In this document: piece by piece, positions 1 to 64,000 of the stretch
Layout: every line of letters starts with the position of its first letter
How positions within the stretch are numbered: the first letter of the stretch is position 1
Assembly (NCBI GenBank): GCA_036556205.1
Contig: DATBJW010000008.1
Span: forward strand, 1,977-65,976
Direction: 5' to 3'
Source: Gemmatimonadota bacterium
GTDB taxonomy: Bacteria; Gemmatimonadota; Gemmatimonadetes; JACCXV01
Length of the DNA: 64,000 nucleotides
Translations under genes and position numbers: made by a program
The notes under the pieces: model-generated
The model's database searches: none
What the model was told of the DNA's origin: nothing
The model's input: the letters and a program-made list of their open reading frames with translations, nothing else

Positions 1-653
1 ACTGGCAGACCCTCCGCAAGAACCTGATCCGCCTGAAAGAGCTCGAGACGATCCACGAGGACGGCACCGCCGCGATGCTGCCCAAGAAGGAAGTGCTGCA
101 CCTCGAGCGCGAGGCCCAGAAGCTCCAGCGCAACCTGGGCGGGATCAAGGAGATGGAGGAGCTGCCCGGAGCCGTGTTCGTGGTGGACGCCAAGAAGGAG
201 AAGATCGCGGTGACCGAGGCCGAGCGCCTCGGGATCCCGATCATCGCCATCGTGGACACGAATGCCGATCCCGATCCGATCACGGTCCCGATCCCGGGCA
301 ACGACGACGCGATCAAGTCGGTGCGCCTGATCCTGAGCCTGGTGGCCGACGCCATCGCGGAGGCCCAGCGCGAGATGGTCAAGGAAGAGCCGGTGGAGGC
401 GGCACCCGTCGCCGGACCCGAGGCGGCCCAGCGGCACCTGCGGAAGGTGCGCGAGCGGCGCCCGGTGACCGCCGAGGAGATGGCCCAGGCGCCCGAGGGC
501 GAGGAGGAGCCGGCCGGGGCGTCCGCAACCGAGCGCCCCCACAAGCGGCTGCGCGTGAAGGCGCCCGCCGGTCCGGCCGCGGGCGAGGCGCATGAGCCGA
601 CCTCGCCAGGCGCCCACGAGGCGGCCGCGGCGCGCGGTGAGGACGCCACGTGA
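1..653 (+). CDS. rpsB: 30S ribosomal protein S2 (5' end outside window)
   Basis: The frame stays open from nt 3. The translation (..[55 protein letters not shown]) matches the S2 core. It sits directly upstream of tsf, as in the conserved rpsB-tsf pair. The C-terminus carries a roughly 90-aa Pro/Ala/Glu-rich tail. Confidence 0.95.
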
Positions 654-1240
654 TCACGGCCGACGCGGTCAAAGAGCTGCGCCTGCGCTCGGGCGCGGGC
701 ATGATGGAGTGCAAGCGGGCGCTGGAGGCCTCCGCCGGCGACATGGAGAAGGCGCTCGACGTGTTGCGCCAGAAGGGCGCGGCGAGCGTGGCCCGGCGCG
801 CCGGGCGAACGGCCACGGAAGGCGTGGTCGAGGCCTACGTGCACATGGGCGGCAAGATCGGCGTGCTCGTCGAGGTGAACTGCGAGACCGACTTCGTGGC
901 CCGAACCGACGACTTCAAGACGCTCGCCCGCCACCTGGCGATGCAGATCGCCGCCACGGACCCGGTGGCGGTGGACCGCGACGGCGTGCCGCCCGACGTG
1001 CTGGAGCGCGAGCGGCAGATCTACCTGGCCCAGGCGCGCGAGACGGGCAAGCCGGAGGCGATCGTCGAGAAGATCGTGGCCGGGAAGATCGAGAAATTCT
1101 TCGGCGACGCGGTGCTGCTCGAGCAGCCCTTCATCCGGGACCCCGATCGCAGGGTGCGGGATGTGGTCCAGGACGTCGCGGCCCGCCTGGGGGAGAACGT
1201 CGTCGTGCGTCGTTTCGCACGCTTCGCGGTAGGGGCCTGA
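650..1240 (+). CDS. tsf: Translation elongation factor Ts (short 196-aa form)
   Basis: The GTG start overlaps the rpsB stop (GTGA). The N-terminal motif [25 protein letters not shown] and [13 protein letters not shown] are typical of EF-Ts. Confidence 0.95.
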
Positions 1241-1241
1241 G

Positions 1242-1985
1242 ATGGAGGAGGACGGCCCCCCGCGGCGCCCGCGCTACCGGCGCCTCCTGCTCAAGCTCTC
1301 CGGCGCGGCGCTGGCGGGCGACCGGGGATTCGGGATCGATCCGCCGGTCGTGGATCGCCTGACCGAGGAGATTCGGGCGGTGGTCGGCCTGGGGGTGAGT
1401 CTGGGGGTGGTGGTCGGGGGCGGGAACATCGTGCGTGGCACGCTCGCCAGCCAGCAGGGCATGGACCGCGTCACGGCGGACTACATGGGCATGCTGGCCA
1501 CGGTGATCAATGCCCTCGCGCTCCAGGACATGCTGGAGGGCAAGGGGGTCGAGACGCGGGTCCTGACGGCCATCCGCATGGAGCAGCTCGCCGAGCCGTA
1601 CATCCGTCGGCGGGCGCTGCGGCACCTCGAGAAGGGCCGCGTGGTGTTCTTCGCCGGGGGCACCGGCAACCCCTATTTCTCCACCGACACCGCCGCCGTC
1701 CTGCGCGCGATCGAGATGGAGGCAGAGGTCATCCTCAAGGCCACCGGCGTCGACGGCGTGTACACCGCGGATCCCCGCCAGGACGCCGACGCCGAGTTCA
1801 TTCCCTCCATCCCTTACATGGATGTCGTCAAGCGCGGGCTGCGCGTGATGGACACCACGGCCGTCACGCTCTGCATGGAGAACAACGTCCCCATCGTCGT
1901 CTTCAACATCCACGAGAAGGACGCCATTCGTCGCATCGCCCTGGGCGAGCAGATCGGATCGCTCGTCGGGGCGAACGCGAGCTGA
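1242..1985 (+). CDS. pyrH: UMP kinase
   Basis: Amino-acid-kinase fold motifs are present: [37 protein letters not shown]. It holds the conserved tsf-pyrH-frr position. Confidence 0.95.
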
Positions 1986-2024
1986 CCGGCGCCCCGGCGC
2001 CCGGTCCGTCCCGGAGGTCCCGCG

Positions 2025-2582
2025 ATGGACTCCCCCAACGTGAAGGCCGCGCGCGAGCAGATGCGGCATGCCATCGATGCCGTACGCCACGAGCTGGCCA
2101 CCGTGCGCAGCGGCAAGGCCTCCCCGGCCGTCCTGGACCGCGTGCGGGTCGAGGCCTACGGGTCCGTGCTGCCGCTCAACCAGGTCGCCACCGTGAGCGC
2201 GCCGGAGCCGCGACTGATCCTCGTTTCGCCCTTCGACCGCTCGCTCATCCAGGCCATCGAGCGCGCCATCCTGACCTCCGAGCTGGGGCTCTCGCCGGCC
2301 AACGACGGCAACGTCGTGCGGCTGCCGATTCCCGCACTCACCGAGGAGCGGCGCAAGGAGCTGGTCAAGGTGGCTCACAAGATCGCCGAAGACGGACGCA
2401 TCGCCGTCCGGCACGCGCGGCAGGAGGCGAACCACAAGATCAAGGAGCTGGAGAAGAAAGGGGACCTCTCGGAGGACGATTCGCGCCGGCAGCAGAAGGA
2501 AGTCCAGGATCGGACGAACGAGGCGATCACCGAGATCGACGGGATCCTGAAGCGCAAGGAAGCGGAAATACTCGAGGTTTAG
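2025..2582 (+). CDS. frr: Ribosome recycling factor
   Basis: 185-aa product with typical RRF motifs (LDRVRVEAYGS..PLNQVA, NVVRLPIPALTEERRKELVK). Synteny after pyrH supports the call. Confidence 0.95.
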   Translation: MDSPNVKAAREQMRHAIDAVRHELATVRSGKASPAVLDRVRVEAYGSVLPLNQVATVSAPEPRLILVSPFDRSLIQAIERAILTSELGLSPANDGNVVRLPIPALTEERRKELVKVAHKIAEDGRIAVRHARQEANHKIKELEKKGDLSEDDSRRQQKEVQDRTNEAITEIDGILKRKEAEILEV

Positions 2583-2604
2583 CGAGCGTGCGTAGAGGTT
2601 TGCG

Positions 2605-3342
2605 GTGGTCCTGAGCGCATCCGAGCTGAAGGCGTACGGGAACGTCCCCGAGCACGTGGCCATCATCATGGACGGCAACGGTCGCTGGGCGCAGGAGCGC
2701 GGCCAGCCGCGCGTGTTCGGGCACCAGGAGGGCATGAAGGCGGTCAAGCGCGCGGTGGAGGCCGCCGGCGAGGTGGGTGTGGGCGTGCTCTCGCTGTACG
2801 CGTTCTCGCAGGAGAACTGGAACCGCCCGCGCGCCGAGATCGACGCGCTCATGGAGTTGCTGACGCGCTACATCGACTCCGAGCGCCGCGAGCTCGTCGA
2901 GCGCGGCGTGCAGGTGCGGGTGATGGGCCAGCTGGAGCGCCTCTCCGCGGGGGCGCGCGCGGCACTGGCCAAGCTGACGCGCGAGACTTCGGCCGGCGAC
3001 CACCTGATCCTGAACCTCGCGATCAGCTACGGCGGCCGCTGGGAGATCGTTCGCGCCGCCCGGGCGCTGGCGCGGCAGGCGGCGGCGGGGGAGCTGGACC
3101 CCGAGGCGATCGACGAGGAGCTCTTCGCCAGCGAGCTCGCCACGGGGAGCCTGCCGGACCCCGACCTTCTCATCCGTACGAGCGGCGAGTTCCGCATCTC
3201 CAACTTCATGCTCTGGCAGATCGCGTACACGGAGATTCACGTCACGGACGTGCTCTGGCCGGACTTCGGGCAGGACGACTTCTTCGAGGCGGTGCACGAT
3301 TTCCAGCGGCGGGAGCGCCGCTTCGGGAAGGTGTCGCTATAA
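2605..3342 (+). CDS. uppS: Undecaprenyl (isoprenyl) diphosphate synthase
   Basis: cis-Prenyltransferase motifs HVAIIMDGNGRWA and RTSGEFRISNFMLWQIAYTE are present. Confidence 0.93.
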   Translation: MVLSASELKAYGNVPEHVAIIMDGNGRWAQERGQPRVFGHQEGMKAVKRAVEAAGEVGVGVLSLYAFSQENWNRPRAEIDALMELLTRYIDSERRELVERGVQVRVMGQLERLSAGARAALAKLTRETSAGDHLILNLAISYGGRWEIVRAARALARQAAAGELDPEAIDEELFASELATGSLPDPDLLIRTSGEFRISNFMLWQIAYTEIHVTDVLWPDFGQDDFFEAVHDFQRRERRFGKVSL

Positions 3343-3431
3343 CTCGCTCCGAGAGCCCTCCCGCGACGCGCTCGCCCGGCGCGGCCCGCCCCGCTGAGAC
3401 CGGTCGGCGGGACGTCTCGCTTCCGATCCGG

Positions 3432-4247
3432 GTGGCGGCGACCGTGCTTCTGGCCCCGCCGTTCCTGGCCGCGGCCTACGTGGGGGGACCCGTCTTTCTG
3501 GCCGTGGCCGCGCTCCTCACGGCCGCCGCGGCCTGGGAGTTCGGGCGGCTGGCCATCCCCGCGCGGCTCGTGCCGAGGGGGCTGGTGATGCTCCTCGCGT
3601 CGGCCAGCGTGGCGATCCGCTTCGTATGGCCAGGCTCGGGGCCGGCGGCCGTGGGCCTGACCACCGTGGCCGTGCTGGCGGCGCTCACGATCGGGCTCGC
3701 CGAGGACGAACCCGCCGGCGGCCTGCGCACCGCGGCGCTGACGCTGCTCGGGGCCCTCTACGCGGGCCTCTTCTCGTACCTGGTGGCGCTGCGCGAGCTC
3801 CCGCGCGAGTTGGCCGGCGTGGGCTACGCCACGGGCTTCGCGTTGCTCGCGGCCCCGGTGGTCCTGGTGTGGGTCACCGATATCGCGGCCTACGCCGCCG
3901 GCCGCGCGTTCGGGCGACGCAAGCTCCTGCCGCGCGTGAGCCCGGGCAAGACCGTGGCCGGCGCCGTCGGCGGCACGGCCGCGGCAGCCCTCGCGGCGGT
4001 CGTGCTCTCGGCCTGGGCGCCCACGCCGCTGCCCCGACTCGGGGCGCCGGCGGCGGCCGCTCTGGGCGCGGCCGTGAGCGTGGTCGCGCAGGCGGGCGAC
4101 CTGGCCGAGTCGCTGCTCAAGCGCGCCTGCGGGGTGAAGGACAGCTCGGCCCTGATCCCGGGACACGGTGGCGTGCTGGACCGTTTCGACTCGCTCCTCT
4201 TCGCCGCGCCGGTCGCCTACTATTTCTTTCGCGCGACACTCGCCTGA
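3432..4247 (+). CDS. cdsA: Phosphatidate cytidylyltransferase
   Basis: Polytopic hydrophobic protein with the C-terminal CdsA signature SLLKRACGVKDSSALIPGHGGVLDRFDS. GTG 3432 is the first available start in frame. Confidence 0.9.
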   Translation: MAATVLLAPPFLAAAYVGGPVFLAVAALLTAAAAWEFGRLAIPARLVPRGLVMLLASASVAIRFVWPGSGPAAVGLTTVAVLAALTIGLAEDEPAGGLRTAALTLLGALYAGLFSYLVALRELPRELAGVGYATGFALLAAPVVLVWVTDIAAYAAGRAFGRRKLLPRVSPGKTVAGAVGGTAAAALAAVVLSAWAPTPLPRLGAPAAAALGAAVSVVAQAGDLAESLLKRACGVKDSSALIPGHGGVLDRFDSLLFAAPVAYYFFRATLA

Positions 4248-4258
4248 GGCCCGACGTC

Positions 4259-5497
4259 ATGGCCACGCCCGCCAACCCAGCCCTGCACGCCGTCCCGTCC
4301 CGGAGCGACGGCGCGCCCGGACTGGAACGCCCGCGCCGGGTGGCGCTGCTGGGTTGCACGGGCTCGGTCGGAGCGGCCGCCCTGGCCGTGCTGCGCCGGC
4401 TGGGACCCGGCTTCGAGCTCTACGCCGTCTCGGCTCGCAGCAGGCTGGAGGCTCTGCTCGCCTGCAGCCGCGAGTTTCGCCCGCGACGGGTCGTGTTGTG
4501 CGAGCCGGCGGCCGCCCGAGGCTACGCCGCGGCCGGCGGCTGCGGCGACGTCTCGGTGGGGGACGAGGCCCTGGCCGACCTGGCGGCGGACCCGGCGGTG
4601 GACATCGTGGTGAACGCGCTGGTCGGCTCCGTCGGACTGCTTCCCACCCTGCGGGCGCTGGAAGCGGGCAAGCGCGTCGCCCTCGCCAACAAGGAGGCGC
4701 TCGTGATGGGCGGTGGCCTCGTCCGCCGGGCGCTCGAGCGCGGCGGGGGAGAGCTGATCCCCGTCGATAGCGAGCACAGCTCGCTGTTCCAGCTCCTCGA
4801 GGGCCGCCCCGCCTCGCAGGTGCGGCGGCTCGTGCTGACCGCTTCGGGAGGGCCCTTCCGCGGTCGCACGCGCGCGGAGCTGGCGGGCGTCACCGTGGAC
4901 GAGGCGCTGGCGCACCCCACCTGGAGCATGGGTCCCAAGGTGACCGTGGACTCGGCAACGCTCGCCAACAAGGGTCTCGAGATCATCGAGGCCCACGTCC
5001 TGTTCGACGTGCCCTACCCGGCGATCTCGGTCGTCATCCACCCGCAGTCGGTGGTGCACGGGCTCGTCGAGCTCGCCGACGGCTCGTTTCTGGCGCACCT
5101 CGGGCGTCCGACGATGGAGCTGCCGGTTCAATACGCCCTCACGTACCCCGAGCGCATGGAGCTTCCTCCCGCCCGCCTCTCGCTGCGCGAGCTCGGCAGC
5201 CTGAGCTTCGAAGCCGCCGACGAGAGCGCGTTCCCGGCCCTCGCGCTGGCGCGTGCCGCGGGCGAGGCGGGCGGCACCTGTCCGGCCGTCTTCAACGCGG
5301 CGAACGAGGCCGCCAACCTGGCGTTCCGGGAGGGGCGCATCGGGTTCGGCGAGATCCACGACGTCCTCGCGCACGCCCTCGAGCAGGTTACGCCCGAGCC
5401 GGTCCACGAAGTCGCGGACGTGCTGCGCGCCGACATGGCGGGGCGGAGTGCGGCGTGGCGGTGGGTGGAGAACGCAACCCTGGCCCGAAAGAGCTGA
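4259..5497 (+). CDS. dxr: 1-deoxy-D-xylulose 5-phosphate reductoisomerase
   Basis: ATG 4259 is in frame within track ORF 3626..5497; the upstream 211 aa overlap cdsA and are Arg/Gly-rich artefact. Motifs: LLGCTGSVG (NADPH), LANKEALV, DSEHSSLFQ, HPTWSMGPKVTVDSATLANKGLE. Confidence 0.95.
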   Translation: MATPANPALHAVPSRSDGAPGLERPRRVALLGCTGSVGAAALAVLRRLGPGFELYAVSARSRLEALLACSREFRPRRVVLCEPAAARGYAAAGGCGDVSVGDEALADLAADPAVDIVVNALVGSVGLLPTLRALEAGKRVALANKEALVMGGGLVRRALERGGGELIPVDSEHSSLFQLLEGRPASQVRRLVLTASGGPFRGRTRAELAGVTVDEALAHPTWSMGPKVTVDSATLANKGLEIIEAHVLFDVPYPAISVVIHPQSVVHGLVELADGSFLAHLGRPTMELPVQYALTYPERMELPPARLSLRELGSLSFEAADESAFPALALARAAGEAGGTCPAVFNAANEAANLAFREGRIGFGEIHDVLAHALEQVTPEPVHEVADVLRADMAGRSAAWRWVENATLARKS

Positions 5498-5501
5498 CCC
5501 C

Positions 5502-6914
5502 ATGGTCACGATCCTCGTCACGATCCTCGTCCTGGGCATCCTGGTCTTCGTGCACGAGCTCGGTCACTTCGTGGCCGCGAAGCTGGGGGGGATCCAAGTC
5601 CCGCGCTTCTCGATCGGGCTGGGGCCGCGCCTGTTCGGCTTCCGCATCGGCGAGACCGACTACTGCATCTCGGCCATCCCGTTCGGGGGCTACGTGAAGA
5701 TGGCCGGCATGGAGGCCGACGAGGCGGTGAGCGGGCTGGAGGGGGATCCGCTGCTGCAGGACGCGGGGCCGCGTGACGTCGCCCGTGTGGACTCCGGGAG
5801 CGCGGCCCAGGACGTCGCGTTCGACCCCGAGCGCGGCTTCGACCGGAAGCCTCTCTGGGTGCGCCTGGTCGTGATCCTGGCCGGCGTGTTCATGAACTTC
5901 GTGTTCGGGTTCCTGGTCTTCGTGTGGCTCTCGTGGAGCCAGGGCGAGCCGCGTCTTCCGACCATCGTCTCCGACGTCGATCCCGAGGTCGCGCTCCTGG
6001 ACGGGCGGCTGGAGGGCTGGCGGGGTCGCGCCATCCGGTCGGTGAACGGCGCTCCGGTCGACACCTGGGCCCAGCTCGACGAGCGGCTGCACGCCGCACC
6101 CGACGGGACGCCGCTGCGGATCGGGTTCGCGGACGGGGAAGAGGTGACCCTCGATCCCGCCGTGAACGGCTCGGAGCTCGCGCGCGGGGTCGCCTTCGGG
6201 CTTCCGCCCGTGATCGGCGAGGTCCAGCGCGGAAGCGTGGCGGAGGCCGCGGGCCTAGGGTCCGGAGACCGGATCCTGGCCCTCGACGGCCGGCCGGTCG
6301 TCGTCTGGGACGACATCCCGGACTACGTTCGGAGCCGCGCGGGCCAGCCGATACGCGTGCGCTTCGAGCGCGACGAGACGCCCGGCGCCCCCGGCGGTGA
6401 GCGGACGCTCGAGGTCGAGGTCGTGCCCGGCCGCCAGCAGGAGCCCGGCGCCGACAACCGCTTCGTCCAGGTCGGGTTCCTGGGTGTCGCGGCCAAGCTC
6501 GAATCGGACCCCATCAGCTTCCCGGAGGCCGTGCGCCAGGGCTGGCACCTCACGGCTCGCGCGGGCGGGCTGATCCTTCACGGGCTCGGCCAGCTCGTGA
6601 CCGGCAAGCTGTCGCTGCGAGCGCTCGGCGGCCCGGTGGTGATCGGCCAGATCACCGGCTACTACCGGCGCCAGGGCATCGACCAGCTGCTCTACTGGAT
6701 GGCGCTGTTCAGCATCAACCTGGCGATCCTGAACCTGCTCCCCATCCCCGTGCTGGACGGCGGGCACGTCCTGTTCCTGCTCATCGAGGGCATCCGGGGG
6801 CATCCGCTCTCTCCACGCTTCAAGGTGCGGCTCTCCCAGGTGGGCATGGTGCTCCTGATCCTGCTCATGGCGTGGGCCGTGACCAGCGACCTGTTGCGGC
6901 TGCTCGAACGTTAG
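5502..6914 (+). CDS. rseP: RIP site-2 metalloprotease RseP
   Basis: ATG 5502 is in frame in ORF 5253..6914. Evidence is the N-terminal TM with the HELGHF zinc motif, a central PDZ-like region, and C-terminal LAILNLLPIPVLDGGH. Confidence 0.93.
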   Translation: MVTILVTILVLGILVFVHELGHFVAAKLGGIQVPRFSIGLGPRLFGFRIGETDYCISAIPFGGYVKMAGMEADEAVSGLEGDPLLQDAGPRDVARVDSGSAAQDVAFDPERGFDRKPLWVRLVVILAGVFMNFVFGFLVFVWLSWSQGEPRLPTIVSDVDPEVALLDGRLEGWRGRAIRSVNGAPVDTWAQLDERLHAAPDGTPLRIGFADGEEVTLDPAVNGSELARGVAFGLPPVIGEVQRGSVAEAAGLGSGDRILALDGRPVVVWDDIPDYVRSRAGQPIRVRFERDETPGAPGGERTLEVEVVPGRQQEPGADNRFVQVGFLGVAAKLESDPISFPEAVRQGWHLTARAGGLILHGLGQLVTGKLSLRALGGPVVIGQITGYYRRQGIDQLLYWMALFSINLAILNLLPIPVLDGGHVLFLLIEGIRGHPLSPRFKVRLSQVGMVLLILLMAWAVTSDLLRLLER

Positions 6915-6980
6915 GTCCGCCGGCGGCGTCCCGCCGCCGAGCGGGTCGTACCGCGGCTCCGCCGCAAGCCGCCACGAGCG

Positions 6981-7697
6981 ATGCCTCACGCCGCCACGCA
7001 CGAGCCGGCCGACGCCTTCCCTCCGGAGCCTCGCGCGCCCGCGCTGGTCGTCTTCGCCAAGGCTCCTATCCCCGGACGCGTGAAGACGCGGCTCGCGCCC
7101 CGGGTCGGCGCGGCCGCGGCCGCCGAGCTCCAGAGCGCCCTGCTGCGCGACACGGCCGACATCGTGCTCGACGCGACCGGCAGGCGCCGGCCCCCGCCCG
7201 CCGTCTGGTGCGCGGCGGCCGAGCGAGGGGACGAGCCCGTGCTGCGCTCGCTTTTGCCGGCCGGCTTCGGGATGATCGCGCAGGGGCCCGGCGACCTGGG
7301 CGAGAGGATCGCCCGCGTCCTGGGCGCCGTGCACGGCGGCCGCATCCCCGTCCTGGCGCTCGGCGCCGATTGCCCGGACCTGACCACCGAGTTGCTGGAT
7401 CGAGCCCTGGAGGCGCTCGCGCGCACGGGCGCGGCGCTGGGGCCGGCCGCGGACGGAGGCTACTGGGCGATCGGGCTCGCGCGCTTCGACGCCGCTCTCT
7501 TCGCGGACATGCCCTGGTCCACGGCCGACCTGGCCCGACGCACGCGACTCCGATTCGCCGAGCGGGGGACCGCCTTCGAGGAGCTCCCCGAGCTGCGCGA
7601 CCTGGATCGCTACGACGATCTGCTCGCGTGGGCGCGCTCGCCGAACCCCGGCTTCCGGCGCACGCTCGCCTGGTGCCGGGCGCGCGGGCTCGCGTGA
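6981..7697 (+). CDS. DUF2064 / TIGR04282-type glycosyltransferase-like protein
   Basis: The pattern LVVFAKAPIPGRVKTRLAP .. GDLGERI .. LGADCPDL .. GPAADGGYWAIGL .. MPWSTADL .. LRDLDRYDDL follows the DUF2064 family layout, recognised from memory. Confidence 0.75.
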   Translation: MPHAATHEPADAFPPEPRAPALVVFAKAPIPGRVKTRLAPRVGAAAAAELQSALLRDTADIVLDATGRRRPPPAVWCAAAERGDEPVLRSLLPAGFGMIAQGPGDLGERIARVLGAVHGGRIPVLALGADCPDLTTELLDRALEALARTGAALGPAADGGYWAIGLARFDAALFADMPWSTADLARRTRLRFAERGTAFEELPELRDLDRYDDLLAWARSPNPGFRRTLAWCRARGLA

Positions 7698-8632
7698 CTT
7701 CGCCCGTCCGGAAGGCCACGATTCCCGTCGCCCACCACGCGCGTGACCCCATCGTTCCGCCCCGCCTCGCGCTGGGGGCGGCGGTGGTCGCCATCAGCTC
7801 GGCAGCGATCCTGATCCGCTGGACCGGCGCGCCGCCGCTCGTGGTCGGGGCCTACCGCCTGGCCTACGCCACGCCGCTCTTCTGGCTGGCCGCCCGCTTC
7901 GCGACAGCGCCTCTCTGGGTGGGGTGGACGCGGGCGCGCGTCGCCGCGGGCCTCGCGGCGGCCGTCCTTCTCGCGGCGCACTTCGGGCTCTGGATCGCCT
8001 CGCTCGGGCTGACGTCGGTGGCGAGCTCGGTGCTGCTCGTTTCCACGCAGCCGATCTTCGTGGCCCTCCTGGGCCGCGCGGTCCTGCGGGAGCCGGTGGC
8101 GGCCAGGGCGGCGGCCGGGATCGTGCTCGCACTTGCCGGCACGGTCGCGATCACAGGCGGCAACTTCCGCGGGCCGGAGGGAGCCTGGCGGGGCGATCTG
8201 CTGGCGCTGGGCGGGGCTCTCGCCATGGCCCTGCACACGCTTCTCGTGCGCCACCTGAGGCCGCACGTGAACCTCGTGCCCCTCATGTCTCTCGAGACGC
8301 CCGTGGCGGCCGCACTCCTCGCACTCGGCGCCGTCCTGGCGGGCGAGCCGCTCACGGGCTACGCTCCCGGCACCCATGCCCTCTTCCTGCTCCTGGCACT
8401 CGTCCCCACTGGGATCGGCCACACGCTCCTCAACTGGGCGCTGCGCTACCGGAAGGCCTACGAGGTGAACGTGGCGGTCCTGGGCGAGCCGGTGGGAGCC
8501 ACCCTCCTGGCCTTCGCGCTCCTCGGCGAGCGGCCTGCGCTGCACGTCGTTGCCGGCGGCGCGCTGGTCCTGATCGGGATCCTGCTCGCGTGGAGCTCGA
8601 GCGCCTCGCCCACCGCCGCGGGCTCGGTGTGA
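7694..8632 (+). CDS. EamA/DMT-family transporter
   Basis: GTG 7694 overlaps the upstream stop (GTGA) and is in frame in ORF 6872..8632. The product has about 10 hydrophobic segments with the two-fold repeat typical of drug/metabolite transporters. Confidence 0.8.
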   Translation: MTSPVRKATIPVAHHARDPIVPPRLALGAAVVAISSAAILIRWTGAPPLVVGAYRLAYATPLFWLAARFATAPLWVGWTRARVAAGLAAAVLLAAHFGLWIASLGLTSVASSVLLVSTQPIFVALLGRAVLREPVAARAAAGIVLALAGTVAITGGNFRGPEGAWRGDLLALGGALAMALHTLLVRHLRPHVNLVPLMSLETPVAAALLALGAVLAGEPLTGYAPGTHALFLLLALVPTGIGHTLLNWALRYRKAYEVNVAVLGEPVGATLLAFALLGERPALHVVAGGALVLIGILLAWSSSASPTAAGSV

Positions 8633-9633
8633 GCGGCCCGGCCACGGTCGAGTACCGCCGGGCGGGCCGCCCCGAGGCGCTGCACCGCCTCTCGCTGGCG
8701 GTGGCGGACGGCGAGGGAAGGCTCGTGGCGCGGGTCGGCGAGCCCGGCCTGCGAACCTACTGGCGCTCCGCGGCCAAGCCCTTCCAGGCCCTTCCGTTCG
8801 TCGCCTCCGGGGCGGCCGAGGCCTACGGACTGGGCACGCGCGAGCTGGCACTCCTCTGCTCCTCGCACAGCGGCGAAGCGCTCCATCGGGCCGCCGCGGC
8901 GCGCATCCTCTCATCGGCGGGACTCTCCGAAGCCGACCTGCTCTGCGGAGCGCACTGGCCCCTGTGGCCTCCGGGCTGGCACGACCTGGAAGGGGCGGGC
9001 GGACGACCGAGCCCGCTCGGGAACAACTGCTCGGGCAAGCACGCCGGCATGCTCGCCTACTGCCGCTTCCGCGGCTGGCCGCTGGTGGACTACCGCCGGC
9101 CCGATCATCCGCTCCAGGTGGAGATCCTCGAGGTCGTCCGGCGCGCGAGCGGGGAGCCGGCGGAGTCCATTCATGAAGCCGTGGACGGCTGCGGCGTGCC
9201 CGTCTTCCACCTCTCGCTGGCGGGCATGGCCACCGCGTACGCGCGACTCGCGGCCGGCGCCGAGCTTCCCGCCGCCTGGCAGGCGGCCTCTGCACGCCTC
9301 CTGGAGTCCGTCGCGTCGGAGCCCTTCTACCTGGCCGGAACCGACCGGCTCTGCACGCGCCTGGTCGAGGTCACCTCCGGACGCGTGGTCGCGAAGGTGG
9401 GTGCCATGGGCATCTACTGCGCCGTGCTGCGCGACCGCGGGTGGGGTCTGGCGCTCAAGGTCGAGGACGGAGCGTCCAGCGCGGCCGCGGTGAGCCTCGT
9501 GGAGGCGCTGCGCCAACTGGGCGCCCTCGAGGGCGAGGCACTCGCCGCCCTGGCGCCCTTCGGCCCCGGTCCGCTCGCCAACCACGCCGGGACCGTCGTG
9601 GGGGAGGTGGAGGCGCGCTTCGCGCTCGCTTGA
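8629..9633 (+). CDS. Asparaginase II-like (PF06089-type) protein
   Basis: GTG 8629 overlaps the EamA stop. Motifs WRSAAKPFQALP, ELALLCSSHSGEALH, NNCSGKHAGML and VDGCGVP resemble the asparaginase_II family. Confidence 0.7.
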   Translation: MSGPATVEYRRAGRPEALHRLSLAVADGEGRLVARVGEPGLRTYWRSAAKPFQALPFVASGAAEAYGLGTRELALLCSSHSGEALHRAAAARILSSAGLSEADLLCGAHWPLWPPGWHDLEGAGGRPSPLGNNCSGKHAGMLAYCRFRGWPLVDYRRPDHPLQVEILEVVRRASGEPAESIHEAVDGCGVPVFHLSLAGMATAYARLAAGAELPAAWQAASARLLESVASEPFYLAGTDRLCTRLVEVTSGRVVAKVGAMGIYCAVLRDRGWGLALKVEDGASSAAAVSLVEALRQLGALEGEALAALAPFGPGPLANHAGTVVGEVEARFALA

Positions 9634-9654
9634 ACCGCTCCTGCACCGGCTCCT

Positions 9655-10377
9655 ATGTTCCCCCCGATGAGCTCTTCCCGCTCCGCCAGCCGGCCGGCCG
9701 GCCGCCTTCCCGGCGTCGATCCAGCGCGCGAGCGTCCGCCTGGACGGGAAGAGCGACGCGCGCTCGCGCGCCTCGCGGCGGCCGTCGCGGCGCGAGACGA
9801 CCGCGCGGTCGAGCGTGAGGCCGCCCGACTCTCGGGCCGGCTCGCGCGGCGCTGCGCGGAGGAGACGGTGCTCCAGACCTACCTCTTCGCGGGCTTCCCG
9901 GCCGCCATCAACGGGTTTGCCGCGCTCGAGCGGGCGTGGCCGCCGGAGCGCGCGGACGCGCCCGCGCGGGACGGCCGCGAGCCGGGTCCCGATCCGGCCG
10001 GCTGGAAGGCGCGCGGCGAGCGGCTCTGCGCGCGCGTGTACGGTCCGCGGTACCGGCGGCTGCGCGCGCGCATGCGGGCCCTTTCGCCGGCGCTCGACGA
10101 CTGGATGGTCGTCGAGGGCTACGGCAAGACGCTCTCGCGCCCCGGGCTGGATGAGGCCACCCGCGAGATCTGCGCGGTGGCGGCCCTGGCCGCGCTGGGG
10201 GCGACCCGCCAGCTCGAGGCCCACCTCGAGGGCGCGCGGCGGCTGGGCGCGGACCCGGTCCTGATCGACGAGGCGGCCCGCGACGCGGTGCGCCGGCACG
10301 TTCCGCGCGCGCGCCGGGCCGAGCTCGAGTCCCTGCTCGCCCCGCCGCGGCGGCCTTCGCGCGGAGCTCGCCCGTGA
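9655..10377 (+). CDS. Carboxymuconolactone decarboxylase (AhpD-like) family protein
   Basis: The C-terminal half (LDDWMVVEGYGKTLSRPGLDEATREICAVAALAALGATRQLEAHLEGARRLGA) looks like a CMD domain. The true start may lie downstream of 9655. Confidence 0.55.
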   Translation: MFPPMSSSRSASRPAGRLPGVDPARERPPGREERRALARLAAAVAARDDRAVEREAARLSGRLARRCAEETVLQTYLFAGFPAAINGFAALERAWPPERADAPARDGREPGPDPAGWKARGERLCARVYGPRYRRLRARMRALSPALDDWMVVEGYGKTLSRPGLDEATREICAVAALAALGATRQLEAHLEGARRLGADPVLIDEAARDAVRRHVPRARRAELESLLAPPRRPSRGARP

Positions 10378-10841
10378 CCGGCGCCGACGCGACCCGTGGA
10401 GCCGTGCAGCGCATGCGGGTGCGTGTCCGCTACGCCGAGACCGACCAGATGGGAGTCGTCTACCACGCACACTACCTGGTATGGATGGACGTCGGACGCA
10501 CCGAGCTCCTTCGCGCCCTGGGTCATCCCTACGACGCGCTGGAACGCGCCGGCCTGCTGTTCGCGGTCTCGGACGTGAGCTGCCGCTTCGTTGGCGCGGC
10601 CCGCTACGGCGACGAGGTGGAGGTGGAGACCCGCGTCGCCGAGGTGCGCAGTCGCCAGGTGTGTTTCCGCTACCGGATCACGAGGGGCGGCGGCGAGCCC
10701 GTCGCGGAAGCATCCGCCACCGTGCTCGCACTCGGGCGCGACCGCCGGCCGCGAAGGATCCCGGCCGAGCTGCTCGCCTCCCTGCGCCCTCCGACCGGCG
10801 CGCGCCGCGCGCCCGTCCTCGAAGACGTGGCTCTGACATGA
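10374..10841 (+). CDS. YbgC/4HBT-type acyl-CoA thioesterase
   Basis: The hot-dog fold signature RVRYAETDQMGVVYHAHYLVWMDVGRTELLRALG is present. The start could be ATG 10413. The stop overlaps the next gene's ATG (ATGA). Confidence 0.8.
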   Translation: MTGADATRGAVQRMRVRVRYAETDQMGVVYHAHYLVWMDVGRTELLRALGHPYDALERAGLLFAVSDVSCRFVGAARYGDEVEVETRVAEVRSRQVCFRYRITRGGGEPVAEASATVLALGRDRRPRRIPAELLASLRPPTGARRAPVLEDVALT

Positions 10842-13771
10842 AAGGGCGCGGGCCACGAAAGGCCGGTCGGCGGGTCGGCGAGCGCGTTTGCCGCGGGCCG
10901 ATCGCGGCCGCGCTCGGGCTGCTGGCACTCGTGCTGGCGACAGCCGAGGCCTCCGGCCAGATCGTTCCCTTCGGCAAGAACAAGATCCGCTACGAGGACT
11001 TCGACTGGCACGTGCTGCACGGCGAGCACGTGGACGTCTACTTCTATCCCGAGGAGGCGGAGGTGGCGCAGGTCGCCCTGCGCGAGGCGGAGCTGGCCTA
11101 TGCCGACCTGGAGGTCAAGTTCGACTATCATCCGACGGAGCGGGTCCCGCTCATCATCTACAGCTCGCACGTCCACTTCGAGCAGACCAACATCCTGTCC
11201 GGCTTCATCCCCGAGGGTGTGGCCGGGTTCACCGAGTACCTCAAGGGCCGCGTCGCGCTCCCCTTCAACGGGTCCTACTACGACTTCCGGCACGTGATCA
11301 TCCACGAGCTGGTGCACGTCTTCCAGCTGCGCAAGATGACGCACGAGCGGGACCTGCATCCGAGCAGCGGCTCCCTGGGCCTGCCGCAGTGGTTCACGGA
11401 GGGGCTGGCGGAGCACTGGTCGAGCCAGTGGGGGTCGGAAGGGAATCTCTTCGTGGGCGACTTCGTGCTCTCCGGCAACCTGCCGCACATCCAGGAGCTC
11501 TACGCCTACAACGGAACGTTCGCGATCTACAAGCTGGGCCAATCCGTGCACGACTTCCTGGGGCGGGAGTTCGGCGAGGAACGCATGGCGCTGTTCTTGG
11601 AGAGCCTGTGGAAGTACGACAACCTGGACAGCGCCTTCAAGGCGATCTACGGGCTCAGCCTGGACGAGCTGGACGCGCGCTGGCGCTACGACCTGGAGCA
11701 GCGCTACTACCCTCAAGTCTCGCGCGCGACGCCGCTCGACCTCGCGGCCCAGCGCGTGATCACGAAGAGCCGCGCCAACTTCAAGCCCACCGTGGTGCCG
11801 CGGCCCGACAGCCTGCCCTCCCGCTTCTGCTACGTCTCGCCGCGGACCGGCTTCACGAACATCTATTGCGCGGACCTGGCCGGCGTGGACCGCCACGTCG
11901 AGACTGTGCTCGAGACGGAGCGGCGGCCCGAGTTCGAGTCCATCCACGGGTTCACCTCCAGTCTCGACGCCAATCTCCGGGGCGAGCTGGCGTTCGTCTC
12001 CAAGTTCGGGGAGAGCGACGCGCTGTTCGTGATGGACCTGGCGTCACGGAAGATCCGGCTCCAGCGCCGCTTCCCGGACCTGGTGGCGCTGTCGAGCCCG
12101 AGCTGGGATCCGTCGGGGGAGGCGCTGAGCTTCGTGGGGCTCTCAAAGGCCGGGTTCTCCGACCTCTACATCTATCGGATCCCGGCGGACAGCCTGGAGC
12201 GCCTGACGGAGAGCCGCTTCCTCGAGGAGGATCCGGCCTGGTCGCCCGACGGCGCCTGGATCGTCTACGCCACCGACAGCATCCCCGGGGGGAACCGCGG
12301 CTACAAGAACCTGGTCGCGCGCGAGCTCGCCACCGGCAGGTTGCGCCCGCTCACGCGCGGCCCCTGGCGCGACACCGATCCGCGCTGGTCGGCCGACGGA
12401 CGGCGCGTGGTCTTCACGTCGGACCGGTCCGGCCTGGCGGCGCTCTACGAGGTGGACCTGCAGGGCGACGGCCGCCGGCTCATCGAGTCGAGCGGGGGCG
12501 TCCTGGACGGCGAGCCGTTCCGCACGCGCGACCCCGACGGCACGGAGCGCGAGGCGCTGCTCTTCGCGGGCTACGAGAACGGCCAGGCCGCGATCTGGAG
12601 CGCGACCGTGCCCGACAGCGGAGGCGAGGCGATCACGCTGGCCCCCGACACCGCCTCCCTCGGTTGGAGCTGGCAGGAGGTGCTGGCTGACTCGGGCCGG
12701 GCCGTGGCCTCGGCCCCGTACCGCCGGCGCTTCTCGCTGGACCTGGCCGCGGGAGGGACGGCGGTGGGCGGCAACACCAGCGTCGAGGCGGTCCAGGCGC
12801 TCTTCAGCGACTTCCTGGGCGACCATCTGATCCTGCTCGAGCTCTACAGCTTCACCCAGGACGTGGAGAACTTCTTCGACAACCTGGGCGGCGAGGTCAC
12901 CTACCTGAACCTGAAGCGGCGTCTGAACTGGGGGGCGACCGCCTACCGGGTGAATGCCAACTACCTGACGAACGGGACGCTCAACTCGCCGCCCGAGCTG
13001 TACCGGGTCGACCGCTACGGCGGAGGTGGGATCCTCAGTTATCCGCTCTCCAAGTTCCGGCGCATAGAGACGCGCCTCAACCTCGAGCACAACGACACGT
13101 TCGCGATCGGGCAGTCGTTCGAAGGCGGCCTGGTGGATCGGACCGGGATCATCGGGATCACGGGGGTCTCATACATCAAGGACAACACGCTCTGGCTGCC
13201 CACGGGACCCATCGACGGCGAGCGTTACAACGTGAGCCTGGGAGGCACCGCCAACCTGTCCGACGCTGAGGCCGAGAGCTTCTTCGCCGTCTTCGACTAC
13301 CGGCGCTACTTCCGGCTCGGCCTGCAGAGCGCCTATGCGGTGCGCGGCCAGTTCCTCTACTCCGACGGCCTCCTGCCGGTGCGCTTCGTGATGGGCGGCT
13401 CGGGCACCCTGCGCGGATATCCGCGCTTCGAGCTGCTGGGGTCGCGGTACGCGCTCGTGAACCAGGAGCTGCGCTTCCCCCTGCTGACGGGCTTCGCGTT
13501 CGGCACGCCCATCCTGGGCGCGGTCCGTTTCCCGGGGGTCCAGGGGGCGCTGTTCCTGGACCTGGGAAACGCGTGGGAAGAGGTCGAGCAGGAGGAGTTG
13601 GGGTTTCCCGGCGTGCTCGGGAGCTACGGGCTGGGCCTGCGGATGAGCCTGGGCGGCCCACTCGTGCTGCGGCTGGATTTCTCGCGACTCTTCGAGATCG
13701 ACGACAAGCGAGACCTGCGCGTCTACAACGACAAGAACCGCATCGACTTCTTCATCGGGTTCAACTACTGA
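10838..13771 (+). CDS. Outer-membrane fusion protein: signal peptide + HExxH peptidase (MA_2-like) domain + TolB-like PD40 repeats + Omp85/surface-antigen beta-barrel
   Basis: ATG 10838 is in frame in ORF 10481..13771. The signal peptide is AAALGLLALVLATAEASGQ. HELVH lies at nt 11303-11317 with a downstream TEGLAEHW. Repeated SPxWSPDG / DPRWSADGRRVVFTSDRSG motifs mark PD40 repeats. The C-terminal region GGSGTLRGYP..VNQELRFPL..GALFLDLGNAW ends FFIGFNY, as in an Omp85 barrel. Confidence 0.8.
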   Translation: MKGRGPRKAGRRVGERVCRGPIAAALGLLALVLATAEASGQIVPFGKNKIRYEDFDWHVLHGEHVDVYFYPEEAEVAQVALREAELAYADLEVKFDYHPTERVPLIIYSSHVHFEQTNILSGFIPEGVAGFTEYLKGRVALPFNGSYYDFRHVIIHELVHVFQLRKMTHERDLHPSSGSLGLPQWFTEGLAEHWSSQWGSEGNLFVGDFVLSGNLPHIQELYAYNGTFAIYKLGQSVHDFLGREFGEERMALFLESLWKYDNLDSAFKAIYGLSLDELDARWRYDLEQRYYPQVSRATPLDLAAQRVITKSRANFKPTVVPRPDSLPSRFCYVSPRTGFTNIYCADLAGVDRHVETVLETERRPEFESIHGFTSSLDANLRGELAFVSKFGESDALFVMDLASRKIRLQRRFPDLVALSSPSWDPSGEALSFVGLSKAGFSDLYIYRIPADSLERLTESRFLEEDPAWSPDGAWIVYATDSIPGGNRGYKNLVARELATGRLRPLTRGPWRDTDPRWSADGRRVVFTSDRSGLAALYEVDLQGDGRRLIESSGGVLDGEPFRTRDPDGTEREALLFAGYENGQAAIWSATVPDSGGEAITLAPDTASLGWSWQEVLADSGRAVASAPYRRRFSLDLAAGGTAVGGNTSVEAVQALFSDFLGDHLILLELYSFTQDVENFFDNLGGEVTYLNLKRRLNWGATAYRVNANYLTNGTLNSPPELYRVDRYGGGGILSYPLSKFRRIETRLNLEHNDTFAIGQSFEGGLVDRTGIIGITGVSYIKDNTLWLPTGPIDGERYNVSLGGTANLSDAEAESFFAVFDYRRYFRLGLQSAYAVRGQFLYSDGLLPVRFVMGGSGTLRGYPRFELLGSRYALVNQELRFPLLTGFAFGTPILGAVRFPGVQGALFLDLGNAWEEVEQEELGFPGVLGSYGLGLRMSLGGPLVLRLDFSRLFEIDDKRDLRVYNDKNRIDFFIGFNY

Positions 13772-14967
13772 GCGGGCGCCTCCGGCGCACCGGAGGCCGC
13801 GGTCGCGGGAGCCGACGTTCCCGCCCCGGGGCCCGCGTCCAGGAGCGCGAGGGTGCCCCGGTCCGTGACCACGGCCAGGCGTCCCTCGACCCAGACCGGC
13901 GTCGCCGCCGCCCCCGCGAGCTCGGCGCGGCCCAGAACGGCGCCGTCGGCTGCCGCGAGCGTCCACACCGCGCCCGCGAGATCGGCCACGGCCACGCGGC
14001 CGCCGTCGGGCGAGACGGCGGGAGGTGCCGCCGCCAGCGCATCGAGGTCGCGCTCCCAGAGCGGCGTCCCGGACGGCAGGGCGTAGGCCCGGAGGCGCCG
14101 GTCCTTTCCGGCCGCGACCAGGAGGCCCGGCCCGGCGGCGGGGGCCCGCTGGAGCGGCGCCGAGGACACGTCCAGGGTGCCCGCGGCGAGCTCGTGGTCG
14201 AAGGAGCGGATGCGGCCGTCGAAGGTGGCCGCCGCGAACCCGCCCCCGGGGAGCGGGACGAGCTCCGGCGTGGCGGGGGATCCGAGGTCGAGGGATCCCA
14301 GGCGACGGCCGGTGGCCGGATCCAGGCGGACGAGCGTTCCCGCGGCCGAGAGGACGATCAGATCGCCGTCCGCGAGAAGCGAGCCGCCCGGGAAGACGCC
14401 CTCCGCGCGCGTCTCCCAGATCTGGTCGCCCGTGCGGGTGTCCACGGCACGGATCCAGCCGCCCAGCGAGACGAAGAAGGCGCGCGCCTCCTCCACCAGG
14501 GGCGGCTGCGAGACGTCGCCCACCTTGCGGGTCCAGCGCGTCAGTCCGCTGCGCGGGTCGAGGGCGTAGGCCGTGGCGTCGGGGTGCGGCGAGACGACGA
14601 TCAGCTGGTCGCCCGCGAGTCGCGGAGACGCCTGGAAGCCGCGCGCGAGCCCGTGCGACCAGAGCTCCCGGCCCGTGGTCAGCTCGAACGCCTTGACGTT
14701 CGAGCGCGCGGTCGCCACGTACAGCCTGCCCCCCGCGGCCAGCGGCTGGGCCGTGGCCCCGCGCCCGGCACCGACCTGCCAGACCACGGCGAGCGGCGGG
14801 GGAAGCCCGGCGTCCGAAGCGGCGGGGGTCGTGGCCTCCGGTTCCGCCGGGCCGCTCTGGGCGGCGAACGTCGGGGTCGTGAGCAGGAGACCCGCGAGCG
14901 TGCTCGCGACGAAAGCCGGTCGCGCTCGAGGTGCTCGAGGATTCTCTGCCGAAGGGTCGCGGGTCAC
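13765..14967 (-). CDS. PQQ-like (BamB-like) beta-propeller repeat protein, secreted
   Basis: GTG start. The signal peptide is [21 protein letters not shown]. Repeated motifs (G.LYVA.....V.A.D..TG...W) are typical of PQQ/BamB propellers. The stop overlaps the convergent upstream gene by 7 nt. Confidence 0.7.
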
Positions 14968-15122
14968 AGTGCCAAGCTAGACCCGCCGCCTGGCGTGGGC
15001 AACGCGACCAGGCCCGGCGGGGGCGTGAGGGTGACAGGAGGAGGTCGCGGCGGGCCGGCCGGCAGCTTCGAGCCGGTGAACCTCGGCCGCGCCCCGAGCC
15101 GGGCGCGCGAAGGATGGTGAGC

Positions 15123-16454
15123 ATGGACCCTGTCTCGGCACTGGCGCCAGGCGACGCCTCAACCGTCGTCCGGGTGCGCGACCTGGGCGCTCACGTGGGC
15201 CGTGAGGTCACGGTGCGCGGTTGGCTCACCACCAAGCGCTCGAGCGGCAAGATCCGGTTCCTGGTCCTGCGGGACGGCAGCGGCCTCCTGCAGTGCGTGA
15301 TGGCGAAGGCGAGCGTGGACGAGGCCACCTTCGCGGCCTACGACGTCCTCACGCAGGAGACCTCGCTCGAGGCCTCGGGGACGGTCCGCGCCGACGCGCG
15401 CGCGCCGGGGGGCTTCGAGCTGGACGTCCGGCGGCTGGCGCCGTTCCAGATCGCGGAGGAGTTCCCGATCAGCCCCAAGGAGCACGGCACCACCTTCCTC
15501 ATGGACCACCGGCACCTGTGGCTCCGCTCGAGCCGGCAGTGGCACATCCTGCGCGTGCGCGCCGAGATCGTCCGGCGCATCCGGGAGTTCTTCGATTCAC
15601 GCGGATTCGTGCTGATCGACACGCCGCTGCTGACCGGAGCCATCGGGGAATCGGCGGGGACGCTCTTCGAGACCGAGTACTTCGACCTGGGGAAGGCCTA
15701 CCTGGCGCAGACCGGTCAGCTCTACGTGGAGGCGGCCATCTACGCCTTCGGCGACGTCTACTGCTTCGGGCCCACGTTCCGCGCCGAGAAGTCCAAGACG
15801 CGGCGGCACCTGACCGAGTTCTGGATGGTGGAGCCCGAGATGGCCTGGTGCGACTGGCGGCGGAACATGGAGGTGCAGGAGCAGCTGGTCACGCACATCG
15901 TTCAGGGCGTGCTCGAGACCCGGCGCGAGGACCTGAAGGCCATCGGGCGCGACCTCTCGAAGCTGGAGGGGATCCATCCCCCGTTCCCACGCGTCTCCTA
16001 CGACGAGGCGATCGAGACGCTCCGCGCCGGGGGGTCGCCCATCGAATGGGGCAGCGACCTCGGTGCCGAGGACGAGACCGCGCTCGCCTCGCGCCACGAG
16101 CGGCCGCTCTTCGTGTACAAGTATCCGCGGGTGGCCAAAGCCTTCTACATGAAGTCCGACCCCGAGCGCCCCGAGGTCGTGCTCTGCGACGACCTGCTGG
16201 CGCCCGAGGGCTACGGCGAGATCATCGGCGGGTCGCAGAGGATCGACGATCCCGACGAGCTCGTGCGCCGGATCGAGGAGGAAGGGCTGCCGCGCGCGTC
16301 CTACGAATGGTACATCGACCTGCGCCGCTACGGCTCGGTGCCCCACGCGGGCTTCGGCCTGGGCGTCGAGCGCACGGTGGCCTGGATCTGCGGGCTGCCG
16401 CATGTGCGCGAGACGATCCCGTTCGCGCGCATGATCAACCGCATCACGCCGTAG
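15123..16454 (+). CDS. asnS: Asparagine--tRNA ligase
   Basis: Class IIb aaRS with an OB-fold N-terminus and [24 protein letters not shown], which is AsnRS-like. AGGA lies 8 nt upstream of ATG 15123. An in-frame ATG at 15114 is an alternative start. Confidence 0.88.
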
Positions 16455-16480
16455 GCCGGCTCCTCGCGCGGGCGGCGGTC

Positions 16481-16524
16481 TGGCTCGCTCGGCGAGGAAG
16501 ATCAACGCCTCGCCGAGCCAGCCG
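16481..16524. terminator. Strong GC hairpin between convergent asnS and mazG (possible bidirectional terminator, no U-tract)
   Basis: There is a perfect 11-bp stem, gctcggcgagg (16487-16497) with cctcgccgagc (16508-16518), and a 10-nt loop. The stem extends by 4-5 more pairs after one mismatch. Confidence 0.35.
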
Positions 16525-16655
16525 CTGCCGCTGACCTCAACGCCTCTCCTCGCGCGGACGGCGGTCTGGCTCTGCCGGCGGAGTTCCGACAAAGCAGAGG
16601 GTCCGATAGGCACGGCACTGGCAAGGTCTCAACCAAGGATGACTCGCTGAGCCAG

Positions 16656-17486
16656 TTACTGCCCGCTGGAGCCGTCCTCTTCGCTCTTCGCCTCGTCCCA
16701 TAGCGCGTCGAGCGCCGCGAGACCGGCGGTGGCGACGTCGAGGCCGCGCTCGGCAGCGAGCTCCTCGACGCGCTCGAAGCGCCGCCGGAACTTGGCGTTC
16801 GCGCGCTCGAGCGCGTCCTCCCCGACGAGTCCCGCCTTGCGCGCGACGTTCACCGCCGCGAAGAGCAGGTCGCCGAGCTCTTCCTCGAGAGCCGCCGCAT
16901 CCGGAGGTGAGGTGTGGAGCTGCGCCGAGACCTCGACCAGCTCCTCGCGGAGCTTCGCGAGTGCCCCGCGGACATCGGGCCAGTCGAACCCGACGGAAAC
17001 GGCGCGCTCCTGGAGGCGCTGCGCCTTGAGGAGCGCCGGCAGCGCGCGCGGAACGCCTTCCAGGAGGCGGGCGGGCTCCCCGGGGGCCGAGCGCTCGCGG
17101 CGCTTGAGCTCTTCCCAGGGCACGGGCGGGAGCGGGTCCGACGCCGGCGTCCGGCCCGCGGCCTCGCCGAAGACGTGCGGATGCCGGCGCACCATCTTCT
17201 CCACGATCCGCTCGAAGACCTGCGCGTTTGTGAAGGCGCCGCGACGCTCGGCGAGCACGGTCTGGAAGGCCACGTGGAGAGCCAGATCGCCGAGCTCGCC
17301 GAGGAGCGCGGCGTCGTCGCCCGCGAGCACGGCCTCCCGCACCTCGTAGGCCTCCTCGACCAGATAGGGGAGCAGGGAGCGCGGCGTCTGGGCGCGGTCC
17401 CACGCACAGCCGTCGTCGGCCAGCAGCCGGCGGAGCAGCGTCAGCAGGTCTTCGAAGGCGGCGGGTGTGGCGTCGGGCTCGGTCAC
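16656..17486 (-). CDS. mazG: Nucleoside triphosphate pyrophosphohydrolase MazG
   Basis: Tandem MazG domains are indicated by LLRRLLADDGCAWDRAQTPRSLLPYLVEEAYEV and EELGDLLFAAVNVARKAG. Confidence 0.9.
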   Translation of the reverse strand: MTEPDATPAAFEDLLTLLRRLLADDGCAWDRAQTPRSLLPYLVEEAYEVREAVLAGDDAALLGELGDLALHVAFQTVLAERRGAFTNAQVFERIVEKMVRRHPHVFGEAAGRTPASDPLPPVPWEELKRRERSAPGEPARLLEGVPRALPALLKAQRLQERAVSVGFDWPDVRGALAKLREELVEVSAQLHTSPPDAAALEEELGDLLFAAVNVARKAGLVGEDALERANAKFRRRFERVEELAAERGLDVATAGLAALDALWDEAKSEEDGSSGQ

Positions 17487-17561
17487 GTCGGGCCTCGTGG
17501 CGGTTTGCGCGCTCGCGGCGGCGAATACTATTCTTTCGCGCCCTCAACGGAAGCGTGAGCG

Positions 17562-18710
17562 ATGCGAACGTGGGCGGACATACGGTTCGAGGCCCTGGCC
17601 GCCAACCTCGCAGCGCTGAAGAAGCGTTTGGCGCCCGGCGGCGGCCTGCTCTTGCCCGTGAAGGCCGACGCCTACGGCCACGGCGCGGCGCAGATCTCGC
17701 TCTGGGCCGAGGAGCTGGGCGTGGGCTGGCTCGGAGTGGCCTCGCTCGACGAGGCGACCTCGATCCGGCGGGCCGGTGTGCGCGCCCGGCTCCTGCTCTT
17801 CGGGCCGCTCCCCGACCTCGGGCTGGCGGAGCTGGTCGCCTGGCGCGTGACGCCCACGCTCTGCTCGGTGGACGATGCCCTGCGCTGGGCACGCGCGGCC
17901 CCCGGCGTGCCCGCGCACGTGGAGATCGACACGGGCATGGGTCGCGGCGGCTTCGACTGGCGCCGCGTCACGGAGGTCGCCCGGCTGGCCGGGATCGCGG
18001 GTCTCGTGTGCGAAGCCGCCTACACGCACTTCGCGGCGGCCGAGACCGAGCCCGCCTTCACGATCGCCCAGGACGAGCGCTTCCGGCGGCTCCTGGCCGA
18101 TCTCGCCGGCCGGGGCCTGCGCTTTCCGATGGTGCATCTCTCGAACAGCGCCGCCTTGCTCCTGCATCCGGGAAGGCCCGAGGATCTGGCTCGGCCCGGG
18201 ATCGCGGTGTACGGCGCGCTGCGCGAGACGGGCGTGCGGCCCGACGTGGCCCGCGAGTTCCGTCCCGTCCTCGAGTGGTGGGCGCCCGTCGTGCAGGTGC
18301 GGGAGTTCCTGCCCGGCGACACCGTCGGGTACGGCCGCACGGCCCGCATTGAGACGCCCACGCGCGCGGCGCTGCTCGGGGTGGGCTACGGCGACGGGTA
18401 TCCCCGCTCCCAGGTGGCCTCGGGCTTCGTGCTGCTGGGCGGCGAGCGCTGCCCGCTCCTGGGTCGCGTGTCGATGGACCTCGTGATGGTGGACGTGGGA
18501 CGGGCCGGTGCCGTGCGCGAGGGCGACGCAGCGCTCCTGGTAGGCGAGGCGCCCGGGCTCTCCGCCGAGGAGGTGGCGGCGCGCTCGGGGACGATCAGCT
18601 ACGAGCTCCTGACCGGCATCCGTTCGCGCGTCGAGCGCCGCTACCTGCGCGGCGCGGGCGGAAGAGAGCGGGCGGAACCCCTCGCCCGGGGTGCGGTACA
18701 GACCGCGTGA
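17562..18710 (+). CDS. alr: Alanine racemase
   Basis: The PLP-lysine motif PVKADAYGHG is present, with a C-terminal VGYG..SMD pattern. Length is 382 aa. Confidence 0.92.
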   Translation: MRTWADIRFEALAANLAALKKRLAPGGGLLLPVKADAYGHGAAQISLWAEELGVGWLGVASLDEATSIRRAGVRARLLLFGPLPDLGLAELVAWRVTPTLCSVDDALRWARAAPGVPAHVEIDTGMGRGGFDWRRVTEVARLAGIAGLVCEAAYTHFAAAETEPAFTIAQDERFRRLLADLAGRGLRFPMVHLSNSAALLLHPGRPEDLARPGIAVYGALRETGVRPDVAREFRPVLEWWAPVVQVREFLPGDTVGYGRTARIETPTRAALLGVGYGDGYPRSQVASGFVLLGGERCPLLGRVSMDLVMVDVGRAGAVREGDAALLVGEAPGLSAEEVAARSGTISYELLTGIRSRVERRYLRGAGGRERAEPLARGAVQTA

Positions 18711-19153
18711 CGGCCGCGCGGGAGGGAAAGGCCGCGGTGAGCGGGCCCGACGCTCGCTTGCTGGCCGCGGCGGCGGCGGCCCGCGTGCACGCTCATGCTC
18801 CGTACTCGGGGTACGCGGTCGGCGCGGCCCTCGAGACCGCGAGCGGCCGCGTCTTCACCGGCGCCAACGTCGAGAACGCATCCTACGGCATCACGCTTTG
18901 CGCCGAGCGCGTGGCGCTCGTCAAGGCGGTCTCGGAGGGCGAGCGCGCGTTCGTCCGCATCGCCGTCGTCGGCGAAGGCGCGCCCCCTTTCCCGTGCGGC
19001 GCCTGCCGCCAGGCCCTGGCGGAGTTCGCGCCCGATCTCGAGGTGCTGGTTCGCGGCTCGGGGGGGCTCGCGCGTCGGCGTCTCTCGGAGCTCCTCCCGG
19101 ACCCGTTCCGTCTGACCGCGCGCGGGAAGGCGCGCCAACCCCGAGGCTCGTGA
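18707..19153 (+). CDS. cdd: Cytidine deaminase
   Basis: Zinc motifs CAERVA and PCGACRQ are present. The GTG start overlaps the alr stop. Confidence 0.9.
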   Translation: MTAAREGKAAVSGPDARLLAAAAAARVHAHAPYSGYAVGAALETASGRVFTGANVENASYGITLCAERVALVKAVSEGERAFVRIAVVGEGAPPFPCGACRQALAEFAPDLEVLVRGSGGLARRRLSELLPDPFRLTARGKARQPRGS

Positions 19154-20460
19154 CCTTAGGCGCCGATTCCCGCTTGCCCCAGCCCTGCTTGCGCGCCGGA
19201 GCCGCCCGTGCCCCGGCAGGCCGGGACCGCCGTCTGGCCGCCGCCGCGTGGCTCGTTCTCGCCGTGGTTGTCGGCGCCTGCTCCGAGGACGACGAGAACC
19301 CGGTCGGGGCGGACGAGCTTCCCCAGCTCAGCGATTCGATCCAGGAGGTCGTCCTCTTCCCGGTTCAGGCCACGAGCTTCGAGACGCCTTCCTCGGACCG
19401 CGTGTTCGGGGACACCCTCGTCGCGGCCCAGGACCTGCCCGACGCGGCGGGGTACGAGAGCCGCGTGCTGATGCGCTTCGCGCTCGCCATCGCCGACACG
19501 TCACGCGGTCCCGTGACCGTGGACAGCGCGCAGGTGCGGCTGCTCGTCACGAGCGTGGCGCCCGACTCGCTGCGCTTCGTCCTGAATCGGGTGACCGAGA
19601 GCTGGAGCGAGGAGGAGGTGTCCTGGGACGAGCGGAGCTTCGGCGTTCCGTGGTCCACGCCCGGCGTGACCTTCGATCCCACGCCCGTGCTGGAGGGCAC
19701 GCTCGTCGCCGACAGCTCGTTCTTCTCGCTTCCCGACACCCTGGTCCAGCGCTGGCTCGACGAGCCCCAGAGCAACGCGGGTCTCGTGCTGCGCGTGGAG
19801 ACCGCGGGCGGCGCAGGACGCTTCCGGGCCGCGAGCACGACCGGCCTCACGAACGAGAACGGCCCCCGGATACGCTTGTTCCTGACGGTCGGCGACTCGT
19901 CGTCGGTGGCCGGCGTGCTGGCCACGAACGACGCCTACGTCACGGAGTTCCGGGGCACGACCCTGCCCGGGATCACCGTAGGCGTCGACCCCTTCGTGCG
20001 CAGCCTGCTCAAGTTCGACCTGAGCGCCGTTCCCCCCAACGCGAGCATCAACCTGGCCGAGCTGCGCCTCGTTCCGCGGCAGGTCGTGACCCCACTCGAC
20101 TCGCTGCGTCTCGAGCTGCGACGCGTCGTGAGCCCCGAGCTCGGCGGCGGGACGGTCTTCACGAACAACGACGTCTTCATCGTCGTCTCGGACACGATCC
20201 GGGCCGACTCGGCGATCACGATCACGTCGGTCAGGCTCTCCGCGCTCGTGCGCCTCTGGCAGGCGAGTGCCACCTTCAACCAGGGCCTGGGCCTGCAGAC
20301 CCAGCGTCGCAACCCCGCCGCGGGCGCCAACCTGGTGCCCAGCGGGAATCTCGGCTTCGCCGTCTTCGGCGACGCCTCGGCGCCGCTGGAGGACCAACCC
20401 CGGCTGCGGATCATCTTCACGCCGGCTTTGCAGTCCGACCTGGATCGCGCGCGCCGATGA
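19150..20460 (+). CDS. Lipoprotein with two tandem DNRLRE-like beta-sandwich domains
   Basis: In frame in ORF 18691..20460. Candidate starts are GTG 19150 (GTGA overlap with cdd), TTG 19174 and TTG 19189. The lipobox-like LAVVVGAC has its Cys codon at 19279-19281. Two repeats share the pattern (R.L.F.L ... A.L.L ... RV...W.E..V.W / GLxLxxE). The family assignment is tentative. Confidence 0.6.
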   Translation: MTLGADSRLPQPCLRAGAARAPAGRDRRLAAAAWLVLAVVVGACSEDDENPVGADELPQLSDSIQEVVLFPVQATSFETPSSDRVFGDTLVAAQDLPDAAGYESRVLMRFALAIADTSRGPVTVDSAQVRLLVTSVAPDSLRFVLNRVTESWSEEEVSWDERSFGVPWSTPGVTFDPTPVLEGTLVADSSFFSLPDTLVQRWLDEPQSNAGLVLRVETAGGAGRFRAASTTGLTNENGPRIRLFLTVGDSSSVAGVLATNDAYVTEFRGTTLPGITVGVDPFVRSLLKFDLSAVPPNASINLAELRLVPRQVVTPLDSLRLELRRVVSPELGGGTVFTNNDVFIVVSDTIRADSAITITSVRLSALVRLWQASATFNQGLGLQTQRRNPAAGANLVPSGNLGFAVFGDASAPLEDQPRLRIIFTPALQSDLDRARR

Positions 20461-21695
20461 TACGTCCCGTCGCGCTCGCGCTCCTCGCCGGGCTGCTGGC
20501 GGCCGGCGGCCTCGCGCGTCCGCGTGCAGTTTTTGCGCAAGAGTCGGTGTTCGGATCGCTGGGCTTCGGCCTGCCCGAGGACGGCCTGAGCGTGCGCAGC
20601 CGGGGCATGGGGAACGCCGGCTCGGCGCTGCCCGGGATCCACTTCAGCTTCCGCAACCCGGCCGCGCTCGCCGTCTTCGACCGGAGCGGGCTCTCCCTGG
20701 GTGCGGTGCTCCAGACCCGCAAGCCCGAGGACGCCAACGCCGACTCGCGTCAGAACGACAGCGAGGTTCCCTTCGCCCAGCTGGCGTTCCCGCTGGGCCA
20801 CGGCCTGGTCCTGGGCGGCGGCTACTACCGCTACCTGGACTTCGACGGCTTCGTGGACACGTTCACGACGTTCCGCGGGGAGAGCCTGGCGACGCGGCTC
20901 GAGTCGGACGGCGGCGTGAGCGTCCTGTCGCCCCAGCTGGCCTTCCGCCTGAACCGCTACCTGCGTGTGGGCGGAGGTGTCGATTTCTACACCGGCTCGC
21001 GCGAGCTCAGGCGCCGGATCGAGTTCGATCCGGACCTCGGCGTTCCGACGACAGACTCGCTCGCCTTCGGCCTCGGCGGCACCGGCTTCACCGTCGGCGC
21101 TCAGATCGCGCCCACGCGCCGTCTGATCCTGGCCGCCAGCTACCGCTCGTCCGTGACGCTGGACGGCGATGAGGAGTTCGGGCCCGGCTTCGACCGCGAT
21201 CAGTCCGACGCCGACACGGTCGGAGGTCGCCAGATCGACGTGGATCTGCCGGCCACGCTGGCCGGCGGCATCAGCTATCGCTTCGGGCGCGGCGTGGTGG
21301 TCGCGGCCGACGTCGAGAGCGCGAGCTGGGGCGACTTCGGGATCGACGGCCGGAAGGATCCCGACTCCCAGGACACCTTCGGCGCCTCCTTCGGCGTCGA
21401 GTACGCGTTCCCCCGGCGCCTCTGGGTCCTGCCCGAAGGCACGATGCTGCGCCTCGGGGCGCGCACGCGCGAGCTGCCCCAGCGCTTCGGGGGAGAGAGC
21501 GTCCGCGAGCGGGCCGCGACCTTCGGGCTCGGGCAGCTGATCGGCATCGGTGCCACCGCCATGGACCTGGCACTCGAGGTGGGGAAGCGCGGCAGTCTCG
21601 ACTCGAACGGCCTCGCCGAGAGGTTCGTGCGCTTCGCCGTCTCGCTCTCGGCCTTCGAGAAGTGGGCCAGCCGCACGCCCGGACCCCCGCAGTGA
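20457..21695 (+). CDS. Outer-membrane beta-barrel protein (FadL/PorV-like)
   Basis: ATG 20457 overlaps the upstream stop (ATGA). The signal peptide is LALLAGLLAAGGLARPRAVFA|QE. The N-terminal motif SRGMGNAGSALPG..FRNPAAL, alternating amphipathic strands and aromatic-rich strand ends support a barrel. Confidence 0.6.
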   Translation: MIRPVALALLAGLLAAGGLARPRAVFAQESVFGSLGFGLPEDGLSVRSRGMGNAGSALPGIHFSFRNPAALAVFDRSGLSLGAVLQTRKPEDANADSRQNDSEVPFAQLAFPLGHGLVLGGGYYRYLDFDGFVDTFTTFRGESLATRLESDGGVSVLSPQLAFRLNRYLRVGGGVDFYTGSRELRRRIEFDPDLGVPTTDSLAFGLGGTGFTVGAQIAPTRRLILAASYRSSVTLDGDEEFGPGFDRDQSDADTVGGRQIDVDLPATLAGGISYRFGRGVVVAADVESASWGDFGIDGRKDPDSQDTFGASFGVEYAFPRRLWVLPEGTMLRLGARTRELPQRFGGESVRERAATFGLGQLIGIGATAMDLALEVGKRGSLDSNGLAERFVRFAVSLSAFEKWASRTPGPPQ

Positions 21696-21710
21696 GCGGG
21701 CGGACCTAGC

Positions 21711-22514
21711 GTGGACCTTCTGCGCGCGCTGCTGCTGGGAATCGTCGAGGGTGCGACCGAGTTCATTCCCGTATCGTCGACGGGGCATTTGATCCTGGCG
21801 GGACACTGGCTCGCCTTCACGGGGGAGCGGGCCAAGGTATTCGAGGTGGTCATCCAGGTCGGGGCGATCCTGGCCATCGTCTGGCTCTACCGGGGCACGT
21901 TCATCCGTTTGGCTCTCGGCTGGCCGCGGGACGCGGCGGCCCAGCGCCTGCTGCGCAACCTCGCGATCGCGTTCCTGCCGGCGGCCGTGGTCGGTTTCCT
22001 CACGCATCGCTTCATCCAGACCTACCTGTTCGACCCCCGGATCGTGGCCTGGGCGCTGGTCGTGGGCGGTGTGGCGATGCTGATCGTCGAGCGCCGGGCC
22101 CCTCCGGCGCGGATCGCGACCGTCGACGAGCTCCCCCCGCGGACGGCCCTCGGAATCGGGCTCGCGCAGGTCCTGGCGCTCATCCCCGGCGTCTCCCGCT
22201 CGGCTGCGACGATCATGGGCGGTCTCGGGCTGGGGCTCTCGCGTCCGGCGGCGACGGAGTTCTCGTTCTTCCTCGCCGTTCCGGTCATCCTGGCCGCGGG
22301 AGGCTTCGATCTGGTCGCCAACCTGGGCGTGCTGACCGCGCGCGACCTGCCCCTGTTCGCCGTCGGCCTGGCGACCTCCTTCGTCGCGGCGCTGATCGTC
22401 GTCCAGATCTTCGTGCGCTTCGTGTCGCGGCATCGTTTCACGGGGTTCGCCTGGTATCGCATCGTGGTGGGCGTCTTGCTCCTGGCGCTGTTCGGGTGGG
22501 GTCCCGCCGCTTGA
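21711..22514 (+). CDS. uppP: Undecaprenyl-diphosphate phosphatase
   Basis: BacA motifs are present: GIVEGATEFIPVSSTGHLIL and PGVSRSAATIMGGL. Confidence 0.93.
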   Translation: MDLLRALLLGIVEGATEFIPVSSTGHLILAGHWLAFTGERAKVFEVVIQVGAILAIVWLYRGTFIRLALGWPRDAAAQRLLRNLAIAFLPAAVVGFLTHRFIQTYLFDPRIVAWALVVGGVAMLIVERRAPPARIATVDELPPRTALGIGLAQVLALIPGVSRSAATIMGGLGLGLSRPAATEFSFFLAVPVILAAGGFDLVANLGVLTARDLPLFAVGLATSFVAALIVVQIFVRFVSRHRFTGFAWYRIVVGVLLLALFGWGPAA

Positions 22515-22538
22515 CAACCTCCTTCGAGGGGGTAGAAT
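22511..22538 (+). promoter_or_regulatory. Sigma-70-like promoter upstream of secDF
   Basis: TTGACA (22511-22516), a 16-nt spacer, then TAGAAT (22533-22538). It lies in an AT-richer patch 54 nt upstream of the secD TTG start. Confidence 0.5.
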
Positions 22539-22591
22539 CAACGCTCCCTTGAACGACCCTCCGTTCCGGCGCCCGCGCGCACGAGGCCTCC

Positions 22592-24436
22592 TTGTTCCGT
22601 AACCTGAAGCTGCGCTTCGCGCTGATCACGGCGCTGATCCTGCTGTCCCTCTGGTATCTGATCCCCACGATCCGCCTCTACAGCATGACTCCCGCGGAGC
22701 GGCAGGAGCTGGCCCAGCGCGACCCCGAGACCTTCCAGAAGCTCAAGGAAAGGGCGATCAAGCTCGGCCTCGACCTCCAGGGCGGGATGCACCTGGTGCT
22801 CGAGATCGACGAGACGAACCGCAAGCTCGCTCCCGAGGAGAAGCGCCGCGCCCTGGACCAGATCCTCGAGGTGATCCGCAACCGCGTGAATCAGTTCGGC
22901 GTGGCCGAGCCCGTGATCCAGAAGGTGGGCGACGACCGGATCATCGTGGAGCTCCCCGGGGTCGAGAACGAGGCGCGCGCCAAGGAGCTCGTCCAGCAGG
23001 CCGCCTACCTCGAGTTCAAGCTCGTGCACGACACGCGCGAGGCGGCGGCTCTCATCCAGCGGCTGGACGCGGCGCTGCGGTCGGCGCGCGCGCGGGGCGA
23101 GGCTCCGGCGGCGGACTCGCTCGCCGTTGGGGCGCAAGCGACCGCCGCCCCCGCGCCGACGGGCGCGACCGCGCGCCCCGCCGCGCCTCCGGCGCCGACG
23201 GACACCGCACCGCGCGCGCCCACCGCGCCTCCGCCCGCGCCCCCTCCGGCGCGGGCCGACACAGCCGGTCAGAAGGCCGACACGTCACGGGAGGTGGGCG
23301 ACCTCGAGTCCTTGATCCGAGGCGACACGGGCGCGCCGGCCGAGAGCGCCGCGGCGGCGACCGCCCCGGAGGGTGAGGAGACGTTCTCGACCTTGATCCA
23401 GGTCGATCCCTCCTCGGGCGACATGGTGGTCCCGGTGGACGCGATCCCCAAGGTGAAGGGCTGGCTGGCCCTGCCGAGCGTACGGGCGGCGATTCCCGAC
23501 GACGTCGAGCTCCTGTTCAGCAGCGGTTCGGGCGAGCAGATCCAGTTCAGCGACGGCAAGACCTACCAGCGGGTCTATCTGGTCGACAAGAAGCCGCTCA
23601 TGACCGGCGAGTACATCGCCACCGCCAACGCAGGCTTCGACACCCAGTTCCAGAACCGGCCGATCGTCTCCCTCACGATGACGCCCCGCGGGCGCGCCCT
23701 GTTCGCGCGGATCACGGGCGCCCACGTGAACGACCGGCTGGCGATCGTGCTCGACGGCGTGGTCCGCATGGCGCCCCGCATCATCCAGCGCATCGCCGAA
23801 GGGCGCGCGCAGATCACGGGCTTCGACTCGCCTCAGGACGCGAACGTGATCTCGATCGTGCTCCAGGCCGGCGCACTGCAGGCGCCGGTCAAGGTGATCG
23901 AGGAGCGCACGGTCGGCCCCACGCTGGGCTCCGACTCGATCCAGGCCGGTCGGCGGGCCTTCATCATCGGTCTGGTGGTGGTCGTGCTGTTCATGGTCAT
24001 CTACTACCGGTGGTCGGGTGCGATTGCCGACTTCGCCCTGATCCTCAACACGCTCTTCCTGCTGGCCGCCCTGGTGCTCCTGCGCGCCACGCTGACGCTT
24101 CCGGGCATCGCCGGGGTCATCCTGACCGTCGGCATGGCCATCGACGCGAACGTTCTGATCTTCGAGCGCGTGCGCGAGGAGCTGGACGCCGCCAAGAGCG
24201 TGCGCGCGGCACTCGACCTCGGCTACGAGAAAGCCTGGGCCACGATCCTCGACTCGCACGTCACGACGCTCATCGTGGGGATCGTCCTGCTTCAGTTCGG
24301 AACCGGGCCCGTCAAGGGATTCGGCATCACGCTCTGCATCGGCATCGTGTTCAGCCTGTTCACGGCGATCTTCGTGACGCGCGCGATCTTCGACGCCTGG
24401 TTGCTCTACCGCTCGCCTCGCGCGCTGTCGATCTGA
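22592..24436 (+). CDS. secD: Protein translocase subunit SecD
   Basis: TTG start preceded by GAGG. The N-terminus is MFRNLKLRFALITALILLSLWYL. Further evidence is LGLDLQGGMHLVLE and a C-terminal 6-TM RND-like core. The periplasmic domain carries a long Pro/Ala-rich insertion. Confidence 0.93.
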   Translation: MFRNLKLRFALITALILLSLWYLIPTIRLYSMTPAERQELAQRDPETFQKLKERAIKLGLDLQGGMHLVLEIDETNRKLAPEEKRRALDQILEVIRNRVNQFGVAEPVIQKVGDDRIIVELPGVENEARAKELVQQAAYLEFKLVHDTREAAALIQRLDAALRSARARGEAPAADSLAVGAQATAAPAPTGATARPAAPPAPTDTAPRAPTAPPPAPPPARADTAGQKADTSREVGDLESLIRGDTGAPAESAAAATAPEGEETFSTLIQVDPSSGDMVVPVDAIPKVKGWLALPSVRAAIPDDVELLFSSGSGEQIQFSDGKTYQRVYLVDKKPLMTGEYIATANAGFDTQFQNRPIVSLTMTPRGRALFARITGAHVNDRLAIVLDGVVRMAPRIIQRIAEGRAQITGFDSPQDANVISIVLQAGALQAPVKVIEERTVGPTLGSDSIQAGRRAFIIGLVVVVLFMVIYYRWSGAIADFALILNTLFLLAALVLLRATLTLPGIAGVILTVGMAIDANVLIFERVREELDAAKSVRAALDLGYEKAWATILDSHVTTLIVGIVLLQFGTGPVKGFGITLCIGIVFSLFTAIFVTRAIFDAWLLYRSPRALSI

Positions 24437-24438
24437 CC

Positions 24439-25503
24439 GTGCTGCGCTTCTTCAAGAATCCGAAGATCCCGTTCATCGAGTGGCGGCACTACGCGTACAT
24501 CTTGTCGCTGCTGCTGCTGGTGCCCGGGACCGCCTCGCTCCTCCTCAAGGGCGGGCCGCGCTACGGCATCGACTTCACCGGCGGGACCCTGGTCCAGCTG
24601 CGCTTCGAGCGGGAGGTGCCGCTGGACAAGCTGCGCGGGCGTCTGGCCGACGTGGAGCTGGGCACCTTCGAGCTGGAGCGCTTCGGCGATCCGCGCGAGG
24701 TCGTGATCCGGGCCAAGGAGCAGGCCGGACGCGCCTCCGAGCTGGCGCAGCGCATCGAGGCGGCGATCCGCCAGGACCCCGAGCTGGCCTCGAACGAGTT
24801 CGAGGTCGTGCGCGTGGACGCGGTGGGCCCCAAGATCGGGAGCGAGCTGCAGCGAAAAGCGATCCTGGCCATCGTCTATTCCTGGTTGTTCATCAACCTC
24901 TACGTCTACTTCCGCTTCAAGGGCTTCAAGTACGGGGTCACGACGGTCATCGCGCTGATCCACGACTCGCTGGTCGTGATCGGCGTCTTCTCGCTGCTCG
25001 ATAAGGAGATCACCCTCGACGTCATCGCCGCCATCCTGACCATCATCGGGTACTCCGTGATGGACTCGATCGTGGTCCTGGACCGGATCCGGGAGAAGAT
25101 GCGCAGCCGGACGCGCGCTTCGCTGGTGGAGACCATCGACCGCGCGATCAACGAGACCCTGTCCCGGACGGTGATCACGAGCGGCCTCACCCTGCTCGTG
25201 GTCCTCTCCCTGCTGTTCTTCGGCGGTCGCGTCATCCACGACTTCGCCTTCGCGCTGCTGGTGGGGATCGTGGCCGGGAGCTACTCGTCCATCTTCGTCG
25301 TGGCGCCGCTGCTGGTCGAGTGGGAGGCGTTCATGCGGAAGCGGAGAGGCGGCGGCGGCGAAGTCGATTCGAAAGGCGTCGCCTCGCCCGCCCCCGCGAC
25401 TCCCGACGGCGTCTCGAGCTCCACGGAGCGGGAGAAGTCGCCGCAGCCGGCGGGGCGCGCTTCGAGGGCCCAGCGACGCTCGCGCTCACGACGGGGAAGG
25501 TGA
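24439..25503 (+). CDS. secF: Protein translocase subunit SecF
   Basis: GTG 24439 is in frame in ORF 24010..25503, 2 nt after the secD stop. Motifs GIDFTGGTLVQL and IHDSLVVIGVFSL are present, followed by a basic C-terminal tail. Confidence 0.92.
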   Translation: MLRFFKNPKIPFIEWRHYAYILSLLLLVPGTASLLLKGGPRYGIDFTGGTLVQLRFEREVPLDKLRGRLADVELGTFELERFGDPREVVIRAKEQAGRASELAQRIEAAIRQDPELASNEFEVVRVDAVGPKIGSELQRKAILAIVYSWLFINLYVYFRFKGFKYGVTTVIALIHDSLVVIGVFSLLDKEITLDVIAAILTIIGYSVMDSIVVLDRIREKMRSRTRASLVETIDRAINETLSRTVITSGLTLLVVLSLLFFGGRVIHDFAFALLVGIVAGSYSSIFVVAPLLVEWEAFMRKRRGGGGEVDSKGVASPAPATPDGVSSSTEREKSPQPAGRASRAQRRSRSRRGR

Positions 25504-25659
25504 CGCATTCTCGGACAGCCCCGCAGCGGCGCGGGATGGCCCGGTGCGACGGGCGGATGGCTTCGCGGGGTGATCCCGTCCTGGCCAGAGGTGTATCTTC
25601 CTACCAAAGCCCCATGCAGACCGCCCCGGCCATCGGACGGGAGTCCGTCTCCCGTAGGG

Positions 25660-25707
25660 CCGGCGCCGGATGGGGCCGGCCGGCCGGCGCCGGTAGGCTG
25701 TTTGTTT
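25660..25707 (+). terminator. Possible intrinsic terminator downstream of secF
   Basis: A 10-bp stem forms between ccggcgccgg (25660-25669) and ccggcgccgg (25684-25693). It is followed by taggctgtttgttt, a split T-run that starts 7 nt after the stem. Confidence 0.3.
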
Positions 25708-25822
25708 GGCGGTTCGGCTCCGGGGCATCGCGTTGGATGCCTCGACCCGCGGCTTCGCGACCCGCGCCAGCCCGGCGGATGACCCCGTCCTCGTACGACT
25801 CGGAAAAGGATCGAACTCGCCC

Positions 25823-26863
25823 GTGAGCACCGATCTCGCCACGCCGGCGCCCACCGCCGTCGCCGTCCTCATCCCTTGCTACAACGAGGCGCTCACGATC
25901 GCCGACGTGGTGCGCGAGTTCCGCGAACAGCTCCCCGAAGCGGCGATCTACGTCTTCGACAACAACTCGACCGACGGAACCGCCGAGCGGGCCCGCCGGG
26001 CCGGAGCGATCGTGATGACCGAGCGGCGGCAGGGGAAGGGCTACGTCGTCCAGTCCATGTTCCAGATGATCGAGGCCGACATCTACGTCATGGTCGACGG
26101 GGACGGCACGTATCCGCCGTCCAATGTGGGGGCCTTGATCGCTCCGGTGCGCGACGCCGAGGCCGACATGGTGATCGGCTCGCGCCTGCACGCCCTCTCC
26201 CACAGCCAGTTCAAGCTGCTGAACCTCTTCGGCAACACCTTCTTTCTCGCGTTGCTGAACTGGATGTTCAACGCCAAGCTGACGGACCTGCTCTCGGGCT
26301 ACCGCGCGTTCAGCCGGCGGTTCGTCAAGAGCGTTCCGCTCTCGGGAGGCGGATTCGAGATCGAGGCCGAGCTCACGATCAAGGGGCTGGAGCGAGGCTA
26401 CAGGATCGTGGAGGTCCCCGTGGATCTGGGCAAGCGCCCACGGGGCAGCCACTCCAAGATCCGCCTGGTCCAGGACGGCCTCCTGATCCTGAACACGATC
26501 CTGGCGCTCTTCCGCGACAACAAGCCGCTCACGTTCTTCGGCAGCACGGGGATCCTGCTCACGGGAGTGGCGGTGATCCTCGCGGTGACGCTGATCGTCG
26601 GGCACCATGATCCCGGCTCGCAATCGCAGCTGATCGCCACGGTCGTGGCCTCGGCCCTGTTCATCGCCGGCCTGCTGCTGATGGTGGTCGGGCTCGTGCT
26701 GCACACCATCGTCCGCAAGTTCCAGGAGCTCTCCCACCTCGAGACGCTCGCCTATCATCGGGCGTTGGCCGGCATCGAGGAGCGCGTCGCGCGGGAGGGT
26801 GACGGGCGAGCCGCGGCACGGACCCACGACCGGGACGCCGACCCCACGAGCGTGGCACGGTGA
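25823..26863 (+). CDS. Family-2 glycosyltransferase with C-terminal TM pair (polyprenyl-phosphate sugar synthase, GtrB/ArnC/DPM1-like)
   Basis: Motifs are VLIPCYNEALTIADVV, FDNNSTDGT and MVDGDGTYP, with two C-terminal TM helices. AGGA lies 12 nt upstream of GTG 25823. TTG 25706 is an alternative start: GC3 is high from 25706 to about 25790. Confidence 0.85.
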   Translation: MSTDLATPAPTAVAVLIPCYNEALTIADVVREFREQLPEAAIYVFDNNSTDGTAERARRAGAIVMTERRQGKGYVVQSMFQMIEADIYVMVDGDGTYPPSNVGALIAPVRDAEADMVIGSRLHALSHSQFKLLNLFGNTFFLALLNWMFNAKLTDLLSGYRAFSRRFVKSVPLSGGGFEIEAELTIKGLERGYRIVEVPVDLGKRPRGSHSKIRLVQDGLLILNTILALFRDNKPLTFFGSTGILLTGVAVILAVTLIVGHHDPGSQSQLIATVVASALFIAGLLLMVVGLVLHTIVRKFQELSHLETLAYHRALAGIEERVAREGDGRAAARTHDRDADPTSVAR

Positions 26864-28134
26864 CGACCGGAGGGCTAGGCTCCATCGCCCCTGCCGGGCG
26901 CGAGCTCGATCCGCCCTCGAGCGGCCGGCGGGCTGGACCGTGGTTGGCCCTCATCTTCGCGGTCGCCCTCGCGCTGCGCCTCGGGTTCGTCTTCGCGCTG
27001 GACCCCGACCGCATCTACTTCCCGGACAGCATCGACTACCTGAAGGCCGCCGAGAGCATCCTGCATGGCGGCGGATTCGGCGAGACCTACAAGCGCCCGC
27101 CGCTCTACTCGGTGTTCCTGGCCGGCATCCTGGCGGTCGGCGGCGGAAAGCTCGTGGTCGTGAAGATCGTCGAGGCGATCCTCGGCGCCGTGACGGTCCT
27201 GGTCGTCTACCAGCTGGCGAAGGCCGGCTGGGGGCGCAACGTGGGGTTGATCGCGGCCGGGCTGGTGGCCGTTCACCCCTATCTGTTCGTGCTCAGCGCG
27301 TTCGTGTATTCCGAGATCATGTTCACCTTGCTGATGCTGCTCGCGACCTGGCTGCTCCTGCGGGCCGGGGATTGGAGGGGGGTCGCGCTGGCGGGCTTCC
27401 TGGGGGGTCTCGCCTGCCTGGCACGCCCGGCGGCCATGGGCTTCCTCGCCGCCGGCGCCCTGTGGCTCGTGATGGCAGGGACGGAAGGCCTGCGCCGGAG
27501 AGTCGGCCTGTCGCTCGTCCTGCTCCTCAGCGGGGCGTTCATCATCGCGCCCTGGCTGTCGCGGAACTACAACGAGTTCGGGGCCCTCACGCCCCTGGAC
27601 GCCCGTTCGGACGTGCACCTGCCCTACAAAGTGGATGGGCGCTTCGTCTCCAAGCTGGAGTACCTTCAGGTCTGGAAGGCGACCCACCCCATCAGCCACG
27701 AGAGGCCCGTGCTCGACATCGTGCGCTCGCCGGGGGCCTACGCCGTCTACGTGGCCGGACAGCTCAAGGCCTTCTGGACGATCGAGCCGGACGAGCTGCA
27801 GACCTCCAGCGAGGTGATCCGGGAGAGGGCCGCCGCCCACGACCCCAGGATGATCGTCCAGAACCATCCGTCCGTGATGGTGGCGCGGTACGGCTGGGTG
27901 CTGGGGATCCTGCTGGCGCCGTACTACGTGCTCGCCGTCGTGGGGGCCTTCGCGGCGCGGAAGCGCTTCCGCGAGTACTCGCTCTACCTGCTCATCATTC
28001 TCAGCTTCGCGTTCGGCTACGCGATGTTCTTCGGGCGCCTCCGCTACCGTCTTCCCATCGAGCCCTACGTGGCGATCTTCGCAGCCGTCGGCATCCAGAC
28101 CCTGGGTGCTCTGCGCGGACGCCGCCGTGGCTAG
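26860..28134 (+). CDS. Family-39/83-type membrane glycosyltransferase (PMT_2 / ArnT-like)
   Basis: The start overlaps the GT2 stop (GTGA). The product is polytopic, with an N-terminal loop LDPDRIYFPDSIDYLKAAESILHGGGF..YKRPPLY typical of GT-C enzymes that use polyprenyl-phosphate sugars. Confidence 0.75.
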   Translation: MTTGGLGSIAPAGRELDPPSSGRRAGPWLALIFAVALALRLGFVFALDPDRIYFPDSIDYLKAAESILHGGGFGETYKRPPLYSVFLAGILAVGGGKLVVVKIVEAILGAVTVLVVYQLAKAGWGRNVGLIAAGLVAVHPYLFVLSAFVYSEIMFTLLMLLATWLLLRAGDWRGVALAGFLGGLACLARPAAMGFLAAGALWLVMAGTEGLRRRVGLSLVLLLSGAFIIAPWLSRNYNEFGALTPLDARSDVHLPYKVDGRFVSKLEYLQVWKATHPISHERPVLDIVRSPGAYAVYVAGQLKAFWTIEPDELQTSSEVIRERAAAHDPRMIVQNHPSVMVARYGWVLGILLAPYYVLAVVGAFAARKRFREYSLYLLIILSFAFGYAMFFGRLRYRLPIEPYVAIFAAVGIQTLGALRGRRRG

Positions 28135-28951
28135 GCGAGACCTTCCCGCTCTCCCGCCCGCTCCCGGCCCGCTCTTCGACTCCCACGCCCACCTCGCGGA
28201 CGCGCGGTTCGCCGCGGATCTGCCGCAGGTCCTGGCGCGCGCCGCCGGGGCCGGGATCTCCGAGGTCCTGATTCCCGCCACCGAACCCGCCGACGCCGGC
28301 CGGGCGGCCGCGATCGCGCGCGGCCTCGGGACGCGGATCCCGCGCCTCTACTGGTCCGCCGGCCTGCATCCTCACGAGGCCGGGCGCTGGGAGCCGGACA
28401 CGGCGGTCGAGATCGCCGCCGCGCTGGACGCGGGTGCGGTCGCGGTCGGGGAGACCGGGCTGGACTTCCACTACGACCACGCCTCCCGCACGGCGCAGCT
28501 CGCGGCCTTCGAGGGCCAGGCGGCCCTGGCGCGGGAGCGGGAGCTGCCGCTCGTCGTCCACTCCCGTGAGGCCGACGCCGACACCGCGGCACTCCTGCGC
28601 GCGAGCGGCGTCGCTCCCGAGCGTGTGATCCTGCATTGCTTCAGCGCCGGGGCGAGCCTCTTCCGCGAGGCGCTCGAGCGCGGCTACTACGTTTCCTTCA
28701 GCGGCCTCATCACCTTCGCGGGCTACGCCACGCCGGAGGTTCTCGTGCAGGTGCCGGAGGAGCGGGTGCTCGTGGAGACCGACGCGCCCTACCTCGCCCC
28801 CGTGCCCCTGCGCGGCCGGCGGAACGAACCCGCCTTCCTGCCCGCGACGCTGGCGTGCCTGGCGGCCGCCCGCGGGCTGGATCCGCAGGATGCCGTGCGA
28901 CTCACCCGGACGAACGCGTTTCGGGTTTACAAGCTCGGCGGGCTCTCCTAA
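28106..28951 (+). CDS. TatD-family metal-dependent hydrolase
   Basis: Motifs LFDSHAHL, GETGLDFHYD, VVHSREA and VETDAPYL are present. The start is uncertain: GTG 28106 or GTG 28127, both overlapping the upstream gene. Confidence 0.85.
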   Translation: MLCADAAVARRDLPALPPAPGPLFDSHAHLADARFAADLPQVLARAAGAGISEVLIPATEPADAGRAAAIARGLGTRIPRLYWSAGLHPHEAGRWEPDTAVEIAAALDAGAVAVGETGLDFHYDHASRTAQLAAFEGQAALARERELPLVVHSREADADTAALLRASGVAPERVILHCFSAGASLFREALERGYYVSFSGLITFAGYATPEVLVQVPEERVLVETDAPYLAPVPLRGRRNEPAFLPATLACLAAARGLDPQDAVRLTRTNAFRVYKLGGLS

Positions 28952-29065
28952 CATTCCGCGCGGCCGGCGGGGCATCCCCGGCCCCGGCCCATCCCAGCAG
29001 GCTGCGCCGCCGGCGGCGGGCGGCACCCATCCCAGCGCGAGCGGAGCACGCACCCGGGAGACGCC

Positions 29066-30754
29066 ATGCCCGTCACCGTGAGATCGCCCGTCCCTTCCGA
29101 CCTGGAGATCGCCCAGTCCGCCATCCCGCGGCCGATCGACGAGGTCGCGGCCGAGCTCGGCCTGGACCCCGCGCGCATCGAGCACTACGGACGCACGAAA
29201 GCCAAGGTCCCGCTCTCGGAGGTGGACCTCTCGCGCCGGCGCGGCAAGCTCGTGCTGGTGACGGGCATCACGCCGACCACGGCCGGGGAGGGGAAGTCCA
29301 CGGTCACGATCGGCCTGGCACAGGCGTTGCGCCGGATGGGGCGCCGAGTGGTGGCCTGCCTGCGCGAGCCCTCCCTGGGCCCGGTCTTCGGCATGAAGGG
29401 GGGTGCCGCGGGCGGCGGTTACTCCCAGGTCATCCCGATGGAGGACATCAACCTCCACTTCACGGGCGATCTGCACGCCATGACCAGCGCCAACAACCTG
29501 CTCTCCGCGATGCTCGACAACCACGTGCACCACGGCAACCGGCTCGACCTGGACGTGCGCCGGATGCTCTGGAAGCGCTGTCTGGACATGAACGACAGGG
29601 CGCTGCGCCAGATCGTGGTGGGCCTGGGAGGGACGGCGAACGGCGTCCCGCGCGAAGACGGCTTCCAGATCACGGTGGCCTCGGAGGTCATGGCCATCTT
29701 CTGCCTGGCCTCGGGGCTCGACGATCTGCGGCAGCGGCTGGGCAGGGTCGTGGTGGGGTACAGTCGGTCCGGCGATCCCGTGCGCGCCAGGGACGTCAAG
29801 GCCGACGGGGCCATGACGCTGCTGCTGCGGGACGCCTTGAACCCCAACCTGGTCCAGACGCTCGAGGGCGGCCCCGTGTTCGTTCACGGTGGACCCTTCG
29901 CGAACATCGCCCACGGCTGCAACAGCCTGCTGGCCACGCGCACGGGCCTCTCGCTCGCGGACGTGGTCGTCACCGAGGCCGGCTTCGGCTCGGACCTGGG
30001 AGGCGAGAAGTTCTTCGACATCAAGTGCCGCTTCGGCGGCCTCGAGCCGCAGGCGGCCGTGCTGATCGTGACCGTGCGCGCCCTGCGCCGTCACGGCGGG
30101 GCCGTCAAGGACGGCATCAAGAAGCCCGACGTCCAGCGCGTTCGCAAAGGCCTGCCGAACCTCGAGAAGCACGTCGAGATCATCCGCACCTTCGGCGTGC
30201 CCCCGGTGGTCGCGTTGAACCGGTTCACGGACGACGCCGACGACGAGCTCGCGGCCATCCAGGACTTCTGCCGCTCGCTGGATGTGCCGTGCGCCCTGAC
30301 CGAGGTGTGGGCCAAAGGGGGGGAAGGCGGACTGGACCTGGCGAAGCTCGTGGAAGGCGAGATCGCCTCCGGCAAGAGCCGGTTCCAGGTCCTCTATCCC
30401 GACGACATGCCGCTGGCCGAGAAGATGAAGACGATCGCCACCAAAGTGTACGGCGCCGACGGCGTGGTCTTCTCCGCGGCCGCGGAGAAGGCGATGAAGG
30501 AGCTGGCCAAGATCGGGATGGAGAAGGCACCCATCTGCGTCGCCAAGACGCAGTACTCCCTCTCGGACGACCCCAACCTGATCGGCCGCCCACGGGGCTT
30601 CCAGATCCACGTCCAGGACATGCGGCCCTCGGCCGGCGCGGGCTTCGTGGTGGCGTTGACCGGCGAGATCATGACCATGCCGGGCCTCCCCAGGGTCCCC
30701 GCGGCCGAGGCCATCGGCGTGGACGCCGAGGGGAAGGCCGAGGGACTCTTCTGA
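29066..30754 (+). CDS. fhs: Formate--tetrahydrofolate ligase
   Basis: 562-aa product with SDLEIAQ, TPTTAGEGKSTVTIGL and FGVPPVVALNRF motifs. Confidence 0.95.
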   Translation: MPVTVRSPVPSDLEIAQSAIPRPIDEVAAELGLDPARIEHYGRTKAKVPLSEVDLSRRRGKLVLVTGITPTTAGEGKSTVTIGLAQALRRMGRRVVACLREPSLGPVFGMKGGAAGGGYSQVIPMEDINLHFTGDLHAMTSANNLLSAMLDNHVHHGNRLDLDVRRMLWKRCLDMNDRALRQIVVGLGGTANGVPREDGFQITVASEVMAIFCLASGLDDLRQRLGRVVVGYSRSGDPVRARDVKADGAMTLLLRDALNPNLVQTLEGGPVFVHGGPFANIAHGCNSLLATRTGLSLADVVVTEAGFGSDLGGEKFFDIKCRFGGLEPQAAVLIVTVRALRRHGGAVKDGIKKPDVQRVRKGLPNLEKHVEIIRTFGVPPVVALNRFTDDADDELAAIQDFCRSLDVPCALTEVWAKGGEGGLDLAKLVEGEIASGKSRFQVLYPDDMPLAEKMKTIATKVYGADGVVFSAAAEKAMKELAKIGMEKAPICVAKTQYSLSDDPNLIGRPRGFQIHVQDMRPSAGAGFVVALTGEIMTMPGLPRVPAAEAIGVDAEGKAEGLF

Positions 30755-30787
30755 GAGACGCAGGTCGTTCCCGGAGCGGAGGGCGAC

Positions 30788-31171
30788 ATGAAGCGAGCCG
30801 TATCGACGTCCGAGGCGCCCGGGGCGATCGGCCCCTACAGTCAGGGCATTCGTCAGGGAGCGTGGCTCTTCAGCGCCGGGCAGGTAGGCCTCGATCCGGG
30901 CACCGGCGAGCTGGTCGCGGGCGGCGCCTCCGAGCAGGCCGAGCGCGCGCTCCAGAACCTCGGGGCCGTGCTGCGGGCCGCGGGCCTCGGGCCGGAGCAC
31001 GTCGTGAAGACCACTATCTTCCTGACCGACATGGCCGACTTCGCGGACGTGAACAAGGTCTACGGCCGCTTCTTCCCCGAGCCCTTTCCGGCCCGCTCGA
31101 CCGTGCAGGTGGCGGGGTTGCCGAAGGGAGCCAGGGTGGAGATCGACCTGGTGGCGTGCGCCGAGGGGTGA
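30788..31171 (+). CDS. ridA: RidA/YjgF-family reactive intermediate deaminase
   Basis: 127-aa product with [43 protein letters not shown]. Confidence 0.9.
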
Positions 31172-31175
31172 TCGA

Positions 31176-32843
31176 ATGGCCACCGTCGAGGGCGAGGTCG
31201 TCCTGCGAGCCCCGCGCGGCCGCGCGCTCTCCTGCCGCGGCTGGCATCAGGAGGCGGCGCTGCGGATGCTGCTCAACAACCTCGATCCCGAGGTGGCCGA
31301 GAGACCCGACGAGCTGATCGTCTACGGCGGCACGGGCAAGGCGGCGCGGAACCGCGCCTGCCTCGAGGCCATCGTGGTCGCGCTGCGGCGCCTGGCCGAC
31401 GACGAGACCCTGCTCGTCCAGTCCGGCAAGCCGGTGGGGATCTTCCGCACCCACGCCTGGGCGCCGCGCGTGCTCATCGCCAACGCGAACCTGGTGGGGC
31501 GCTGGGCGACCTGGCCGGAATTCCGCCGGCTCGAGGCGCTGGGCCTCACCATGTACGGCCAGATGACGGCCGGCAGCTGGATCTACATCGGGACGCAGGG
31601 GATCCTGCAGGGCACGTACGAGACGTTCGCGGCCGTGGCCGGCGCGCACTTCGGCGGCGACCTGCGGGGACGCTGGATCGCGACCGCCGGCCTGGGGGGC
31701 ATGGGCGGTGCCCAGCCGCTGGCAGCCACCATGAACGAGGCCTGCCTGCTGGCCGCCGAAGTGGATCGCTCGCGCATCGACCGGCGGCTGGCGACGGGCT
31801 ACCTGGACCTCCTGGCGACCGACCTGGACGGGGCGCTGCGGGCGATCGAGGACGCGCGCGCCGCCGGCCGGGCCATCTCGGTCGCGGTCGAGATGAACGC
31901 CGCGGACTTCCTGCCCGAGCTCCTGCGCCGTGACAGCACCCCCGACGTGCTCACCGACCAGACCAGCGCCCACGACGCTCTCGAGGGCTACGTCCCGGCC
32001 GGGATGCCCTACGCGGCCGCGCTCGAGCTGCGGCGCGCCGACCCCGAAGCCTACGTGCGGCACTCGATGGCCTCGATGGCGACGCACGTGCGGGCCATGC
32101 TCGAGCTCCGGCGCCGGGGAGCGGTGGCCTTCGACTACGGCAACAGCCTGCGGGCCCAGGCGCGGGATGCGGGCGTTGCGGAGGCCTTCGAGATCCCCGG
32201 CTTCGTGCCCGCCTACATCCGGCCGCTCTTCTGCGAGGGGAAGGGACCCTTCCGCTGGGCCGCGCTCTCGGGCGACCCCGCCGACATCGAGGTCATCGAC
32301 GCGGCCGTCCTGGACCTCTTCCCCGGGAACCGCGCGCTCGCACGCTGGATCCGGCTGGCGAGGGAGAAAGTCCGCGCTCAGGGCCTGCCCGCGCGAATCT
32401 GCTGGCTGGGCTACGGAGACCGCTGGCGGCTGGGGGAGCGCATCAATGACCTGGTCGCGAGGGGCGAGGTCTCGGCCCCGGTGGTCATCGGCCGCGACCA
32501 CCTGGACACGGGCTCCGTGGCATCGCCCTTCCGTGAGACGGAGGGCATGCTGGACGGCTCCGACGCGATCGCCGACTGGCCGGTGCTGAACGCGCTCCTC
32601 AACGTGGCCTCGGGCGCGAGCTGGGTCTCGTTCCACCACGGCGGCGGAGTGGGCATCGGCAACTCGCTCCACGCGGGCCAGGTCTCCGTGGCGGACGGCA
32701 CGCCCCAGGCCGCCGAGCGCCTCCGCCGGGTGCTCACGAACGATCCCGGCATCGGGGTCGCGCGCCACGCCGACGCGGGCTACGAGCAGGCGCGCGCCTT
32801 CGCCCGCGAGGCCGGGATCGACCTGCCGATGCAGGACGGGTGA
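31176..32843 (+). CDS. hutU: Urocanate hydratase
   Basis: 555-aa product with [35 protein letters not shown] and [12 protein letters not shown]. Confidence 0.95.
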
Positions 32844-35065
32844 AGGCGGCCGGCGCGGCCGTCGCGGCGGCCCTCCTGCTGGTCGCCCTCTCCGCGGCTT
32901 TGGTCATCCTTTCCGACGGCGCCCCGCCGGCTCACGGCGCGCCCTCCCTGGACGTGCCGGCGGACCGCTCTCGTGCGGCGCTCTCCGCCGCTTCGGATTC
33001 CCTCCTCGTGCGTCTCGCCTCTCTCACCGCCGTGACAGGCTTCGAGGACGCCGCCGCGGAGAGCGTGCTCGCGTGGCTGCCGGGGGCCGAGCTCGACCGG
33101 GCCGGCAACGTGATCTGGAAATCTGGAAGCGGTGGGCCCGTGCGGCTCGCCGCCTGCCCCCTGGACGAGCCGGGCCACGTGGTCGCGGGGGTGACAGCGG
33201 AGGGCTATCTGACGCTGCGCCGCGCGGGGCGGCCTCCACCCGGGACCTCGCCCGAGCGCTTCCTCGAGGGTCAGCGGGTCACGGTCTTTGGCGCAGCCGG
33301 TGCGGTGCCGGGAGTGGTCGGCGTGCTCTCGACCCACCTCCAGCGAAGTCGGTCGGGAGCCGAGGGGCACGTTCCCGGCCGCGAGCCGCTCCCCCTGGAC
33401 GATGCGCTGGTGGACGTGGGCGCCTCCTCCGCCGAGGAAGTGGACGCCCTTGGATTGCGCGTGCTGGCGCCCGTCGCGCGCGTGAAGGCGCCGCTCCGCT
33501 ACGGGCGCGATCTCGTGGCCGCGCCCTCCGCGGCGGCCCGGGGGGCGTGCGCGGCCCTGCTCGCGGCGGCCCGCCTCGCGGCGCAGGAAGGCATCCGTGA
33601 CGGCGCGGCCGTGGCGGCCTTCACCCGCCGCCGGTACTTCGGATGGGACGGCGCTGCTTTCGCGGTCGCGAGCGCCGCGGGCACGGAGGCGCCCGGCCCG
33701 CCGGGGGCCGGGGTTCAGGCGGTCCTGCTGGGCGATCCCGCGCCCGACGACTCGCTGGGGCGCGGGGCCTACTCGATTGCCGAAGGCGGCCCCGAGGGGT
33801 TCCCCGACCTGGCCCGGGTCGTGCACTGGTCCCTGCCCGCGCGCTACGTCTCCTCGCCCGTCGAGACGGTCTCCTCGAGCGATGTGGAGCACCTCTCGAG
33901 GCGGCTCGCGGCCTTCCTCACCGGGGCGACTCCGCCCGCCGCGGAGGCGAGGCGAACCGGTGCGGTGTCTCAGCCAGCGCCGGAAACCGCTTCCTCCCGC
34001 GAGCGCCCGTCCTCGTCACCGGCGGGCGACAGGCTGGCCGCGGCCGCCGCGGTCCTCGCGCGGCTCGTGGGGACCTACGCCGTCTCGGGAGCCGAGGAAC
34101 CGATGCGGGAGGCTGTGAAAGGGCTGCTTCCGGAGTGGGCCGCGGTCCGGACGGACGGTGTGGGAAACCTGCGCCTGCGCGTGGGAGCCGGAGCGCCGCT
34201 GGTCGTGATCGTGGCGCACCTGGACGAGATCGGCTACTCCGTCACGCGGATACGCGAAGACGGCGGGCTCGAGATCGAGCCGCGAGGGGGTTTCTACGGC
34301 TCGCTCTTCGAGGGTGAGGCCGCGCTCGTGCACGCTTCCGGGGGCCCGGTGCCGGCCGTTTTCGCGCCGCGGGACTCGTTCGACGCCTCTCCGCCGGCGA
34401 GTCTGGCGGGGAGCCCCGGCGGTCCGCCGTTCGTGGATCCGGGGACCCGCTCGCGCGCGGAGACCCAGGCTCTCGGGATCCGGCCCGGCGACACGGTCAC
34501 GATGCCCAAGCAGCTCACGTCGTTGGCCGGCTCGCGCGTGACGGGGCGCGCGCTCGACGACCGCGTGGGTTGCGCGGCCCTGATCCTGGCACTCTCCGCC
34601 CTCGACCGCTCGCGCCTCTCCCACGCGGTCGAGTTCGTGTGGTCGGTCGAGGAAGAGATCGGGCTGAACGGCGCCGAATGGGCCGCGCGCGATCTCGCGT
34701 CCGAGCGCCCCGCGCGCGTCCATGCGGTGGACACCTTCGTCACCTCCGACGCGCCGCTCGAGCGGCGCGCGTTCGCCTACGCCCCCCTCGGCCGCGGGGC
34801 GGCGATCCGCGCCGTGGACGACAGCGCGGTGGCCCCGCCCGCCCTCGTGGACTCGCTCGTCACGCTCGCGGCCGGGCTCGGGATCCCGCTCCAGGTGGGT
34901 GCCACGAGCGGCGGCAACGACGGGTCGGCATTCACCCGCTACGGCGTCCCCGACGTGGCCATCGGCTGGCCGCTCCGCTACTCGCACTCGCCGGCCGAGG
35001 TCATGGACCTCGCCGACCTGCTCGCGCTGGCCGACCTCGTGCGGGCCGTGGCCGAGCGCTGGTAG
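32840..35065 (+). CDS. Membrane-anchored/secreted tandem M42-like peptidase (degenerate N-terminal copy + intact C-terminal copy)
   Basis: The GTG start overlaps the hutU stop. There is an N-terminal hydrophobic segment. The C-terminal half keeps the M42 motifs [20 protein letters not shown] and [11 protein letters not shown]. The N-terminal half aligns by eye to the same layout with metal ligands replaced ([20 protein letters not shown]). Confidence 0.6.
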
Positions 35066-35117
35066 GTCGCGGGCTCGGCCCGGCGTCGCTTGATCGGCCC
35101 CCGCGCGGGGAGTATTC

Positions 35118-37025
35118 TTGCCCGATGAGCGTCTGCCGGCGGGTCCCGTGCTGATCGACGAGCTGAAGGGCATCCAGTCCGAGTCGGGCTTCCTGCCGCG
35201 CGAACGCCTTCTCGAGCTCTCCCGCCGCGAAAGCGTCCCGCTCTACCAGATCGAAGCCGTCGCCAGCTTCTATCCTCTTTTCCGGCAAACGCCTCCGCCC
35301 GCGGTCGAGGTCGCGCTCTGCGCCGACATGAGCTGCCACCTGGCGGGGGCGGAGCGGCTGGCCGAAGCTCTCCGCGCCGATTTCGAGGCGCTGGGCGCGT
35401 CGGGGGAAGCCGTGGTCCAGGTCCAGGAGGGCAACGTGCACGGGCTGGACGGCCTCGAGAGGGAAGGGCGGGAAGCGGCTCCGCCCGGCGTGCCGCGGCT
35501 GGAGTACCGCGCGGTGTCCTGCCTGGGTCTCTGCGACCGCGCGCCCGCGTGCGCCCTGAACGGCCATCCGGAAGGATCGGCGACCCTGGAGCGTATCCGC
35601 GCGTACGTGGCCGCCGGCCTCGAGACGGCACGGAGCGGCTCCGGGCTCCAGAACGGCAAGGGCGCGCCGCCCGGCGCACATGCGTCACCGCCCGAGGCGC
35701 AAAGCCGGCCCGCGCACGCCGGGGACGGCCGCGCGGCGCCGCGGGTCGACAGCGCGCGCACGGTTCCCGCGGCCACCGCGCCCGACCCCGAAGGCCCACG
35801 CATCGATCCGCACCCGCCGGGAGCGCCGTACGGAGCCCTGAGACGGCTGCTCGAATCCGGCGACCGCGAGAGCGTGATCCCGGCCCTCAAGGAGAGCGGG
35901 CTGCGCGGGCTCGGCGGAGCCGGGTTCCCGACGGGTGCCAAGTGGGATTTCACGAAGCAGGCGGCGGGCTCTCCCAAGTACGTGGTCTGCAACGCCGACG
36001 AGTCCGAGCCGGGCACCTTCAAGGACCGCGACGTGCTGGAGCGTTTCCCGCACCTGGTTCTGGAGGGGATGCTGATCGGCGCCTACGTCGTGGGCGCGAG
36101 CCGCGCCACGCTCTACCTGCGCCACGAGTACCACGCCGCGCGCGCGCGGCTGGAGGAGGCCATCGGAGACCTGGCGGCGAGAGGTCTGGCCGGGGAGAAC
36201 ATCCTGGGCAGCGCCTTCTCGTGCGAGATGGAGCTCTTCGTGAGCGCCGGCGGCTACATCTGCGGCGAGGAGACGGCCCTGCTCGAGGCGCTGGAAGGGA
36301 AGCGCGCCGAGCCGCGCAACAAGCCGCCCTTCCCGGGGGTGGTGGGCCTCCACGGCAAGCCCACGCTCATGAACAACGTCGAGACGTTCGCCATGGTCCC
36401 CGCGATCCTGACCCGCGGTGCGGCCTGGTTCAAAGGGCTCGGCGAGAACGGAGGCTCGGGCCTCAAGTACTTCGCGCTCTCGGGCCACGTGGCCCGGCCG
36501 GGGGTGTACGAGGCCTGGCTGGGCGTGCCCGCCCGGCGTTTCATCGAGGAACAGGGCGGCGGCGTCTCGGGAGGTCGCAAGCTCAAGGCGTTCGCTCCCG
36601 GCGGCGCCTCCTCGGGGTTCCTGCCGGCCGCGCTCTCCGACCTGCCGCTCGACTTCAAGCCGCTGGCCGACGCGGGCTCGATGCTGGGCACCGGAGCGGT
36701 CGTGGCGATCGCAGAGGGGACCTGCATGCTGGACCTGGCCCTGAACGTGGTGCGCTTCTTCCGCAACGAGTCCTGCGGCAAGTGCGTGCCCTGCCGCGAG
36801 GGGACCGAGGAGCTGGTCGGCATCCTGGAGCGGATCCGCGGCGGGAAGGGCGCGCCGCGAGATCTGCAGCTCATCGAGGGGCTCTCGGACACGATGGCCA
36901 TGACCTCCATCTGCGGCCTCGGTCAAGCCGCGCCGCTCCCGATCACGTCGGTGTTGCGCCACTGGAGAGACGAGGTCGACGCCCACGTGCTGAAGAAGGT
37001 CTGTCCGGAAGGAGTCTGCCTGTGA
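35118..37025 (+). CDS. NAD-dependent formate dehydrogenase diaphorase subunit (NuoE-like [2Fe-2S] + NuoF-like FMN/NAD/[4Fe-4S] fusion)
   Basis: The N-terminal domain has CADMSC...CLGLCDRAP cysteines, followed by a long Pro/Ala linker. Then come the NuoF motifs GLRGLGGAGFPTGAKW, VVCNADESEPGTFKDR and ESCGKCVPCREGT. Confidence 0.85.
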   Translation: MPDERLPAGPVLIDELKGIQSESGFLPRERLLELSRRESVPLYQIEAVASFYPLFRQTPPPAVEVALCADMSCHLAGAERLAEALRADFEALGASGEAVVQVQEGNVHGLDGLEREGREAAPPGVPRLEYRAVSCLGLCDRAPACALNGHPEGSATLERIRAYVAAGLETARSGSGLQNGKGAPPGAHASPPEAQSRPAHAGDGRAAPRVDSARTVPAATAPDPEGPRIDPHPPGAPYGALRRLLESGDRESVIPALKESGLRGLGGAGFPTGAKWDFTKQAAGSPKYVVCNADESEPGTFKDRDVLERFPHLVLEGMLIGAYVVGASRATLYLRHEYHAARARLEEAIGDLAARGLAGENILGSAFSCEMELFVSAGGYICGEETALLEALEGKRAEPRNKPPFPGVVGLHGKPTLMNNVETFAMVPAILTRGAAWFKGLGENGGSGLKYFALSGHVARPGVYEAWLGVPARRFIEEQGGGVSGGRKLKAFAPGGASSGFLPAALSDLPLDFKPLADAGSMLGTGAVVAIAEGTCMLDLALNVVRFFRNESCGKCVPCREGTEELVGILERIRGGKGAPRDLQLIEGLSDTMAMTSICGLGQAAPLPITSVLRHWRDEVDAHVLKKVCPEGVCL

Positions 37026-39994
37026 TCCGCCGCGCAGACGGCGAACCCTCCGCGACCGTCGTCGAGCGCCCCGACGCTCCCGCCGGCGAGCGCCGGGGCG
37101 CGCCTCCGCCCCAACCCCCGGTCACCCTGACCGTGGATGGGCGCGAGGTCACGGTTCCGGCCGGCAGCAGCGTGTGGGAGGCGGCGCGTGCGCTGGGGAT
37201 CGAGATCCCCGTCCTCTGCCACGACCCGAAACTGCGGCCGGTGGGCGTGTGCCGCACGTGCGTCGTGGAAGTGGACGGGGCGCGCGTGTTCCCGGCCTCG
37301 TGCGTGCGGCCCGCCGAGCAAGGGATGGTCGTGCGCACGCACACGCCGCGGCTCGAGAGCCAGCGACGGGTGCTCGTCGAGCTCCTCATGGCCGATCATC
37401 CCACGCCCTGCGACAAGGAGCGCGCGCGGGGGGAGTGCGAGCTCGAGGCGCTCGCGCGGCGCTACGGCGTGGCCAACGGCCACGGACCCGTGCCGCTCGA
37501 GGCCCGCCCGCCCCGGCCGCGCGACGACTCGTCGCCCGTCATCGCCGTGGACCACTCCGCCTGCATCCTCTGCGACCGCTGCATCCGCGCCTGCGACGAG
37601 GTGCAGCACAACATGGTGATCGGCAGGAGCGGCAAGGGACACCTGGCGCTCATCAGCTTCGACGATCGTCAGCCGATGGGCGAGTCCACCTGCGTCGCCT
37701 GCGGCGAGTGCATGGCCGCCTGCCCCACGGGCGCGCTCACGGACAAGTTCCTGGTCGTCCCGTTCGTGCCGCCCGAGGTGAAGACGGTGGACTCCGTGTG
37801 CCCGTACTGCGGGGTGGGCTGCGGCGTCACGCTCGAGGTCAAGGACGACACGATCGTGCGCGTGCAGGGGCGCGAGGACGCGCACAACGAGGGGCGGCTG
37901 TGCGTGAAGGGCCGCTACGGCTACGACTACGAGAGCCATCCGCAGCGACTCACCATGCCGCTCATCCGGCGCGAGGCGTTCTACCCGAAAGGTCCGCTTT
38001 CAGCGGATGTTCGGGCGGACGATGCGGCGCGGCGCGGGCGGGCGAAGGACGCGGGGGGGAACGGTGGCGAAAGGGGAGGTCGCCGCCGCCGCAAGCCGGG
38101 CGGACCGGTGGACTACAAGGAGGTGCTGCCCGCCTTCCGCGAAGCCTCATGGGACGAGGCGCTGGAGCTGGTGGCGCGGAGACTGCTCGAGATCCGCGAC
38201 TCCCACGGGCCCAGGGCGCTGGCGGGGTTCGGCTCGGCCAAATGCTCGAACGAGGAGGCGTACCTCTTCCAGAAGCTGATCCGCACCGTCTTCCGCAACA
38301 ACAACGTGGACCACTGCACGCGGCTCTGCCATGCGGGTTCCGTGGCGGCCATGCTGGAGCAGGTCGGCTCGGGCTCTGTGTCGGACGTGTTCCACAACGC
38401 GCACCGCGCCGACGTGGCGCTGGTGGTCGGCTCCAACACGACCGAGAACCATCCGGTGGCGGCGACCTACGTCAAGGACGCCGCGCAGAAAGGCACGCGG
38501 CTGATCGTGATCGACTCGCGGCGCCACGCGCTCTGCGACCACGCCGATCTGTTCCTGCAGCTGCGGCCCGCCTCGGACGTGGCGCTCTTCAACGCCATGC
38601 TCCACGTGATCTTCCGGGACGGGCTCCAGAACGACGAGTTCATCGCCAGACGCACCGAGAACGTCGAGGCGCTGCGCGCCCTGGTCGAGCCGTACACCCC
38701 GGAGCTCGCCGAGAAGATCAGCGGCATCCCGGCGGCGACGATCGAAGAGGTGGCGCGGGCCTACGCGCGGGGGCCGAACTCGATCATCTTCTGGGGGATG
38801 GGCATCTCGCAGTCGGTCCACGGGACCGACAAGGCGCGCTGCCTGATGAACCTGGTGCTGGCTACCGGGCAGGTGGGACGGCCGGGCACGGGCTTCCACC
38901 CCCTGCGCGGCCAGAACAACGTCCAGGGCGCCTCGGACATGGGGCTCATCCCGATGGTGTTCTCGGGCTACCAGGACGTGGCCGATCCGCAGATTCGCGA
39001 GCGGTTCGAGCGCGCCTGGGGCGCGACCCTCGACCCCCAACCCGGCCTCACCGTGGTCGAGATCGTGGGCGCGGCGCTCGAGCACCGGATCCGCGGCATG
39101 TACATGATGGGTGAGAATCCGTTCCTGTCCGACCCCAACACCGCGAAGGTGCGCAAGGCCCTGGCCTCGCTCGACTTCCTGGTCGTGCAGGACATCTTCA
39201 TGACCGAGACGGCGGAGTTCGCCGACGTCGTGCTCCCCGCCTCGACGGCCTTCGAGAAGACCGGGACGTATACGAACACGGACCGCCGCGTCCAGATCGG
39301 GCGCACGGCCGCGGCTCCCCCGGGTCAGGCGCGGGTGGACTGGGAGATCACGCAGGACATCGCGAACCACATGGGGGCCGGCTGGAGCTACGCGGGCCCC
39401 GAGGAGGTCTTCGCCGAGATGGCGAGCCTCACCCCGGACTACGCCGGCATCACGTATCCAAAGATGGGGCAGATGGGGATCGTGTGGCCGTGCCCCACCC
39501 CGGAGCATCCGGGCACCGAGGTCATCTTCACGGACGCCTTCCCGCGCGGCCGCGGACTCTTCTCGCCGGCCGAGTTCGCGGACCCGGCGGAGCTGCCGAG
39601 TCCCGAGTACCCGCTGGTGATGATCACGGGCCGCACCCTCCAGCACTGGCACACCGGAACCATGACGCGGCGCGCCCGCGTGCTCAGCGAGCTGCAGCCC
39701 GATCCCTTCGTCGAGATGCACCCTGCGGACATGGACACGCGGGGGATCGCCGACGGCGACACCGTCCGCGTGAGCTCCCCCCGCGGCTCGATCGAGCTCA
39801 GGGCGGTCGTGATGGGCCAGGTCGCGCAGGGCACGGTCTTCATCCCCTTCCACTTCAAGGAGGCCCCGGCGAACGCCCTCACATCCGAGAAGCTGGATCC
39901 CTTCGGAAAGATCCCCGACTACAAGTTCTGCGCGGTGCGCGTGGAGCTGGTCGCGAGCGCGGCGCCGGTCGGGGCCGGGGAAGAGGCCGGTTAA
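37022..39994 (+). CDS. fdhA: Formate dehydrogenase alpha subunit (NuoG-like Fe-S N-terminus + Mo/W-bisPGD domain), cysteine type
   Basis: GTG 37022 overlaps the upstream stop (GTGA) and is in frame in ORF 35549..39994. Evidence: 2Fe-2S and 4Fe-4S Cys clusters, CPYCGVGCG, the active-site stretch HCTRLCHAGSVA (Cys, not TGA/Sec), and the C-terminal molybdopterin-dinucleotide-binding domain ..DYKFCAVRVE. Confidence 0.9.
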   Translation: MIRRADGEPSATVVERPDAPAGERRGAPPPQPPVTLTVDGREVTVPAGSSVWEAARALGIEIPVLCHDPKLRPVGVCRTCVVEVDGARVFPASCVRPAEQGMVVRTHTPRLESQRRVLVELLMADHPTPCDKERARGECELEALARRYGVANGHGPVPLEARPPRPRDDSSPVIAVDHSACILCDRCIRACDEVQHNMVIGRSGKGHLALISFDDRQPMGESTCVACGECMAACPTGALTDKFLVVPFVPPEVKTVDSVCPYCGVGCGVTLEVKDDTIVRVQGREDAHNEGRLCVKGRYGYDYESHPQRLTMPLIRREAFYPKGPLSADVRADDAARRGRAKDAGGNGGERGGRRRRKPGGPVDYKEVLPAFREASWDEALELVARRLLEIRDSHGPRALAGFGSAKCSNEEAYLFQKLIRTVFRNNNVDHCTRLCHAGSVAAMLEQVGSGSVSDVFHNAHRADVALVVGSNTTENHPVAATYVKDAAQKGTRLIVIDSRRHALCDHADLFLQLRPASDVALFNAMLHVIFRDGLQNDEFIARRTENVEALRALVEPYTPELAEKISGIPAATIEEVARAYARGPNSIIFWGMGISQSVHGTDKARCLMNLVLATGQVGRPGTGFHPLRGQNNVQGASDMGLIPMVFSGYQDVADPQIRERFERAWGATLDPQPGLTVVEIVGAALEHRIRGMYMMGENPFLSDPNTAKVRKALASLDFLVVQDIFMTETAEFADVVLPASTAFEKTGTYTNTDRRVQIGRTAAAPPGQARVDWEITQDIANHMGAGWSYAGPEEVFAEMASLTPDYAGITYPKMGQMGIVWPCPTPEHPGTEVIFTDAFPRGRGLFSPAEFADPAELPSPEYPLVMITGRTLQHWHTGTMTRRARVLSELQPDPFVEMHPADMDTRGIADGDTVRVSSPRGSIELRAVVMGQVAQGTVFIPFHFKEAPANALTSEKLDPFGKIPDYKFCAVRVELVASAAPVGAGEEAG

Positions 39995-40008
39995 GCGGGA
40001 CGATCACC

Positions 40009-40506
40009 ATGTCCATCCAGGTCCCGCTCACCCGCCGATCCTTCCTGCGCTCCTGCGCGCTCGCCACCGGGGCCGCGGCCGGCGTCCTTGGCGGCCCCGG
40101 CCGACTGCTCGCGTGGACGGCCGCGCCGGCCGACGACGACACGCCCGGCGAGGCCGTGCGAAAGGTCCTCAGCGGCCTCTTCGGAGATCGGCCGCTCCGC
40201 AGGGGCCACGTCGAGCTGACGCTGCCCGAGAACGCCCCCGACGGGCGCACGGTGCCGGTCTTCCTCGAGAGCGACCTGCCCATGGAGCCCGGCAACTACG
40301 TGAAGGCGCTCCACCTGCTTGTGGACAAGAACCCGGACATCCATCTGGCCGCCTTCTACTTCACGCCGGCCTCAGGCAAGGCCTCGATCGATACGCGGAT
40401 CAAGATGCGGGCGACCTCGTGGGTGCGAGCCATCGCCGAGACGAGCCGCGGCGAGCTGTGGTACGCGTCGTTCAAGGTTTTCCCGGCCAGCAACGGGTGC
40501 GGCTGA
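40009..40506 (+). CDS. soxY: Sulfur carrier protein SoxY (Tat-exported)
   Basis: ATG 40009 is in frame in ORF 39484..40506. The Tat motif is LTRRSFLRS. The C-terminal swinging arm ends ..VFPASNGCG, carrying the conserved carrier cysteine. Confidence 0.85.
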   Translation: MSIQVPLTRRSFLRSCALATGAAAGVLGGPGRLLAWTAAPADDDTPGEAVRKVLSGLFGDRPLRRGHVELTLPENAPDGRTVPVFLESDLPMEPGNYVKALHLLVDKNPDIHLAAFYFTPASGKASIDTRIKMRATSWVRAIAETSRGELWYASFKVFPASNGCG

Positions 40507-40850
40507 TGCACGCCCGCGCCACGCACCCGATCGGCGAAGCCAAGATCCTGCTGCCGCCGGGCATCCAGCGCGACAGCCTGATCTACGTCCGCACGCTGAT
40601 CTCGCACCCCATGGACACCGGCTTCTTCAAGGACCACGCCGGCAAGCCGATCCCGGCCCACTTCATCGACGCGGTGACCGTGACGTACGGCGGAGAGGAA
40701 GTGGCGCGCTTCACGTGGACCTCGGGGATCAGCCGCGATCCCTTCCTGACCTTTCCCCTGCGCGCGACCCGCGAGGCGCCGCTGGCCGTCACGTGGAGAG
40801 ACAACCGCGGCGGGGTCTACCGCCAGTCCGTGGACGTGGCCTTCTCCTGA
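40506..40850 (+). CDS. soxZ: Sulfur carrier partner SoxZ
   Basis: ATG 40506 overlaps the soxY stop by 1 nt. Motifs are LISHPMDTGFFKD..GKPIPAHFI and SGISRDPFLTF. It has no signal peptide, as expected for SoxZ. Confidence 0.85.
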   Translation: MHARATHPIGEAKILLPPGIQRDSLIYVRTLISHPMDTGFFKDHAGKPIPAHFIDAVTVTYGGEEVARFTWTSGISRDPFLTFPLRATREAPLAVTWRDNRGGVYRQSVDVAFS

Positions 40851-42664
40851 GCCCTCCCTGCACGGGCCTCGTGGCCGTCTGGCTCGCCTCGCTTGGCGCG
40901 GGGCCGGCCGCCGGAGCGGCCGACCGCGACTCCCTGAAAGCCTATCTCGTCCGCGAGCTCGCGCCCGCCGCGTACGCCGTGCCGGGCGACAGCGGCCGGG
41001 GTGTCGAAGGCCGCGCGAACGCCGGGTTCGTGGTGACGGACGAAGGTGTGGTTGTGATCGACGCGCTCGGCAGCCCGCTCCAGGGGCGGCGGCTGGTCGC
41101 CTCGATCCGCTCCGTCACCGACCTGCCGATCCGCTGGCTGATCCTCACCCATCACCATCCCGATCACGCCTTCGGCGCCGCGGCGCTGCGCGAGGCAGGC
41201 GCGCAAGTGCTGGCCCATCCCGACGCCGAGATGCAGGCGGGCGCCGGAGGAGACTCCAGCCTGGCGGCCGACTGGGCCGCCGTGGTGGGGGAGGAGGAGA
41301 TGCGGGGGTTTACGTTCGCCGACCGGCCCGACGTGCCGGTGACGCGCGATACCACCCTGAGTCTGGGAGACACGCGGCTCGTGATCGGCTATCCCGGCCC
41401 GGCCCACACGCGCGGCGACCTCTTCGTCTGGCTGCCGGCGGCGCGCGTGCTCTTCGCCGGCGATCTCGTCGTGGAAGACGGGATGACCATGCTTAATGAC
41501 GGGAGCTCGGCCGGGCTGCTCGCCGCGCTGGACCGGCTCGCGGCGCTGGACCCCGCCGTGCTGGTCCCCGGTCACGGCCGGATCCCGAACGCTCCGGGCG
41601 CGTTGATCGCCGAAACCCACGCCTACGTGGACAGCCTGCGCGGCGCCATGCGGCAGGCCTTCGAGAGCGGGACGTCGCTGAATGCGGTCGTCGCCTCCCT
41701 GCCTCCCGCCGACCCCGACCGCCCGGTCTCATTCGCGTCGCGCCGGCGTCGCAACGCGGTCCGGGTCTACGTGGAGATCGAGCGCCAGGCCATGGGCCTG
41801 GACTCGTCTGCGGACCAGGAACCGGCGGACGTCTCGACGCCGGTCCCGAGCGTGGTGTCCACGGCAGACCTTGCGAAGCTCGTCGAGCGGGGGGAGGTCA
41901 CGCTCGTGGACGTGCGCGCGGACTTCGCCCAGTACCTGCAGGGTCACCTGCCGGGTGCGGTCTATCTGAACTCCGAGACGCTGCGCGCGGAGGACGGCGG
42001 CCTGCCGAACCAGCTGCTCCCGCGCGCGAGCTACGCCACGCTGTTCGCGCGCCTGGGCGTGCGCGGGGAGCGCCCGGTCGTGATCTATTCTTCCGGCGAG
42101 GCGCGCAACATCGACGCCACGTATCTGGCCTGGATCCTGTCGGGCTTCGGCCACTCCGACGTGCGCGTTCTGGACGGGGGCTACGCCAAGTGGCAGATCG
42201 AGGGGCGGCCGCTGGCGCGCAAGTACCCGCGCTACGACGTGATCGAGCCGCCGGCGGGCGAGTTCCGCCCCGAACGAGCCTCGCTCGACGACGTGCGCGC
42301 GGCGCTGAAGGCGAAGGACGTGGTGCTGGTGGACGCCCGGCCGCCGGACCAGTACGCCGGCGAGGCCGGCGCGCAGCTCCGCCGCGGCCACATCCCGGGG
42401 GCGGTCAACCACTACTGGCAGAGCGACCTCGAGGGCGACTTCGCGAAGGTCTGGAAGCCCCGCCAGGAACTCCGCGCCGCCTACGAGGCGCAGGGCGTCA
42501 CGCCGGACAAGCGCGTCATCGCCTACTGCAACGGCGGGCTCGAGTCGAGCCACGTCTACTTCACGCTGCGCGCCCTGCTCGGCTACCCCGACGTGCGGGT
42601 CTACGACGGCTCCTGGACGGAGTGGTCGGAGCGCGAGGACCTGCCCATCGAGACCGGGCCCTGA
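40793..42664 (+). CDS. Secreted metallo-beta-lactamase-fold (SoxH-like) protein fused to tandem rhodanese (sulfurtransferase) domains
   Basis: In frame in ORF 40319..42664. The start is uncertain: GTG 40793 gives an RR-containing signal-like N-terminus, and GTG 40871 is the alternative. The MBL motif is LILTHHHPDH. Two rhodanese domains follow: the first lacks a Cys and the second has the active-site loop CNGGLESS and ..YDGSWTEW. Confidence 0.75.
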   Translation: MERQPRRGLPPVRGRGLLLSPPCTGLVAVWLASLGAGPAAGAADRDSLKAYLVRELAPAAYAVPGDSGRGVEGRANAGFVVTDEGVVVIDALGSPLQGRRLVASIRSVTDLPIRWLILTHHHPDHAFGAAALREAGAQVLAHPDAEMQAGAGGDSSLAADWAAVVGEEEMRGFTFADRPDVPVTRDTTLSLGDTRLVIGYPGPAHTRGDLFVWLPAARVLFAGDLVVEDGMTMLNDGSSAGLLAALDRLAALDPAVLVPGHGRIPNAPGALIAETHAYVDSLRGAMRQAFESGTSLNAVVASLPPADPDRPVSFASRRRRNAVRVYVEIERQAMGLDSSADQEPADVSTPVPSVVSTADLAKLVERGEVTLVDVRADFAQYLQGHLPGAVYLNSETLRAEDGGLPNQLLPRASYATLFARLGVRGERPVVIYSSGEARNIDATYLAWILSGFGHSDVRVLDGGYAKWQIEGRPLARKYPRYDVIEPPAGEFRPERASLDDVRAALKAKDVVLVDARPPDQYAGEAGAQLRRGHIPGAVNHYWQSDLEGDFAKVWKPRQELRAAYEAQGVTPDKRVIAYCNGGLESSHVYFTLRALLGYPDVRVYDGSWTEWSEREDLPIETGP

Positions 42665-42696
42665 GCCCCGCCGCGCGCGACGAGCCCCGGCGCGCC

Positions 42697-43905
42697 GTGC
42701 TCCACGGCCTGCGCCAGCTCGCCACACCGCTTGCGGACGGCGGGATGCGGGTCGTCGCCGACGCGTGGGTCGCCTTCGAAGAGGGGCGCGTCGCGGCGGT
42801 CGGGTCGGGGACGCCGCCGGCAGGAGGCGAGCGGATCGACGCCGACGGCATGGTCGCGATCCCGGGCTTCGTGGACTCCCACACGCACGCCGTCTTCGGC
42901 AGGAGCCGCGCCGACGAGCTGGAACGACGCGTGCGGGGCGAGAGCTACGCCTCCATCGCCGCTTCCGGAGGAGGCATCCTGGCCTCGGTGGCCGATCTCC
43001 GCCGGCGCTCCGAAGACGAGCTGGTCGAGCTCGCCCGACCGCGACTCCTGGCGATGCTGGCTTCGGGCACCACGACCGCCGAGGTCAAGAGCGGCTACGG
43101 GCTCTCGCTCGACGACGAGCTCAAGACCCTGCGGGCGATCGAGCGCCTGCGGAGCCTCGTTTCGCTGGAGCTGGTCCCGACCTTCCTCGGCGCTCACGCC
43201 GTGCCGCCCGAATTCCTGGCCGATCGCGCGGGATACGTGCGGCTGCTCGCGCGCGAGATGCTTCCCGCGGTGGCGGACCAGGGGCTGGCGCGCTTCTGCG
43301 ATGTGTTCTGCGACCGGGGGGCGTTCACGCTCGAGGAAGCCGAGACCGTGCTGAGCGCCGCGCGGGATCTGGGGCTCGGGCTCAAGGTCCACGCCGACGA
43401 GTTCGAGAACCTGGGCGCGACGGAGATGGCGGTGCGCCTGGGAGCCGCGTCCGCCGATCATCTGCTGCGCGTGGGGGAGAGCGGGATCCGGGCCCTGGCG
43501 GGGAGCCGAACGGTGGCGACGCTCCTGCCCGGCACGGCGCTCTTTCTCGGGCTGCCATACGCGCCCGCGCGCCGGCTGCTCGAAGCCGGGGCCACGCTCG
43601 CGCTCGCGACCGATTTCAATCCCGGGAGCTGCCCCTGCGCTTCGATGGCTACGGTCTGGACGCTGGCCAGCTGCGGCATGGGGGTTCCGCTCGACGATGC
43701 GCTGCGCGCGCTCACGCTGGGGGGCGCGCGGGCGCTCGGCCTGCAGGACGAGGTCGGTTGCGTGGCGCCCGGCCGGCGCGCCGACCTCTCGCTCTTCGAC
43801 GTCGCCGACTACCGCGAGATCCCCTACTTCTTCGGCGAGAACCGCTGCGCGGGCGTGGTGCGCGGGGGGAGCGTGGTGTGGTCGCGAAGCTCCCCGCAGA
43901 GCTGA
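42697..43905 (+). CDS. hutI: Imidazolonepropionase
   Basis: GTG 42697 is in frame in ORF 42190..43905. Motifs are PGFVDSHTHAVFG, SGGGILASV, TTAEVKSGYGL, HADE and ATDFNPGS. Confidence 0.92.
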   Translation: MLHGLRQLATPLADGGMRVVADAWVAFEEGRVAAVGSGTPPAGGERIDADGMVAIPGFVDSHTHAVFGRSRADELERRVRGESYASIAASGGGILASVADLRRRSEDELVELARPRLLAMLASGTTTAEVKSGYGLSLDDELKTLRAIERLRSLVSLELVPTFLGAHAVPPEFLADRAGYVRLLAREMLPAVADQGLARFCDVFCDRGAFTLEEAETVLSAARDLGLGLKVHADEFENLGATEMAVRLGAASADHLLRVGESGIRALAGSRTVATLLPGTALFLGLPYAPARRLLEAGATLALATDFNPGSCPCASMATVWTLASCGMGVPLDDALRALTLGGARALGLQDEVGCVAPGRRADLSLFDVADYREIPYFFGENRCAGVVRGGSVVWSRSSPQS

Positions 43906-43923
43906 AAGCGTCCGGCTGACTCG

Positions 43924-43952
43924 TTGATACGGCAGTACTTGCCTGTTATACT
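43924..43952 (+). promoter_or_regulatory. Sigma-70-like promoter upstream of the 715-aa TPR gene
   Basis: TTGATA (43924-43929), a 17-nt spacer, then TATACT (43947-43952), in an AT-richer patch. Confidence 0.55.
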
Positions 43953-43955
43953 CGG

Positions 43956-46103
43956 GTGCCTTACGTCCACCCCTCCGGCATGGTGAAATTCTTTCGGGTC
44001 AAGGAGAAAGCGCGGGGGCTCGCGCGCCAGCAGAAGTTCGACCAGGCGCTCGCCGAGTATCGCACGGCGATCGCCCAGGCCGAGACCGACCACGACAGCG
44101 CGGCCCTGCGCAACCTCTACAACGCGGCCGGCGACGCGTCGCTGCTCCGGAGCGATGCGGCCACGGCCGTCGAGTTCTTCGAGAAGGCGGCCGACCTCTA
44201 CCTCGAGGAGGGCCTCTACGACAACGCGATCGCCCTCTGCCACAAGATCTTGCGTCACGTTCCGACCCGGGCCGACGCCTACGCGAAGCTGGGTCGCATC
44301 TATGCCGAGAAGGGGCTCCGCAACGAATCCATCCAGAACTGGCTCGAGTTCGCCGAGCGGCGCCAGAAGGCCAACGATGCCGCGGGCGTGACGCGCGCTC
44401 TGCGCGAGGTCGTCGCCCTTTCGCCCGACTCCGACAGCGTGCGGTTGCAGCTGGTCGAGGGTCTGCTCGCCCTGCGCGAGGGCGGCGAGGCGCTGCCCGA
44501 GCTCGAAGAGCTGCGAACCCGCGCGGAGCGGGCGGGCGAGACGGCTCGAGCGGCCGAGCTGGCAGAGCGCATCGCGTCGATCCGTCGGGAATACGGGCTC
44601 GAGCCGGCGCGCCCGGCAGCGCCGAAGGTCGAGCCGCCCAAGCCTCAGGCGCGGGAGGACCGGCCGGCGTGGCCTCCGCCCGCCGAGGGTCCGGAGACGT
44701 TCGGGACCCTCGGCGTCACCCGCCAGCCCGAGCCTCTCGCCCCGCCGCTCGGGGCGGGCAGCGTCGCGGGCCTGGACTCGGGGTTCGGCTTCTCGGGCGG
44801 CGCGCCGAGTCTGGCGCCTCCCGGCACGCCCGCCGAACCCGGCGCGGAAGCGCCGCCTCACCTGGAGCCGCCGGCGGCCGGCAGCGCGGGTGCCAAGGAA
44901 GGCGCCACGGCCGCCGCAACGCCGCCGGAGACCCACGCTGAGCCGCTCGCGGCGCGCGGCCCGGCCGGGGCGGGACTCGAGCAGGGCCCGGCCGTCGAGA
45001 GCCTGCCGGGCTTCACGCTCCCCGAGGCCGGCGCGGGAGGTGCCGCGGCGGCGCCCGAAGCCGGCGAGAGCGAGGAAGCCGCACCGGGCGGCTCGAGCTT
45101 CCCCTTCGTCGCCGTCGAGGAGCGCATCGCGCGGGCCGAGGCGCGCCTCGCCGAGAATCCGCACGACGCCGAGGAGCGGATCTACCTGGCCGAGCTCTAT
45201 CAGGAGGCGGGGGACCTGGACCTCGCCCGCTCCGCCATGGCCCAGGGCGCGGCCGAGCTGCTCCTCGCCGGCCACGCGGAGCGCGCGTGGCGCACGTACC
45301 GCCGGCTGGCGGGCCTGGCACCCGACGAGATCGAGGTCGTGCAGAAGCTCGTGGAGGTGGCGCAGGCGCTGGGGACGCGCGAGCACCTGGTCCAGAGCTA
45401 CGAGCTGCTGGGGGACCGCCTCATGGACACGGGCCAGTTCGGCCGCGCGGCGGAGGTTCACCGCCGGGTCCTCGAGATCGATCCGAACCACCGCCGTTCG
45501 CAGGATCAGCTGCTGCTCCTCGAGGGTCTCGAGTCCCCCGCGCCCGCGGCACCCGCGACCGGCGCCAAGGGCGGCCGCGCGGAGGAAGACTACGTCGATC
45601 TGGGGCGCCTGATCTCCGAGGGCGAGCCGACCCGCGTGACCGACCCGCGGATGACCGCCCGGACCAAGCCCACGGGAGACGAGGAGGCGGACCTGCAGGC
45701 GGTCATCGAGGCTTTCCGGCAGGGAGTCGAGGCGAACATCGAGGAGGGCGACCACGAGAGTCACTACGACCTGGGCGTCGCCTTCCGGCAGATGGGACTC
45801 CTGGACGAGGCCGTGCGCGAGTTCCAGCTCGCGGCGCGCGGCTCGGAGCATCGCGAGCGCGCCTTCGAGATGATGGGGCTCTGCTTCATGGAGAAGGGCA
45901 TGGTTTCCGTGGCCGTGAACTGCTTTCGCCGCGGCATCGAGGGGGAGCGCGACCCTCACGAGGGCCTCGGCCTCCACTACCACCTGGCCCGCTCGCTCGA
46001 GGAGCTCGGCCAGCGCGAGGCCGCCCGCGAGGAGTACGAGCGCGTGGTGGCCCTGGACGTGCGCTTCATGGACGCCGCCGAGCGCCTCAAGAGGCTCGCG
46101 TGA
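43956..46103 (+). CDS. TPR-repeat protein with long central Pro/Ala/Glu/Gly-rich disordered region
   Basis: TPR-like helical repeats occur at both ends, for example HYDLGVAFRQMGLLDEAVREFQLA. The start may be ATG 43980 rather than GTG 43956, because the -10 element ends at 43952. Confidence 0.75.
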   Translation: MPYVHPSGMVKFFRVKEKARGLARQQKFDQALAEYRTAIAQAETDHDSAALRNLYNAAGDASLLRSDAATAVEFFEKAADLYLEEGLYDNAIALCHKILRHVPTRADAYAKLGRIYAEKGLRNESIQNWLEFAERRQKANDAAGVTRALREVVALSPDSDSVRLQLVEGLLALREGGEALPELEELRTRAERAGETARAAELAERIASIRREYGLEPARPAAPKVEPPKPQAREDRPAWPPPAEGPETFGTLGVTRQPEPLAPPLGAGSVAGLDSGFGFSGGAPSLAPPGTPAEPGAEAPPHLEPPAAGSAGAKEGATAAATPPETHAEPLAARGPAGAGLEQGPAVESLPGFTLPEAGAGGAAAAPEAGESEEAAPGGSSFPFVAVEERIARAEARLAENPHDAEERIYLAELYQEAGDLDLARSAMAQGAAELLLAGHAERAWRTYRRLAGLAPDEIEVVQKLVEVAQALGTREHLVQSYELLGDRLMDTGQFGRAAEVHRRVLEIDPNHRRSQDQLLLLEGLESPAPAAPATGAKGGRAEEDYVDLGRLISEGEPTRVTDPRMTARTKPTGDEEADLQAVIEAFRQGVEANIEEGDHESHYDLGVAFRQMGLLDEAVREFQLAARGSEHRERAFEMMGLCFMEKGMVSVAVNCFRRGIEGERDPHEGLGLHYHLARSLEELGQREAAREEYERVVALDVRFMDAAERLKRLA

Positions 46104-46948
46104 CGGCGGTGGTGGGAGCGCGCACGGACGGCGCGGTCGACCTGCATACCCACACCACGGCCTCGGACGGCCTGCTGACGCCTACCGAGCTCGTGCGCCA
46201 GGCAGCGCTCGCCGGCCTCGCGGCCATCGCGGTGACCGACCACGACACCACGGCCGGGCTCCCCGAGGCGCTGGCGGCCGGCGCGGAGCAGGGGATCGAG
46301 GTCGTGCCGGGTGTCGAGATCAGCACCTCGCACGCCGGCCTGGAAGTGCACCTGCTGGGCTATTTCGTGGACCCCGGGTCGGCCGACTTCGAGCGTCTGC
46401 TGGCGAGCCGCCGCGAGGACCGCGACGAGCGCGCCCGCGAGATGGTGGAGCGGCTGCGCGCGCTCGGCGTGCACATCGAGTACGAGGACGTGCTGCGCGA
46501 GGCCGGGCGCGGTGCCGTGGGCCGGCCGCACGTGGCCGCGGCCCTGCTCACGAAGGGCTGGGTCCAGACCAAGCAGGAGGCCTTCGACCGTTGGCTGGCG
46601 GACGGCCGGCCGGCCGCCGTGCCCAAGCCCGTCTTTCCACTCGCCGAGGCGATCGACCTCCTGCTCGGCATGGGGGCAGTGCCGGTCTGCGCGCACCCGG
46701 GCTTGCTGAAACGTCCCGAGCTGCTGGAGGAGATGCCCGCCCTGGGGCTGGCCGGCGTCGAGGTCTTCTATCCCAAGCACCTGCCCGAGCAGCGGCGCGA
46801 GCTGCTCGCCTTTGCCCGCGCCCACGGCCTCGTCGCCACGGGCGGCTCCGACTTCCACTCGCCCACGCAGCCCGGTCCGCTGGGCTCGCATCGCATCCCC
46901 AGGGCCGTGCTCGAGGAGCTGCGGGCGCGCCGGAGCACCCGCGTATGA
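46100..46948 (+). CDS. PHP-domain phosphoesterase (TrpH/YciV-like)
   Basis: GTG 46100 overlaps the upstream stop. Motifs are VDLHTHTTASDG, IAVTDHDT and a C-terminal ATGGSDFH. Confidence 0.82.
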   Translation: MTAVVGARTDGAVDLHTHTTASDGLLTPTELVRQAALAGLAAIAVTDHDTTAGLPEALAAGAEQGIEVVPGVEISTSHAGLEVHLLGYFVDPGSADFERLLASRREDRDERAREMVERLRALGVHIEYEDVLREAGRGAVGRPHVAAALLTKGWVQTKQEAFDRWLADGRPAAVPKPVFPLAEAIDLLLGMGAVPVCAHPGLLKRPELLEEMPALGLAGVEVFYPKHLPEQRRELLAFARAHGLVATGGSDFHSPTQPGPLGSHRIPRAVLEELRARRSTRV

Positions 46949-47946
46949 AGCCGCCTCCCCGCGAGCCCGCGACCCTGATCAGCCTCGAGGAGGTGCGCGA
47001 GCCCGTCGAGGCCGACCTGGACGCGGTCATCGAGCGCATGGGTGTGGTGTTGCGGGGAGGGTCGCCCCTCATCTCCGACGTGAACGGACACCTCTTCAAC
47101 ATGAAGGGCAAGCTGTTCCGCCCCACGCTGCTGCTGCTCTGCGCGCGCGCGCTGGGCCGGCGACCGCCCGAGCGGATCCGTCTGGGCGGCGTGGTCGAGC
47201 TGATCCACCTCGCGACCCTGGTCCACGACGACGCCATCGACGAGTCGCAGCTGCGGCGCGGGCTGCCCACGGTCAACGCGAAGTGGAGTCACAAGGTGTC
47301 CGTGATCATGGGCGACTACCTGTATTCGCGGGCCATGGCCGAGATCGCGGACTCGGGAGATCTGGCGCTCATCTCGCGGGCCGCCGAGGTGACGAACGCG
47401 ATGGCCGTGGGCGAGATGCTGCAGATCGCGCGAGGCTCGGCGCTGGAGACGGCCGACGAGGACTACTTCGCGTTGATCGGGAAGAAGACCGCCAGCTTGA
47501 TCGCGACGGCCTGCGCGATGGGCGCGCATCTGGGCGCGCCCGAGCATGTGGCGGAGCTCGAGCGCTTCGGCTACCACCTGGGCATGGCCTTCCAGATCGT
47601 GGACGATTTGCTCGACTTCTGCGGAGACGAGGAGGTGATGGGAAAGCGTCCCGGGACCGACCTGCGCGAGCTCAAGGCGACGCTGCCCATGCTGCACGCC
47701 TATCGCAGCGCAGACGGGCCGGATCGCGAGCGGCTCGTGTCCGCCTTCCGCACGGTGTCCCTGGCACCCGATGACGAGGAGTGGCTGGTGGAGCTGGCGG
47801 CCGAGTCCGGCGGGCTCGACTACGCCCGCGCCGCGGCCGCGCGCTACGCCGATACCGCCCTCGCCAGCCTCGCGACGCTTCCGCCCAGCGAGGAGCTGAA
47901 GGGGATGCAGGCGGCCGTGGGCTACGTGCTCCAGCGCGAGAGGTAG
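46945..47946 (+). CDS. Long-chain polyprenyl diphosphate synthase
   Basis: ATG 46945 overlaps the upstream stop (ATGA). The Asp-rich motifs LVHDDAIDE and FQIVDDLLD are present. Confidence 0.9.
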   Translation: MKPPPREPATLISLEEVREPVEADLDAVIERMGVVLRGGSPLISDVNGHLFNMKGKLFRPTLLLLCARALGRRPPERIRLGGVVELIHLATLVHDDAIDESQLRRGLPTVNAKWSHKVSVIMGDYLYSRAMAEIADSGDLALISRAAEVTNAMAVGEMLQIARGSALETADEDYFALIGKKTASLIATACAMGAHLGAPEHVAELERFGYHLGMAFQIVDDLLDFCGDEEVMGKRPGTDLRELKATLPMLHAYRSADGPDRERLVSAFRTVSLAPDDEEWLVELAAESGGLDYARAAAARYADTALASLATLPPSEELKGMQAAVGYVLQRER

Positions 47947-48001
47947 TCTGCCCGTTCCACTCCCCGGTCCTCCTCCATCTCGAAGGGAGCCCTTTTCTGC
48001 C

Positions 48002-48268
48002 GTGTGGCGCAAGAGCTTCCGCAACTACCTGACCGTGTTGACCCTCGGGCTGCTGCTGGGTAGCTTCCTCGGAGAGGTCCTGGCCCGCTATCTGCCCGAG
48101 GGCGTGGCGAAGTCCTTCTTCACGAACTCGGTCACCGGCCAGTTCGGGCCCGTGTCGCTGGACCTCATCGCGATCGGGATCACGCTGGGACCCCTGTCGA
48201 TTGCCGTGAACATCATGTCGGTGGTCGGGGTCGTCCTGGCGGCGTACCTGTTCCGATCCTTCTTCTGA
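48002..48268 (+). CDS. Small membrane protein (DUF4321-like)
   Basis: 88-aa product with two hydrophobic helices and high GC3. The family recollection is tentative. Confidence 0.5.
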   Translation: MWRKSFRNYLTVLTLGLLLGSFLGEVLARYLPEGVAKSFFTNSVTGQFGPVSLDLIAIGITLGPLSIAVNIMSVVGVVLAAYLFRSFF

Positions 48269-48299
48269 GCGCCCGGCGGGCGCGCACAAGGGAGCGACC

Positions 48300-48545
48300 A
48301 TGTTCGGCGGCATCGGCATGCAGGAAATCCTGGTCATCCTGCTCATCTTCTTGCTGATCTTCGGGGCGAAGCGGCTGCCCGAGCTGGGGCAGGCGCTCGG
48401 GAAGGGAATCCGCGAGTTCAAGCGGTCGGTCTCCGAGATCGAGGACAACCTGAAGGACGAACGGCCCCGGCCGCGGCTCGAGAGCCGCGACGAGCCTCGC
48501 GCCCTGGACGCCAAAGTCGACGTCAAGGAGGAGAGCAAGGCCTGA
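48300..48545 (+). CDS. tatA: Twin-arginine translocase subunit TatA/E
   Basis: The N-terminal TM plus hinge is ILVILLIFLLIFGAKRLPELGQALGKGIREFKRS. Confidence 0.92.
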   Translation: MFGGIGMQEILVILLIFLLIFGAKRLPELGQALGKGIREFKRSVSEIEDNLKDERPRPRLESRDEPRALDAKVDVKEESKA

Positions 48546-48573
48546 TCCCGCCCTCGGACCGGCGGATGTGTCG

Positions 48574-48608
48574 CGAGACCCCGGAGAATCCGGGGTCTCG
48601 TCGTTTTT
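48574..48608 (+). terminator. Rho-independent terminator after tatA
   Basis: A perfect 11-bp stem forms between cgagaccccgg (48574-48584) and ccggggtctcg (48590-48600) with a 5-nt loop. It is followed by tcgTTTTT (T-run 48604-48608). Confidence 0.85.
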
Positions 48609-48734
48609 GAGGCTCCGCGGACGGTTGGTTCGGAAGTCCCGCCGGCGAACGTTTTCGCACCCCCGCGTGTTGTTGGGAGGAAGGGAAGGAGAAGGGCCAG
48701 GGAGGTGCTGCCCAGCTCAAGCGGAGGGATTGCG

Positions 48735-48839
48735 GTGAACACTCGAGCGACGTTCATTCTGGCGGCCGAGATCGTCGTCACACTGGCGCTCACGGTCGGC
48801 TGCGTGCTCCTGACCGTGGCCGTCCCGACGAGCCTCTGA
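48735..48839 (+). CDS. Candidate 34-aa single-TM micropeptide upstream of the ECF sigma gene
   Basis: Not in the ORF track because it is under 60 aa. GGAGGG lies 6 nt upstream of GTG 48735. The translation is (M)NTRATFILAAEIVVTLALTVGCVLLTVAVPTSL. GC3 is 30 of 34 codons, which looks like coding. An in-frame GTG at 48705 would give 44 aa. Confidence 0.45.
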   Translation: MNTRATFILAAEIVVTLALTVGCVLLTVAVPTSL

Positions 48840-48903
48840 CCCCGGCGGCGCCCGGGCGGGGAAGCGCCGATGGCCTGCCCGCCGTACGCCCGCCGCAGAC
48901 GCG

Positions 48904-49512
48904 ATGCCCGAACCCACGAACAGGCTCCTCAGCCGGCTCACGGTGAACCTGGCGCTCGACGTCCGTCGAGGCCGGAAGGGCGCCTTCGAGCGTCTCGTCC
49001 GGGACCACCAGGACGCGTTGTTCGGCTACGCACTGGGCCTGGTCCGGGATCCGGCCGACGCGCAGGACGTGACGCAGGACGCCTTCCTGCGCGCCCACCG
49101 CGCGCTCACGGCGAGCTACGACGAGGAACGCTGTCGCAGCCTGGAGCTGCGGCCGTGGCTCTTCCGCATCACCCGCAACCTGGCCCTGAACCGCTTGCGC
49201 GCGCGGCGGGTTGCGCGCGAGGCTCCGCTTCCCGAAGCGGACGGCTATCACGAAGCGGCGCTGCGGTTGCCCTCCGCCGCCGAGGGGATGCTGGTCGGGC
49301 ACGAGCGACGGCAGCGGCTGGAGCAGGCCCTGGGACGCCTGGACCGGGAGGCCCGGGAGATCGTGCAACTCCGCTTCGTCCAGAGCCTCTCCTACGCCGA
49401 GATCGCGGCCGTGGCGGGCGGCAGCGAAGCCGCCGCCCGCGGCAAGGTGTTCCGTGCGCTGGCGCGGTTGCGCGCGCATCTCACACAAGAGGAAGCCTGT
49501 CATGCGATGTGA
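48904..49512 (+). CDS. ECF-type RNA polymerase sigma-70 family factor
   Basis: Region 2 is DAQDVTQDAFLRAHRAL..LRPWLFRITRNLALNRLR. Region 4 is REIVQLRFVQSLSYAEIAAVAGGSEAAARGKVFRALARLR. Confidence 0.9.
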   Translation: MPEPTNRLLSRLTVNLALDVRRGRKGAFERLVRDHQDALFGYALGLVRDPADAQDVTQDAFLRAHRALTASYDEERCRSLELRPWLFRITRNLALNRLRARRVAREAPLPEADGYHEAALRLPSAAEGMLVGHERRQRLEQALGRLDREAREIVQLRFVQSLSYAEIAAVAGGSEAAARGKVFRALARLRAHLTQEEACHAM

Positions 49513-50398
49513 AGACGTGATCGAGCGGCTCGACGCCTTTCGCACGCGCGAGCTGTCGCGGCGCGAGCTGCGCGGGATGGAGACCCATCTGGCGGATTGC
49601 GCGCCGTGTGCGGACGAGCTCACGGAGCTCGAGGCGCTGGCGGCCGACTGCACGGCGCTGAGAATGCGCTGCCCCGACGAGGTGGCGGCCCGCCTGCTGG
49701 CCGAGACCGGGGACCGCTACGGGCCCGTGGAGACGGATCTGGGCCGCGTGTGGGTGGCGTTCAGCGACCGCGGCATCACGCTCGTCCATCTGGGCGTGAG
49801 AACGCCGGCTGCCTTCGAGGAGGCCTGCCGGAGCCGGCTGGGCCGCCCGGCCCGCCCGGCCGAGGTGCCCGAGCGCTTCGCCGCGGCGATCCGGACGGCG
49901 GCCGCGGGTGCCGCGCCGCGCGAGGTGCCGGTGGACCTCTCCGCGCTCTCCCCCTTCGAACGCGACGTGCTGACCAGCCTGCGGCGGATTCCCCGCGGCG
50001 AGGTGCGGCCCTACGCCTGGCTGGCGCGCGAGGTGGGACGTCCACGGGCGGTGCGCGCGGTCGGCAACGCGTTGGCCAAGAACCCGGTGCCGCTGATCCT
50101 GCCCTGCCACCGGGTCGTCCCCACGACCGGGGGGGTGGGCGGCTATCGATTCGGGAGCGCGCTCAAGCGCGCGGTGCTGGAGCGGGAGGGCGTGCCGCTG
50201 GACGATCTCTCACGCTTCGGCCGCGAGGGGGTGCGTTGCCTGGGCTGCGCGAGCACGCACGTGTATTGCCTGCCGAGCTGCCGCGGCATCCGCCGGGCGC
50301 GGCCCGAGAACCGCGTACCGTTCTCGAGCGAGCAAGCGGCGGCGCGCGCCGGCTACCGACCCTGCCGGCTCTGCCGGCCGGCGGCCAGCGCCGCCTGA
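49502..50398 (+). CDS. Soluble anti-sigma (zf-HC2, HxxxCxxC) domain fused to O6-alkylguanine-DNA alkyltransferase (PCHR) and a C-terminal Ada-type Cys4 zinc domain
   Basis: ATG 49502 is in frame in ORF 49211..50398 and overlaps the sigma gene by 11 nt. The N-terminus is MRCEDVIERLDAFRTRELS..METHLADCAPC. The MGMT N-domain-like stretch is GPVETDLGRVWVAFSDRGITLVHLG. The DNA-binding/active-site stretch is SPFERDVLTSLRRIPRGEV..YAWLA..AVRAVGNALAKNPVPLILPCHRVV. The C-terminus is YCLPSCRG..ENRVPF..AGYRPCRLCRP. No hydrophobic TM segment is present. Confidence 0.8.
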   Translation: MRCEDVIERLDAFRTRELSRRELRGMETHLADCAPCADELTELEALAADCTALRMRCPDEVAARLLAETGDRYGPVETDLGRVWVAFSDRGITLVHLGVRTPAAFEEACRSRLGRPARPAEVPERFAAAIRTAAAGAAPREVPVDLSALSPFERDVLTSLRRIPRGEVRPYAWLAREVGRPRAVRAVGNALAKNPVPLILPCHRVVPTTGGVGGYRFGSALKRAVLEREGVPLDDLSRFGREGVRCLGCASTHVYCLPSCRGIRRARPENRVPFSSEQAAARAGYRPCRLCRPAASAA

Positions 50399-50414
50399 GC
50401 GGGAGGGAGGTTCC

Positions 50415-52292
50415 TCAAAACAGCGGGGGTGACTTTGCGTCCGACGCTGCGCTGTCCCCCTCGGCCACCTCGAAGAAGCGGGCGCGCTGGTCCTCGATCT
50501 TGGCCTCGCTCTTGAGGGCCTTGAACCAGGCGTCCACCGTCTGCTGGATCTTGCGCTGGAGCAGTTGCTGGCGGAACCCCTCCTTCTGCTGGGCGAGGGC
50601 GTTCAGGTCGGCCGCTGTGCGCTCGGTCACGCCCAGATAGTAGATCCCGTCTGCCAGCTCGATGGGTCCCGCGATCTGGCCGGGTTGCAGGCCGAAAGCG
50701 GTCCCGATGAAGGCGTTCCCGCCGCCGATCCGCGGAAGCTGCGCGGAGCGTGCGAACGGACCGGCCGACTTGACCTCGAGGCCGAGCTCGCTGGCCGCTC
50801 CGTCGAGACCGCGCTCGCGCACCAGGTCCGTGGCGCGCGCCTCGAGCGCCCTGGCGCGGGCCAGCTTCTTCTCGAACACGAGCTGCCGCCGGATCTGATC
50901 CTGCACCTGCTCGAAGGGGGCGTAGCCGGCCGGCAGGCGCTCGTCGACCTTCACGACGTAGACGGCGTTCCCCGAGCGCAGGGGATCGCTGATCGAGCCG
51001 ACGGGACTGTCGAACACCCACTCCGCCACCTCGGGGACGCGGCCGAGACCGGGCACGAAGGCGGACTGCTCGAAGGGGGGCGTGCGCTCGACGGTGCGAC
51101 CGTGGTCGGCCGCCACCTGCTCGAAGCTGTCGGGCTTGGCGAGGGCCAGCTGCTGGAGCGCGGCCGCACTGTCCTCGAGCGCCGCGAACGTCTCCTCAGA
51201 GGGCTCGATGCGGCGCAGGATGTGCTGAACGCGCACACGCTCGGCGCCGGGCAACCCGCCCTCGTCCTTCTGGCGCTCGCCGGCCTTCAGGATGTGCCAG
51301 CCGAAGGGGGTCAGGAAGGCCCGGGAGATCGAATCCTTCGGCGTGGCGAAGGCCACCTGCTCGAACTCGGGCACCATCTGACCGCGATTGAAGAAGCCCA
51401 GGTCGCCGCCCCGCCCGGCGCTGCCCGGATCCTGCGAGGCTTCGCGCGCCAGCTCGGCGAAGTCCTCGCCGGCCACGATCCGGGCACGCAGCGAGTCGAT
51501 CTCGGCCTTCACGCGCGCCGTGTCGGCGGCCGTCGTACCGGCGGTCCAGCGGATCGCGCTGATCCGCGCGGCGGCCTTGCGCGCGAACTGGGCGTCCTTC
51601 TTACTGTCGTACGCCGCGTGCAACTCCTGGTCCGTGACGGCCACGGCGCTGTCGGGCACCAGCTTCGCCGGGTCGAGGTACAGATACCGGACGCGTGCCT
51701 GCTCCTGCGCCGCGCGGTAGGCGTCCTCGAGCTCGCGGTCGCTGACCGCGACTCCGGCCACGACCTGCGCCTGGAGCTTGCGCAGCGGGAGCTCCTGCCG
51801 GACGTTGGCCTCGTAGGCGGTGAGCGTGGGTCCGAACTGAGGATCGGCGAGCGTACGCTGCCACTTGGCCGGGTCGAACTTGCCGTCCGTCTGGAGCGCC
51901 GGCGAATTCGCGAGCTCGGCGGGCGGCGTGGTCCGCACGTACTGCGCGACCTCGTCGTCGTCGACGTGAATGCCGCGCCGCTTCGTCTCGTCCTGGAGGA
52001 GCGTCAAGTTGACGGCGTTGTCCCAGGCCATCTGCTGGGCCTGGCGGACCTGCTCGTCGCCCACGCTTCCGTCGGGGTCCTGCGCCCGCAGCCGGTTGAG
52101 CGCGCCCTCGTACTGCCGCTCGTACTCCTGGAGCGGGATGTCGCGGCCGTTGACTGTGCCGACGACGGTCGACGAGCGGCCGTTCCGCCGACCGGTCAGG
52201 TCCATGGCCCAGTCGAAGACCATGAGCGCCACGAAGGCCACCGCCACCACGATCATGATGATCTTCGTGCTCGCCCGCAGCTGTCGCATCAT
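50415..52292 (-). CDS. ppiD: Periplasmic chaperone / peptidyl-prolyl isomerase PpiD-like
   Basis: An N-terminal TM anchor (IIMIVVAVAFVALMVF) is followed by a SurA-N-like region and a parvulin domain (GGDLGFFNRGQMVPEFEQVAF..GWHILK). Confidence 0.8.
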   Translation of the reverse strand: MMRQLRASTKIIMIVVAVAFVALMVFDWAMDLTGRRNGRSSTVVGTVNGRDIPLQEYERQYEGALNRLRAQDPDGSVGDEQVRQAQQMAWDNAVNLTLLQDETKRRGIHVDDDEVAQYVRTTPPAELANSPALQTDGKFDPAKWQRTLADPQFGPTLTAYEANVRQELPLRKLQAQVVAGVAVSDRELEDAYRAAQEQARVRYLYLDPAKLVPDSAVAVTDQELHAAYDSKKDAQFARKAAARISAIRWTAGTTAADTARVKAEIDSLRARIVAGEDFAELAREASQDPGSAGRGGDLGFFNRGQMVPEFEQVAFATPKDSISRAFLTPFGWHILKAGERQKDEGGLPGAERVRVQHILRRIEPSEETFAALEDSAAALQQLALAKPDSFEQVAADHGRTVERTPPFEQSAFVPGLGRVPEVAEWVFDSPVGSISDPLRSGNAVYVVKVDERLPAGYAPFEQVQDQIRRQLVFEKKLARARALEARATDLVRERGLDGAASELGLEVKSAGPFARSAQLPRIGGGNAFIGTAFGLQPGQIAGPIELADGIYYLGVTERTAADLNALAQQKEGFRQQLLQRKIQQTVDAWFKALKSEAKIEDQRARFFEVAEGDSAASDAKSPPLF

Positions 52293-52388
52293 GGCGATTC
52301 GTCACCTTTCCAGAAACGACACGCGGCTCGAGCCTGCCGGCCCGCGCCGCCGTGAACCGAAGCCAAAAAGTATATCGGACCCGCGGAC

Positions 52389-53498
52389 ATGAGACAAGCC
52401 GGGGAGGTCGTCTTGCTGGCCACGGCGAGGGTCGAGACCGCGCGTCCGTATCCGGTCTGGATCACGCGCGGCGGGACCCGTCGCGCCGCGGATCTGCTGG
52501 CGGAGCTCGAGCCTCCTCTGACCCCGTCGGGCTGGGCTCTGGTCAGCGACGAGCGGGTGTCGGCGCTGCACGGTTCCGCGCTGCGCTCGGGCCTCGCGGC
52601 GTGGGGCGACCCGCTCGCGGCGCTGGCGCTGCCCGAGCGCGAGCGCGCCAAGACCTGGGAGACGGCCGGCCAGGCGCTGCGCGGCCTCGCGCAGGCCGGC
52701 CTCGAGCGAGGGGGCGCGGTGGTCTGCCTCGGCGGAGGCTCGGTCGGCGACCTGGGCGGCTTCCTGGCCGCGGTCTACGCGCGCGGCGTGAGCTTCGTCA
52801 ACGTTCCCACGACCCTTCTCGCCGCGGTGGACGCCTCGATCGGCGGCAAGACCGGCGTGAACCTTCCCGAGGGCAAGAACCTGGCGGGTGCGTTCCACCA
52901 GCCGCGCGCCGTGCTCGTGGACCTCGACCTGCTCGCCACGCTCCCGGCGGCGGAGTGGCGCAATGGCTGGGCGGAGGTCATCAAGATCGCGATCACCTCG
53001 GACCCCGGGCTCGTCGAGCTCCTCGAGAGCGGAGCGCCGCAGGAGGATGCCGCCGCCCTCGAGCGCGCCGTCGAGCGGGCCTGCCGCGCGAAGGCGGCGA
53101 TCGTCTCGGCCGACGAGCGCGAGGCGGCAGGCCGCAAGGTGCTCAACTTCGGCCACACGGTGGGGCACGCGATCGAGGCCGCGGGAGGCTATGGGCGCTG
53201 GAGCCATGGCGAATCGGTCGCGCTCGGGATCGCCTGCGAGCTCGAGCTGGGCGTGCGCCTGGGCGTGACGCCCGCCGCGGTTGCCCGGCGCGCGACCGCG
53301 CTGCTCGAGAGCTACGGTCTGCCCGTCCGCGGCTCGGGATTCGGACCCGATGACCTCGCGCCTTTCCTGCGCCGCGACAAGAAGCAGGAGCGCGGCGAAG
53401 CCAGCGTCATGTTGACCGTCCAGATGGGCCGGCCTATACTTCGCCGGCTTCCGCCCGGGCACCCCGATCTGCGCGAGGCGATCCGCTCGGTCGCCTGA
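52389..53498 (+). CDS. aroB: 3-dehydroquinate synthase
   Basis: Motifs are GGGSVGDLGGFLAAVYARGV, VPTTLLAAVDASIGGKTGVN and NFGHTVGHAIE. Confidence 0.93.
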   Translation: MRQAGEVVLLATARVETARPYPVWITRGGTRRAADLLAELEPPLTPSGWALVSDERVSALHGSALRSGLAAWGDPLAALALPERERAKTWETAGQALRGLAQAGLERGGAVVCLGGGSVGDLGGFLAAVYARGVSFVNVPTTLLAAVDASIGGKTGVNLPEGKNLAGAFHQPRAVLVDLDLLATLPAAEWRNGWAEVIKIAITSDPGLVELLESGAPQEDAAALERAVERACRAKAAIVSADEREAAGRKVLNFGHTVGHAIEAAGGYGRWSHGESVALGIACELELGVRLGVTPAAVARRATALLESYGLPVRGSGFGPDDLAPFLRRDKKQERGEASVMLTVQMGRPILRRLPPGHPDLREAIRSVA

Positions 53499-53577
53499 AG
53501 CAGGTCCCCCGCCCGTGCCGGGCCCCTTCGATCGCGTGCCGAGCGTTCCGAGCCTTCGCCCGAAGCGAGGAGTCGCC

Positions 53578-54723
53578 ATGTCGCCCGCCGCATCCTTCGA
53601 AGACGAGATCGCCAAGCTCTCGGACCGGCTTGCCCTGAACCCCACGTCGCGGATCTTCGCGCCGCTGGCCGACGCCTACCGCCGCGCCGGGCGTCTATCC
53701 GAGGCTATCGCGGTGTGCCGCGAGGGCCTGAATCACCACCCGGACTATCTGAGCGGGCTCGTCGTGCTCGCCCGGAGCTACCACGACACGGGCGACCTGG
53801 ACGCCGCCGGGGATACCTTCCGCCGCGTCCTCGGCTCCGACCCTCACAACGTGGGCGCGCTCCGCGCGCTGGCCGAGATCGCCCGCTCGCGGGGCGATGA
53901 CGAGGAGGCCCTGCGCCTGGGCGAGCGGGCGCTGGCCCTCGAGCCCGGAGACGAGGAGCTGCGAGAGCGTGTCGAGAGCCTGCGCGCGGCACTCGCCCGA
54001 GCGGAGGCGGCCGCGTACGGCGAAGCCGAGCCCGAGCCCGGAATCCCGGCCGCCGAGGAGCTCGCGGAAGGCGCGGGATTCCAGGAATACCTGACGGGCG
54101 CCGCGGAGCGAGAGACGGGCGCCGATCAGGTCGCCGCCGAGCCCGCGGGAGACGAGATCGCCACGGCCACCCTGGCCGACGTCTACGCCGAGCAGGGCCT
54201 GCTCGAGCGCGCCCTCTCCATCTACCGCCGGCTGCTGGCCGAGGATCCGGGCAACGCGCGCGTGCGTGAGAAGATCGAGCGCCTGGAGCAGAGCCTTCGC
54301 GAGGAGGGCGCGCCGCTTGCGGCGCAGGCGGCCCGGCCGGCGCCCTCGAGCTTCGTGCCGGGGGAGATCCGGATCACGGGTGAGGAGGTCGTGGTCGCCG
54401 GCTCGGTCGAGATGACGCTGCCCGTCGATGGAGCAGGCGTCGCCTCCGTGCAGATGCCCGAGGAGGTCCGGCGGGGGGAGCGCAAGCCGGCGCCCCTGCC
54501 GTGGGCGTTCTTGCTCGAGGAGGAGATGGACCACGACCCCGAGGAGGTCTTCGCCGGGCGCGCGGCGTCTGCCCGCGGCGAGCACTCGGGCGCGGCCCGC
54601 GAGGTGGACGCACCAGCCGGTCCCGCCCCCGCGCCGCGCGCGGCCGAGGCGTCGCCGGCACCCTCGGCCATCCCCGACGACGACCTCAAGAAATTCCAGG
54701 AATGGCTGAAGAGCCTGCGCTGA
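53578..54723 (+). CDS. TPR-repeat protein with acidic/Pro-rich C-terminal half
   Basis: GAGGAG lies 5 nt upstream of ATG 53578; the track ORF starts at 53515. There are N-terminal TPR repeats (AYRRAGRLSEAIAVCREGLNHHPDY..) and a further TPR-like unit near residue 200. The protein ends DDDLKKFQEWLKSLR. Confidence 0.75.
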   Translation: MSPAASFEDEIAKLSDRLALNPTSRIFAPLADAYRRAGRLSEAIAVCREGLNHHPDYLSGLVVLARSYHDTGDLDAAGDTFRRVLGSDPHNVGALRALAEIARSRGDDEEALRLGERALALEPGDEELRERVESLRAALARAEAAAYGEAEPEPGIPAAEELAEGAGFQEYLTGAAERETGADQVAAEPAGDEIATATLADVYAEQGLLERALSIYRRLLAEDPGNARVREKIERLEQSLREEGAPLAAQAARPAPSSFVPGEIRITGEEVVVAGSVEMTLPVDGAGVASVQMPEEVRRGERKPAPLPWAFLLEEEMDHDPEEVFAGRAASARGEHSGAAREVDAPAGPAPAPRAAEASPAPSAIPDDDLKKFQEWLKSLR

Positions 54724-54856
54724 CGCGCGGTCGGGGCCCCCTCTCGCGCCCGTGTCGAGAGGGGGCCTTCGTGCATCCACGTCTGGCGCACGGATCCGGC
54801 GGGGTGCGGTGACGCCGACCGCGGGCCGGAGCGGAACGCGGCCGGGACGCCGGCGC

Positions 54857-55294
54857 GTGGGGCTGCTCGAAGGGCCCAACCTGAACCTGCTGGGGACCCG
54901 CGAGCCCCTGCTCTACGGCAAGACCACCCACGCCGAGCTGCTGCGCCGCGTCGCGGAGCGCGCGGCCGCTCTGGGCGTGGGGCTCGACTCCTTCCAGAGC
55001 AATCACGAGGGCGAGCTCATCGACCGGCTCCAGGCCTGGTCGCGAGACCGCTCCCTCGTCGGGGTCATCGTGAACCCGGGCGGGCTCGCGCACACGAGCG
55101 TGGCGCTGCGCGACGCCCTGGCGGCGCTCGGCTGCCCCGTGGTCGAGGTGCATCTCACCAACATCGCGGCCCGCGAGCCCTTCCGGCGCCGCTCGCTCGT
55201 CTCGGGTGTCGTCCGCGGTGTGGTGAGCGGGCTCGGCCCGGACGGCTATCTGGCGGCACTCGAGCACCTCGCGCGCCCGGCCCGCTCGCGCTGA
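54857..55294 (+). CDS. aroQ: Type II 3-dehydroquinate dehydratase
   Basis: Motifs are [25 protein letters not shown] and [18 protein letters not shown] 54857 was chosen by alignment to the usual N-terminus. GTG 54809 and the track ORF's codon at 54752 are alternatives. Confidence 0.88.
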
Positions 55295-55413
55295 CCGCGC
55301 GAGCGACGCGCCCGCGGCCGGTTGTGAGCGGCCGGCCGCTACCCTACATTGGGGCGCGCGCAGGCCCCGCGCCACGACCGGGCCGATCCCCCAACTCGTT
55401 TCCGCGCAAGGTC

Positions 55414-55971
55414 ATGGCATCAACGACGGAGTTCCGGAACGGTCTCGTCATGCAGCTGGAGGGGAACCTCTACCAGATCGTGTACTTCCAGCACGTGAAG
55501 CCCGGCAAGGGAGGTGCGTTCGTCCGCACGAAGCTCAAGAACGTGACCACCGGCGCGGTCATCGATCGCACGTTCCGCGCCGGCGAGCGGGTGGACGACG
55601 TCCGCCTCGAGCGCCGTTCCCTGCAGTACCTGTACAACACGGGGGACATCTACTATTTCATGGATCTGGACACCTTCGAGCAGCATCCTGTGGCCGCCTC
55701 CGCCGTCCAGGAGCAGAGCAAGTTCCTCAAGGAGAGCACGACCGTGGACGCGCTTTTCCACGAGGGCAAGGTTCTGGTCGTCGAGCTGCCGAACTTCATC
55801 GAGCTCGAGGTGACGGAGACCGATCCCGGCCTGCGGGGCGACACGGCCACCGGCGGGACGAAGCCCGCCACCCTCGAGACGGGGGCGGTGGTCCAGGTGC
55901 CGCTGTTCGTGAACGTGGGCGACAGGATCCGCGTCGACACGCGCACCGAGCAGTACCTGGCGCGCGCCTGA
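55414..55971 (+). CDS. efp: Translation elongation factor P
   Basis: ATG 55414 is in frame in ORF 55324..55971. Motifs are [37 protein letters not shown]. Confidence 0.95.
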
Positions 55972-55979
55972 GAGGCGGC

Positions 55980-56450
55980 ATGAACGAGCGCGAGATCAAA
56001 CGCCTGATCCGCATCGTCGAAGAGTCCGGCATCGACGAGCTCGAGGTCTCGCGCTGGGGTCGCAGCGTGCGCATCGTCAAGCGCGCCGCGAACGGCGCGG
56101 AGCAGGGTGCCGCGACCACGGTGTACACGGTGGAAGCGGGAGGCGCGGGAGGGGGCAAGCCGCGGCCGGGGTCCGCGCCCGCGACGGCAGCGGCCGGCGA
56201 GCGGCCCGGTGTGGCGCTCCTCCGGGCGCCGATGGTCGGAACCTTCTATCGGGCGCCCTCTCCGGAGGCGCCCGCCTACGTGGACGTGGGGGATCGGGTG
56301 CGCAAGGGGCAGACGCTTTGCATCCTCGAGGCCATGAAGCTGATGAACGAGATCGAGTCCGAGCAGGACGGCGTCGTGCGCGCGATCCTGGCCGAGAACG
56401 GCGAGCCCGTCGAGTACGGGCAACCGCTCTTCGAGCTGGAGCCCGTCTGA
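55980..56450 (+). CDS. accB: Acetyl-CoA carboxylase biotin carboxyl carrier protein
   Basis: The biotinyl-lysine motif [14 protein letters not shown] is present, with a Pro/Ala linker. Confidence 0.93.
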
Positions 56451-56494
56451 CGTCTCCGCGCCTTCCATCCGCGTCCACCCGGAGGGGCTGAGCC

Positions 56495-57625
56495 GTGGCC
56501 CACGACGAGCAAGAGGGTTCCGTGACCCTCAAAGAGATCCTCAAGTTCATGCTGCAGGCCAATGCCTCCGACCTGCACCTCAAGGTCGGCAGCCCGCCGG
56601 TCCTGCGCGTCAACGGCGCGCTGCAGCCGCTCGGCAAGCAGGTCATCTCCAACGACCACCTGAAGACCTTCACGAGCCAGGTCCTGTCCGAGCGGCAGCA
56701 GAAGATCCTGCTCGAGACGCGGGAGCTGGACTGCGCGCTGTCCATCGCCGGGCTCGGTCGCTTCCGCTGCAACGTCTACTACCAGCGCGGCACGCCTTCC
56801 TTCGCGATCCGCGCGATCCCGGTCGGGATCAAGGGGATCCACGAGCTGAACCTGCCGCCCACGGTCGAGGCGGTGTCCATGCGACCGCGCGGGCTGGTGC
56901 TGGTGACCGGCGTGACGGGGAGCGGGAAGTCCACGACGCTGGCCGCGATGATCCAGCACATCAACCTCCACAAGCGGATGAAGATCGTCACGGTGGAGGA
57001 TCCGATCGAGTTTCTGTTCCGCGACCAGCTGTCGATCATCTCCCAGCGCGAGATCGGCGCCGACACCCACACGTTCGCGAGCGCGCTCAAGCACATCCTG
57101 CGGCAGGATCCGGACGTGATCATGGTGGGGGAGATCCGCGACACCGAGACCATGGAGACCGCCATCAAGGCCGCCGACACCGGACACCTGGTGCTCTCGA
57201 CGTTGCACACCACGGACGCACCCACCACGATCAACCGCATCATCTCGTTCTTCCCGCCCTACCAGCACGACCAGATGCGCTCGCTGATCGCGAACAACCT
57301 GGTGGGAATCATCTCCATGCGGCTCATCCCGACGGCCGACGGGGAGGGACGCGTGCCCGCCTGCGAGATCCTGGTCTCGACCGAGGCCGTGCGCGAGCAC
57401 ATCGCCGACCACGCCAAGCTGCCGATGATCCCCACCCTGCTGCAGGAGGGCCACCTCCAGTACGGCATGCAGACCTTCGACCAGGCGCTGATGAAGCTCT
57501 ATCGCGATGGGACGATTCGCTTCGAGGACGCGCTGTTCCACTCGACGAACCCCAACGAGTTCGCGCTGCGCGTCAAGGGGATCGAGGCGACGTCCGACAC
57601 CAAGTGGACGCAGCTCACGGGCTGA
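56495..57625 (+). CDS. pilT: PilT/PilU-family type IV pilus retraction ATPase
   Basis: Walker A is [10 protein letters not shown], the Asp box is TVEDPIEF, Walker B is [10 protein letters not shown] and the His box is [10 protein letters not shown]. The GTG start is preceded by GGAGGGG. Confidence 0.88.
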
Positions 57626-57701
57626 TCCGCCGGCGGACCTCCGCGCCGCGGCCCACGCGGGCTCCCCTTCGGCTCCGCGACTCACCGACCCGAGATCGGC
57701 C

Positions 57702-59072
57702 ATGTTCGAGAAGATCCTGATCGCGAACCGGGGCGAGATCGCCCTGCGGGTGATCCGCTCCTGCCGGGCGCTCGGCGTGCCGAGCGTGGCCGTCCACTCC
57801 GACGTGGACGCGGACGCCCTGCACGTGCGCTTCGCCGACGAGGCCATCTGCATCGGGCCGGCGGCCGCGGCCGAGAGCTACCTGAACGTGCCGCGGATCA
57901 TCGCCGCAGCCGAGATCTCGGGCGCCGACGCCATCCATCCGGGCTACGGCTTTCTGGCCGAGAACGCCGAGTTCGCCGAGATCTGCGCCGAGAGCCGGCT
58001 CACCTTTATCGGCCCCTCGCCCGACGTCCTGCGCCGAATGGGTGACAAGGCCGAGGCGCGCCGCGCGATGGCCGCGGCGGGCGTGCCTATCCTGCCCGGC
58101 AGCTCCGAGGCCGTGGACAAGGAGCGCAAGGGCGTGGCGATCGCCCGCCAGCTCGGCTTTCCGGTCATCATCAAGGCGGCCGCGGGCGGGGGCGGGCGGG
58201 GCATGCGCGTCGCGCGCGACGAGGACGAGTTCAAGCGCGTGTTCGGGGTCGCCCGTCGCGAGGCCGAGCAGGCCTTCGGCGACGACCGCGTGTACGTCGA
58301 GCGCTACGTGGAGGAGCCCCGCCACGTCGAGTTCCAGATCCTGGGCGACGCGCACGGGCGGGTCCTGCACCTGGGCGAGCGCGACTGCTCGATCCAACGC
58401 CGGCATCAGAAACTGGTGGAGGAGAGTCCGTCGCCGGCCCTCGACGCCGCACTCCGCGACCGCATGGGCGCGGCCGCCGTCCGCGGCGCGCGCTCGGTGG
58501 GCTACGTCGGGGCGGGGACGGTCGAGTTCCTGCTGGATCGTGGCGGGGACTTCTACTTCATGGAGATGAACGCCCGCATCCAGGTCGAGCATCCCGTCAC
58601 CGAGATGGTGACGGGGGTGGACCTGGTGGCGGAGCAGATCCGGGTGGCGGCGCGGGAGCCGCTCGACATCCCCGACAAGACCCTGGGGCTGCGCGGGCAC
58701 GCGATCGAGTTCCGCGTCAACGCGGAGGACCCGGATCGGGACTTCCTGCCGTCGCCGGGCCGCATCACGTCCTTCCACGTTCCAGGCGGCCCCGGGGTTC
58801 GCGTGGACACCCACGCCTACGCCGGCTATGCCATCCCGCCGCACTACGACTCGCTCATCGCCAAGCTCATATGCCACGGCGCCACGCGCGAGCAGGCCCT
58901 CGCTCGCGGCCGCACGGCGCTGGACGAGTTCGTGATCGAGGGCGTGCGGACTACGATTCCCTTCCACCAGGCGATCCTGCGCAACGAGCGGTTCCTGGCG
59001 GGCGCGGTCAGCACGCGCTTCCTGGAGAGCCTCGCCGAGGAGCCCGCCGCCGCGCTCGCGGCGGTCTCGTGA
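57702..59072 (+). CDS. accC: Acetyl-CoA carboxylase biotin carboxylase subunit
   Basis: ATG 57702 is in frame in ORF 57507..59072. Motifs are [29 protein letters not shown], and [14 protein letters not shown] in the ATP-grasp domain. Confidence 0.95.
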
Positions 59073-59088
59073 GGCGCTCGGGCCCCCG

Positions 59089-61620
59089 GTGACCCGCTCG
59101 CGGCGCTCGGCCGCCGGTCACCGCTCGAGCCGCGGGCAGGGCCCGGCCTCGGGCGGGAGCTCGTCCGCGTCGCGCGAGCGCGAGGCGGCGGGAGTCCTGC
59201 TGGTGGCCCTCGGGTTGTTCCTCGGCGTCGCCTTCGTCCCCGACCGGGGCGGCCGTCAGAACCTAGTGGGTCCGCTCGGGGAATCGAGCTTCGACCTCCT
59301 GCACGGTCTCTTCTCGTGGGGCGGCCTGGCCGTTCCCGTGCTGGCCTTGGTCTGGGGCGTGACGCTCTTCCGCGGGAGCGGCGCCGCGGCCGCGCGGCGC
59401 TTCAGCCTCGTGACCGGGGTCGGGACGCTCGCCTGCCTCACCGCCCTCGCCCTGGTCGGGGCCCCGAGCCGGTCCGTGGACGCGCAAGGCGCGGCCGGGC
59501 TCGTGCCGGCGCTGCTCGGCGCGCGGCTCCAGGCGGCCTTCGGCTTCGCCGGCGCTCTGATCGCGCTCGGCCTCGGCGTGCTCCTGGCTCTCATCTTCGG
59601 CGTCGAATCCAGGCCCTCGCTGGTGGGGGCGCGCGGCTCGGCCACGGCTTCCGTGCTGAAGCGGGTCCTGCGCGCTCTGGGCTGGACGCTCGGGCTGCTG
59701 GCCGCCGCGGTGGTCTGGCTCGCGACCTGGGTGGGAGGTCTGCTGGGGGTGCTCGGCGTGGCGTTCGGCGCGGCCTGGACCCGGCTCTCGGAAGCCCGGG
59801 CCGCCCGCCTCGAGCGACCGCCGGAGACCGCCGCGGAGGCTCTCGCGCGCGGGGCTGCGCGCGAGGCACCGGCGGACCCGCGGCGACCCTCGCCGCAGGG
59901 CTTCGGCGTCCCTGGCGCCGGCGCGCCCGAGATCGCCGCGCGGGTCGCGGGTGCGGCGCCGGTGGGGGGAATCCCCCGCGGCCAGGACGCCGACGAGACC
60001 GCCTCGACCGTGGCCGGAGGGAAGCGGCTGGAACGGGGCAACGGCGCCCCTCCGCGCGGCCCGGTGCGGGCGGCGAAGCCGGGCCCGCCGCCCGCGTGGG
60101 AGGTCCCGCTCGAGCTCTTCGACGCGCCCGTCCCCCGCGACGCCGCGGCTTCCCGGCGCGAGCTCCAGGAGCTGGGCGTGGTGCTGATCAAGAAGCTCGC
60201 CGACTTCAACGTGCGCGGCGAGATCACGGGCATCTCCTCGGGGCCGGTCATCACGCAGTTCGAGGTCGAGCCCGCACCCGGCGTCAAGGTGAACCAGATC
60301 GCCAACCTGGCGGACGATCTGGCGCTCGCCATGCGAGCCCAGAGGATCCGGATCGTGGCGCCGATCCCGGGACGCGGTGCGGTGGGCATCGAGATCCCGA
60401 ACGCCCGCCCGGAGACGGTGACGATCCGGGAGCTCCTGGCCTCGCGCGCGTTCACGGAGTCCCGCGGAACGCTCCCGATCATCCTCGGCAAGGAGATCTC
60501 GGGCACGCCCGTGGTGTCCGACCTGACGCGCATGCCGCACCTCCTGATCGCGGGCTCCACGGGATCCGGCAAGTCGGTCTGCATCAACGCGCTCCTGACC
60601 TCGCTCCTCTATCGTTTCTCGCCCGCCGACCTGCGCTTGATCCTGATCGACCCCAAGATGCTCGAGCTCTCGATGTACAACGAGGTGCCGCACCTGCTGC
60701 ACCCCGTCGTCACGCGCGCCAAGGACTCGGCGATCGCCCTCAAGTGGGCGGTCTACGAGATGGAGCGCCGCTTCGAGCTGCTGGCCCGGAACGCCGTGCG
60801 CAACGTGGCCGACTTCAACGCGCGGCTGCGCGCGGGGACCGAGCTCGCCGGCGTGGACTCGAAGCTCGGGACCGCCGACGAGCCGCTGCGGCCCCTGCCC
60901 TACGTGGTCGTAGTCGTGGACGAGCTCGCGGACCTGATGCTGACCGTACAGGCCGAGATCGAGGAGCCTCTGGCCCGCCTGGCGCAGAAAGCCCGCGCGG
61001 TCGGGATCCACGTGGTGCTCGCCACCCAGCGGCCCTCGGTGAACGTGCTCACCGGCTTCATCAAGGCGAACTTCCCCTCGCGCATCAGCTTCCAGGTCGC
61101 CTCCAAGACCGACTCGCGCACGATCCTGGACCAGAACGGCGCGGAGGCGCTCCTCGGGCAAGGCGACATGCTGTTTTTGCCCGCCGACCGGGCCGCCCCG
61201 GTTCGCATCCAGGGTGCGTTCGTGTCCGCGCGCGAGACCGAGGCGCTCGTGGAGTGCGCGCGGCGGCTTGCCGAGCGGCACGAGTTCGCCGCCCGCGAGA
61301 CGATCGACCTGCAGAAGGTGGAGGGCGCGGAGCTGGAGGAAACCGACGGCGACCGCGACGAGCTCTTCTTCGAGGCCGCGCGCGTCGTCATCGAGCACGA
61401 CCAGGGCTCGACCTCGTTGCTCCAGCGGCGTCTCAAGGTGGGCTATTCGCGGGCGGCGCGGATCGTGGACCAGCTCCATCAGCGCGGCATCCTCGGACCG
61501 CCCGACGGGAGCAAGCCGCGCGAGGTGCGGATCGGCCTCGAGGAGCTGGCCGAGATGCAGGCCGGGCCGGCCCGGAGCGCCGAGCCCCGCGCCTCGTCGC
61601 CCGGCGGCGGTCCCGCATGA
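59089..61620 (+). CDS. ftsK: DNA translocase FtsK/SpoIIIE
   Basis: N-terminal TM helices and a Pro/Ala linker precede the motor domain, which has PHLLIAGSTGSGKS and VVVVDELADLM. The C-terminal gamma (winged-helix) domain is STSLLQRRLKVGYSRAARIVDQLHQRGILG. Confidence 0.93.
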   Translation: MTRSRRSAAGHRSSRGQGPASGGSSSASREREAAGVLLVALGLFLGVAFVPDRGGRQNLVGPLGESSFDLLHGLFSWGGLAVPVLALVWGVTLFRGSGAAAARRFSLVTGVGTLACLTALALVGAPSRSVDAQGAAGLVPALLGARLQAAFGFAGALIALGLGVLLALIFGVESRPSLVGARGSATASVLKRVLRALGWTLGLLAAAVVWLATWVGGLLGVLGVAFGAAWTRLSEARAARLERPPETAAEALARGAAREAPADPRRPSPQGFGVPGAGAPEIAARVAGAAPVGGIPRGQDADETASTVAGGKRLERGNGAPPRGPVRAAKPGPPPAWEVPLELFDAPVPRDAAASRRELQELGVVLIKKLADFNVRGEITGISSGPVITQFEVEPAPGVKVNQIANLADDLALAMRAQRIRIVAPIPGRGAVGIEIPNARPETVTIRELLASRAFTESRGTLPIILGKEISGTPVVSDLTRMPHLLIAGSTGSGKSVCINALLTSLLYRFSPADLRLILIDPKMLELSMYNEVPHLLHPVVTRAKDSAIALKWAVYEMERRFELLARNAVRNVADFNARLRAGTELAGVDSKLGTADEPLRPLPYVVVVVDELADLMLTVQAEIEEPLARLAQKARAVGIHVVLATQRPSVNVLTGFIKANFPSRISFQVASKTDSRTILDQNGAEALLGQGDMLFLPADRAAPVRIQGAFVSARETEALVECARRLAERHEFAARETIDLQKVEGAELEETDGDRDELFFEAARVVIEHDQGSTSLLQRRLKVGYSRAARIVDQLHQRGILGPPDGSKPREVRIGLEELAEMQAGPARSAEPRASSPGGGPA

Positions 61621-61697
61621 CGGGGGCGCGGACAGAGCCGTCCGGTCACCTTCAAGCGGAAGGCCCCCCGGTCGAGAGCGGCGCCCGCCTTCCGAGG

Positions 61698-62858
61698 ATG
61701 TCCGTCGCCTTCATCGGGGGCAGAGGGGTGGGCGGGAAGTACGGGGGGATCGAGACCTTCTACGAGAACGTCCCCGTGCGGCTCGCCAGGCGGGGCCACG
61801 ACGTCACGATCTACTGCCGCCGCCATTTCACACCCGATGACTACGTCATCCCGGGGGTGCGCCTGGCGCGGTTGCCGAGCACGGGGGGCAAGCACCTCGA
61901 CACGCCCGTCCACTCGGTCCTGAGCACGGTCCACGCCCTCCTCAGCCGCCACGACGTCGTCCACTACCAGGCGCTCGGATCGTCCCTCTTGAGCTGGGTC
62001 CCGCGTCTGTGCGGCACGGCGACCGTCGCGACGGTGCACGGCCTCGACTGGCAGCGCGCGAAGTGGGGCCGCGTCGCCCGGCTGGTGCTGCGGACCGGGG
62101 AGTGGGCCAGCGTGAAGCTCGCCGACCGGACGACGACGAACTCGAAGAACCTCGCCGCGGAGCTGCAGCGCAAGTATCGGAAGGCCGTCCACTACATCCC
62201 GAACGGGGTGGACCCGTTTCCGATCCCGCCTCCCGTGAACCTCGACCGCTACGGCCTGGAGCCGAAGGGCTACCTGCTCTTCGCCGGCCGGCTCAGTCCC
62301 GAGAAGGGCTGTCACACGCTGCTCGAGGCGTATCTGGGATCCCGTACGTCCATGCCGCTGGTCTTCGCGGGAGGCAGCATCGACAAGAAGTACGAGCAGG
62401 TCCTGCGGAGTCAGGCCCCCGAGCGGGTGCGCTTCCTGGGGTACGTGGACAGCGCCGCTCTGGGGGAGCTGTACGCGCACGCCTACCTGTTCGTCCTGCC
62501 GTCGTTCCTGGAAGGGCTCTCGCTCTCGCTGCTCGAGGCCATGAGCTACGGCTGCCCGGTGGTCGCCAGCGACATTCCGGAGAACAGAGACGTGCTGGAG
62601 GACACGGGATTCACGTTTCCGCCCGGCGACGCGGCGCGGCTGCGAGAGCTCCTCGACGAGCTGCTGGAACGTCCCGACCTGCTGGAGGAGAAGGCCGCGG
62701 CCGCCAGACGGCTGGTCATGGAGAACTACACCTGGGAGGACGTGGTCGGGCGCTTCGAGGCCCTCTACGCGGGCCTGCTGGGGTCCGACGGCCCGCCGTC
62801 CGACCGGGAGCGCTCCGGCTCCGAAGCAAGGCCTGAGGGGCTGAAGGGACCGGCCTGA
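61698..62858 (+). CDS. Family-4 (GT-B) glycosyltransferase
   Basis: ATG 61698 is in frame in track ORF 59316..62858, whose first 794 aa are out-of-frame overlap with ftsK. Motifs are GGIETFYENV, FAGRLSPEKG and PSFLEGLSLSLLEAMSYGCPVVASD (the EX7E region). Confidence 0.85.
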   Translation: MSVAFIGGRGVGGKYGGIETFYENVPVRLARRGHDVTIYCRRHFTPDDYVIPGVRLARLPSTGGKHLDTPVHSVLSTVHALLSRHDVVHYQALGSSLLSWVPRLCGTATVATVHGLDWQRAKWGRVARLVLRTGEWASVKLADRTTTNSKNLAAELQRKYRKAVHYIPNGVDPFPIPPPVNLDRYGLEPKGYLLFAGRLSPEKGCHTLLEAYLGSRTSMPLVFAGGSIDKKYEQVLRSQAPERVRFLGYVDSAALGELYAHAYLFVLPSFLEGLSLSLLEAMSYGCPVVASDIPENRDVLEDTGFTFPPGDAARLRELLDELLERPDLLEEKAAAARRLVMENYTWEDVVGRFEALYAGLLGSDGPPSDRERSGSEARPEGLKGPA

Positions 62859-62891
62859 ACCGTCCCGCGTCCGGGGGGTAGCAAGTTCGGG

Positions 62892-63548
62892 ATGCGAGAA
62901 CTCCTGCTCATGCTCGCGCTCGCCATCACGACCCCGCCGCCCGCGGCCACGAACCGGGCGTCCCAGGACGCCGCCGAGATCCTGGCCAGGGCGTCCGAGC
63001 GCCATCGTAGCCTCGCGTCGCTCCAGGTCTCGTTCACGCAGCGCATCCGGAACCCGGTGCTCGAGACGGACGAGACGAGCAGCGGTGTCTTCTACTACCG
63101 GGCTCCGCTGGCCTACCGCATCGCCTTTACCCGGCCGGCGGGGGACGTGGTAATCTCGACGGGTCGGGACGTCTGGATCTACCTCCCCTCGAGCCAGCCC
63201 GGTCAGGTCATCAAGTCGCCGGTCACGCCGGCGAGCAAGGGGTTCGCCCCGTATCAGTTCATCTTCGACTTCCGCGACCAGTACGAGCCGGCGCTGGTCG
63301 GGAAGGAGCCCGTCGAGCGCGAGCCCGCCTACCACCTGATCTTGACGCCCCTCTCGGACGCTGCCGAGTACGCCCGCGCCGAGCTCTGGATCGACGAGCG
63401 GAGCTGGCTCACGCGCCGCATGGAGGTCGAAGACCGCCAGGGCGTCGTCCGGAGCTTCACGCTCTCGGGCCACAAGCTGGATCCGGCCCTGGACCCCACC
63501 CTCTTCAGCTTCACGCCAGCGCGCGGCGTCGAGGTCTTCGAGCAGTAG
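62892..63548 (+). CDS. lolA: LolA-like outer-membrane lipoprotein carrier protein
   Basis: It has a signal peptide, and the layout SLQVSFTQ..SGVFYYRAP..RIAF....V.STGRDVWIY.P is typical of LolA-fold proteins. The location downstream of ftsK matches a known synteny. Confidence 0.7.
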   Translation: MRELLLMLALAITTPPPAATNRASQDAAEILARASERHRSLASLQVSFTQRIRNPVLETDETSSGVFYYRAPLAYRIAFTRPAGDVVISTGRDVWIYLPSSQPGQVIKSPVTPASKGFAPYQFIFDFRDQYEPALVGKEPVEREPAYHLILTPLSDAAEYARAELWIDERSWLTRRMEVEDRQGVVRSFTLSGHKLDPALDPTLFSFTPARGVEVFEQ

Positions 63549-63588
63549 TCGCAGCCCTCGCGCCCACGCCGCTCCTGCCGCCGGTCCC

Positions 63589-63617
63589 TTGACCGGCGCC
63601 GGTCGCCGCCTTAAGCT
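63589..63617 (+). promoter_or_regulatory. Sigma-70-like promoter upstream of the epimerase gene
   Basis: TTGACC (63589-63594), a 17-nt spacer, then TAAGCT (63612-63617). An unusually AT-rich leader follows, with AGGAGA (63655-63660) 6 nt upstream of GTG 63667. Confidence 0.5.
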
Positions 63618-63666
63618 ATCAAGTTGTTGTAGAAGTTGGGCTTACGTTAATCTCAGGAGAGATCGC

Positions 63667-64000
63667 GTGCGGATTCTCTTGACCGGCGGGGCGGGCTTTA
63701 TCGGATCGCACGTCGGCGAGGCCCTGCTGGGGCGCGGCGACGAGGTCGTGGCACTGGACAACTTCGACCCCTACTACGCGCGCGCCCGCAAGGAAGCCAA
63801 CGTGCGGGACTCCCGGCGACGGGAGGGCTACCGGCTGGTCGAGGGCGACTTCAGAGACGGCGACCTGCTGCGCGCGCTCTTCGCCGAGGCGCGCCCCGAC
63901 GCGGTCGTCCACCTGGGGGCCAAGGCCGGAGTCCGGCCCTCCGTGGAAGATCCGGCCGGCTACGCGTCCGTGAACGTGGCGGGGACAGTCCAGGTCCTCG
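63667..64000 (+). CDS. NAD-dependent nucleotide-sugar epimerase/dehydratase (3' end outside window)
   Basis: The Rossmann motif is (M)RILLTGGAGFIGSH. DNFDPYY resembles UDP-glucuronate/UDP-glucose 4-epimerase-type SDRs. The ORF runs off the window. Confidence 0.85.
   Translation, partial: MRILLTGGAGFIGSHVGEALLGRGDEVVALDNFDPYYARARKEANVRDSRRREGYRLVEGDFRDGDLLRALFAEARPDAVVHLGAKAGVRPSVEDPAGYASVNVAGTVQVL

Follow-up and report, generated by a model that had tools for sequence, protein, structure and literature searches.

Omp85 proteins form the core of outer-membrane biogenesis, and knowledge of them comes almost entirely from members that bear POTRA domains. A "WD40-like" Omp85 subfamily, which combines PF07676 repeats with PF01103, was defined in 2014 by Heinz and Lithgow (PMC4104836). 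The Phyre2 templates of this subfamily were BamA (4k3b), TolB (2ivz, 2w8b) and aminopeptidase/collagenase structures (1z5h, 4ar1); supplementary Table S3 holds a "best aminopeptidase hit" entry for it, and the listed UniProt members include C1A6X2, D0MEQ5 and H1XQ58 (PMC4104836). The 2014 text treats only the propeller, proposing a BamA-BamB-like scaffold, and makes no comment on the zinc site, the two paralogue lineages, universality or gene neighbors (PMC4104836). In line with the initial annotation of the locus described here, which knew of no functional characterization, two papers from 2024 continue to name the WD40-like/peptidase Omp85 subfamily among the unstudied ones (PMC11116518, PMC11358297), and no laboratory test of the protease-propeller Omp85 architecture was found in the literature.

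PlpD (type Vd) likewise joins an N-terminal enzyme domain to an Omp85 barrel. BepA of E. coli is described in the cited passages as a periplasmic HExxH zinc protease that acts on stalled outer-membrane proteins, e.g., LptD (PMC8423444, PMC13478230). We analyzed a 64,000-nt stretch of DNA from a Gemmatimonadota bacterium (here called the window), which encodes a protein composed of a signal peptide, a gluzincin domain, a TolB-like PD40 propeller and an Omp85 barrel, in this order. This protein is referred to below as the fusion protein. The coordinates of its gene, its domains and motifs, and the two flanking genes are listed in Table 1.

Table 1. Features at the fusion gene locus (nucleotide positions counted from the first nucleotide of the window)
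Feature	Residues	Position (nt)	Strand	Basis or remark
YbgC/FadM-family acyl-CoA thioesterase gene, 155 aa		10374-10841	+	Pfam 4HBT, 62.8 bits
Peptidase-propeller-Omp85 gene (P0001)		10838-13771	+	977 aa, stop-free translation
Signal peptide	1-38	10838-10951	+	Basic n-region, IAAALGLLALVLATA, cleavage between AEA and SGQ; inspection and hydropathy
Gluzincin (clan MA) peptidase domain	~45-300	10970-11737	+	Model, Foldseek, Peptidase_MA_2 below cut-off
Strongly conserved loop HFEQTNILSGFIPEGVAGFTE	113-133	11174-11236	+	Precedes active-site helix
HELVH zinc-binding/catalytic motif (H156, E157, H160)	156-160	11303-11317	+	Conservation
Glu188 in WFTEGLAE, predicted third zinc ligand	188	11399-11401	+	28 residues past H160
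TolB-like PD40 beta-propeller, about six blades	~305-600	11750-12637	+	Pfam, PDB, Foldseek, AlphaFold2
Linker, ~30 residues	~601-631	12638-12730	+	Position of POTRA in BamA/TamA
16-stranded Omp85 barrel	632-977	12731-13768	+	PF01103, AlphaFold2, Foldseek
Loop-6 LRGY motif (R859, G860, Y861), Omp85 "lid-lock" signature		13409-13420	+	Conservation
FLDLG (FxDxG) motif, strand 13, partner of loop-6 arginine		13553-13567	+	Conservation
PQQ_2/BamB-like propeller gene, 400 aa		13765-14967	-	Convergent; 7-nt tail-to-tail overlap with fusion gene

Domain architecture of the fusion protein

The reading frame can be extended upstream to position 10481, but GC3 of this extension is 0.55, vs 0.87 when the same DNA is read in the thioesterase frame. 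Because codon-position GC favors the thioesterase frame, the ATG at 10838 was taken as the correct start. All motifs quoted in the initial annotation were recovered from the translation, each at the place assigned to it, and the cleavable signal peptide was borne out by inspection, which revealed a basic n-region, a hydrophobic stretch (IAAALGLLALVL; mean hydropathy, 2.88) and a cleavage site. In the full-length AlphaFold2 model (pLDDT 78.4, pTM 0.78), the signal region is of low confidence, with a helix at residues 21 to 32. Pfam, the PDB sequence search, two AlphaFold2 models and Foldseek were concordant on the domain architecture.

The peptidase domain scored 26.3 bits with Peptidase_MA_2 (PF13485), which is under the Pfam cut-off of 32.4. 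Further support for the weak match comes from the fold model, from the invariance of HExxH and Glu188, and from the matches of relatives, 40 of 50 of which hit the family at an E value of ≤0.001 (best, 1.3e-15). Residues 41 to 300 were modeled with a pLDDT of 82.9, and the Foldseek top matches of this model were the peptidase domains of ColH, ColT and ColG (TM 0.56 to 0.59; first-ranked structure, 4ar1, the ColH peptidase domain), followed by M1/M61 aminopeptidases. A profile search of the PDB with the peptidase domain retrieved ColG (E 0.012), and in this search the Glu188 segment (FTEGLAEHW, residues 186 to 194) aligned to ColG WFDEGTAEF with equal spacing.

HELVH was invariant in all three sets of relatives (n = 29, n = 90 and n = 50), and Glu188 in the sets of 29 and 90. 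Across the 90 representatives, which share 27 to 45% identity, H156, E157, H160, E188 and G189 did not vary. The loop that precedes the active-site helix was also strongly conserved: most of its positions were unchanged in the alignment of 29 Gemmatimonadota sequences, and F114, T117, E126, G130 and E133 were at least 90% conserved among the 90 representatives. In the AlphaFold2 model, residues 113 to 130 of this loop have a pLDDT of <50. The motif and fold features of gluzincins (clan MA(E)), HExxH with a downstream Glu on a thermolysin-like fold, were found. The fold and the invariant residues support the proposed gluzincin layout; the PF13485 score of the protein itself stays under the cut-off. 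To judge from its sequence, the domain is apparently an active zinc protease and not a dead domain.

The gluzincin fold is common to the fusion protein, M9 collagenases and M1 aminopeptidases (TM 0.5 to 0.59), and ColG likewise has HExxH and a Glu 28 residues downstream in W-F-x-E-G-x-A-E. However, the fusion protein lacks the collagenase activator and collagen-binding domains of M9 enzymes, to which its sequence likeness is marginal (the E value of 0.012 above), and it lacks the N- and C-terminal domains of M1 enzymes. By score, it belongs to neither family.

The propeller matched PD40 (PF07676) with 50.6 bits (cut-off, 20.9), and three PD40-type motifs are located at residues 419 to 432, 464 to 477 and 513 to 532. 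In the PDB sequence search, TolB chains were retrieved at an E value of 2.5e-16, and Foldseek superimposed the propeller on TolB 2hqs with an rmsd of 2.2 Å over 250 columns; 2ivz and 2w8b were also matched. In the AlphaFold2 model, residues 305 to 600 form about 23 strands, consistent with six blades. The TolB-like propeller that had been read from these repeats is therefore supported by Pfam, PDB search and structure comparison. The DPPIV_N, Dpp5 and Atxe2 profiles also matched the fusion protein in Pfam/NCBIfam searches. It shares the six-bladed PD40 propeller with TolB but is not TolB: the TolB_N domain was absent in the Pfam search, TIGR02800 scored only 93 bits vs a cut-off of 343, and a true TolB is encoded elsewhere, in a tol-pal cluster.

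At the C terminus, PF01103 was matched with 34.6 bits (cut-off, 24) at residues 717 to 975. The AlphaFold2 model has 16 long strands between residues 632 and 975, and Foldseek aligned the barrel to barrel-only BamA chains with TM values of 0.60 to 0.63. The barrel motifs GGSGTLRGYP (853 to 862), VNQELRFPL (874 to 882) and GALFLDLGNAW (903 to 913) are followed by the C-terminal aromatic beta-signal FFIGFNY (971 to 977). R859 and G860, between model strands 11 and 12, were at least 90% conserved in the 90 relatives, and F906 and D908 were at least 90% conserved or invariant in the sets of 90 and 50. BamA and TamA likewise have 16 strands, loop-6 RGY, strand-13 FxDxG and an aromatic C-terminal beta-signal; unlike the fusion protein, they bear POTRA domains. 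No POTRA family matched the fusion protein at an E value of ≤1 in the Pfam search, and none matched in any of 50 relatives. The linker is largely coil in the AlphaFold2 model (pLDDT 53 to 67), with no beta-alpha-alpha-beta-beta unit. The claims of an Omp85-type barrel and of missing POTRA-like units thus both held in the Pfam search (POTRA families included) and in the AlphaFold and Foldseek comparisons. Identity with BamA was rejected (TIGR03303, 24.9 bits vs a cut-off of 297; no POTRA; a separate BamA in the genome), as was a TpsB/FhaC transporter (PF03865, 12.5 bits vs a cut-off of 22.7; no POTRA_2).

In summary, the fusion protein has a PF01103 barrel, TolB-matching PD40 repeats, an aminopeptidase/collagenase-like domain and no PF07244. 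Its Pfam profile is identical to that of the WD40-like Omp85 subfamily, the structural templates coincide (BamA barrel, TolB 2ivz/2w8b, 4ar1-type peptidase), and nothing categorical differs. By domain profile and structural templates, it is a member of this subfamily. The architecture, which the initial annotation had presented as unrecognized, was already catalogued by Heinz and Lithgow in 2014 (PMC4104836). New here are the zinc-site conservation, the paralogy, the phylum-wide presence and the neighborhood data.

Distribution and gene neighborhood

The family was present in 151/151 sampled Gemmatimonadota genomes and in all 41 genomes sampled from the phylum that holds the Eisenbacteria loci. 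One catalogued member, C1A6X2, is presumably a Gemmatimonas aurantiaca accession. Two copies per genome were found in 41/41 genomes of the Eisenbacteria phylum and in most of the 151 from Gemmatimonadota; they are old paralogue types, and carrying both is usually the state in the two phyla. The source genome of the window has both types. It also encodes a canonical 775-aa BamA with five POTRA stretches (contig C46), a second POTRA-bearing Omp85, and a canonical TolB (363 bits) inside a complete tolQRAB-pal-cpoB cluster (contig C37), which is without ybgC. Since BamA and the tol-pal cluster are separately present, the fusion protein replaces neither.

Upstream, the thioesterase stop codon and the fusion gene start codon share an ATGA overlap, and the two genes are translationally coupled. 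The thioesterase scored 97.8 bits with NCBIfam TIGR00051 (cut-off, 68.7) and is the only match of the genome above this cut-off. A thioesterase homologue was located upstream of the fusion gene in 65/80 related loci; the link was missing at the Eisenbacteria loci scanned. In Gemmatimonadales and Longimicrobiales loci, a gene for a HEAT-repeat cyclophilin is placed between the thioesterase and fusion genes.

The downstream gene encodes a BamB-like protein (PF13360, 125.9 bits; TIGR03300, 130.6 bits vs a cut-off of 285) that carries a signal peptide but lacks a lipobox cysteine. It is the best such match in the genome (92 bits vs 35 for the runner-up). A BamB-like gene directly followed the fusion gene in 21 of the 80 loci; most of these pairings belong to a single syntenic clade, and common descent explains much of this count. 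In Eisenbacteria, the BamB-like gene follows the fusion gene co-directionally, and the remaining neighbors are different. No Pal-like gene was adjacent to the fusion gene.

Proposed function and alternative explanations

To our knowledge, the N terminus of the barrel is periplasmic in all Omp85 proteins studied to date, and PlpD, formerly held to be secreted, keeps its enzyme domain in the periplasm. By this precedent, the protease and the propeller are most likely periplasmic, with the barrel tethering them to the inner face of the outer membrane. The similarity to PlpD has limits: PlpD combines a patatin lipase with one POTRA, whereas the fusion protein has a zincin and a propeller and no POTRA.

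The quality-control or processing role proposed earlier is plausible, and both the invariant active site and the adjacent BamB-like gene are compatible with it. We tentatively favor a zinc peptidase that is anchored in the outer membrane, faces the periplasm, is gated by its propeller and serves the quality control or turnover of envelope proteins. Tricorn, DPP-IV/prolyl-oligopeptidase-type enzymes and Tol-Pal suggest by analogy that the propeller could control access or offer a docking surface, so that nothing but unfolded chains or peptides would reach the zinc site. The enzyme would trim or degrade unfolded envelope polypeptides, e.g., outer-membrane proteins that have stalled or been misassembled; the barrel would be an anchor and perhaps a beta-signal receptor. 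A candidate partner is the soluble BamB-like propeller encoded by the adjoining gene. Overall, the fusion protein would amount to a quality-control protease of the BepA kind, integrated into an Omp85 scaffold. BepA, which works on the periplasmic side of the outer membrane, is proposed here as a functional analogue; homology is not claimed. It belongs to family M48, in contrast to the M9/M1-like gluzincin of the fusion protein, and it is soluble, without a propeller and recruited to BamA by its TPR, whereas the fusion protein is covalently joined to its own barrel. Several observations fit this proposal poorly. The PF13485 score of this protein lies under the Pfam cut-off, and the neighbor associations are partial, with a BamB-like gene at 21 of 80 loci. 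The most consistent neighbor, the presumably cytoplasmic YbgC-type thioesterase, is unexplained by a protease model, and the BamB-like protein, far under the BamB equivalog cut-off and without a lipobox, counts against a quality-control reading. In a more specific and rather improbable version, the fusion protein and the BamB-like non-lipoprotein would make up a self-contained proteolytic machine and thereby a "disassembly" counterpart to BAM, comparable to BepA and BamA in a single polypeptide. The barrel, lacking POTRA, would capture the beta-signal of stalled or surplus outer-membrane proteins at its lateral seam and pass the unfolded chain to the propeller-gated gluzincin for degradation; the machine would be universal in Gemmatimonadota and Eisenbacteria, with two ancient, specialized paralogues.

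The scaffold hypothesis stated by Heinz and Lithgow (PMC4104836) would make the protein a BAM/TAM accessory, i.e., a BamA-BamB-like fusion with a docking propeller, an inserting barrel and only minor processing by the peptidase. The conserved lid-lock motifs, the BamB-like gene adjacent in two phyla and the cyclophilin gene within the operon of other clades are in its favor. However, lid-lock motifs are general Omp85 signatures and occur also in members without insertase activity. Furthermore, the strictest family-wide conservation is that of the zinc site and not of a known substrate-binding element, the substrate-receiving POTRA domains are absent, and the genome already holds BamA and a second POTRA-bearing Omp85, so we consider this role unlikely. 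We give the same low probability to a function in envelope tethering or lipid homeostasis, in which the propeller would bind a Pal-like or peptidoglycan-associated partner and the protein would work with the YbgC-type thioesterase in parallel to Tol-Pal, the zincin being a peptidoglycan or lipoprotein peptidase. In favor of such a function are the thioesterase gene upstream in most loci and its translational coupling here, a tol-pal cluster without ybgC in a genome whose sole YbgC/FadM match above cut-off is the coupled gene, and TolB as the best propeller match. Against it, the TolA-contacting TolB_N is absent, the thioesterase link is missing at the Eisenbacteria loci, a Pal-like gene is not adjacent, and peptidases often contain PD40 propellers, a point illustrated by the DPPIV_N, Dpp5 and Atxe2 matches.

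Type V-like export of the protease-propeller to the cell surface by its own barrel, to degrade extracellular proteins and acquire nutrients, is quite improbable. Secreted collagenases are among the nearest structural relatives of the peptidase domain, and the topology question for non-POTRA Omp85 proteins was raised by Heinz and Lithgow (PMC4104836). Yet the Omp85 N terminus is periplasmic, the one tested case of supposed self-export, PlpD, proved periplasmic, and a 250-aa zincin with a folded six-bladed propeller is ill suited to passage through an Omp85 pore. Universal presence and housekeeping neighbors also match a core envelope function better than foraging. Finally, an outer-membrane peptidase associated with type IX secretion is highly improbable: scans of the genes surrounding both paralogues of this genome, and of the Eisenbacteria and Gemmatimonadales loci covered, detected no T9SS family.

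The finding in the window is real, yet already catalogued, and its added value lies in the data on conservation, paralogy and neighborhood. A subfamily in which POTRA domains give way to a propeller and a zinc protease of strict conservation represents a sizeable, as yet uncharacterized part of FCB-related envelope biology. If the fusion protein is truly a quality-control protease with an Omp85 scaffold, then barrels of this type would serve protein removal besides insertion.

A peptidase-propeller-Omp85 protein with an intact, conserved zinc site

The fusion ORF comprises 977 codons without interruption, and every motif quoted in the initial annotation, including HELVH, was found at its given place. 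Its reading frame is open 5'-ward as far as position 10481. However, this extension had a third-position GC content of 0.55 when read in the fusion frame and of 0.87 when read in that of the overlapping thioesterase gene, which ruled out a longer ORF from 10481 and identified the ATG at 10838 as the start. This ATG overlaps the thioesterase stop codon (ATGA). The signal peptide was assigned by eye; it has a basic n-region, the hydrophobic core IAAALGLLALVL and a site between AEA and SGQ.

The initial annotation had read the protein as an Omp85 barrel with a zinc peptidase and a TolB-like propeller but no POTRA domain. Pfam analysis detected PD40, Omp85 and, below cut-off, Peptidase_MA_2, while no POTRA family matched at E ≤ 1. 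The NCBIfam equivalog scores were 93 bits for TolB (cut-off, 343) and 24.9 bits for BamA (cut-off, 297), and TolB propellers were the only matches in a PDB sequence search (E, 2.5e-16; residues 417-549). A full-length AlphaFold2 model was obtained with 29 homologues as input (pLDDT, 78.4; pTM, 0.78). In Foldseek searches against the PDB, its propeller matched TolB (2hqs; rmsd, 2.2 Å over 250 columns), and its barrel matched barrel-only chains of BamA (TM, 0.60 to 0.63). When residues 41-300 were modelled separately (pLDDT, 82.9), the top structural matches were M9 collagenases (peptidase domains of ColH, ColT and ColG; TM, 0.56 to 0.59), followed by M1 and M61 aminopeptidases. Furthermore, a profile of the peptidase domain aligned with ColG (E, 0.012), with HExxH on HExxH and WFTEGLAE opposite WFDEGTAEF at an identical spacing of 28 residues. 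Together, these results confirmed the three-domain reading without POTRA.

Features of the fusion protein, its gene and related loci
Feature	Position	Strand	Remarks
Fusion ORF	window 10838-13771	+	
HELVH	window 11303-11317		
Segment of low model confidence	residues 113-133; window 11174-11236		
Mixed alpha/beta domain	residues ~50-300		AlphaFold2 model
Peptidase_MA_2	residues 144-284		Pfam 26.3 bits, below cut-off 32.4
Propeller region	residues 305-600		~23 strands in AlphaFold2 model, consistent with six blades
PD40, best repeat	residues 502-532		Pfam 50.6 bits, cut-off 20.9
Linker	between propeller and barrel		~30 residues, low confidence in AlphaFold2 model
Barrel	residues 632-975		16 long strands in AlphaFold2 model
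Omp85 (PF01103)	residues 717-975		Pfam 34.6 bits, cut-off 24
LRGY	residues 858-861		loop joining strands 11 and 12 (model); Omp85 loop-6 "lid-lock" signature
FLDLG	residues 906-910		strand 13 (model); Omp85 strand-13 "lid-lock" signature
Overlap of fusion and BamB-like genes	window 13765-13771		tail to tail, 7 nt
RseP-like gene	window 5253-6914		Peptidase_M50 + PDZ
589-aa ORF	window 18691-20460		
Second copy, longer type	contig C64, L089:1233-4484	-	1083 aa
tolQ-tolR-tolA-tolB-pal-cpoB	contig C37, L092:4231-9254		
HEAT-repeat cyclophilin genes	L071:3854-6019; L061:3684-5915		

A word-based homologue search with the query gave 1585 matches, the best being ~980-aa proteins of Gemmatimonadota MAGs annotated as "BamA/TamA family," "PD40 domain-containing" or "Peptidase MA-like." A profile search of a 50%-clustered library yielded more than 150 full-length representatives, 90 of which (27 to 45% identity to the query) were aligned. 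H156, E157, H160, E188 and G189 were unchanged in all 90, and R859, G860, F906 and D908 were at least 90% conserved. Among 50 representatives scanned with Pfam, PD40 was matched in 47, Peptidase_MA_2 in 40, Omp85 in 38 and POTRA in none. The strictly kept zinc site argues for the peptidase being an active enzyme, as far as sequence can indicate, and an inactive ("dead") domain was rejected on the basis of the unchanged active-site residues.

The sequence of residues 113-133 (HFEQTNILSGFIPEGVAGFTE) hardly varies, although AlphaFold2 gave it a pLDDT below 50. HExxH begins 23 residues after this segment, which could serve as a flexible substrate-binding loop or form an edge strand preceding the HExxH helix. 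Its G-x-x-E pattern may loosely resemble GxMEN, the M1 exopeptidase motif.

Family members in every sampled genome of two phyla

The fusion family was matched (E ≤ 1e-30) in 151/151 sampled genomes of Gemmatimonadota and in 41/41 of the phylum of the Eisenbacteria loci. Most genomes of both phyla contain two types, the query type (~940 to 1000 aa; 40 to 47% identity over the full length) and a longer one (~1050 to 1200 aa), which seems to be near-universal in Gemmatimonadota and Eisenbacteria. The genome of the window has both. Its longer copy shares 29% identity with the query over the whole length (E, 1e-83), combines a Peptidase_M9/BSP-like HExxH domain with PD40 and Omp85, and retains the FGKNK, HELVH and WFxEGxAE motifs. 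It is surrounded by housekeeping genes (rpsF, pth, rplY, prs, DUF2232 and DUF2339).

The spread of the family outside these two groups is taken from a 2014 catalogue (PMC4104836). A full-length orthologue was also found on a 7.7-kb contig (DASVDK010000240.1) of a MAG labelled Thermodesulfobacteriota. It equals the Gemmatimonadota matches in closeness to the query (49% identity in the genome search and 45% in the locus table), and the contig looks mis-binned rather than like a true occurrence in Thermodesulfobacteriota.

The same genome also encodes BamA (775 aa, five POTRA stretches), a further POTRA-bearing Omp85 paralogue of 850 aa and two ~460-aa barrels without N-terminal domains. A canonical TolB (363 bits) is encoded in the tol-pal cluster. 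The fusion protein was thus ruled out both as the organism's BamA and as a TolB replacement. We conclude that it adds to BAM and Tol-Pal and substitutes for neither.

Genes adjacent to the fusion gene

The gene directly 5' of the fusion gene (window 10374-10841), translationally coupled to it through the ATGA overlap, encodes a YbgC/FadM-family thioesterase (TIGR00051, 97.8 bits; cut-off, 68.7). No other TIGR00051 match above cut-off was found in this genome (89% complete), and the tol-pal cluster is without ybgC, its tolQ being preceded by an epimerase gene. A thioesterase homologue lies 5' of the fusion gene in 65/80 related loci. It either abuts the fusion gene or is separated from it by a HEAT-repeat cyclophilin gene, the latter in loci of Gemmatimonadales and Longimicrobiales (L071, L061, L018, L025 and L086). 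The ~720-aa product of the intervening gene has a hydrophobic N-terminal segment, HEAT repeats and a C-terminal cyclophilin-type prolyl isomerase domain. In the window, the co-directional block of the fusion gene includes, four genes 5' of it, a gene for an RseP-like site-2 protease, which is kept in at least seven syntenic loci whose flank extends that far.

On the 3' side, the fusion gene overlaps a convergent gene for a 400-aa PQQ_2/BamB-like propeller protein, leaving no space for separate terminators. This protein has a signal peptide, lacks a lipobox cysteine and tops the BamB-like matches of the genome (92 bits versus 35 for the runner-up). A BamB-like gene is immediately 3' of the fusion gene in 21/80 loci and convergent in 17 of these 21. 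Since most of these loci share the order of the window (asparaginase, CMD, thioesterase, fusion, BamB-like, aaRS, MazG and Alr), much of this adjacency is accounted for by shared ancestry. The loci from Eisenbacteria differ: there the BamB-like gene is 3' of the fusion gene and has its orientation, while the remaining neighbours are others, with genes for RNase H and a zinc-ribbon protein on the 5' side and for RecJ on the 3' side. This lends some independent support to a functional pairing. Beyond alr, the window contains a 589-aa ORF with weak, sub-threshold Pfam matches to TGFb_propeptide, CBM96 and Disaggr_repeat.

Relation to catalogued Omp85 proteins and proposed role

The novelty implied for this architecture in the initial annotation was overstated. 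C1A6X2, which we take to be a Gemmatimonas aurantiaca accession, was catalogued earlier. It is in the member list of the "WD40-like" subfamily, one of ten into which the Omp85/TpsB superfamily was divided (Heinz and Lithgow 2014, PMC4104836). The Pfam profiles of this subfamily are PF07676 repeats and PF01103, and its Phyre2 templates are BamA (4k3b), TolB (2ivz and 2w8b) and "aminopeptidase" (1z5h, 4kxd and 4ar1) (PMC4104836). For the fusion protein, the present searches recovered these templates independently. The claim that such proteins are uncharacterised holds, since WD40/peptidase Omp85 proteins were still so called in 2024 (PMC11358297, PMC11116518), and beyond the 2014 catalogue and these later mentions we found no functional study of the architecture in the literature. 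The architecture is therefore known, while for its function we found no experimental test; the fusion protein is a further member of a catalogued, experimentally unstudied kind of Omp85 protein.

For the WD40-like subfamily, a BamA-BamB-like scaffold was proposed (PMC4104836). A non-proteolytic BAM/TAM scaffold of this kind would suit the BamB-like neighbour; with a zinc site that argues for an active enzyme, we consider it unlikely. A protease model does not account for the steady association with a thioesterase that is presumably cytoplasmic. A Tol-Pal-like envelope or lipid role tied to the thioesterase is a further rival and appears similarly improbable. The protein could also be a surface-exposed protease, which we regard as less probable still. 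A link to type IX secretion is very improbable, as scans of the genes flanking the two paralogues, and of related loci, turned up no component of this system.

Our preferred, still tentative reading by analogy is a periplasm-facing, propeller-gated protease anchored by its barrel. The N-terminal domains would face the periplasm, and the propeller may gate or dock substrates, as propellers do in tricorn, DPP-IV-type and prolyl-oligopeptidase-type enzymes. The substrates of the enzyme would be unfolded polypeptides of the envelope; the barrel would anchor it and might also act as a beta-signal receptor. The fusion protein would thus be a covalent analogue of the BepA-BAM arrangement (PMC8423444, PMC13478230).

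Follow-up and report, generated by a model that had tools for sequence, protein, structure and literature searches.

Known accessory genes of sox clusters include soxL, which encodes a rhodanese. In canonical Sox systems, such as those of Paracoccus pantotrophus (2ox5/2oxg) and Thermus thermophilus (4uwq), the SoxYZ carrier occurs with SoxB, SoxAX, and SoxCD, and the metallo-beta-lactamase (MBL)-fold protein SoxH is likewise a known accessory. A second set, the quinoprotein relay set, consists of a fused SoxYZ-like carrier (TIGR04557), two SoxH-like zinc metallohydrolases (TIGR04558 and TIGR04559), and a rhodanese-domain protein, with examples in Pseudomonas putida KT2440 (PP_2677, PP_2678, PP_2666) and Methylorubrum extorquens (META1p1703-1705). 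Rhodanese, fused carrier, and SoxH-like MBL form a trio that is conserved with PQQ/lanthanide alcohol dehydrogenases (PMC12997753) and has been discussed for P. putida ped, M. extorquens, Hyphomicrobium, and lucinid symbionts (PMC12997753, PMC11237559, PMC11582611). Divergent SoxY-SoxZ fusions also occur in symbionts of lucinids, Kuphus, and Bathymodiolus and in Hyphomicrobium, Proteobacteria that mostly have a canonical Sox system as well; at these SoxYZ-S4 and SoxYZ-S2 loci the carrier is grouped with a PQQ alcohol dehydrogenase, xoxF, or formate dehydrogenase. SoxYZ-S4 clusters with fdhAB and xoxF, soxH and rhd lie close by, and the authors favour carbon over sulfur metabolism for S4/S2 (PMC11237559). 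Finally, cytoplasmic persulfide dioxygenase-rhodanese fusions (CstB, PRF/Blh type; PDB 3TP9) carry an N-terminal MBL-fold domain fused to one or more rhodanese domains.

The locus described here lies in a 64-kb stretch of DNA (the window) from the 2.8-Mb, 89% complete genome of a soil Gemmatimonadota bacterium. It comprises three real and conserved genes, all on the + strand: soxY, soxZ, and an ORF fusing an MBL domain to a tandem rhodanese. The MBL gene was flanked by SoxY in 73 and by SoxZ in 75 of 80 related loci, which is beyond chance. SoxY (40009..40506, ATG start) is a 165-aa periplasmic cysteine carrier (PF13501, 98.1 bits), and SoxZ (40506..40850) has 114 aa and no signal peptide (PF08770, 94.6 bits); the TGA of soxY and the ATG of soxZ share one A, i.e., a 1-nt overlap. 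The twin-arginine motif TRRSFLRS (40030..40053) matched TIGR01409 TAT_signal at 18 bits (cut-off 16.7), and RR.[FLIV][LIVM] was present in at least 63 of 72 orthologous SoxY ORFs. SoxY ends in ..SNGCG, with [TS]LNGC[GV] in 69/72 related loci, and Cys164 (codon 40498..40500), penultimate on this arm, is the presumed covalent attachment site. In alignment, the arm corresponded to the GGCG terminus of SoxY from Thermus (4uwq_B), the nearest solved chain (E 5.5e-12); SoxZ matched 2ox5_Z (E 1e-9). The Tat motif, the SNGCG arm, and the 1-nt overlap had been named in a preliminary description made from the window alone, and were borne out. SoxZ also cleared the cut-off of the 'true' SoxZ model (TIGR04490 SoxZ_true, 88.2 bits, cut-off 76). 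The best-scoring model for SoxY was 'true' SoxY, TIGR04488, yet it fell under that cut-off (88.6 bits vs. 125) and under those of TIGR04557 (79.8 vs. 140) and TIGR04487 (77.7 vs. 172). The locus resembles canonical Sox in that its SoxY, predicted to be exported by Tat, bears a cysteine arm at the C-terminus, its signal-less SoxZ passes TIGR04490, and a SoxH-like MBL and a rhodanese accompany them, but differs in the sub-threshold SoxY and in an arm reading NGCG rather than GGCGG. It differs from the relay set in having separate SoxY and SoxZ genes and a terminal NGCG arm, where the relay carrier is one fused protein with an internal Cys.

The third ORF (40793..42664) encodes 623 aa from a GTG at 40793 or 597 aa from an alternative GTG at 40871; residues are numbered here from the former. 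The reported overlap with soxZ exists from 40793 (58 nt) and is lost from 40871, which lies 20 nt past soxZ. Residues 1-46 (40793..40930; pLDDT <50 in the AF2 model) form a predicted signal peptide region with an Arg-rich n-region, a hydrophobic core LLLSPPCTGLVAVWLASLGAG, and an AGA|AD site, as judged by hydropathy. A 91%-identical relative, L094, keeps an in-frame GTG equivalent to 40793 and an open frame, and homologues annotated in other assemblies have clear signal-like N-terminal segments. Export of the fusion, as first proposed, is likely on these predictions. More than 80 full-length homologues (50-91% identity) were found, and the ORF matched PF00753 (109.9 bits) and PF00581 in two stretches (131.1 bits). 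Mean pLDDT of the AF2 model was 86, with a pTM of 0.53, such that the relative placement of the domains is not fixed by the model. The alignment varies most in length at the flexible linker between MBL and rhodanese (residues 338-347, 41804..41833, pLDDT <50). Indeed, in most related loci the two are separate genes split at this linker (adjacent separate genes in ~48 loci, fused in 15), and such fusion and fission argues that hydrolase and rhodanese act in one process.

The MBL domain spans residues about 50-335 (40940..41797). Its THHHPDH sequence (residues 119-125) contains the HxHxDH ligand motif (41150-41167), and further ligand positions are H205 (41405), D224 (41462), and H261 (41573). 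H122, D124, H205, D224, and H261 were invariant in 50 sequences, and H120 and H125 at least 90% conserved. The best NCBIfam match was TIGR04559, quinoprotein relay system zinc metallohydrolase 2 (169.5 bits, cut-off 280), followed by TIGR04558, quinoprotein relay system zinc metallohydrolase 1, and the closest structure was 8D2Z. The SoxH-like assignment given earlier was right. A dioxygenase, also entertained there, is unlikely, since the full binuclear ligand set is kept and class-B/SoxH-like hydrolase models were matched rather than those of the glyoxalase II/persulfide-dioxygenase type; moreover, 3TP9 superposed poorly (TM 0.26-0.33, 18% identity). The CstB, PRF/Blh type has a glyoxalase II/ETHE1-like mono-iron dioxygenase at this position and, unlike it, the fusion in the window is linked to SoxYZ and carries a predicted signal peptide. 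Rhodanese domain 1 (41846..42232) is non-catalytic, with Ser-Ser-Gly-Glu-Ala-Arg at the active-site loop position, and domain 2 (42275..42652; PF00581 stretch 498-613) is catalytic, with Cys579 (codon 42527-42529) in the loop CNGGLES (residues 579-585), confirming the arrangement described before. C579 and N580 were invariant among 50 sequences. The tandem fold matched the TST-type structures 1e0c and 1uar (TM on target 0.85-0.88; 1uar, E 4e-43). Thus the rhodanese is of the two-domain TST/SseA type, fused to the MBL within its clade, whereas that of the proteobacterial relay is a CXXCW single-domain protein; the window has one MBL to the relay set's two, and its proteins miss all relay-family cut-offs.

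The neighbours are as previously stated. Upstream on the + strand are an FdsG-FdsB type fused NuoE/NuoF-like diaphorase subunit of NAD-dependent formate dehydrogenase (FDH; 35118..37025; TIGR01959 nuoF_fam, 487 bits, residues 238-624) and FDH alpha (37022..39994; TIGR01591 Fdh-alpha, 777 bits, cut-off 666), which starts at a GTG overlapping the diaphorase stop by 4 nt and ends 14 nt before soxY. The next gene downstream of the fusion is hutI (imidazolonepropionase; 42745..43905, + strand; TIGR01224, 411.7 bits, cut-off 298). No promoter-like or + strand terminator-like site was found between the FDH genes and hutI. One contig from a soil metatranscriptome matches the window exactly and covers both the stop of fdsA and the start of soxY; RNA support amounts to a few low-depth contigs to which DNA carry-over could contribute. 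In L094 the module also directly follows FDH alpha, again preceded by the fused diaphorase gene. The adjacency recurs in SoxYZ-S4 loci (PMC11237559) and in G023, a genome of the same phylum whose bona fide relay (276 bits on TIGR04557, 406 bits on TIGR04559; 30-38% identity to the window's proteins) sits between FDH alpha/diaphorase genes and XoxF-XoxJ. Since FDH-SoxYZ-SoxH adjacency recurs and the module's distribution follows that of H4MPT and XoxF genes (see below), its placement after an NAD-formate dehydrogenase, initially called unexplained, is largely explained.

To follow the module through the phylum we used 151 Gemmatimonadota genomes, 27 with SoxY and 124 without. SoxY was single-copy in each of the 27, as in the window's genome, and lay next to the MBL gene in 26 of them; G023 has the canonical relay instead. 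MCH, a marker of H4MPT formaldehyde oxidation, occurred in 24/27 genomes with SoxY vs. 6/124 without (Fisher 3e-19), or 12/14 vs. 3/69 counted by genus (4e-10), and the TIGR03075 PQQ methanol/ethanol dehydrogenase in 27/27 vs. 50/124 (1e-9); since module-positive genomes cluster in three families, this co-occurrence may partly reflect shared ancestry. Within the fused clade, 10/15 loci lie inside H4MPT/methanofuran-biosynthesis/XoxFGJ islands. In the largest clade, where the genes are split, the neighbours are housekeeping genes: an aminotransferase and an epimerase at one end, hemB/hemL and an amidohydrolase at the opposite end. In the window's own genome, contig C4 carries an H4MPT cluster, and xoxF/xoxJ/xoxG are on contigs C94/C53. 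Unlike the relay set, the window-type module is usually not adjacent to xoxF.

The module and the relay set both combine an exported SoxY/SoxZ carrier that has a single cysteine with a SoxH-like MBL hydrolase and a rhodanese; both are genomically tied to PQQ/XoxF dehydrogenases and formate dehydrogenase, and both lack SoxAXB. The S4/S2 loci likewise pair divergent SoxY(Z) with C1 genes and nearby soxH and rhodanese, but the phylum of the window lacks SoxB and the window's hydrolase is fused to a tandem rhodanese. Rather than a free-standing oddity, the module is a divergent relative of this catalogued SoxYZ-like/SoxH-like/rhodanese set. We consider it slightly more likely than not that the module represents a Gemmatimonadota-specific form of the periplasmic cysteine relay set accompanying PQQ/lanthanide methanol/alcohol dehydrogenases and C1 oxidation, and not a remnant or minimal lithotrophic Sox system. 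Against this reading we counted the SoxY and SoxZ scores on 'true' Sox models, slightly above that on TIGR04557; the TST-type rhodanese; the missed relay cut-offs; the housekeeping neighbours in the split-gene clade; the 50 PQQ-dehydrogenase genomes without the module; and the minimal phenotypes of the P. putida trio genes in RB-TnSeq (PMC12997753).

The preliminary description had instead proposed a minimal periplasmic sulfur module. In full, such a self-contained module would stand outside C1 metabolism: the rhodanese would load SoxY from thiosulfate or polysulfide, the bound sulfur would be oxidised, perhaps by an unlinked SoxC-like enzyme, and the SoxH-like MBL would release sulfate or another product in place of SoxB. 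The SoxZ and SoxY model matches and the thiosulfate sulfurtransferase type of the rhodanese speak for this, as does a proposal that SoxH beside soxCDY2Z2 releases sulfate in Campylobacterota (PMC10045233). Of the partners reported missing from the window, SoxA was not found in the whole genome, whose only SoxB candidate was a 5'-nucleotidase-like match of 97.5 bits (cut-off 550), and SoxB occurred in 0/151 genomes; SoxC is the exception. On contig C78, a gene for a sulfite dehydrogenase of SoxC-like type (517 bits against a cut-off of 420), which bears a Tat signal, has a cytochrome c ORF next to it, and this pair also speaks for the sulfur module. However, SoxC-like genes showed no association with the module (4/27 module genomes vs. 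37/124 others), so a lithotrophic-type sulfur oxidation role has no comparative support. Furthermore, SoxY, SoxZ, and the fusion hold no redox cofactor and, absent SoxAX or SoxCD, cannot yield electrons, and it is H4MPT and XoxF genes that the module tracks. The domain calls and the orphan status with respect to SoxAX/SoxB thus survive from the 'minimal sulfur module', while a stripped-down sulfur oxidation probably gives way to a C1-linked relay relative, and we regard the sulfur module as unlikely.

A protein-bound aldehyde relay is improbable. Here the SoxY cysteine or persulfide would trap the formaldehyde that XoxF produces in the periplasm, giving a hemithioacetal; this would be converted by a dehydrogenase to an S-formyl thioester, and the MBL, acting like glyoxalase II, would make formate for the adjacent NAD-formate dehydrogenase. 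FDH adjacency in three independent settings (the window with L094; G023; SoxYZ-S4 loci) fits this scheme, as do G023, which has XoxF, relay, and FDH with no MCH and hence no H4MPT route, and a ligand set whose Asp224 resembles, by motif position, that of thioester-hydrolysing MBLs. It nevertheless leaves the MBL-fused rhodanese, with its invariant catalytic Cys, without a role and offers no oxidant for the hemithioacetal; moreover, 24/27 module genomes, a strong association, possess the H4MPT route anyway. Slightly less probable again is maturation or repair of the PQQ dehydrogenase, by (re-)forming its vicinal Cys-Cys disulfide or stabilising the cofactor. The same speculation exists for PP_2666, PP_2677, and PP_2678 and was raised in PMC12997753, which also mentions a thioredoxin-like gene in the M. 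extorquens operon. Although every module genome has a TIGR03075 dehydrogenase, 50 of the 77 dehydrogenase-positive genomes lack the module, which is therefore not generally required; the MCH association is also the tighter one, and a hydrolase and a sulfurtransferase are no obvious disulfide catalysts. Sulfur/selenium scavenging or detoxification (cyanide, sulfite, selenite), with the C1 linkage due to island hitch-hiking, is very improbable: a weak match to the ExtH selenite/tellurite-operon rhodanese model (74 bits, cut-off 200) and unrelated neighbours in most split-gene loci are outweighed by the genus-level MCH co-occurrence and by FDH or XoxF adjacency recurring across distant lineages and phyla.

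As a variant of the cysteine relay set, the module could work as follows. SoxY would leave the cytoplasm by the Tat route with SoxZ bound, and Cys164 on its arm would hold a covalent adduct. The second rhodanese domain may move sulfane sulfur to or from this cysteine through Cys579, and the binuclear-metal MBL, tethered by its 10-residue linker, would hydrolyse the arm-bound species, e.g., an S-sulfonate or thioester-type adduct, to regenerate the free carrier. In this genome the module would be co-expressed with the NAD-formate dehydrogenase and would serve periplasmic methanol-to-formate oxidation, where it may shield or maintain the XoxF/PQQ system in the face of reactive sulfur nucleophiles, or deal with some other thiol-reactive intermediate.

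The soxY gene (40009-40506, + strand) begins with an ATG, encodes a Tat-type TRRSFLRS motif and a C-terminal PASNGCG, and is followed by soxZ (40506-40850, + strand), whose ATG overlaps the soxY TGA by a single nucleotide, as described earlier. A third + strand ORF, in the third frame, starts at GTG 40793 or GTG 40871 and ends at 42664. A Pfam scan agreed with the domains assigned in the preliminary description, i.e., SoxY (98 bits), SoxZ (95 bits) and, within the third ORF, a metallo-beta-lactamase (MBL) domain (Lactamase_B, 110 bits) fused to two rhodanese stretches (131 bits). Both motifs reported for this fusion were recovered, THHHPDH at residues 119-125 and CNGGLES at residues 579-585, counted from GTG 40793. 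The module also has the neighbors claimed for it, an NAD-type formate dehydrogenase (FDH) and hutI: upstream of soxY are the genes for an FDH diaphorase fusion (35118-37025) and the FDH alpha subunit (37022-39994; TIGR01591, 777 bits), and downstream of the fusion ORF is hutI (42745-43905; 412 bits). The gene order hutU ... M42 peptidase, FDH diaphorase, FDH alpha, soxY, soxZ, fusion, hutI is common to the window and its 91%-identical relative, L094; in the latter, an oppositely oriented Fic-domain gene (L094, 156-1760, - strand) separates hutU from the gene for the M42 peptidase. Contig C8, on which the window (G+C = 72%) lies, comes from a 2.8-Mb MAG that is 89% complete, and the window is present in reads of soil and rhizosphere metagenomes.

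The FDH genes are not separated from the module, nor the module from hutI, by any promoter-like or + strand terminator-like site. A single soil metatranscriptome contained part of the stretch, at low depth; contigs identical to the window occurred at 39865-40015, 39995-40139 and 41634-41897, and the first of these, which includes both the fdsA stop codon and the start codon of soxY, weakly supports transcription across the fdsA-soxY junction. In the soil metatranscriptome X25, summed contig depth reached 62 at 36170-36503 (within the FDH diaphorase gene, in its NuoF-like portion), far above the rest of the region; this peak probably arises because conserved sequence of other organisms cross-maps there.

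Started at GTG 40793, the fusion ORF overlaps soxZ by 58 nt and has an Arg-rich n-region, a 20-residue hydrophobic core and AGA|AD; started at GTG 40871, its leader would be very short and without charge. The upstream GTG and the open frame also occur in the 91%-identical relative, and homologues from other assemblies have obvious signal-like N-terminal segments, one with a lipobox-like LSAC. Since the upstream start and its open frame are kept in the relative and homologues have signal-like starts, the fusion is likely exported, a prediction from sequence that favors the secreted protein proposed initially.

The window's SoxY scored 88.6 bits against TIGR04488, the equivalog model with a GGCGG arm (cut-off 125), and ends in SNGCG, while its SoxZ passed the TIGR04490 equivalog (88.2 bits, cut-off 76). 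These true SoxY and SoxZ models slightly outscored TIGR04557, the fused SoxYZ carrier family, for which the two separate gene products (79.8 and 65.7 bits) missed the cut-off of 140. Among 72 related loci, the SoxY C-terminus was [TS]LNGC[GV] in 69 and a twin-arginine motif was present in at least 63. We rejected one candidate 'fused SoxYZ' of 270 aa (L006, 7087-7899, on a contig shared with L013), as the window's SoxY and SoxZ matched it in two frames and its middle was non-homologous; an indel error from long-read assembly probably accounts for it.

The best NCBIfam families for the MBL domain were TIGR04559 and TIGR04558, both of SoxH-like enzymes and named quinoprotein relay system zinc metallohydrolase 2 and 1, respectively, which ranked first and third of 72 models overall; neither score (169.5 and 131.6 bits) reached its cut-off (280 and 300, respectively). 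Across 50 sequences, the MBL ligands H122, D124, H205, D224 and H261 were invariant and H120 and H125 were at least 90% conserved. The MBL half superposes on its closest structure, 8D2Z, an unpublished Burkholderia MBL-superfamily protein on which our literature search found nothing relevant. An MBL-type dioxygenase had been offered as an option alongside a hydrolase. However, class-B and SoxH-like models (72-170 bits) outscored the GloB model, which covers only MBL residues 153-258 (40 bits), and the PDO-rhodanese 3TP9 fitted poorly (TM 0.26-0.33, 18% identity). On these family scores and the poor fit, we rejected a persulfide dioxygenase of the CstB/PRF, glyoxalase II/ETHE1-like type, and we consider the dioxygenase option unlikely.

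The remainder of the fusion is a tandem rhodanese of the TST/MST SseA-like plan, with an inactive N-terminal domain (SSGEAR, no cysteine at the loop position) and a Cys-bearing C-terminal domain, in which Cys579-Asn580 is invariant among 50 sequences. This part matched 1uar with an E-value of 4e-43 and superposed on the TST-type structures 1e0c, 1uar and 3hwi (TM on target 0.85-0.88). Its best match was the SseA equivalog NF008557, at 139.7-142.8 bits and thus short of the cut-off of 250; it gave no match at E<=1e-5 to TIGR03865, which we take to be the model of the PQQ-associated, CXXCW-type rhodanese. In the AF2 model of the fusion (mean pLDDT 86), the MBL and rhodanese modules are both predicted with confidence, and the low-confidence linker between them (residues 338-347) coincides with the gene split point in other loci; with a pTM of 0.53, the model does not define how the two modules and their active sites are oriented to one another.

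More than 80 database proteins contain both domains and are 50-91% identical to the fusion, and all taxon-named ones are from Gemmatimonadota, as are the best 80 loci in species-representative genomes. In these 80 loci, SoxY adjoins the MBL gene in 73 and SoxZ in 75. The single-ORF fusion is the minority form (15/76 loci), and the loci that have it make up the clade closest to the window; the MBL and tandem rhodanese are separate, adjacent genes in ~48 of the 76, and ~12 have no rhodanese after the MBL. Such fusion and fission of a hydrolase and a TST-type rhodanese argues for sulfane-sulfur transfer and hydrolysis on one carrier, the fused form being a Rosetta-stone joining of the hydrolase to a bona fide thiosulfate-sulfurtransferase-type rhodanese.

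The preliminary description had reported SoxAX, SoxB and SoxCD to be missing from around the module. In the whole of its own genome (89% complete), this was true of SoxB, for which the best match was a 5'-nucleotidase relative (97.5 bits, cut-off 550), and of SoxA (TIGR04484, no match), the component by which SoxAX was assessed, but not of SoxC: a SoxC-like sulfite dehydrogenase with a Tat signal (TIGR04555, 517 bits, cut-off 420) is encoded on contig C78 (41648-42829, - strand; about 5628-7328 of locus L093), unlinked to soxYZ and followed by an ORF with a cytochrome c domain (L093, 4870-5952). We then surveyed an even sample of 151 Gemmatimonadota genomes. SoxB was found in 0/151 at E<=1e-80, and the set therefore cannot be an accessory of canonical Sox in a phylum that lacks SoxB. 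SoxY occurred in 27 genomes, in single copy every time as in the window's own genome, and adjoined the MBL gene in 26 of them, the exception (G023) having a canonical relay. The SoxC-like gene was present in 41/151 genomes, all without SoxB, and did not co-occur with the module (4/27 SoxY genomes vs. 37/124 others); we therefore rejected SoxCD as its general oxidising partner.

The module was instead associated with C1 genes. A long JGI contig has it among mch, ftr, fhcA/C-like, PTPS, CitG, RimK and 4HFCP synthase genes, and another contig has it between H4MPT-type genes and XoxF-like PQQ dehydrogenases, a cytochrome c and a MoxJ-like protein; H4MPT/XoxF-type neighbors were found at 10/15 fused-architecture loci. 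A PQQ dehydrogenase adjoins the module in L006/L013, L011 and L014 and is not adjacent to it in the window. In the survey, MCH, a marker of H4MPT-dependent formaldehyde oxidation, was present in 24/27 module-bearing genomes vs. 6/124 others (Fisher P = 3e-19), and two of these six MCH-positive, SoxY-negative genomes had truncated fusion matches at contig ends. For the TIGR03075 PQQ dehydrogenase, the values were 27/27 vs. 50/124 (Fisher P = 1e-9). In the window's own genome, contig C4 carries an H4MPT cluster, and xoxF/xoxJ/xoxG lie on C94 and C53. On C94 (23332-24510), a XoxF-like gene is cut by the contig end, and C53 (13879-18057) carries MoxJ-like, cytochrome c and beta-propeller genes along with a 55-aa PQQ-dehydrogenase fragment; these are probably two parts of a single xoxFJG locus.

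Other neighbors were also recorded. The largest, split-gene clade has conserved housekeeping neighbors (aminotransferase, epimerase, amidohydrolase, hemB, hemL and an amine-oxidase-type, HemY-like oxidoreductase). Two conserved hypothetical proteins flank the module in L005 and L006, which are methylotrophy-island loci: an exported one of ~220 aa with ~8 conserved cysteines and an ELHVHTPTTC motif, upstream of soxY (L005, 6149-6814; L006, 6097-6756), and a membrane-anchored one of ~91 aa with six conserved cysteines (CHVC...), downstream of the fusion (L005, 9958-10236; L006, 9577-9852). Neither has a Pfam match and both are missing from the window's genome. A 206-aa hypothetical adjoining the module in L005 (10293-10913, - strand) has a JAMM-like HTHP...SPHD motif and a 55%-identical copy on contig C17 of the window's genome. 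Unbiased clustering of neighbors from six-frame ORFs at 83 loci, in which high G+C gave rise to many overlapping shadow ORFs, revealed only the housekeeping neighbors of the largest clade, which are functionally uninformative.

The carrier-hydrolase-rhodanese set is of a kind already known and named in databases. The ped cluster of Pseudomonas putida KT2440 encodes all three components: PP_2666 has a rhodanese domain, PP_2677 is a SoxYZ-like fusion and PP_2678 is a metallohydrolase resembling SoxH. Homologues occur near xoxFGJ in Methylorubrum extorquens. Transposon phenotypes of the P. putida genes are minimal, and the roles suggested for them are speculative: they might shield PQQ from sulfur nucleophiles or help disulfides or the cofactor to mature (PMC12997753). 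Among the symbionts of lucinids and other hosts, SoxYZ-S2 genes accompany soxH and a gene for a PQQ alcohol dehydrogenase, and SoxYZ-S4 genes accompany fdhAB and xoxF, a rhodanese gene being drawn in the islands; the authors inferred a function in carbon metabolism and not in that of sulfur (PMC11237559). Hyphomicrobium shares this arrangement (PMC11582611). The module goes unmentioned in papers on Gemmatimonadota methylotrophy. Within the phylum, G023 has a bona fide quinoprotein relay, in which the fused carrier (276 bits, TIGR04557) and an MBL (406 bits, TIGR04559) both exceed the cut-offs, in contrast to the window's proteins, with which the relay proteins share 30-38% identity (33% and 30% for the two MBLs). 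The order there is FDH alpha - FDH diaphorase - MBL - SoxYZ - MBL, then a divergent XoxF - MoxJ-like pair. This cluster (L087, i.e., positions 10000-29000 of G023 contig C1; about 3616-15347 within the locus) also has a pterin-4a-carbinolamine dehydratase gene, in a genome without MCH, and looks like a methanol-to-CO2 set without the H4MPT route. New here are the Gemmatimonadota lineage itself; the separate SoxY and SoxZ, with an NGCG arm at the terminus; a tandem TST-type rhodanese that takes the place of the CXXCW one and is fused to the hydrolase; the occurrence in a phylum without SoxB; and a quantified association with the H4MPT pathway and formate dehydrogenase.

The evidence best supports reading the module as this lineage's own variant of the cysteine relay that accompanies XoxF/PQQ, with a functional tie to C1 oxidation. 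In such a variant, Cys579 would exchange sulfane sulfur with Cys164, the penultimate residue of SoxY, and the di-metal MBL would hydrolyse an adduct on the SoxY arm, thereby resetting the carrier. The module as a whole may condition periplasmic methanol oxidation, e.g., by removing the sulfite or persulfide species by which PQQ is attacked.

An attractive but improbable alternative is a protein-bound relay from formaldehyde to formate. The recurrent adjacency of FDH and the lack of MCH in G023 are in its favor; however, it leaves the invariant rhodanese without explanation. A persulfide version would combine carrier, hydrolase-rhodanese and XoxF into a hitherto unrecognised periplasmic, protein-bound route for methanol-derived formaldehyde, in which the rhodanese makes a highly nucleophilic persulfide on SoxY, the aldehyde is trapped, the adduct is oxidised and the zinc hydrolase frees formate for the presumably co-transcribed NAD-formate dehydrogenase. 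We consider this version improbable, but if true, it would leave no component of the fused variant without a role and be a SoxYZ-based analogue of the glutathione- and mycothiol-dependent formaldehyde pathways. Alternatively, the linkage to C1 genes could be mere hitch-hiking in an island. Module-positive genomes belong to only three families, and shared ancestry therefore accounts for some of the co-occurrence; counted by genus, MCH was present in 12/14 module-bearing vs. 3/69 other genera (Fisher P = 4e-10). A role as XoxF maturation factor has against it the 50 dehydrogenase-positive genomes that manage without the module, and the association with MCH and FDH, much tighter than that with PQQ dehydrogenases in general, favors C1 flux over enzyme maturation. 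Finally, the case for the free-standing, minimal periplasmic sulfur module proposed at the outset is weaker because SoxB and SoxA are missing and SoxC does not co-occur with it.

Methylotrophs and Pseudomonas widely carry, next to XoxF and PQQ dehydrogenases, trios of a SoxYZ-like carrier, a SoxH-like hydrolase and a rhodanese, and the compact three-gene form of the cysteine relay variant is convenient for in-vitro reconstitution. Since Gemmatimonadota with XoxF are abundant candidates for soil methylotrophs, an accessory system tying methanol oxidation to sulfur chemistry would bear on C1 and sulfur cycling in soil.

Follow-up and report, generated by a model that had tools for sequence, protein, structure and literature searches.

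All of the features described below lie on the + strand of the window, which is the whole 64-kb stretch of DNA that was analyzed. An ECF sigma factor gene (48904 to 49512) encodes 202 amino acids, and inspection of the ORF found its ATG to be the sole start within the stop-bounded frame. Regions 2 and 4 of the protein both scored above the curated Pfam cut-offs (Sigma70_r2, 53.9 bits; r4_2, 42.4 bits), and it also matched NCBIfam TIGR02937. The next gene (49502 to 50398) overlaps the sigma factor gene by 11 nt and encodes a fusion protein of 298 amino acids. An earlier note, made from the sequence alone, had described an ECF sigma factor with regions 2 and 4 intact and an 11-nt overlap with the fusion ORF. 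The ORF calls and the Pfam matches agree with that description.

The upstream tatA gene has an intrinsic terminator (48573 to 48610; a 13-bp stem and then a T-tract), which insulates the module from read-through. It is followed by an ECF-type promoter (48646 to 48671) with a -35 element CGAAC (48646 to 48650), a 16-nt spacer, and a -10 element GTGTT (48667 to 48671). No sigma-70-like promoter was found within 48300 to 50700, and the window gave no Rfam or tRNA matches.

Between the promoter and the sigma factor gene is a small ORF (48735 to 48839) with a GTG start and a Shine-Dalgarno sequence GGAGGG (48722 to 48727). It encodes a 34-amino-acid protein with one predicted transmembrane helix, VNTRATFILAAEIVVTLALTVGCVLLTVAVPTSL, and in the window's subclade it opens the operon. 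The protein is kept in three relatives (L081, L085, and L082), and in their alignment the Shine-Dalgarno sequence is invariant and the variation is of the wobble type. The small ORF has also been called as a gene on related contigs. A profile search assigned it to no Pfam family. At two other loci (L031 and L060), a different small transmembrane ORF lies 5' of the sigma factor gene. The small ORFs are clade restricted, whereas the fusion partner is universal.

Domains of the fusion protein

Residues 1 to 70 of the fusion (49502 to 49711) are a class-I-like anti-sigma domain (ASD) of the ZAS type. The zf-HC2 profile (PF13490) matched residues 3 to 37 with 27.8 bits, above its Pfam cut-off of 22.2, and the full ZAS ligand set, C-x25-H-x3-C-x2-C, can be read from the sequence as C3 and H29-x3-C33-x2-C36. 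The first 55 residues are kept as protein in 117 homologues, with C3, D11, R14, T15, E17, and C36 conserved at 90% or more, and H29 and C33 are invariant in 118 sequences of the closest homologues. Because this N-terminal stretch is conserved as protein, a start codon further downstream is unlikely. AF2 placed four helices at residues 3 to 14, 20 to 32, 34 to 52, and 59 to 69 (pLDDT 77 to 97). The nearest PDB matches of residues 1 to 74, in sequence and in fold, were all anti-sigma factors (DdvA, RslA, RskA, and MucA). The best sequence matches were to DdvA and RslA, and Foldseek matched the ASD to the RskA/SigK, RslA/SigL, and MucA/AlgU structures (4nqw_B, 3hug, and 8z6g) with probabilities of 0.84 to 0.92 but weak E values (0.4 to 1.7). 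Profile score, ligand set, four-helix fold, and adjoining ECF sigma factor gene all place the domain in PF13490, and the zf-HC2 assignment of the earlier note stands. However, it is not an RsrA equivalog, because its match to the RsrA model TIGR03988 was weak (20 bits versus a cut-off of 62.5).

The ASD is followed by an O6-alkylguanine-DNA alkyltransferase with an N-lobe and a C-lobe (residues 71 to 231; 49712 to 50194). The codon of its acceptor, Cys202, is at 50105 to 50107. The DNA_binding_1/MGMT profile (PF01035) matched residues 151 to 231 with 98.9 bits, above its curated Pfam cut-off, and the acceptor motif P201-C202-H203-R204 is intact. In NCBIfam, residues 72 to 229 aligned to Ada positions 190 to 348; therefore, the MGMT N-lobe is also present. 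Foldseek against 1sfe (E. coli Ada-C) gave a TM score of 0.85 and an rmsd of 2.0 Å over 167 columns, as for a two-lobe AGT fold. These results bear out the complete Ogt/MGMT with an acceptor Cys that had been proposed for the protein. The PCHR motif was present in 80/80 loci. C202, H203, and R204, together with the four cysteines of the zinc module described below, are invariant in 118 sequences.

The protein ends with a truncated Cys4 zinc module of the N-Ada type (residues 246 to 293; 50237 to 50380), with the motif C256-x3-C260 ... C288-x2-C291. The Ada_Zn_binding profile (PF02805) matched these residues with 40.1 bits (cut-off, 23) over positions 18 to 64 of its 65. A phmmer search of the PDB aligned them with N-Ada residues 29 to 75, which put C256, C260, C288, and C291 on Ada C38, C42, C69, and C72, and Foldseek against 1u8b_A superimposed 51 columns with an rmsd of 1.7 Å. 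The Cx3C...Cx2C pattern was found in 79/80 loci. However, this is not a complete N-Ada domain (about Ada residues 1 to 92), because the equivalent of Ada residues 1 to 28, an N-terminal strand and helix, is missing. Thus, the Ada-type zinc module that had been suggested holds for its four ligands but not for its full length. Three of the four Pfam families considered for the fusion matched it (PF13490, PF01035, and PF02805), but the fourth, PF02870 (MGMT N-domain), had no match at an E value of ≤1.

The fusion is not an Ada equivalog either, because its score with the Ada equivalog model NF011964, to which only the C-terminal half aligned, was 110.8 bits (cut-off, 345). Furthermore, a Pfam search of the fusion matched no HTH family, including HTH_18. 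Both results are in accord with the earlier claim that the AraC-type HTH of Ada is absent. Family members have short, nonpolar C-terminal tails, with -AA as the last two residues in 24 of 75. A weak NCBIfam match named "sunset domain" was also seen at residues 250 to 287, and nothing on this domain was found in the literature.

Conservation of the gene pair and its promoter

The fusion architecture is shared by more than 120 full-length homologues (44 to 93% identity), which is far beyond chance. Of 80 loci, 79 have the sigma factor gene directly 5' of the fusion gene; a contig end cuts the remaining one, so that the pairing holds at 79/79 informative loci. Carriers belong to at least seven phyla (Gemmatimonadota, Latescibacterota, Acidobacteriota, Zixibacteria, Chloroflexota, Dormibacterota, and Actinomycetota), and the flanking genes vary from locus to locus. 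Among 75 pairs, the start/stop overlaps included 4 nt (n = 26), 11 nt (n = 18), 20 nt (n = 6), and 8 nt (n = 5), and most pairs are translationally coupled. An anti-sigma factor gene at a strict +1 position with an overlapping stop and start is the usual sigma/anti-sigma arrangement. With a family HMM, held-out linked sigma factors scored 160 to 221 bits and unlinked ECF sigma factors from the same loci scored 81 to 141 bits. By this measure, the linked sigma factors are a coherent subfamily.

The promoter is conserved along with the genes. The motif (CGAAC|GCAAC)-N16-GTGTT was found 5' of the sigma factor gene in at least 62 loci, which is nearly every pair. The motif has just 10 to 13 specified bases, and it matched 70 times in 902 kb versus once in a reversed-sequence control. 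In the window, 48646 to 48671 was the sole match, even when one mismatch was allowed. An alignment of four relatives showed invariant -35 and -10 elements and a varying spacer. This conserved ECF-type promoter suggests that the operon is autoregulated.

At some loci, the motif or the operon also takes in genes for AlkA-type proteins. In L047 and L055, an AlkA_N+HhH-GPD gene directly adjoins the fusion gene, and L026, L033, and L002 have such a gene downstream. L039 has an AlkA-like gene on the opposite strand that carries a separate copy of the motif. However, when the window and five other loci (L081, L082, L001, L003, and L027) were scanned for the motif with strict and relaxed settings, only the operon promoter was found, plus two probable chance matches. 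The earlier note had proposed to look for alkA-type genes with the ECF promoter. Some lineages have them, by way of the operon or a separate motif, but in these scans of the window's own lineage the operon's promoter was the only copy found.

The ZAS ligands are less constant. They are degenerate (HLERCADLRE, QLAASADSPE) in sister Gemmatimonadota/Latescibacterota loci (L004 to L008, L010, L014 to L018, and L023) and are missing from every Chloroflexota and Actinomycetota member. In the latter two phyla, the N-terminal extension is just ~30 to 45 amino acids, corresponding to the end of helix 3 and helix 4, and is not recognizable as an ASD; the L049 pair from Thermogemmatispora is one of these short-N pairs. 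Even so, loci with degenerate or absent ZAS ligands still have the gene pair and its promoter, together with the MGMT Cys and the Cys4 module. On these grounds, the ZAS zinc is excluded as the conserved sensor. The earlier note had counted three Cys/zinc centers in one chain, which is true of the window's clade but does not extend to the family.

Proposed circuit and alternatives

On balance, we favor the view that this is a self-contained, autoregulated alkylation-damage module, in which the fusion would be a soluble anti-sigma factor that releases the sigma factor on alkylation. Sigma factor binding, and alkylation as the releasing signal, are what we infer from the domains, residues, pairing, coupling, promoter, and AlkA linkage set out above. 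The earlier note had also suggested an alkylation-linked sigma/anti-sigma circuit. The pairing at every informative locus, the translational coupling, the ECF promoter, and the AlkA genes fit this suggestion, but the ZAS zinc has to be given up as its general center.

The circuit could work as follows. The dedicated ECF promoter would drive the gene for the small membrane peptide, the sigma factor gene, and the translationally coupled gene for the soluble anti-sigma factor. The four-helix ASD (residues 1 to 70) would hold the sigma factor, and the body of the anti-sigma factor would be a working suicide repair protein, an alkyltransferase followed by the N-Ada-type Cys4 zinc module. When DNA is alkylated, alkyl groups would be transferred irreversibly to Cys202 and/or the zinc-bound Cys256. 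The alkylated fusion might then change conformation, or it might be destabilized and degraded as alkylated AGTs are, and in either case the ASD would let go of the sigma factor. (In SsOGT, alkylation of the active-site Cys reduces the melting temperature from 80 to 60°C and disturbs the contact between the N- and C-domains, and alkylated hAGT is highly unstable [PMC4605297].) The free sigma factor would transcribe its own operon, which would replenish the alkyltransferase. In some lineages, it would also transcribe genes for AlkA-type glycosylases. Once the lesions are gone, new unalkylated fusion would resequester the sigma factor, and the circuit would reset.

Three other explanations have to be weighed against this. 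The fusion could be an anti-sigma factor whose ZAS zinc-thiolate is the sensor, responding to oxidants or thiol-reactive electrophiles as RsrA does, with the MGMT and Ada modules as nonsignaling repair cargo. The window protein has the full ligand set, which is at least 90% conserved in its 118 closest homologues, and it has a weak match to the RsrA model. However, that match falls far below the cut-off, and the ligands decay or disappear in clades that otherwise keep both genes, their promoter, and the cysteines of the MGMT and Cys4 modules. Given this ligand loss across the family, we reject a redox-only ZAS as a general mechanism, and we consider ZAS sensing with repair cargo very unlikely. 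It is also improbable that the fusion is not an anti-sigma factor at all. It would then be a cotranscribed repair enzyme and the main target of the sigma factor, its N-terminal helices would have another role such as dimerization or DNA contacts, and the sigma factor would be controlled otherwise, for example, by the small membrane peptide or by transcription alone. This would suit the short-N members, with no recognizable ASD, and the small transmembrane ORFs that precede the sigma factor gene, one conserved in the window's clade and a different one in L031 and L060. It would also suit the ECF122 group, which is classified as having no anti-sigma factor in the entry given to it (PMC8999054). 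But the zf-HC2 score is above the Pfam cut-off, and the nearest structures to residues 1 to 74 are without exception anti-sigma factors. Moreover, the strict placement of the fusion gene at +1, its start overlapping the sigma factor stop, and a fusion that is universal when the small ORFs are not, argue against it.

The remaining possibility keeps the anti-sigma factor but dispenses with alkyl transfer as its trigger. Release could follow from engagement of DNA or lesions by the MGMT and Ada modules, or from constitutive proteolysis through the nonpolar C-terminal tail, which would make the system a homeostat of alkyltransferase abundance rather than a chemical switch. The DNA-binding elements of both MGMT and N-Ada are intact, and the short nonpolar tails, with their frequent -AA ends, are what such proteolysis might use. 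However, the composition of the tails may merely mirror the alanine richness of high-GC genomes. The strict invariance of both acceptor cysteines over at least seven phyla speaks for the importance of the chemistry, but repair by itself might account for it as well. We think such a homeostat unlikely.

The favored reading, release of the sigma factor by alkylation, would define a new class of ECF input, the covalent consumption of an anti-sigma factor by DNA repair. The fusion attaches two Ada-type chemical sensors to an anti-sigma domain and is encoded with a dedicated ECF sigma factor. This gene pairing spans at least seven phyla, and for several of them we know of no described adaptive response. 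The circuit is testable because its promoter, sigma factor, anti-sigma factor, and candidate target AlkA are defined, and there are cultured carriers (Thermogemmatispora tikiterensis T81, T. aurantia A1-2, and Nonomuraea glycinis). Its parts could also serve as an orthogonal alkylation-damage biosensor.

Comparison with known systems

The closest precedent is ECF122 of the 2021 ECF re-classification. The entry on it in a later summary (PMC8999054) describes a conserved 6-O-methylguanine DNA methyltransferase neighbor, suggested as a possible regulator, with mechanism unknown and "no cognate anti-sigma," and the example listed is actinobacterial. The earlier note had allowed that the pairing might already be catalogued, and this entry shows that it is. 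By that description of the gene neighborhood, the window resembles ECF122 in having a methyltransferase gene next to the sigma factor gene. Three actinobacterial loci (L068, L069, and L076) fit the same description, and they share the promoter motif, including the -10 element GTGTT. However, the window's partner bears an explicit ZAS anti-sigma domain, and ECF122, as its entry has it, is without a cognate anti-sigma factor. The main text and preprint of PMC7826278 mention neither ECF122 nor a methyltransferase. Beyond the ECF122 mention, the literature yielded no experimental link between ECF/anti-sigma systems and alkyltransferases. If alkylation frees the sigma factor, it would account for a group that this entry lists as of unknown mechanism and without an anti-sigma factor. 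More tentatively, with the chances a little short of even, the family may be a widespread alternative to Ada. Each irreversible transfer, to the MGMT Cys or to the Ada-type zinc thiolate, would use up a single anti-sigma factor and release a single sigma factor, so that operon transcription would be titrated to the lesion load and would reset automatically. The ZAS form in the window would then be the "missing" anti-sigma factor of ECF122-like groups.

Among the ZAS pairs (RsrA-SigR, RslA-SigL, RskA-SigK, and ChrR-SigE), the anti-sigma factors share with the fusion an N-terminal HxxxCxxC domain of four-helix topology and a gene that is directly 3' of, and overlaps, an autoregulated ECF sigma factor gene. 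RsrA and ChrR are also soluble, as the fusion would be. However, the C-terminal part of the fusion is a pair of suicide DNA-repair enzymes rather than a redox-only peptide, a cupin, or a transmembrane domain, and parts of its family do without the zinc ligands.

Ada is the classic example of a protein that irreversible self-methylation turns into a regulator, and we know of this response solely with an AraC-type activator. B. subtilis AdaA/AdaB and mycobacterial AdaA-AlkA/Ogt are split systems in which the Ada zinc module and MGMT are variably arranged with AlkA, but they retain the AraC-type HTH activator and have no ECF sigma factor. E. coli Ada (1sfe, 1adn, and 1u8b) has both of the self-methylating modules of the fusion, the Cys4 zinc site and the PCHR transferase, and it shares autoregulation and a link to AlkA with the window's family. 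However, the domain order is reversed in the fusion (MGMT and then the zinc module), the zinc module is without Ada residues 1 to 28, and there is no AraC-type HTH. The output of the fusion would be sequestration of a dedicated ECF sigma factor rather than direct promoter binding.

Domain architecture of the fusion protein

The window contains an ECF sigma gene (48904-49512, + strand) that is overlapped by 11 nt by a 298-aa ORF (49502-50398, + strand). An earlier note had read this pair as a sigma gene overlapped by an anti-sigma::MGMT::Ada-zinc fusion, and the ORFs, Pfam, an AlphaFold2 model, and Foldseek confirmed both that reading and the overlap length. Pfam placed zf-HC2 on fusion residues 3 to 37 (27.8 bits; cut-off, 22.2), the MGMT C-lobe on residues 151 to 231 (98.9 bits, above the curated cut-off), and Ada_Zn_binding on residues 246 to 293 (40.1 bits; cut-off, 23). 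The NCBIfam Ada equivalog aligned residues 72 to 229 with Ada positions 190 to 348. Therefore, the MGMT N-lobe is also present, and the alkyltransferase is complete, as proposed. However, the fusion protein is not Ada itself, because its total equivalog score was 110.8 (cut-off, 345) and Pfam and NCBIfam profile searches found no HTH, which agrees with the earlier note.

A phmmer search against the PDB aligned residues 246 to 293 with N-Ada residues 29 to 75. C256, C260, C288, and C291 matched the Ada zinc ligands C38, C42, C69, and C72, of which C38 is the methyl acceptor of Ada. The first ~28 residues of N-Ada had no counterpart in this search. The Cys4 module is thus Ada-like in its four cysteines but lacks the beginning of N-Ada.

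The AlphaFold2 model, built with 118 homologues as input, was confident (pLDDT, 93.2; pTM, 0.76). It has four N-terminal helices (residues 3-14, 20-32, 34-52, and 59-69), a two-lobe alkyltransferase, and then a small zinc module, with helix 4 of the anti-sigma domain (ASD) leading directly into N-lobe strand 1 of the MGMT part. Foldseek matched E. coli Ada-C (1sfe; TM, 0.85; rmsd, 2.0 Å) and the methylated N-Ada/DNA complex (1u8b; 51 columns; rmsd, 1.7 Å). Weaker matches (probability, 0.84 to 0.92; E, 0.4 to 1.7) were to three anti-sigma factors in complex with their sigma factors, RskA, RslA, and MucA. By sequence, the best PDB matches of residues 1 to 74 were the anti-sigma factors DdvA and RslA.

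Distribution and conservation of the sigma-fusion pair

The architecture is common to more than 120 full-length homologues (44 to 93% identity), which are called plain methyltransferases where a source names them. At 50% clustering, 37,203 clusters were MGMT-like at E ≤ 1e-3 and only ~150 at E ≤ 1e-30; among the 150 clusters listed, ~100 ran through the Ada module and ~15 aligned from residue 1. Scanning species-representative genomes gave 80 loci (handles L001 onward) from Gemmatimonadota, Latescibacterota, Acidobacteriota, Zixibacteria, Chloroflexota (including cultured Thermogemmatispora), Dormibacterota, and Actinomycetota (Nonomuraea). Pairing is strict: in 79 of 80 loci, the fusion gene has an ECF sigma gene directly 5' of it in the same orientation, and the remaining locus stops at a contig end. 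Most pairs are also translationally coupled; among 75, the sigma stop and the fusion start overlap by 4 nt in 26 cases and by 11 nt in 18. Lineages differ in the genes around the pair, which therefore travels as one unit. A family HMM scored held-out linked sigma factors at 160 to 221 bits versus 81 to 141 bits for unlinked ECF sigma factors from the same loci.

The fusion N terminus is conserved as protein (C3, D11, R14, T15, E17, and C36 at ≥90%; H29 and C33 invariant). Therefore, the annotated start is sound, and a start downstream of residue ~55, which the earlier note had raised against its own reading, is not supported. That note had also counted three Cys/zinc centers in one chain. All three are intact in the window clade, and two hold across the family: all 80 loci carry PCHR, and 79 carry the C-terminal Cx3C...Cx2C, the exception ending at a contig edge. 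However, sister sponge-associated loci from Gemmatimonadota/Latescibacterota have a degenerate form of the zinc-binding anti-sigma (ZAS) motif HxxxCxxC (e.g., HLERCADLRE and QLAASADSPE), and Chloroflexota and Actinomycetota members lack the motif. In these two phyla, the N-terminal extension is only 30 to 45 aa and aligns to residues ~44 to 72 of the window protein, which span the last part of helix 3, an Ala-Pro turn, and helix 4. Therefore, on these alignments, the universal core is [helix 3b-helix 4]-MGMT-AdaZn. Judged by the loss of its ligands outside the window clade, the ASD zinc site cannot be the family's conserved sensor.

In Nonomuraea glycinis (L076, 5764-6735), the extension carries a repetitive ATGQGPTNP-type insertion. 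Short nonpolar tails follow CxxCRP, ending in -AA in 24 of 75 homologues (AASAA in the window, residues 294-298, 50381-50395); these may be ClpXP/Tsp-type degrons or mere high-GC alanine richness.

Promoter, operon, and AlkA linkage

An unbiased bipartite k-mer count on sequence 5' of the sigma genes yielded (CGAAC/GCAAC)-N16-GTGTT, an ECF-type promoter motif with 70 matches in 902 kb of loci versus 1 in reversed-sequence controls. Of these, 62 are immediately 5' of the sigma gene, and five more precede an extended operon (L003, L047, L031, L043, and L060). The -35 part is CGAAC in the ZAS clade and (T)GCAAC in the short-N clade (Chloroflexota and Actinomycetota). The window has a single match in 64 kb (48646-48671), downstream of a strong intrinsic terminator (48573-48610) that follows the DUF4321 and TatA genes (48002-48545). 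No sigma-70-like promoter was found at the module in the window. Relatives L081 and L085 share the DUF4321/TatA synteny, whereas L082 does not. L082 carries, divergently from the module, a cluster (6520-8256, minus) of another ECF sigma gene, a gene for a 78-aa stand-alone zf-HC2 protein, and a SAM-methyltransferase gene.

Between promoter and sigma gene is a 34-aa single-transmembrane ORF (48735-48839, +) with an invariant Shine-Dalgarno sequence. It is kept in relatives down to 62% fusion-protein identity, including ones with different flanking genes (L081, 9235-9339; L085, ~3134-3286; L082, ~9230-9340), with the consensus ..RAT..L.AEI...L.LTVGCVLLTV.VPT.., and matched no known family. Therefore, the operon in the window subclade is small peptide-sigma-fusion. 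Two Chloroflexota loci have another small ORF at this position, with a C-terminal transmembrane segment (..ESHWRW..P..LPGL..; L031, 4904-5236; L060, 1910-2152), and a small membrane peptide here may be a recurrent feature. L043 has a luciferase-like monooxygenase there (4417-5391).

L047 and L055 have AlkA-like genes (AlkA_N plus HhH-GPD) that adjoin the fusion gene, and L026, L033, and L002 have them downstream of it. In L039, an opposite-strand AlkA-like HhH-GPD gene (minus, 4348-3365) has its own GCAAC-N16-GTGTT copy (4462), 15 to 88 nt 5' of its candidate starts; no other clear regulon member was seen outside the operon in the DNA examined. In L002, the gene immediately after the fusion gene encodes a second MGMT+Ada_Zn protein that lacks the N-terminal extension, and the AlkA-like gene comes next (6920-7681 and 7977-8534). 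Therefore, the MGMT-AdaZn unit also occurs on its own, separate from the putative sigma-binding part. Other genes 3' of the fusion gene vary and include transporters, an Exo_endo_phos family protein, and a putative cyclase; one of the latter two is found in L061/L063/L067 (~6820-7820) and L036/L038/L048/L075 (~6880-7540). For the window's own lineage, the motif search supports only autoregulation.

A proposed alkyl-accepting anti-sigma factor and known systems

In the best-supported, mechanistically unproven model, the sigma/anti-sigma module is autoregulated and its anti-sigma factor doubles as a suicide alkyl acceptor. The ASD would bind the sigma factor, and alkyl transfer to C202 and/or C256 would release it. 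In SsOGT, methylating the active-site Cys disturbs the N-/C-domain contact and drops the Tm from 80 to 60°C, and the alkylated form of human AGT is highly unstable (PMC4605297). Similar destabilization is a plausible physical route to release, with modeled ASD helix 4 joining MGMT N-lobe strand 1. Alternatively, the main signal could be methylation of the zinc-bound Cys, as in Ada. Newly made unalkylated protein would re-sequester the sigma factor, so reset would be automatic.

A ZAS thiol/redox sensor carrying the repair domains as cargo is disfavored, because parts of the family have lost the ZAS ligands. If the fusion protein were only a co-transcribed repair enzyme and no anti-sigma factor, it would fit the published "no anti-sigma" label, but the ASD evidence and the gene arrangement speak against it. 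A third rival is an anti-sigma factor freed by DNA engagement or proteolysis, which would make alkyl transfer unnecessary.

That label comes from a 2022 review (PMC8999054) citing the 2021 ECF re-classification. It places ECF122 among groups "without cognate anti-sigma factors," with a 6-O-methylguanine DNA methyltransferase as conserved neighbor, mechanism unknown, and a Cellulomonas protein as the listed example. Therefore, the ECF-MGMT pairing is already catalogued, as the earlier note had suspected. Our literature search found no paper that covers the promoter, the partner's ASD, or the link to AlkA, and none that reports an experiment. The proposed circuit, partly anticipated by classification, is fully specified, testable, and broadly distributed, and it would give ECF signaling a new class of input. 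The window pair resembles ECF122 in its described neighbor gene, but ECF122 is described without an anti-sigma factor, whereas the window partner has an ASD. It can be viewed as a sigma/anti-sigma pair of the ZAS type whose sensor module has no precedent or, equivalently, as an Ada-type response rewired through sigma sequestration.
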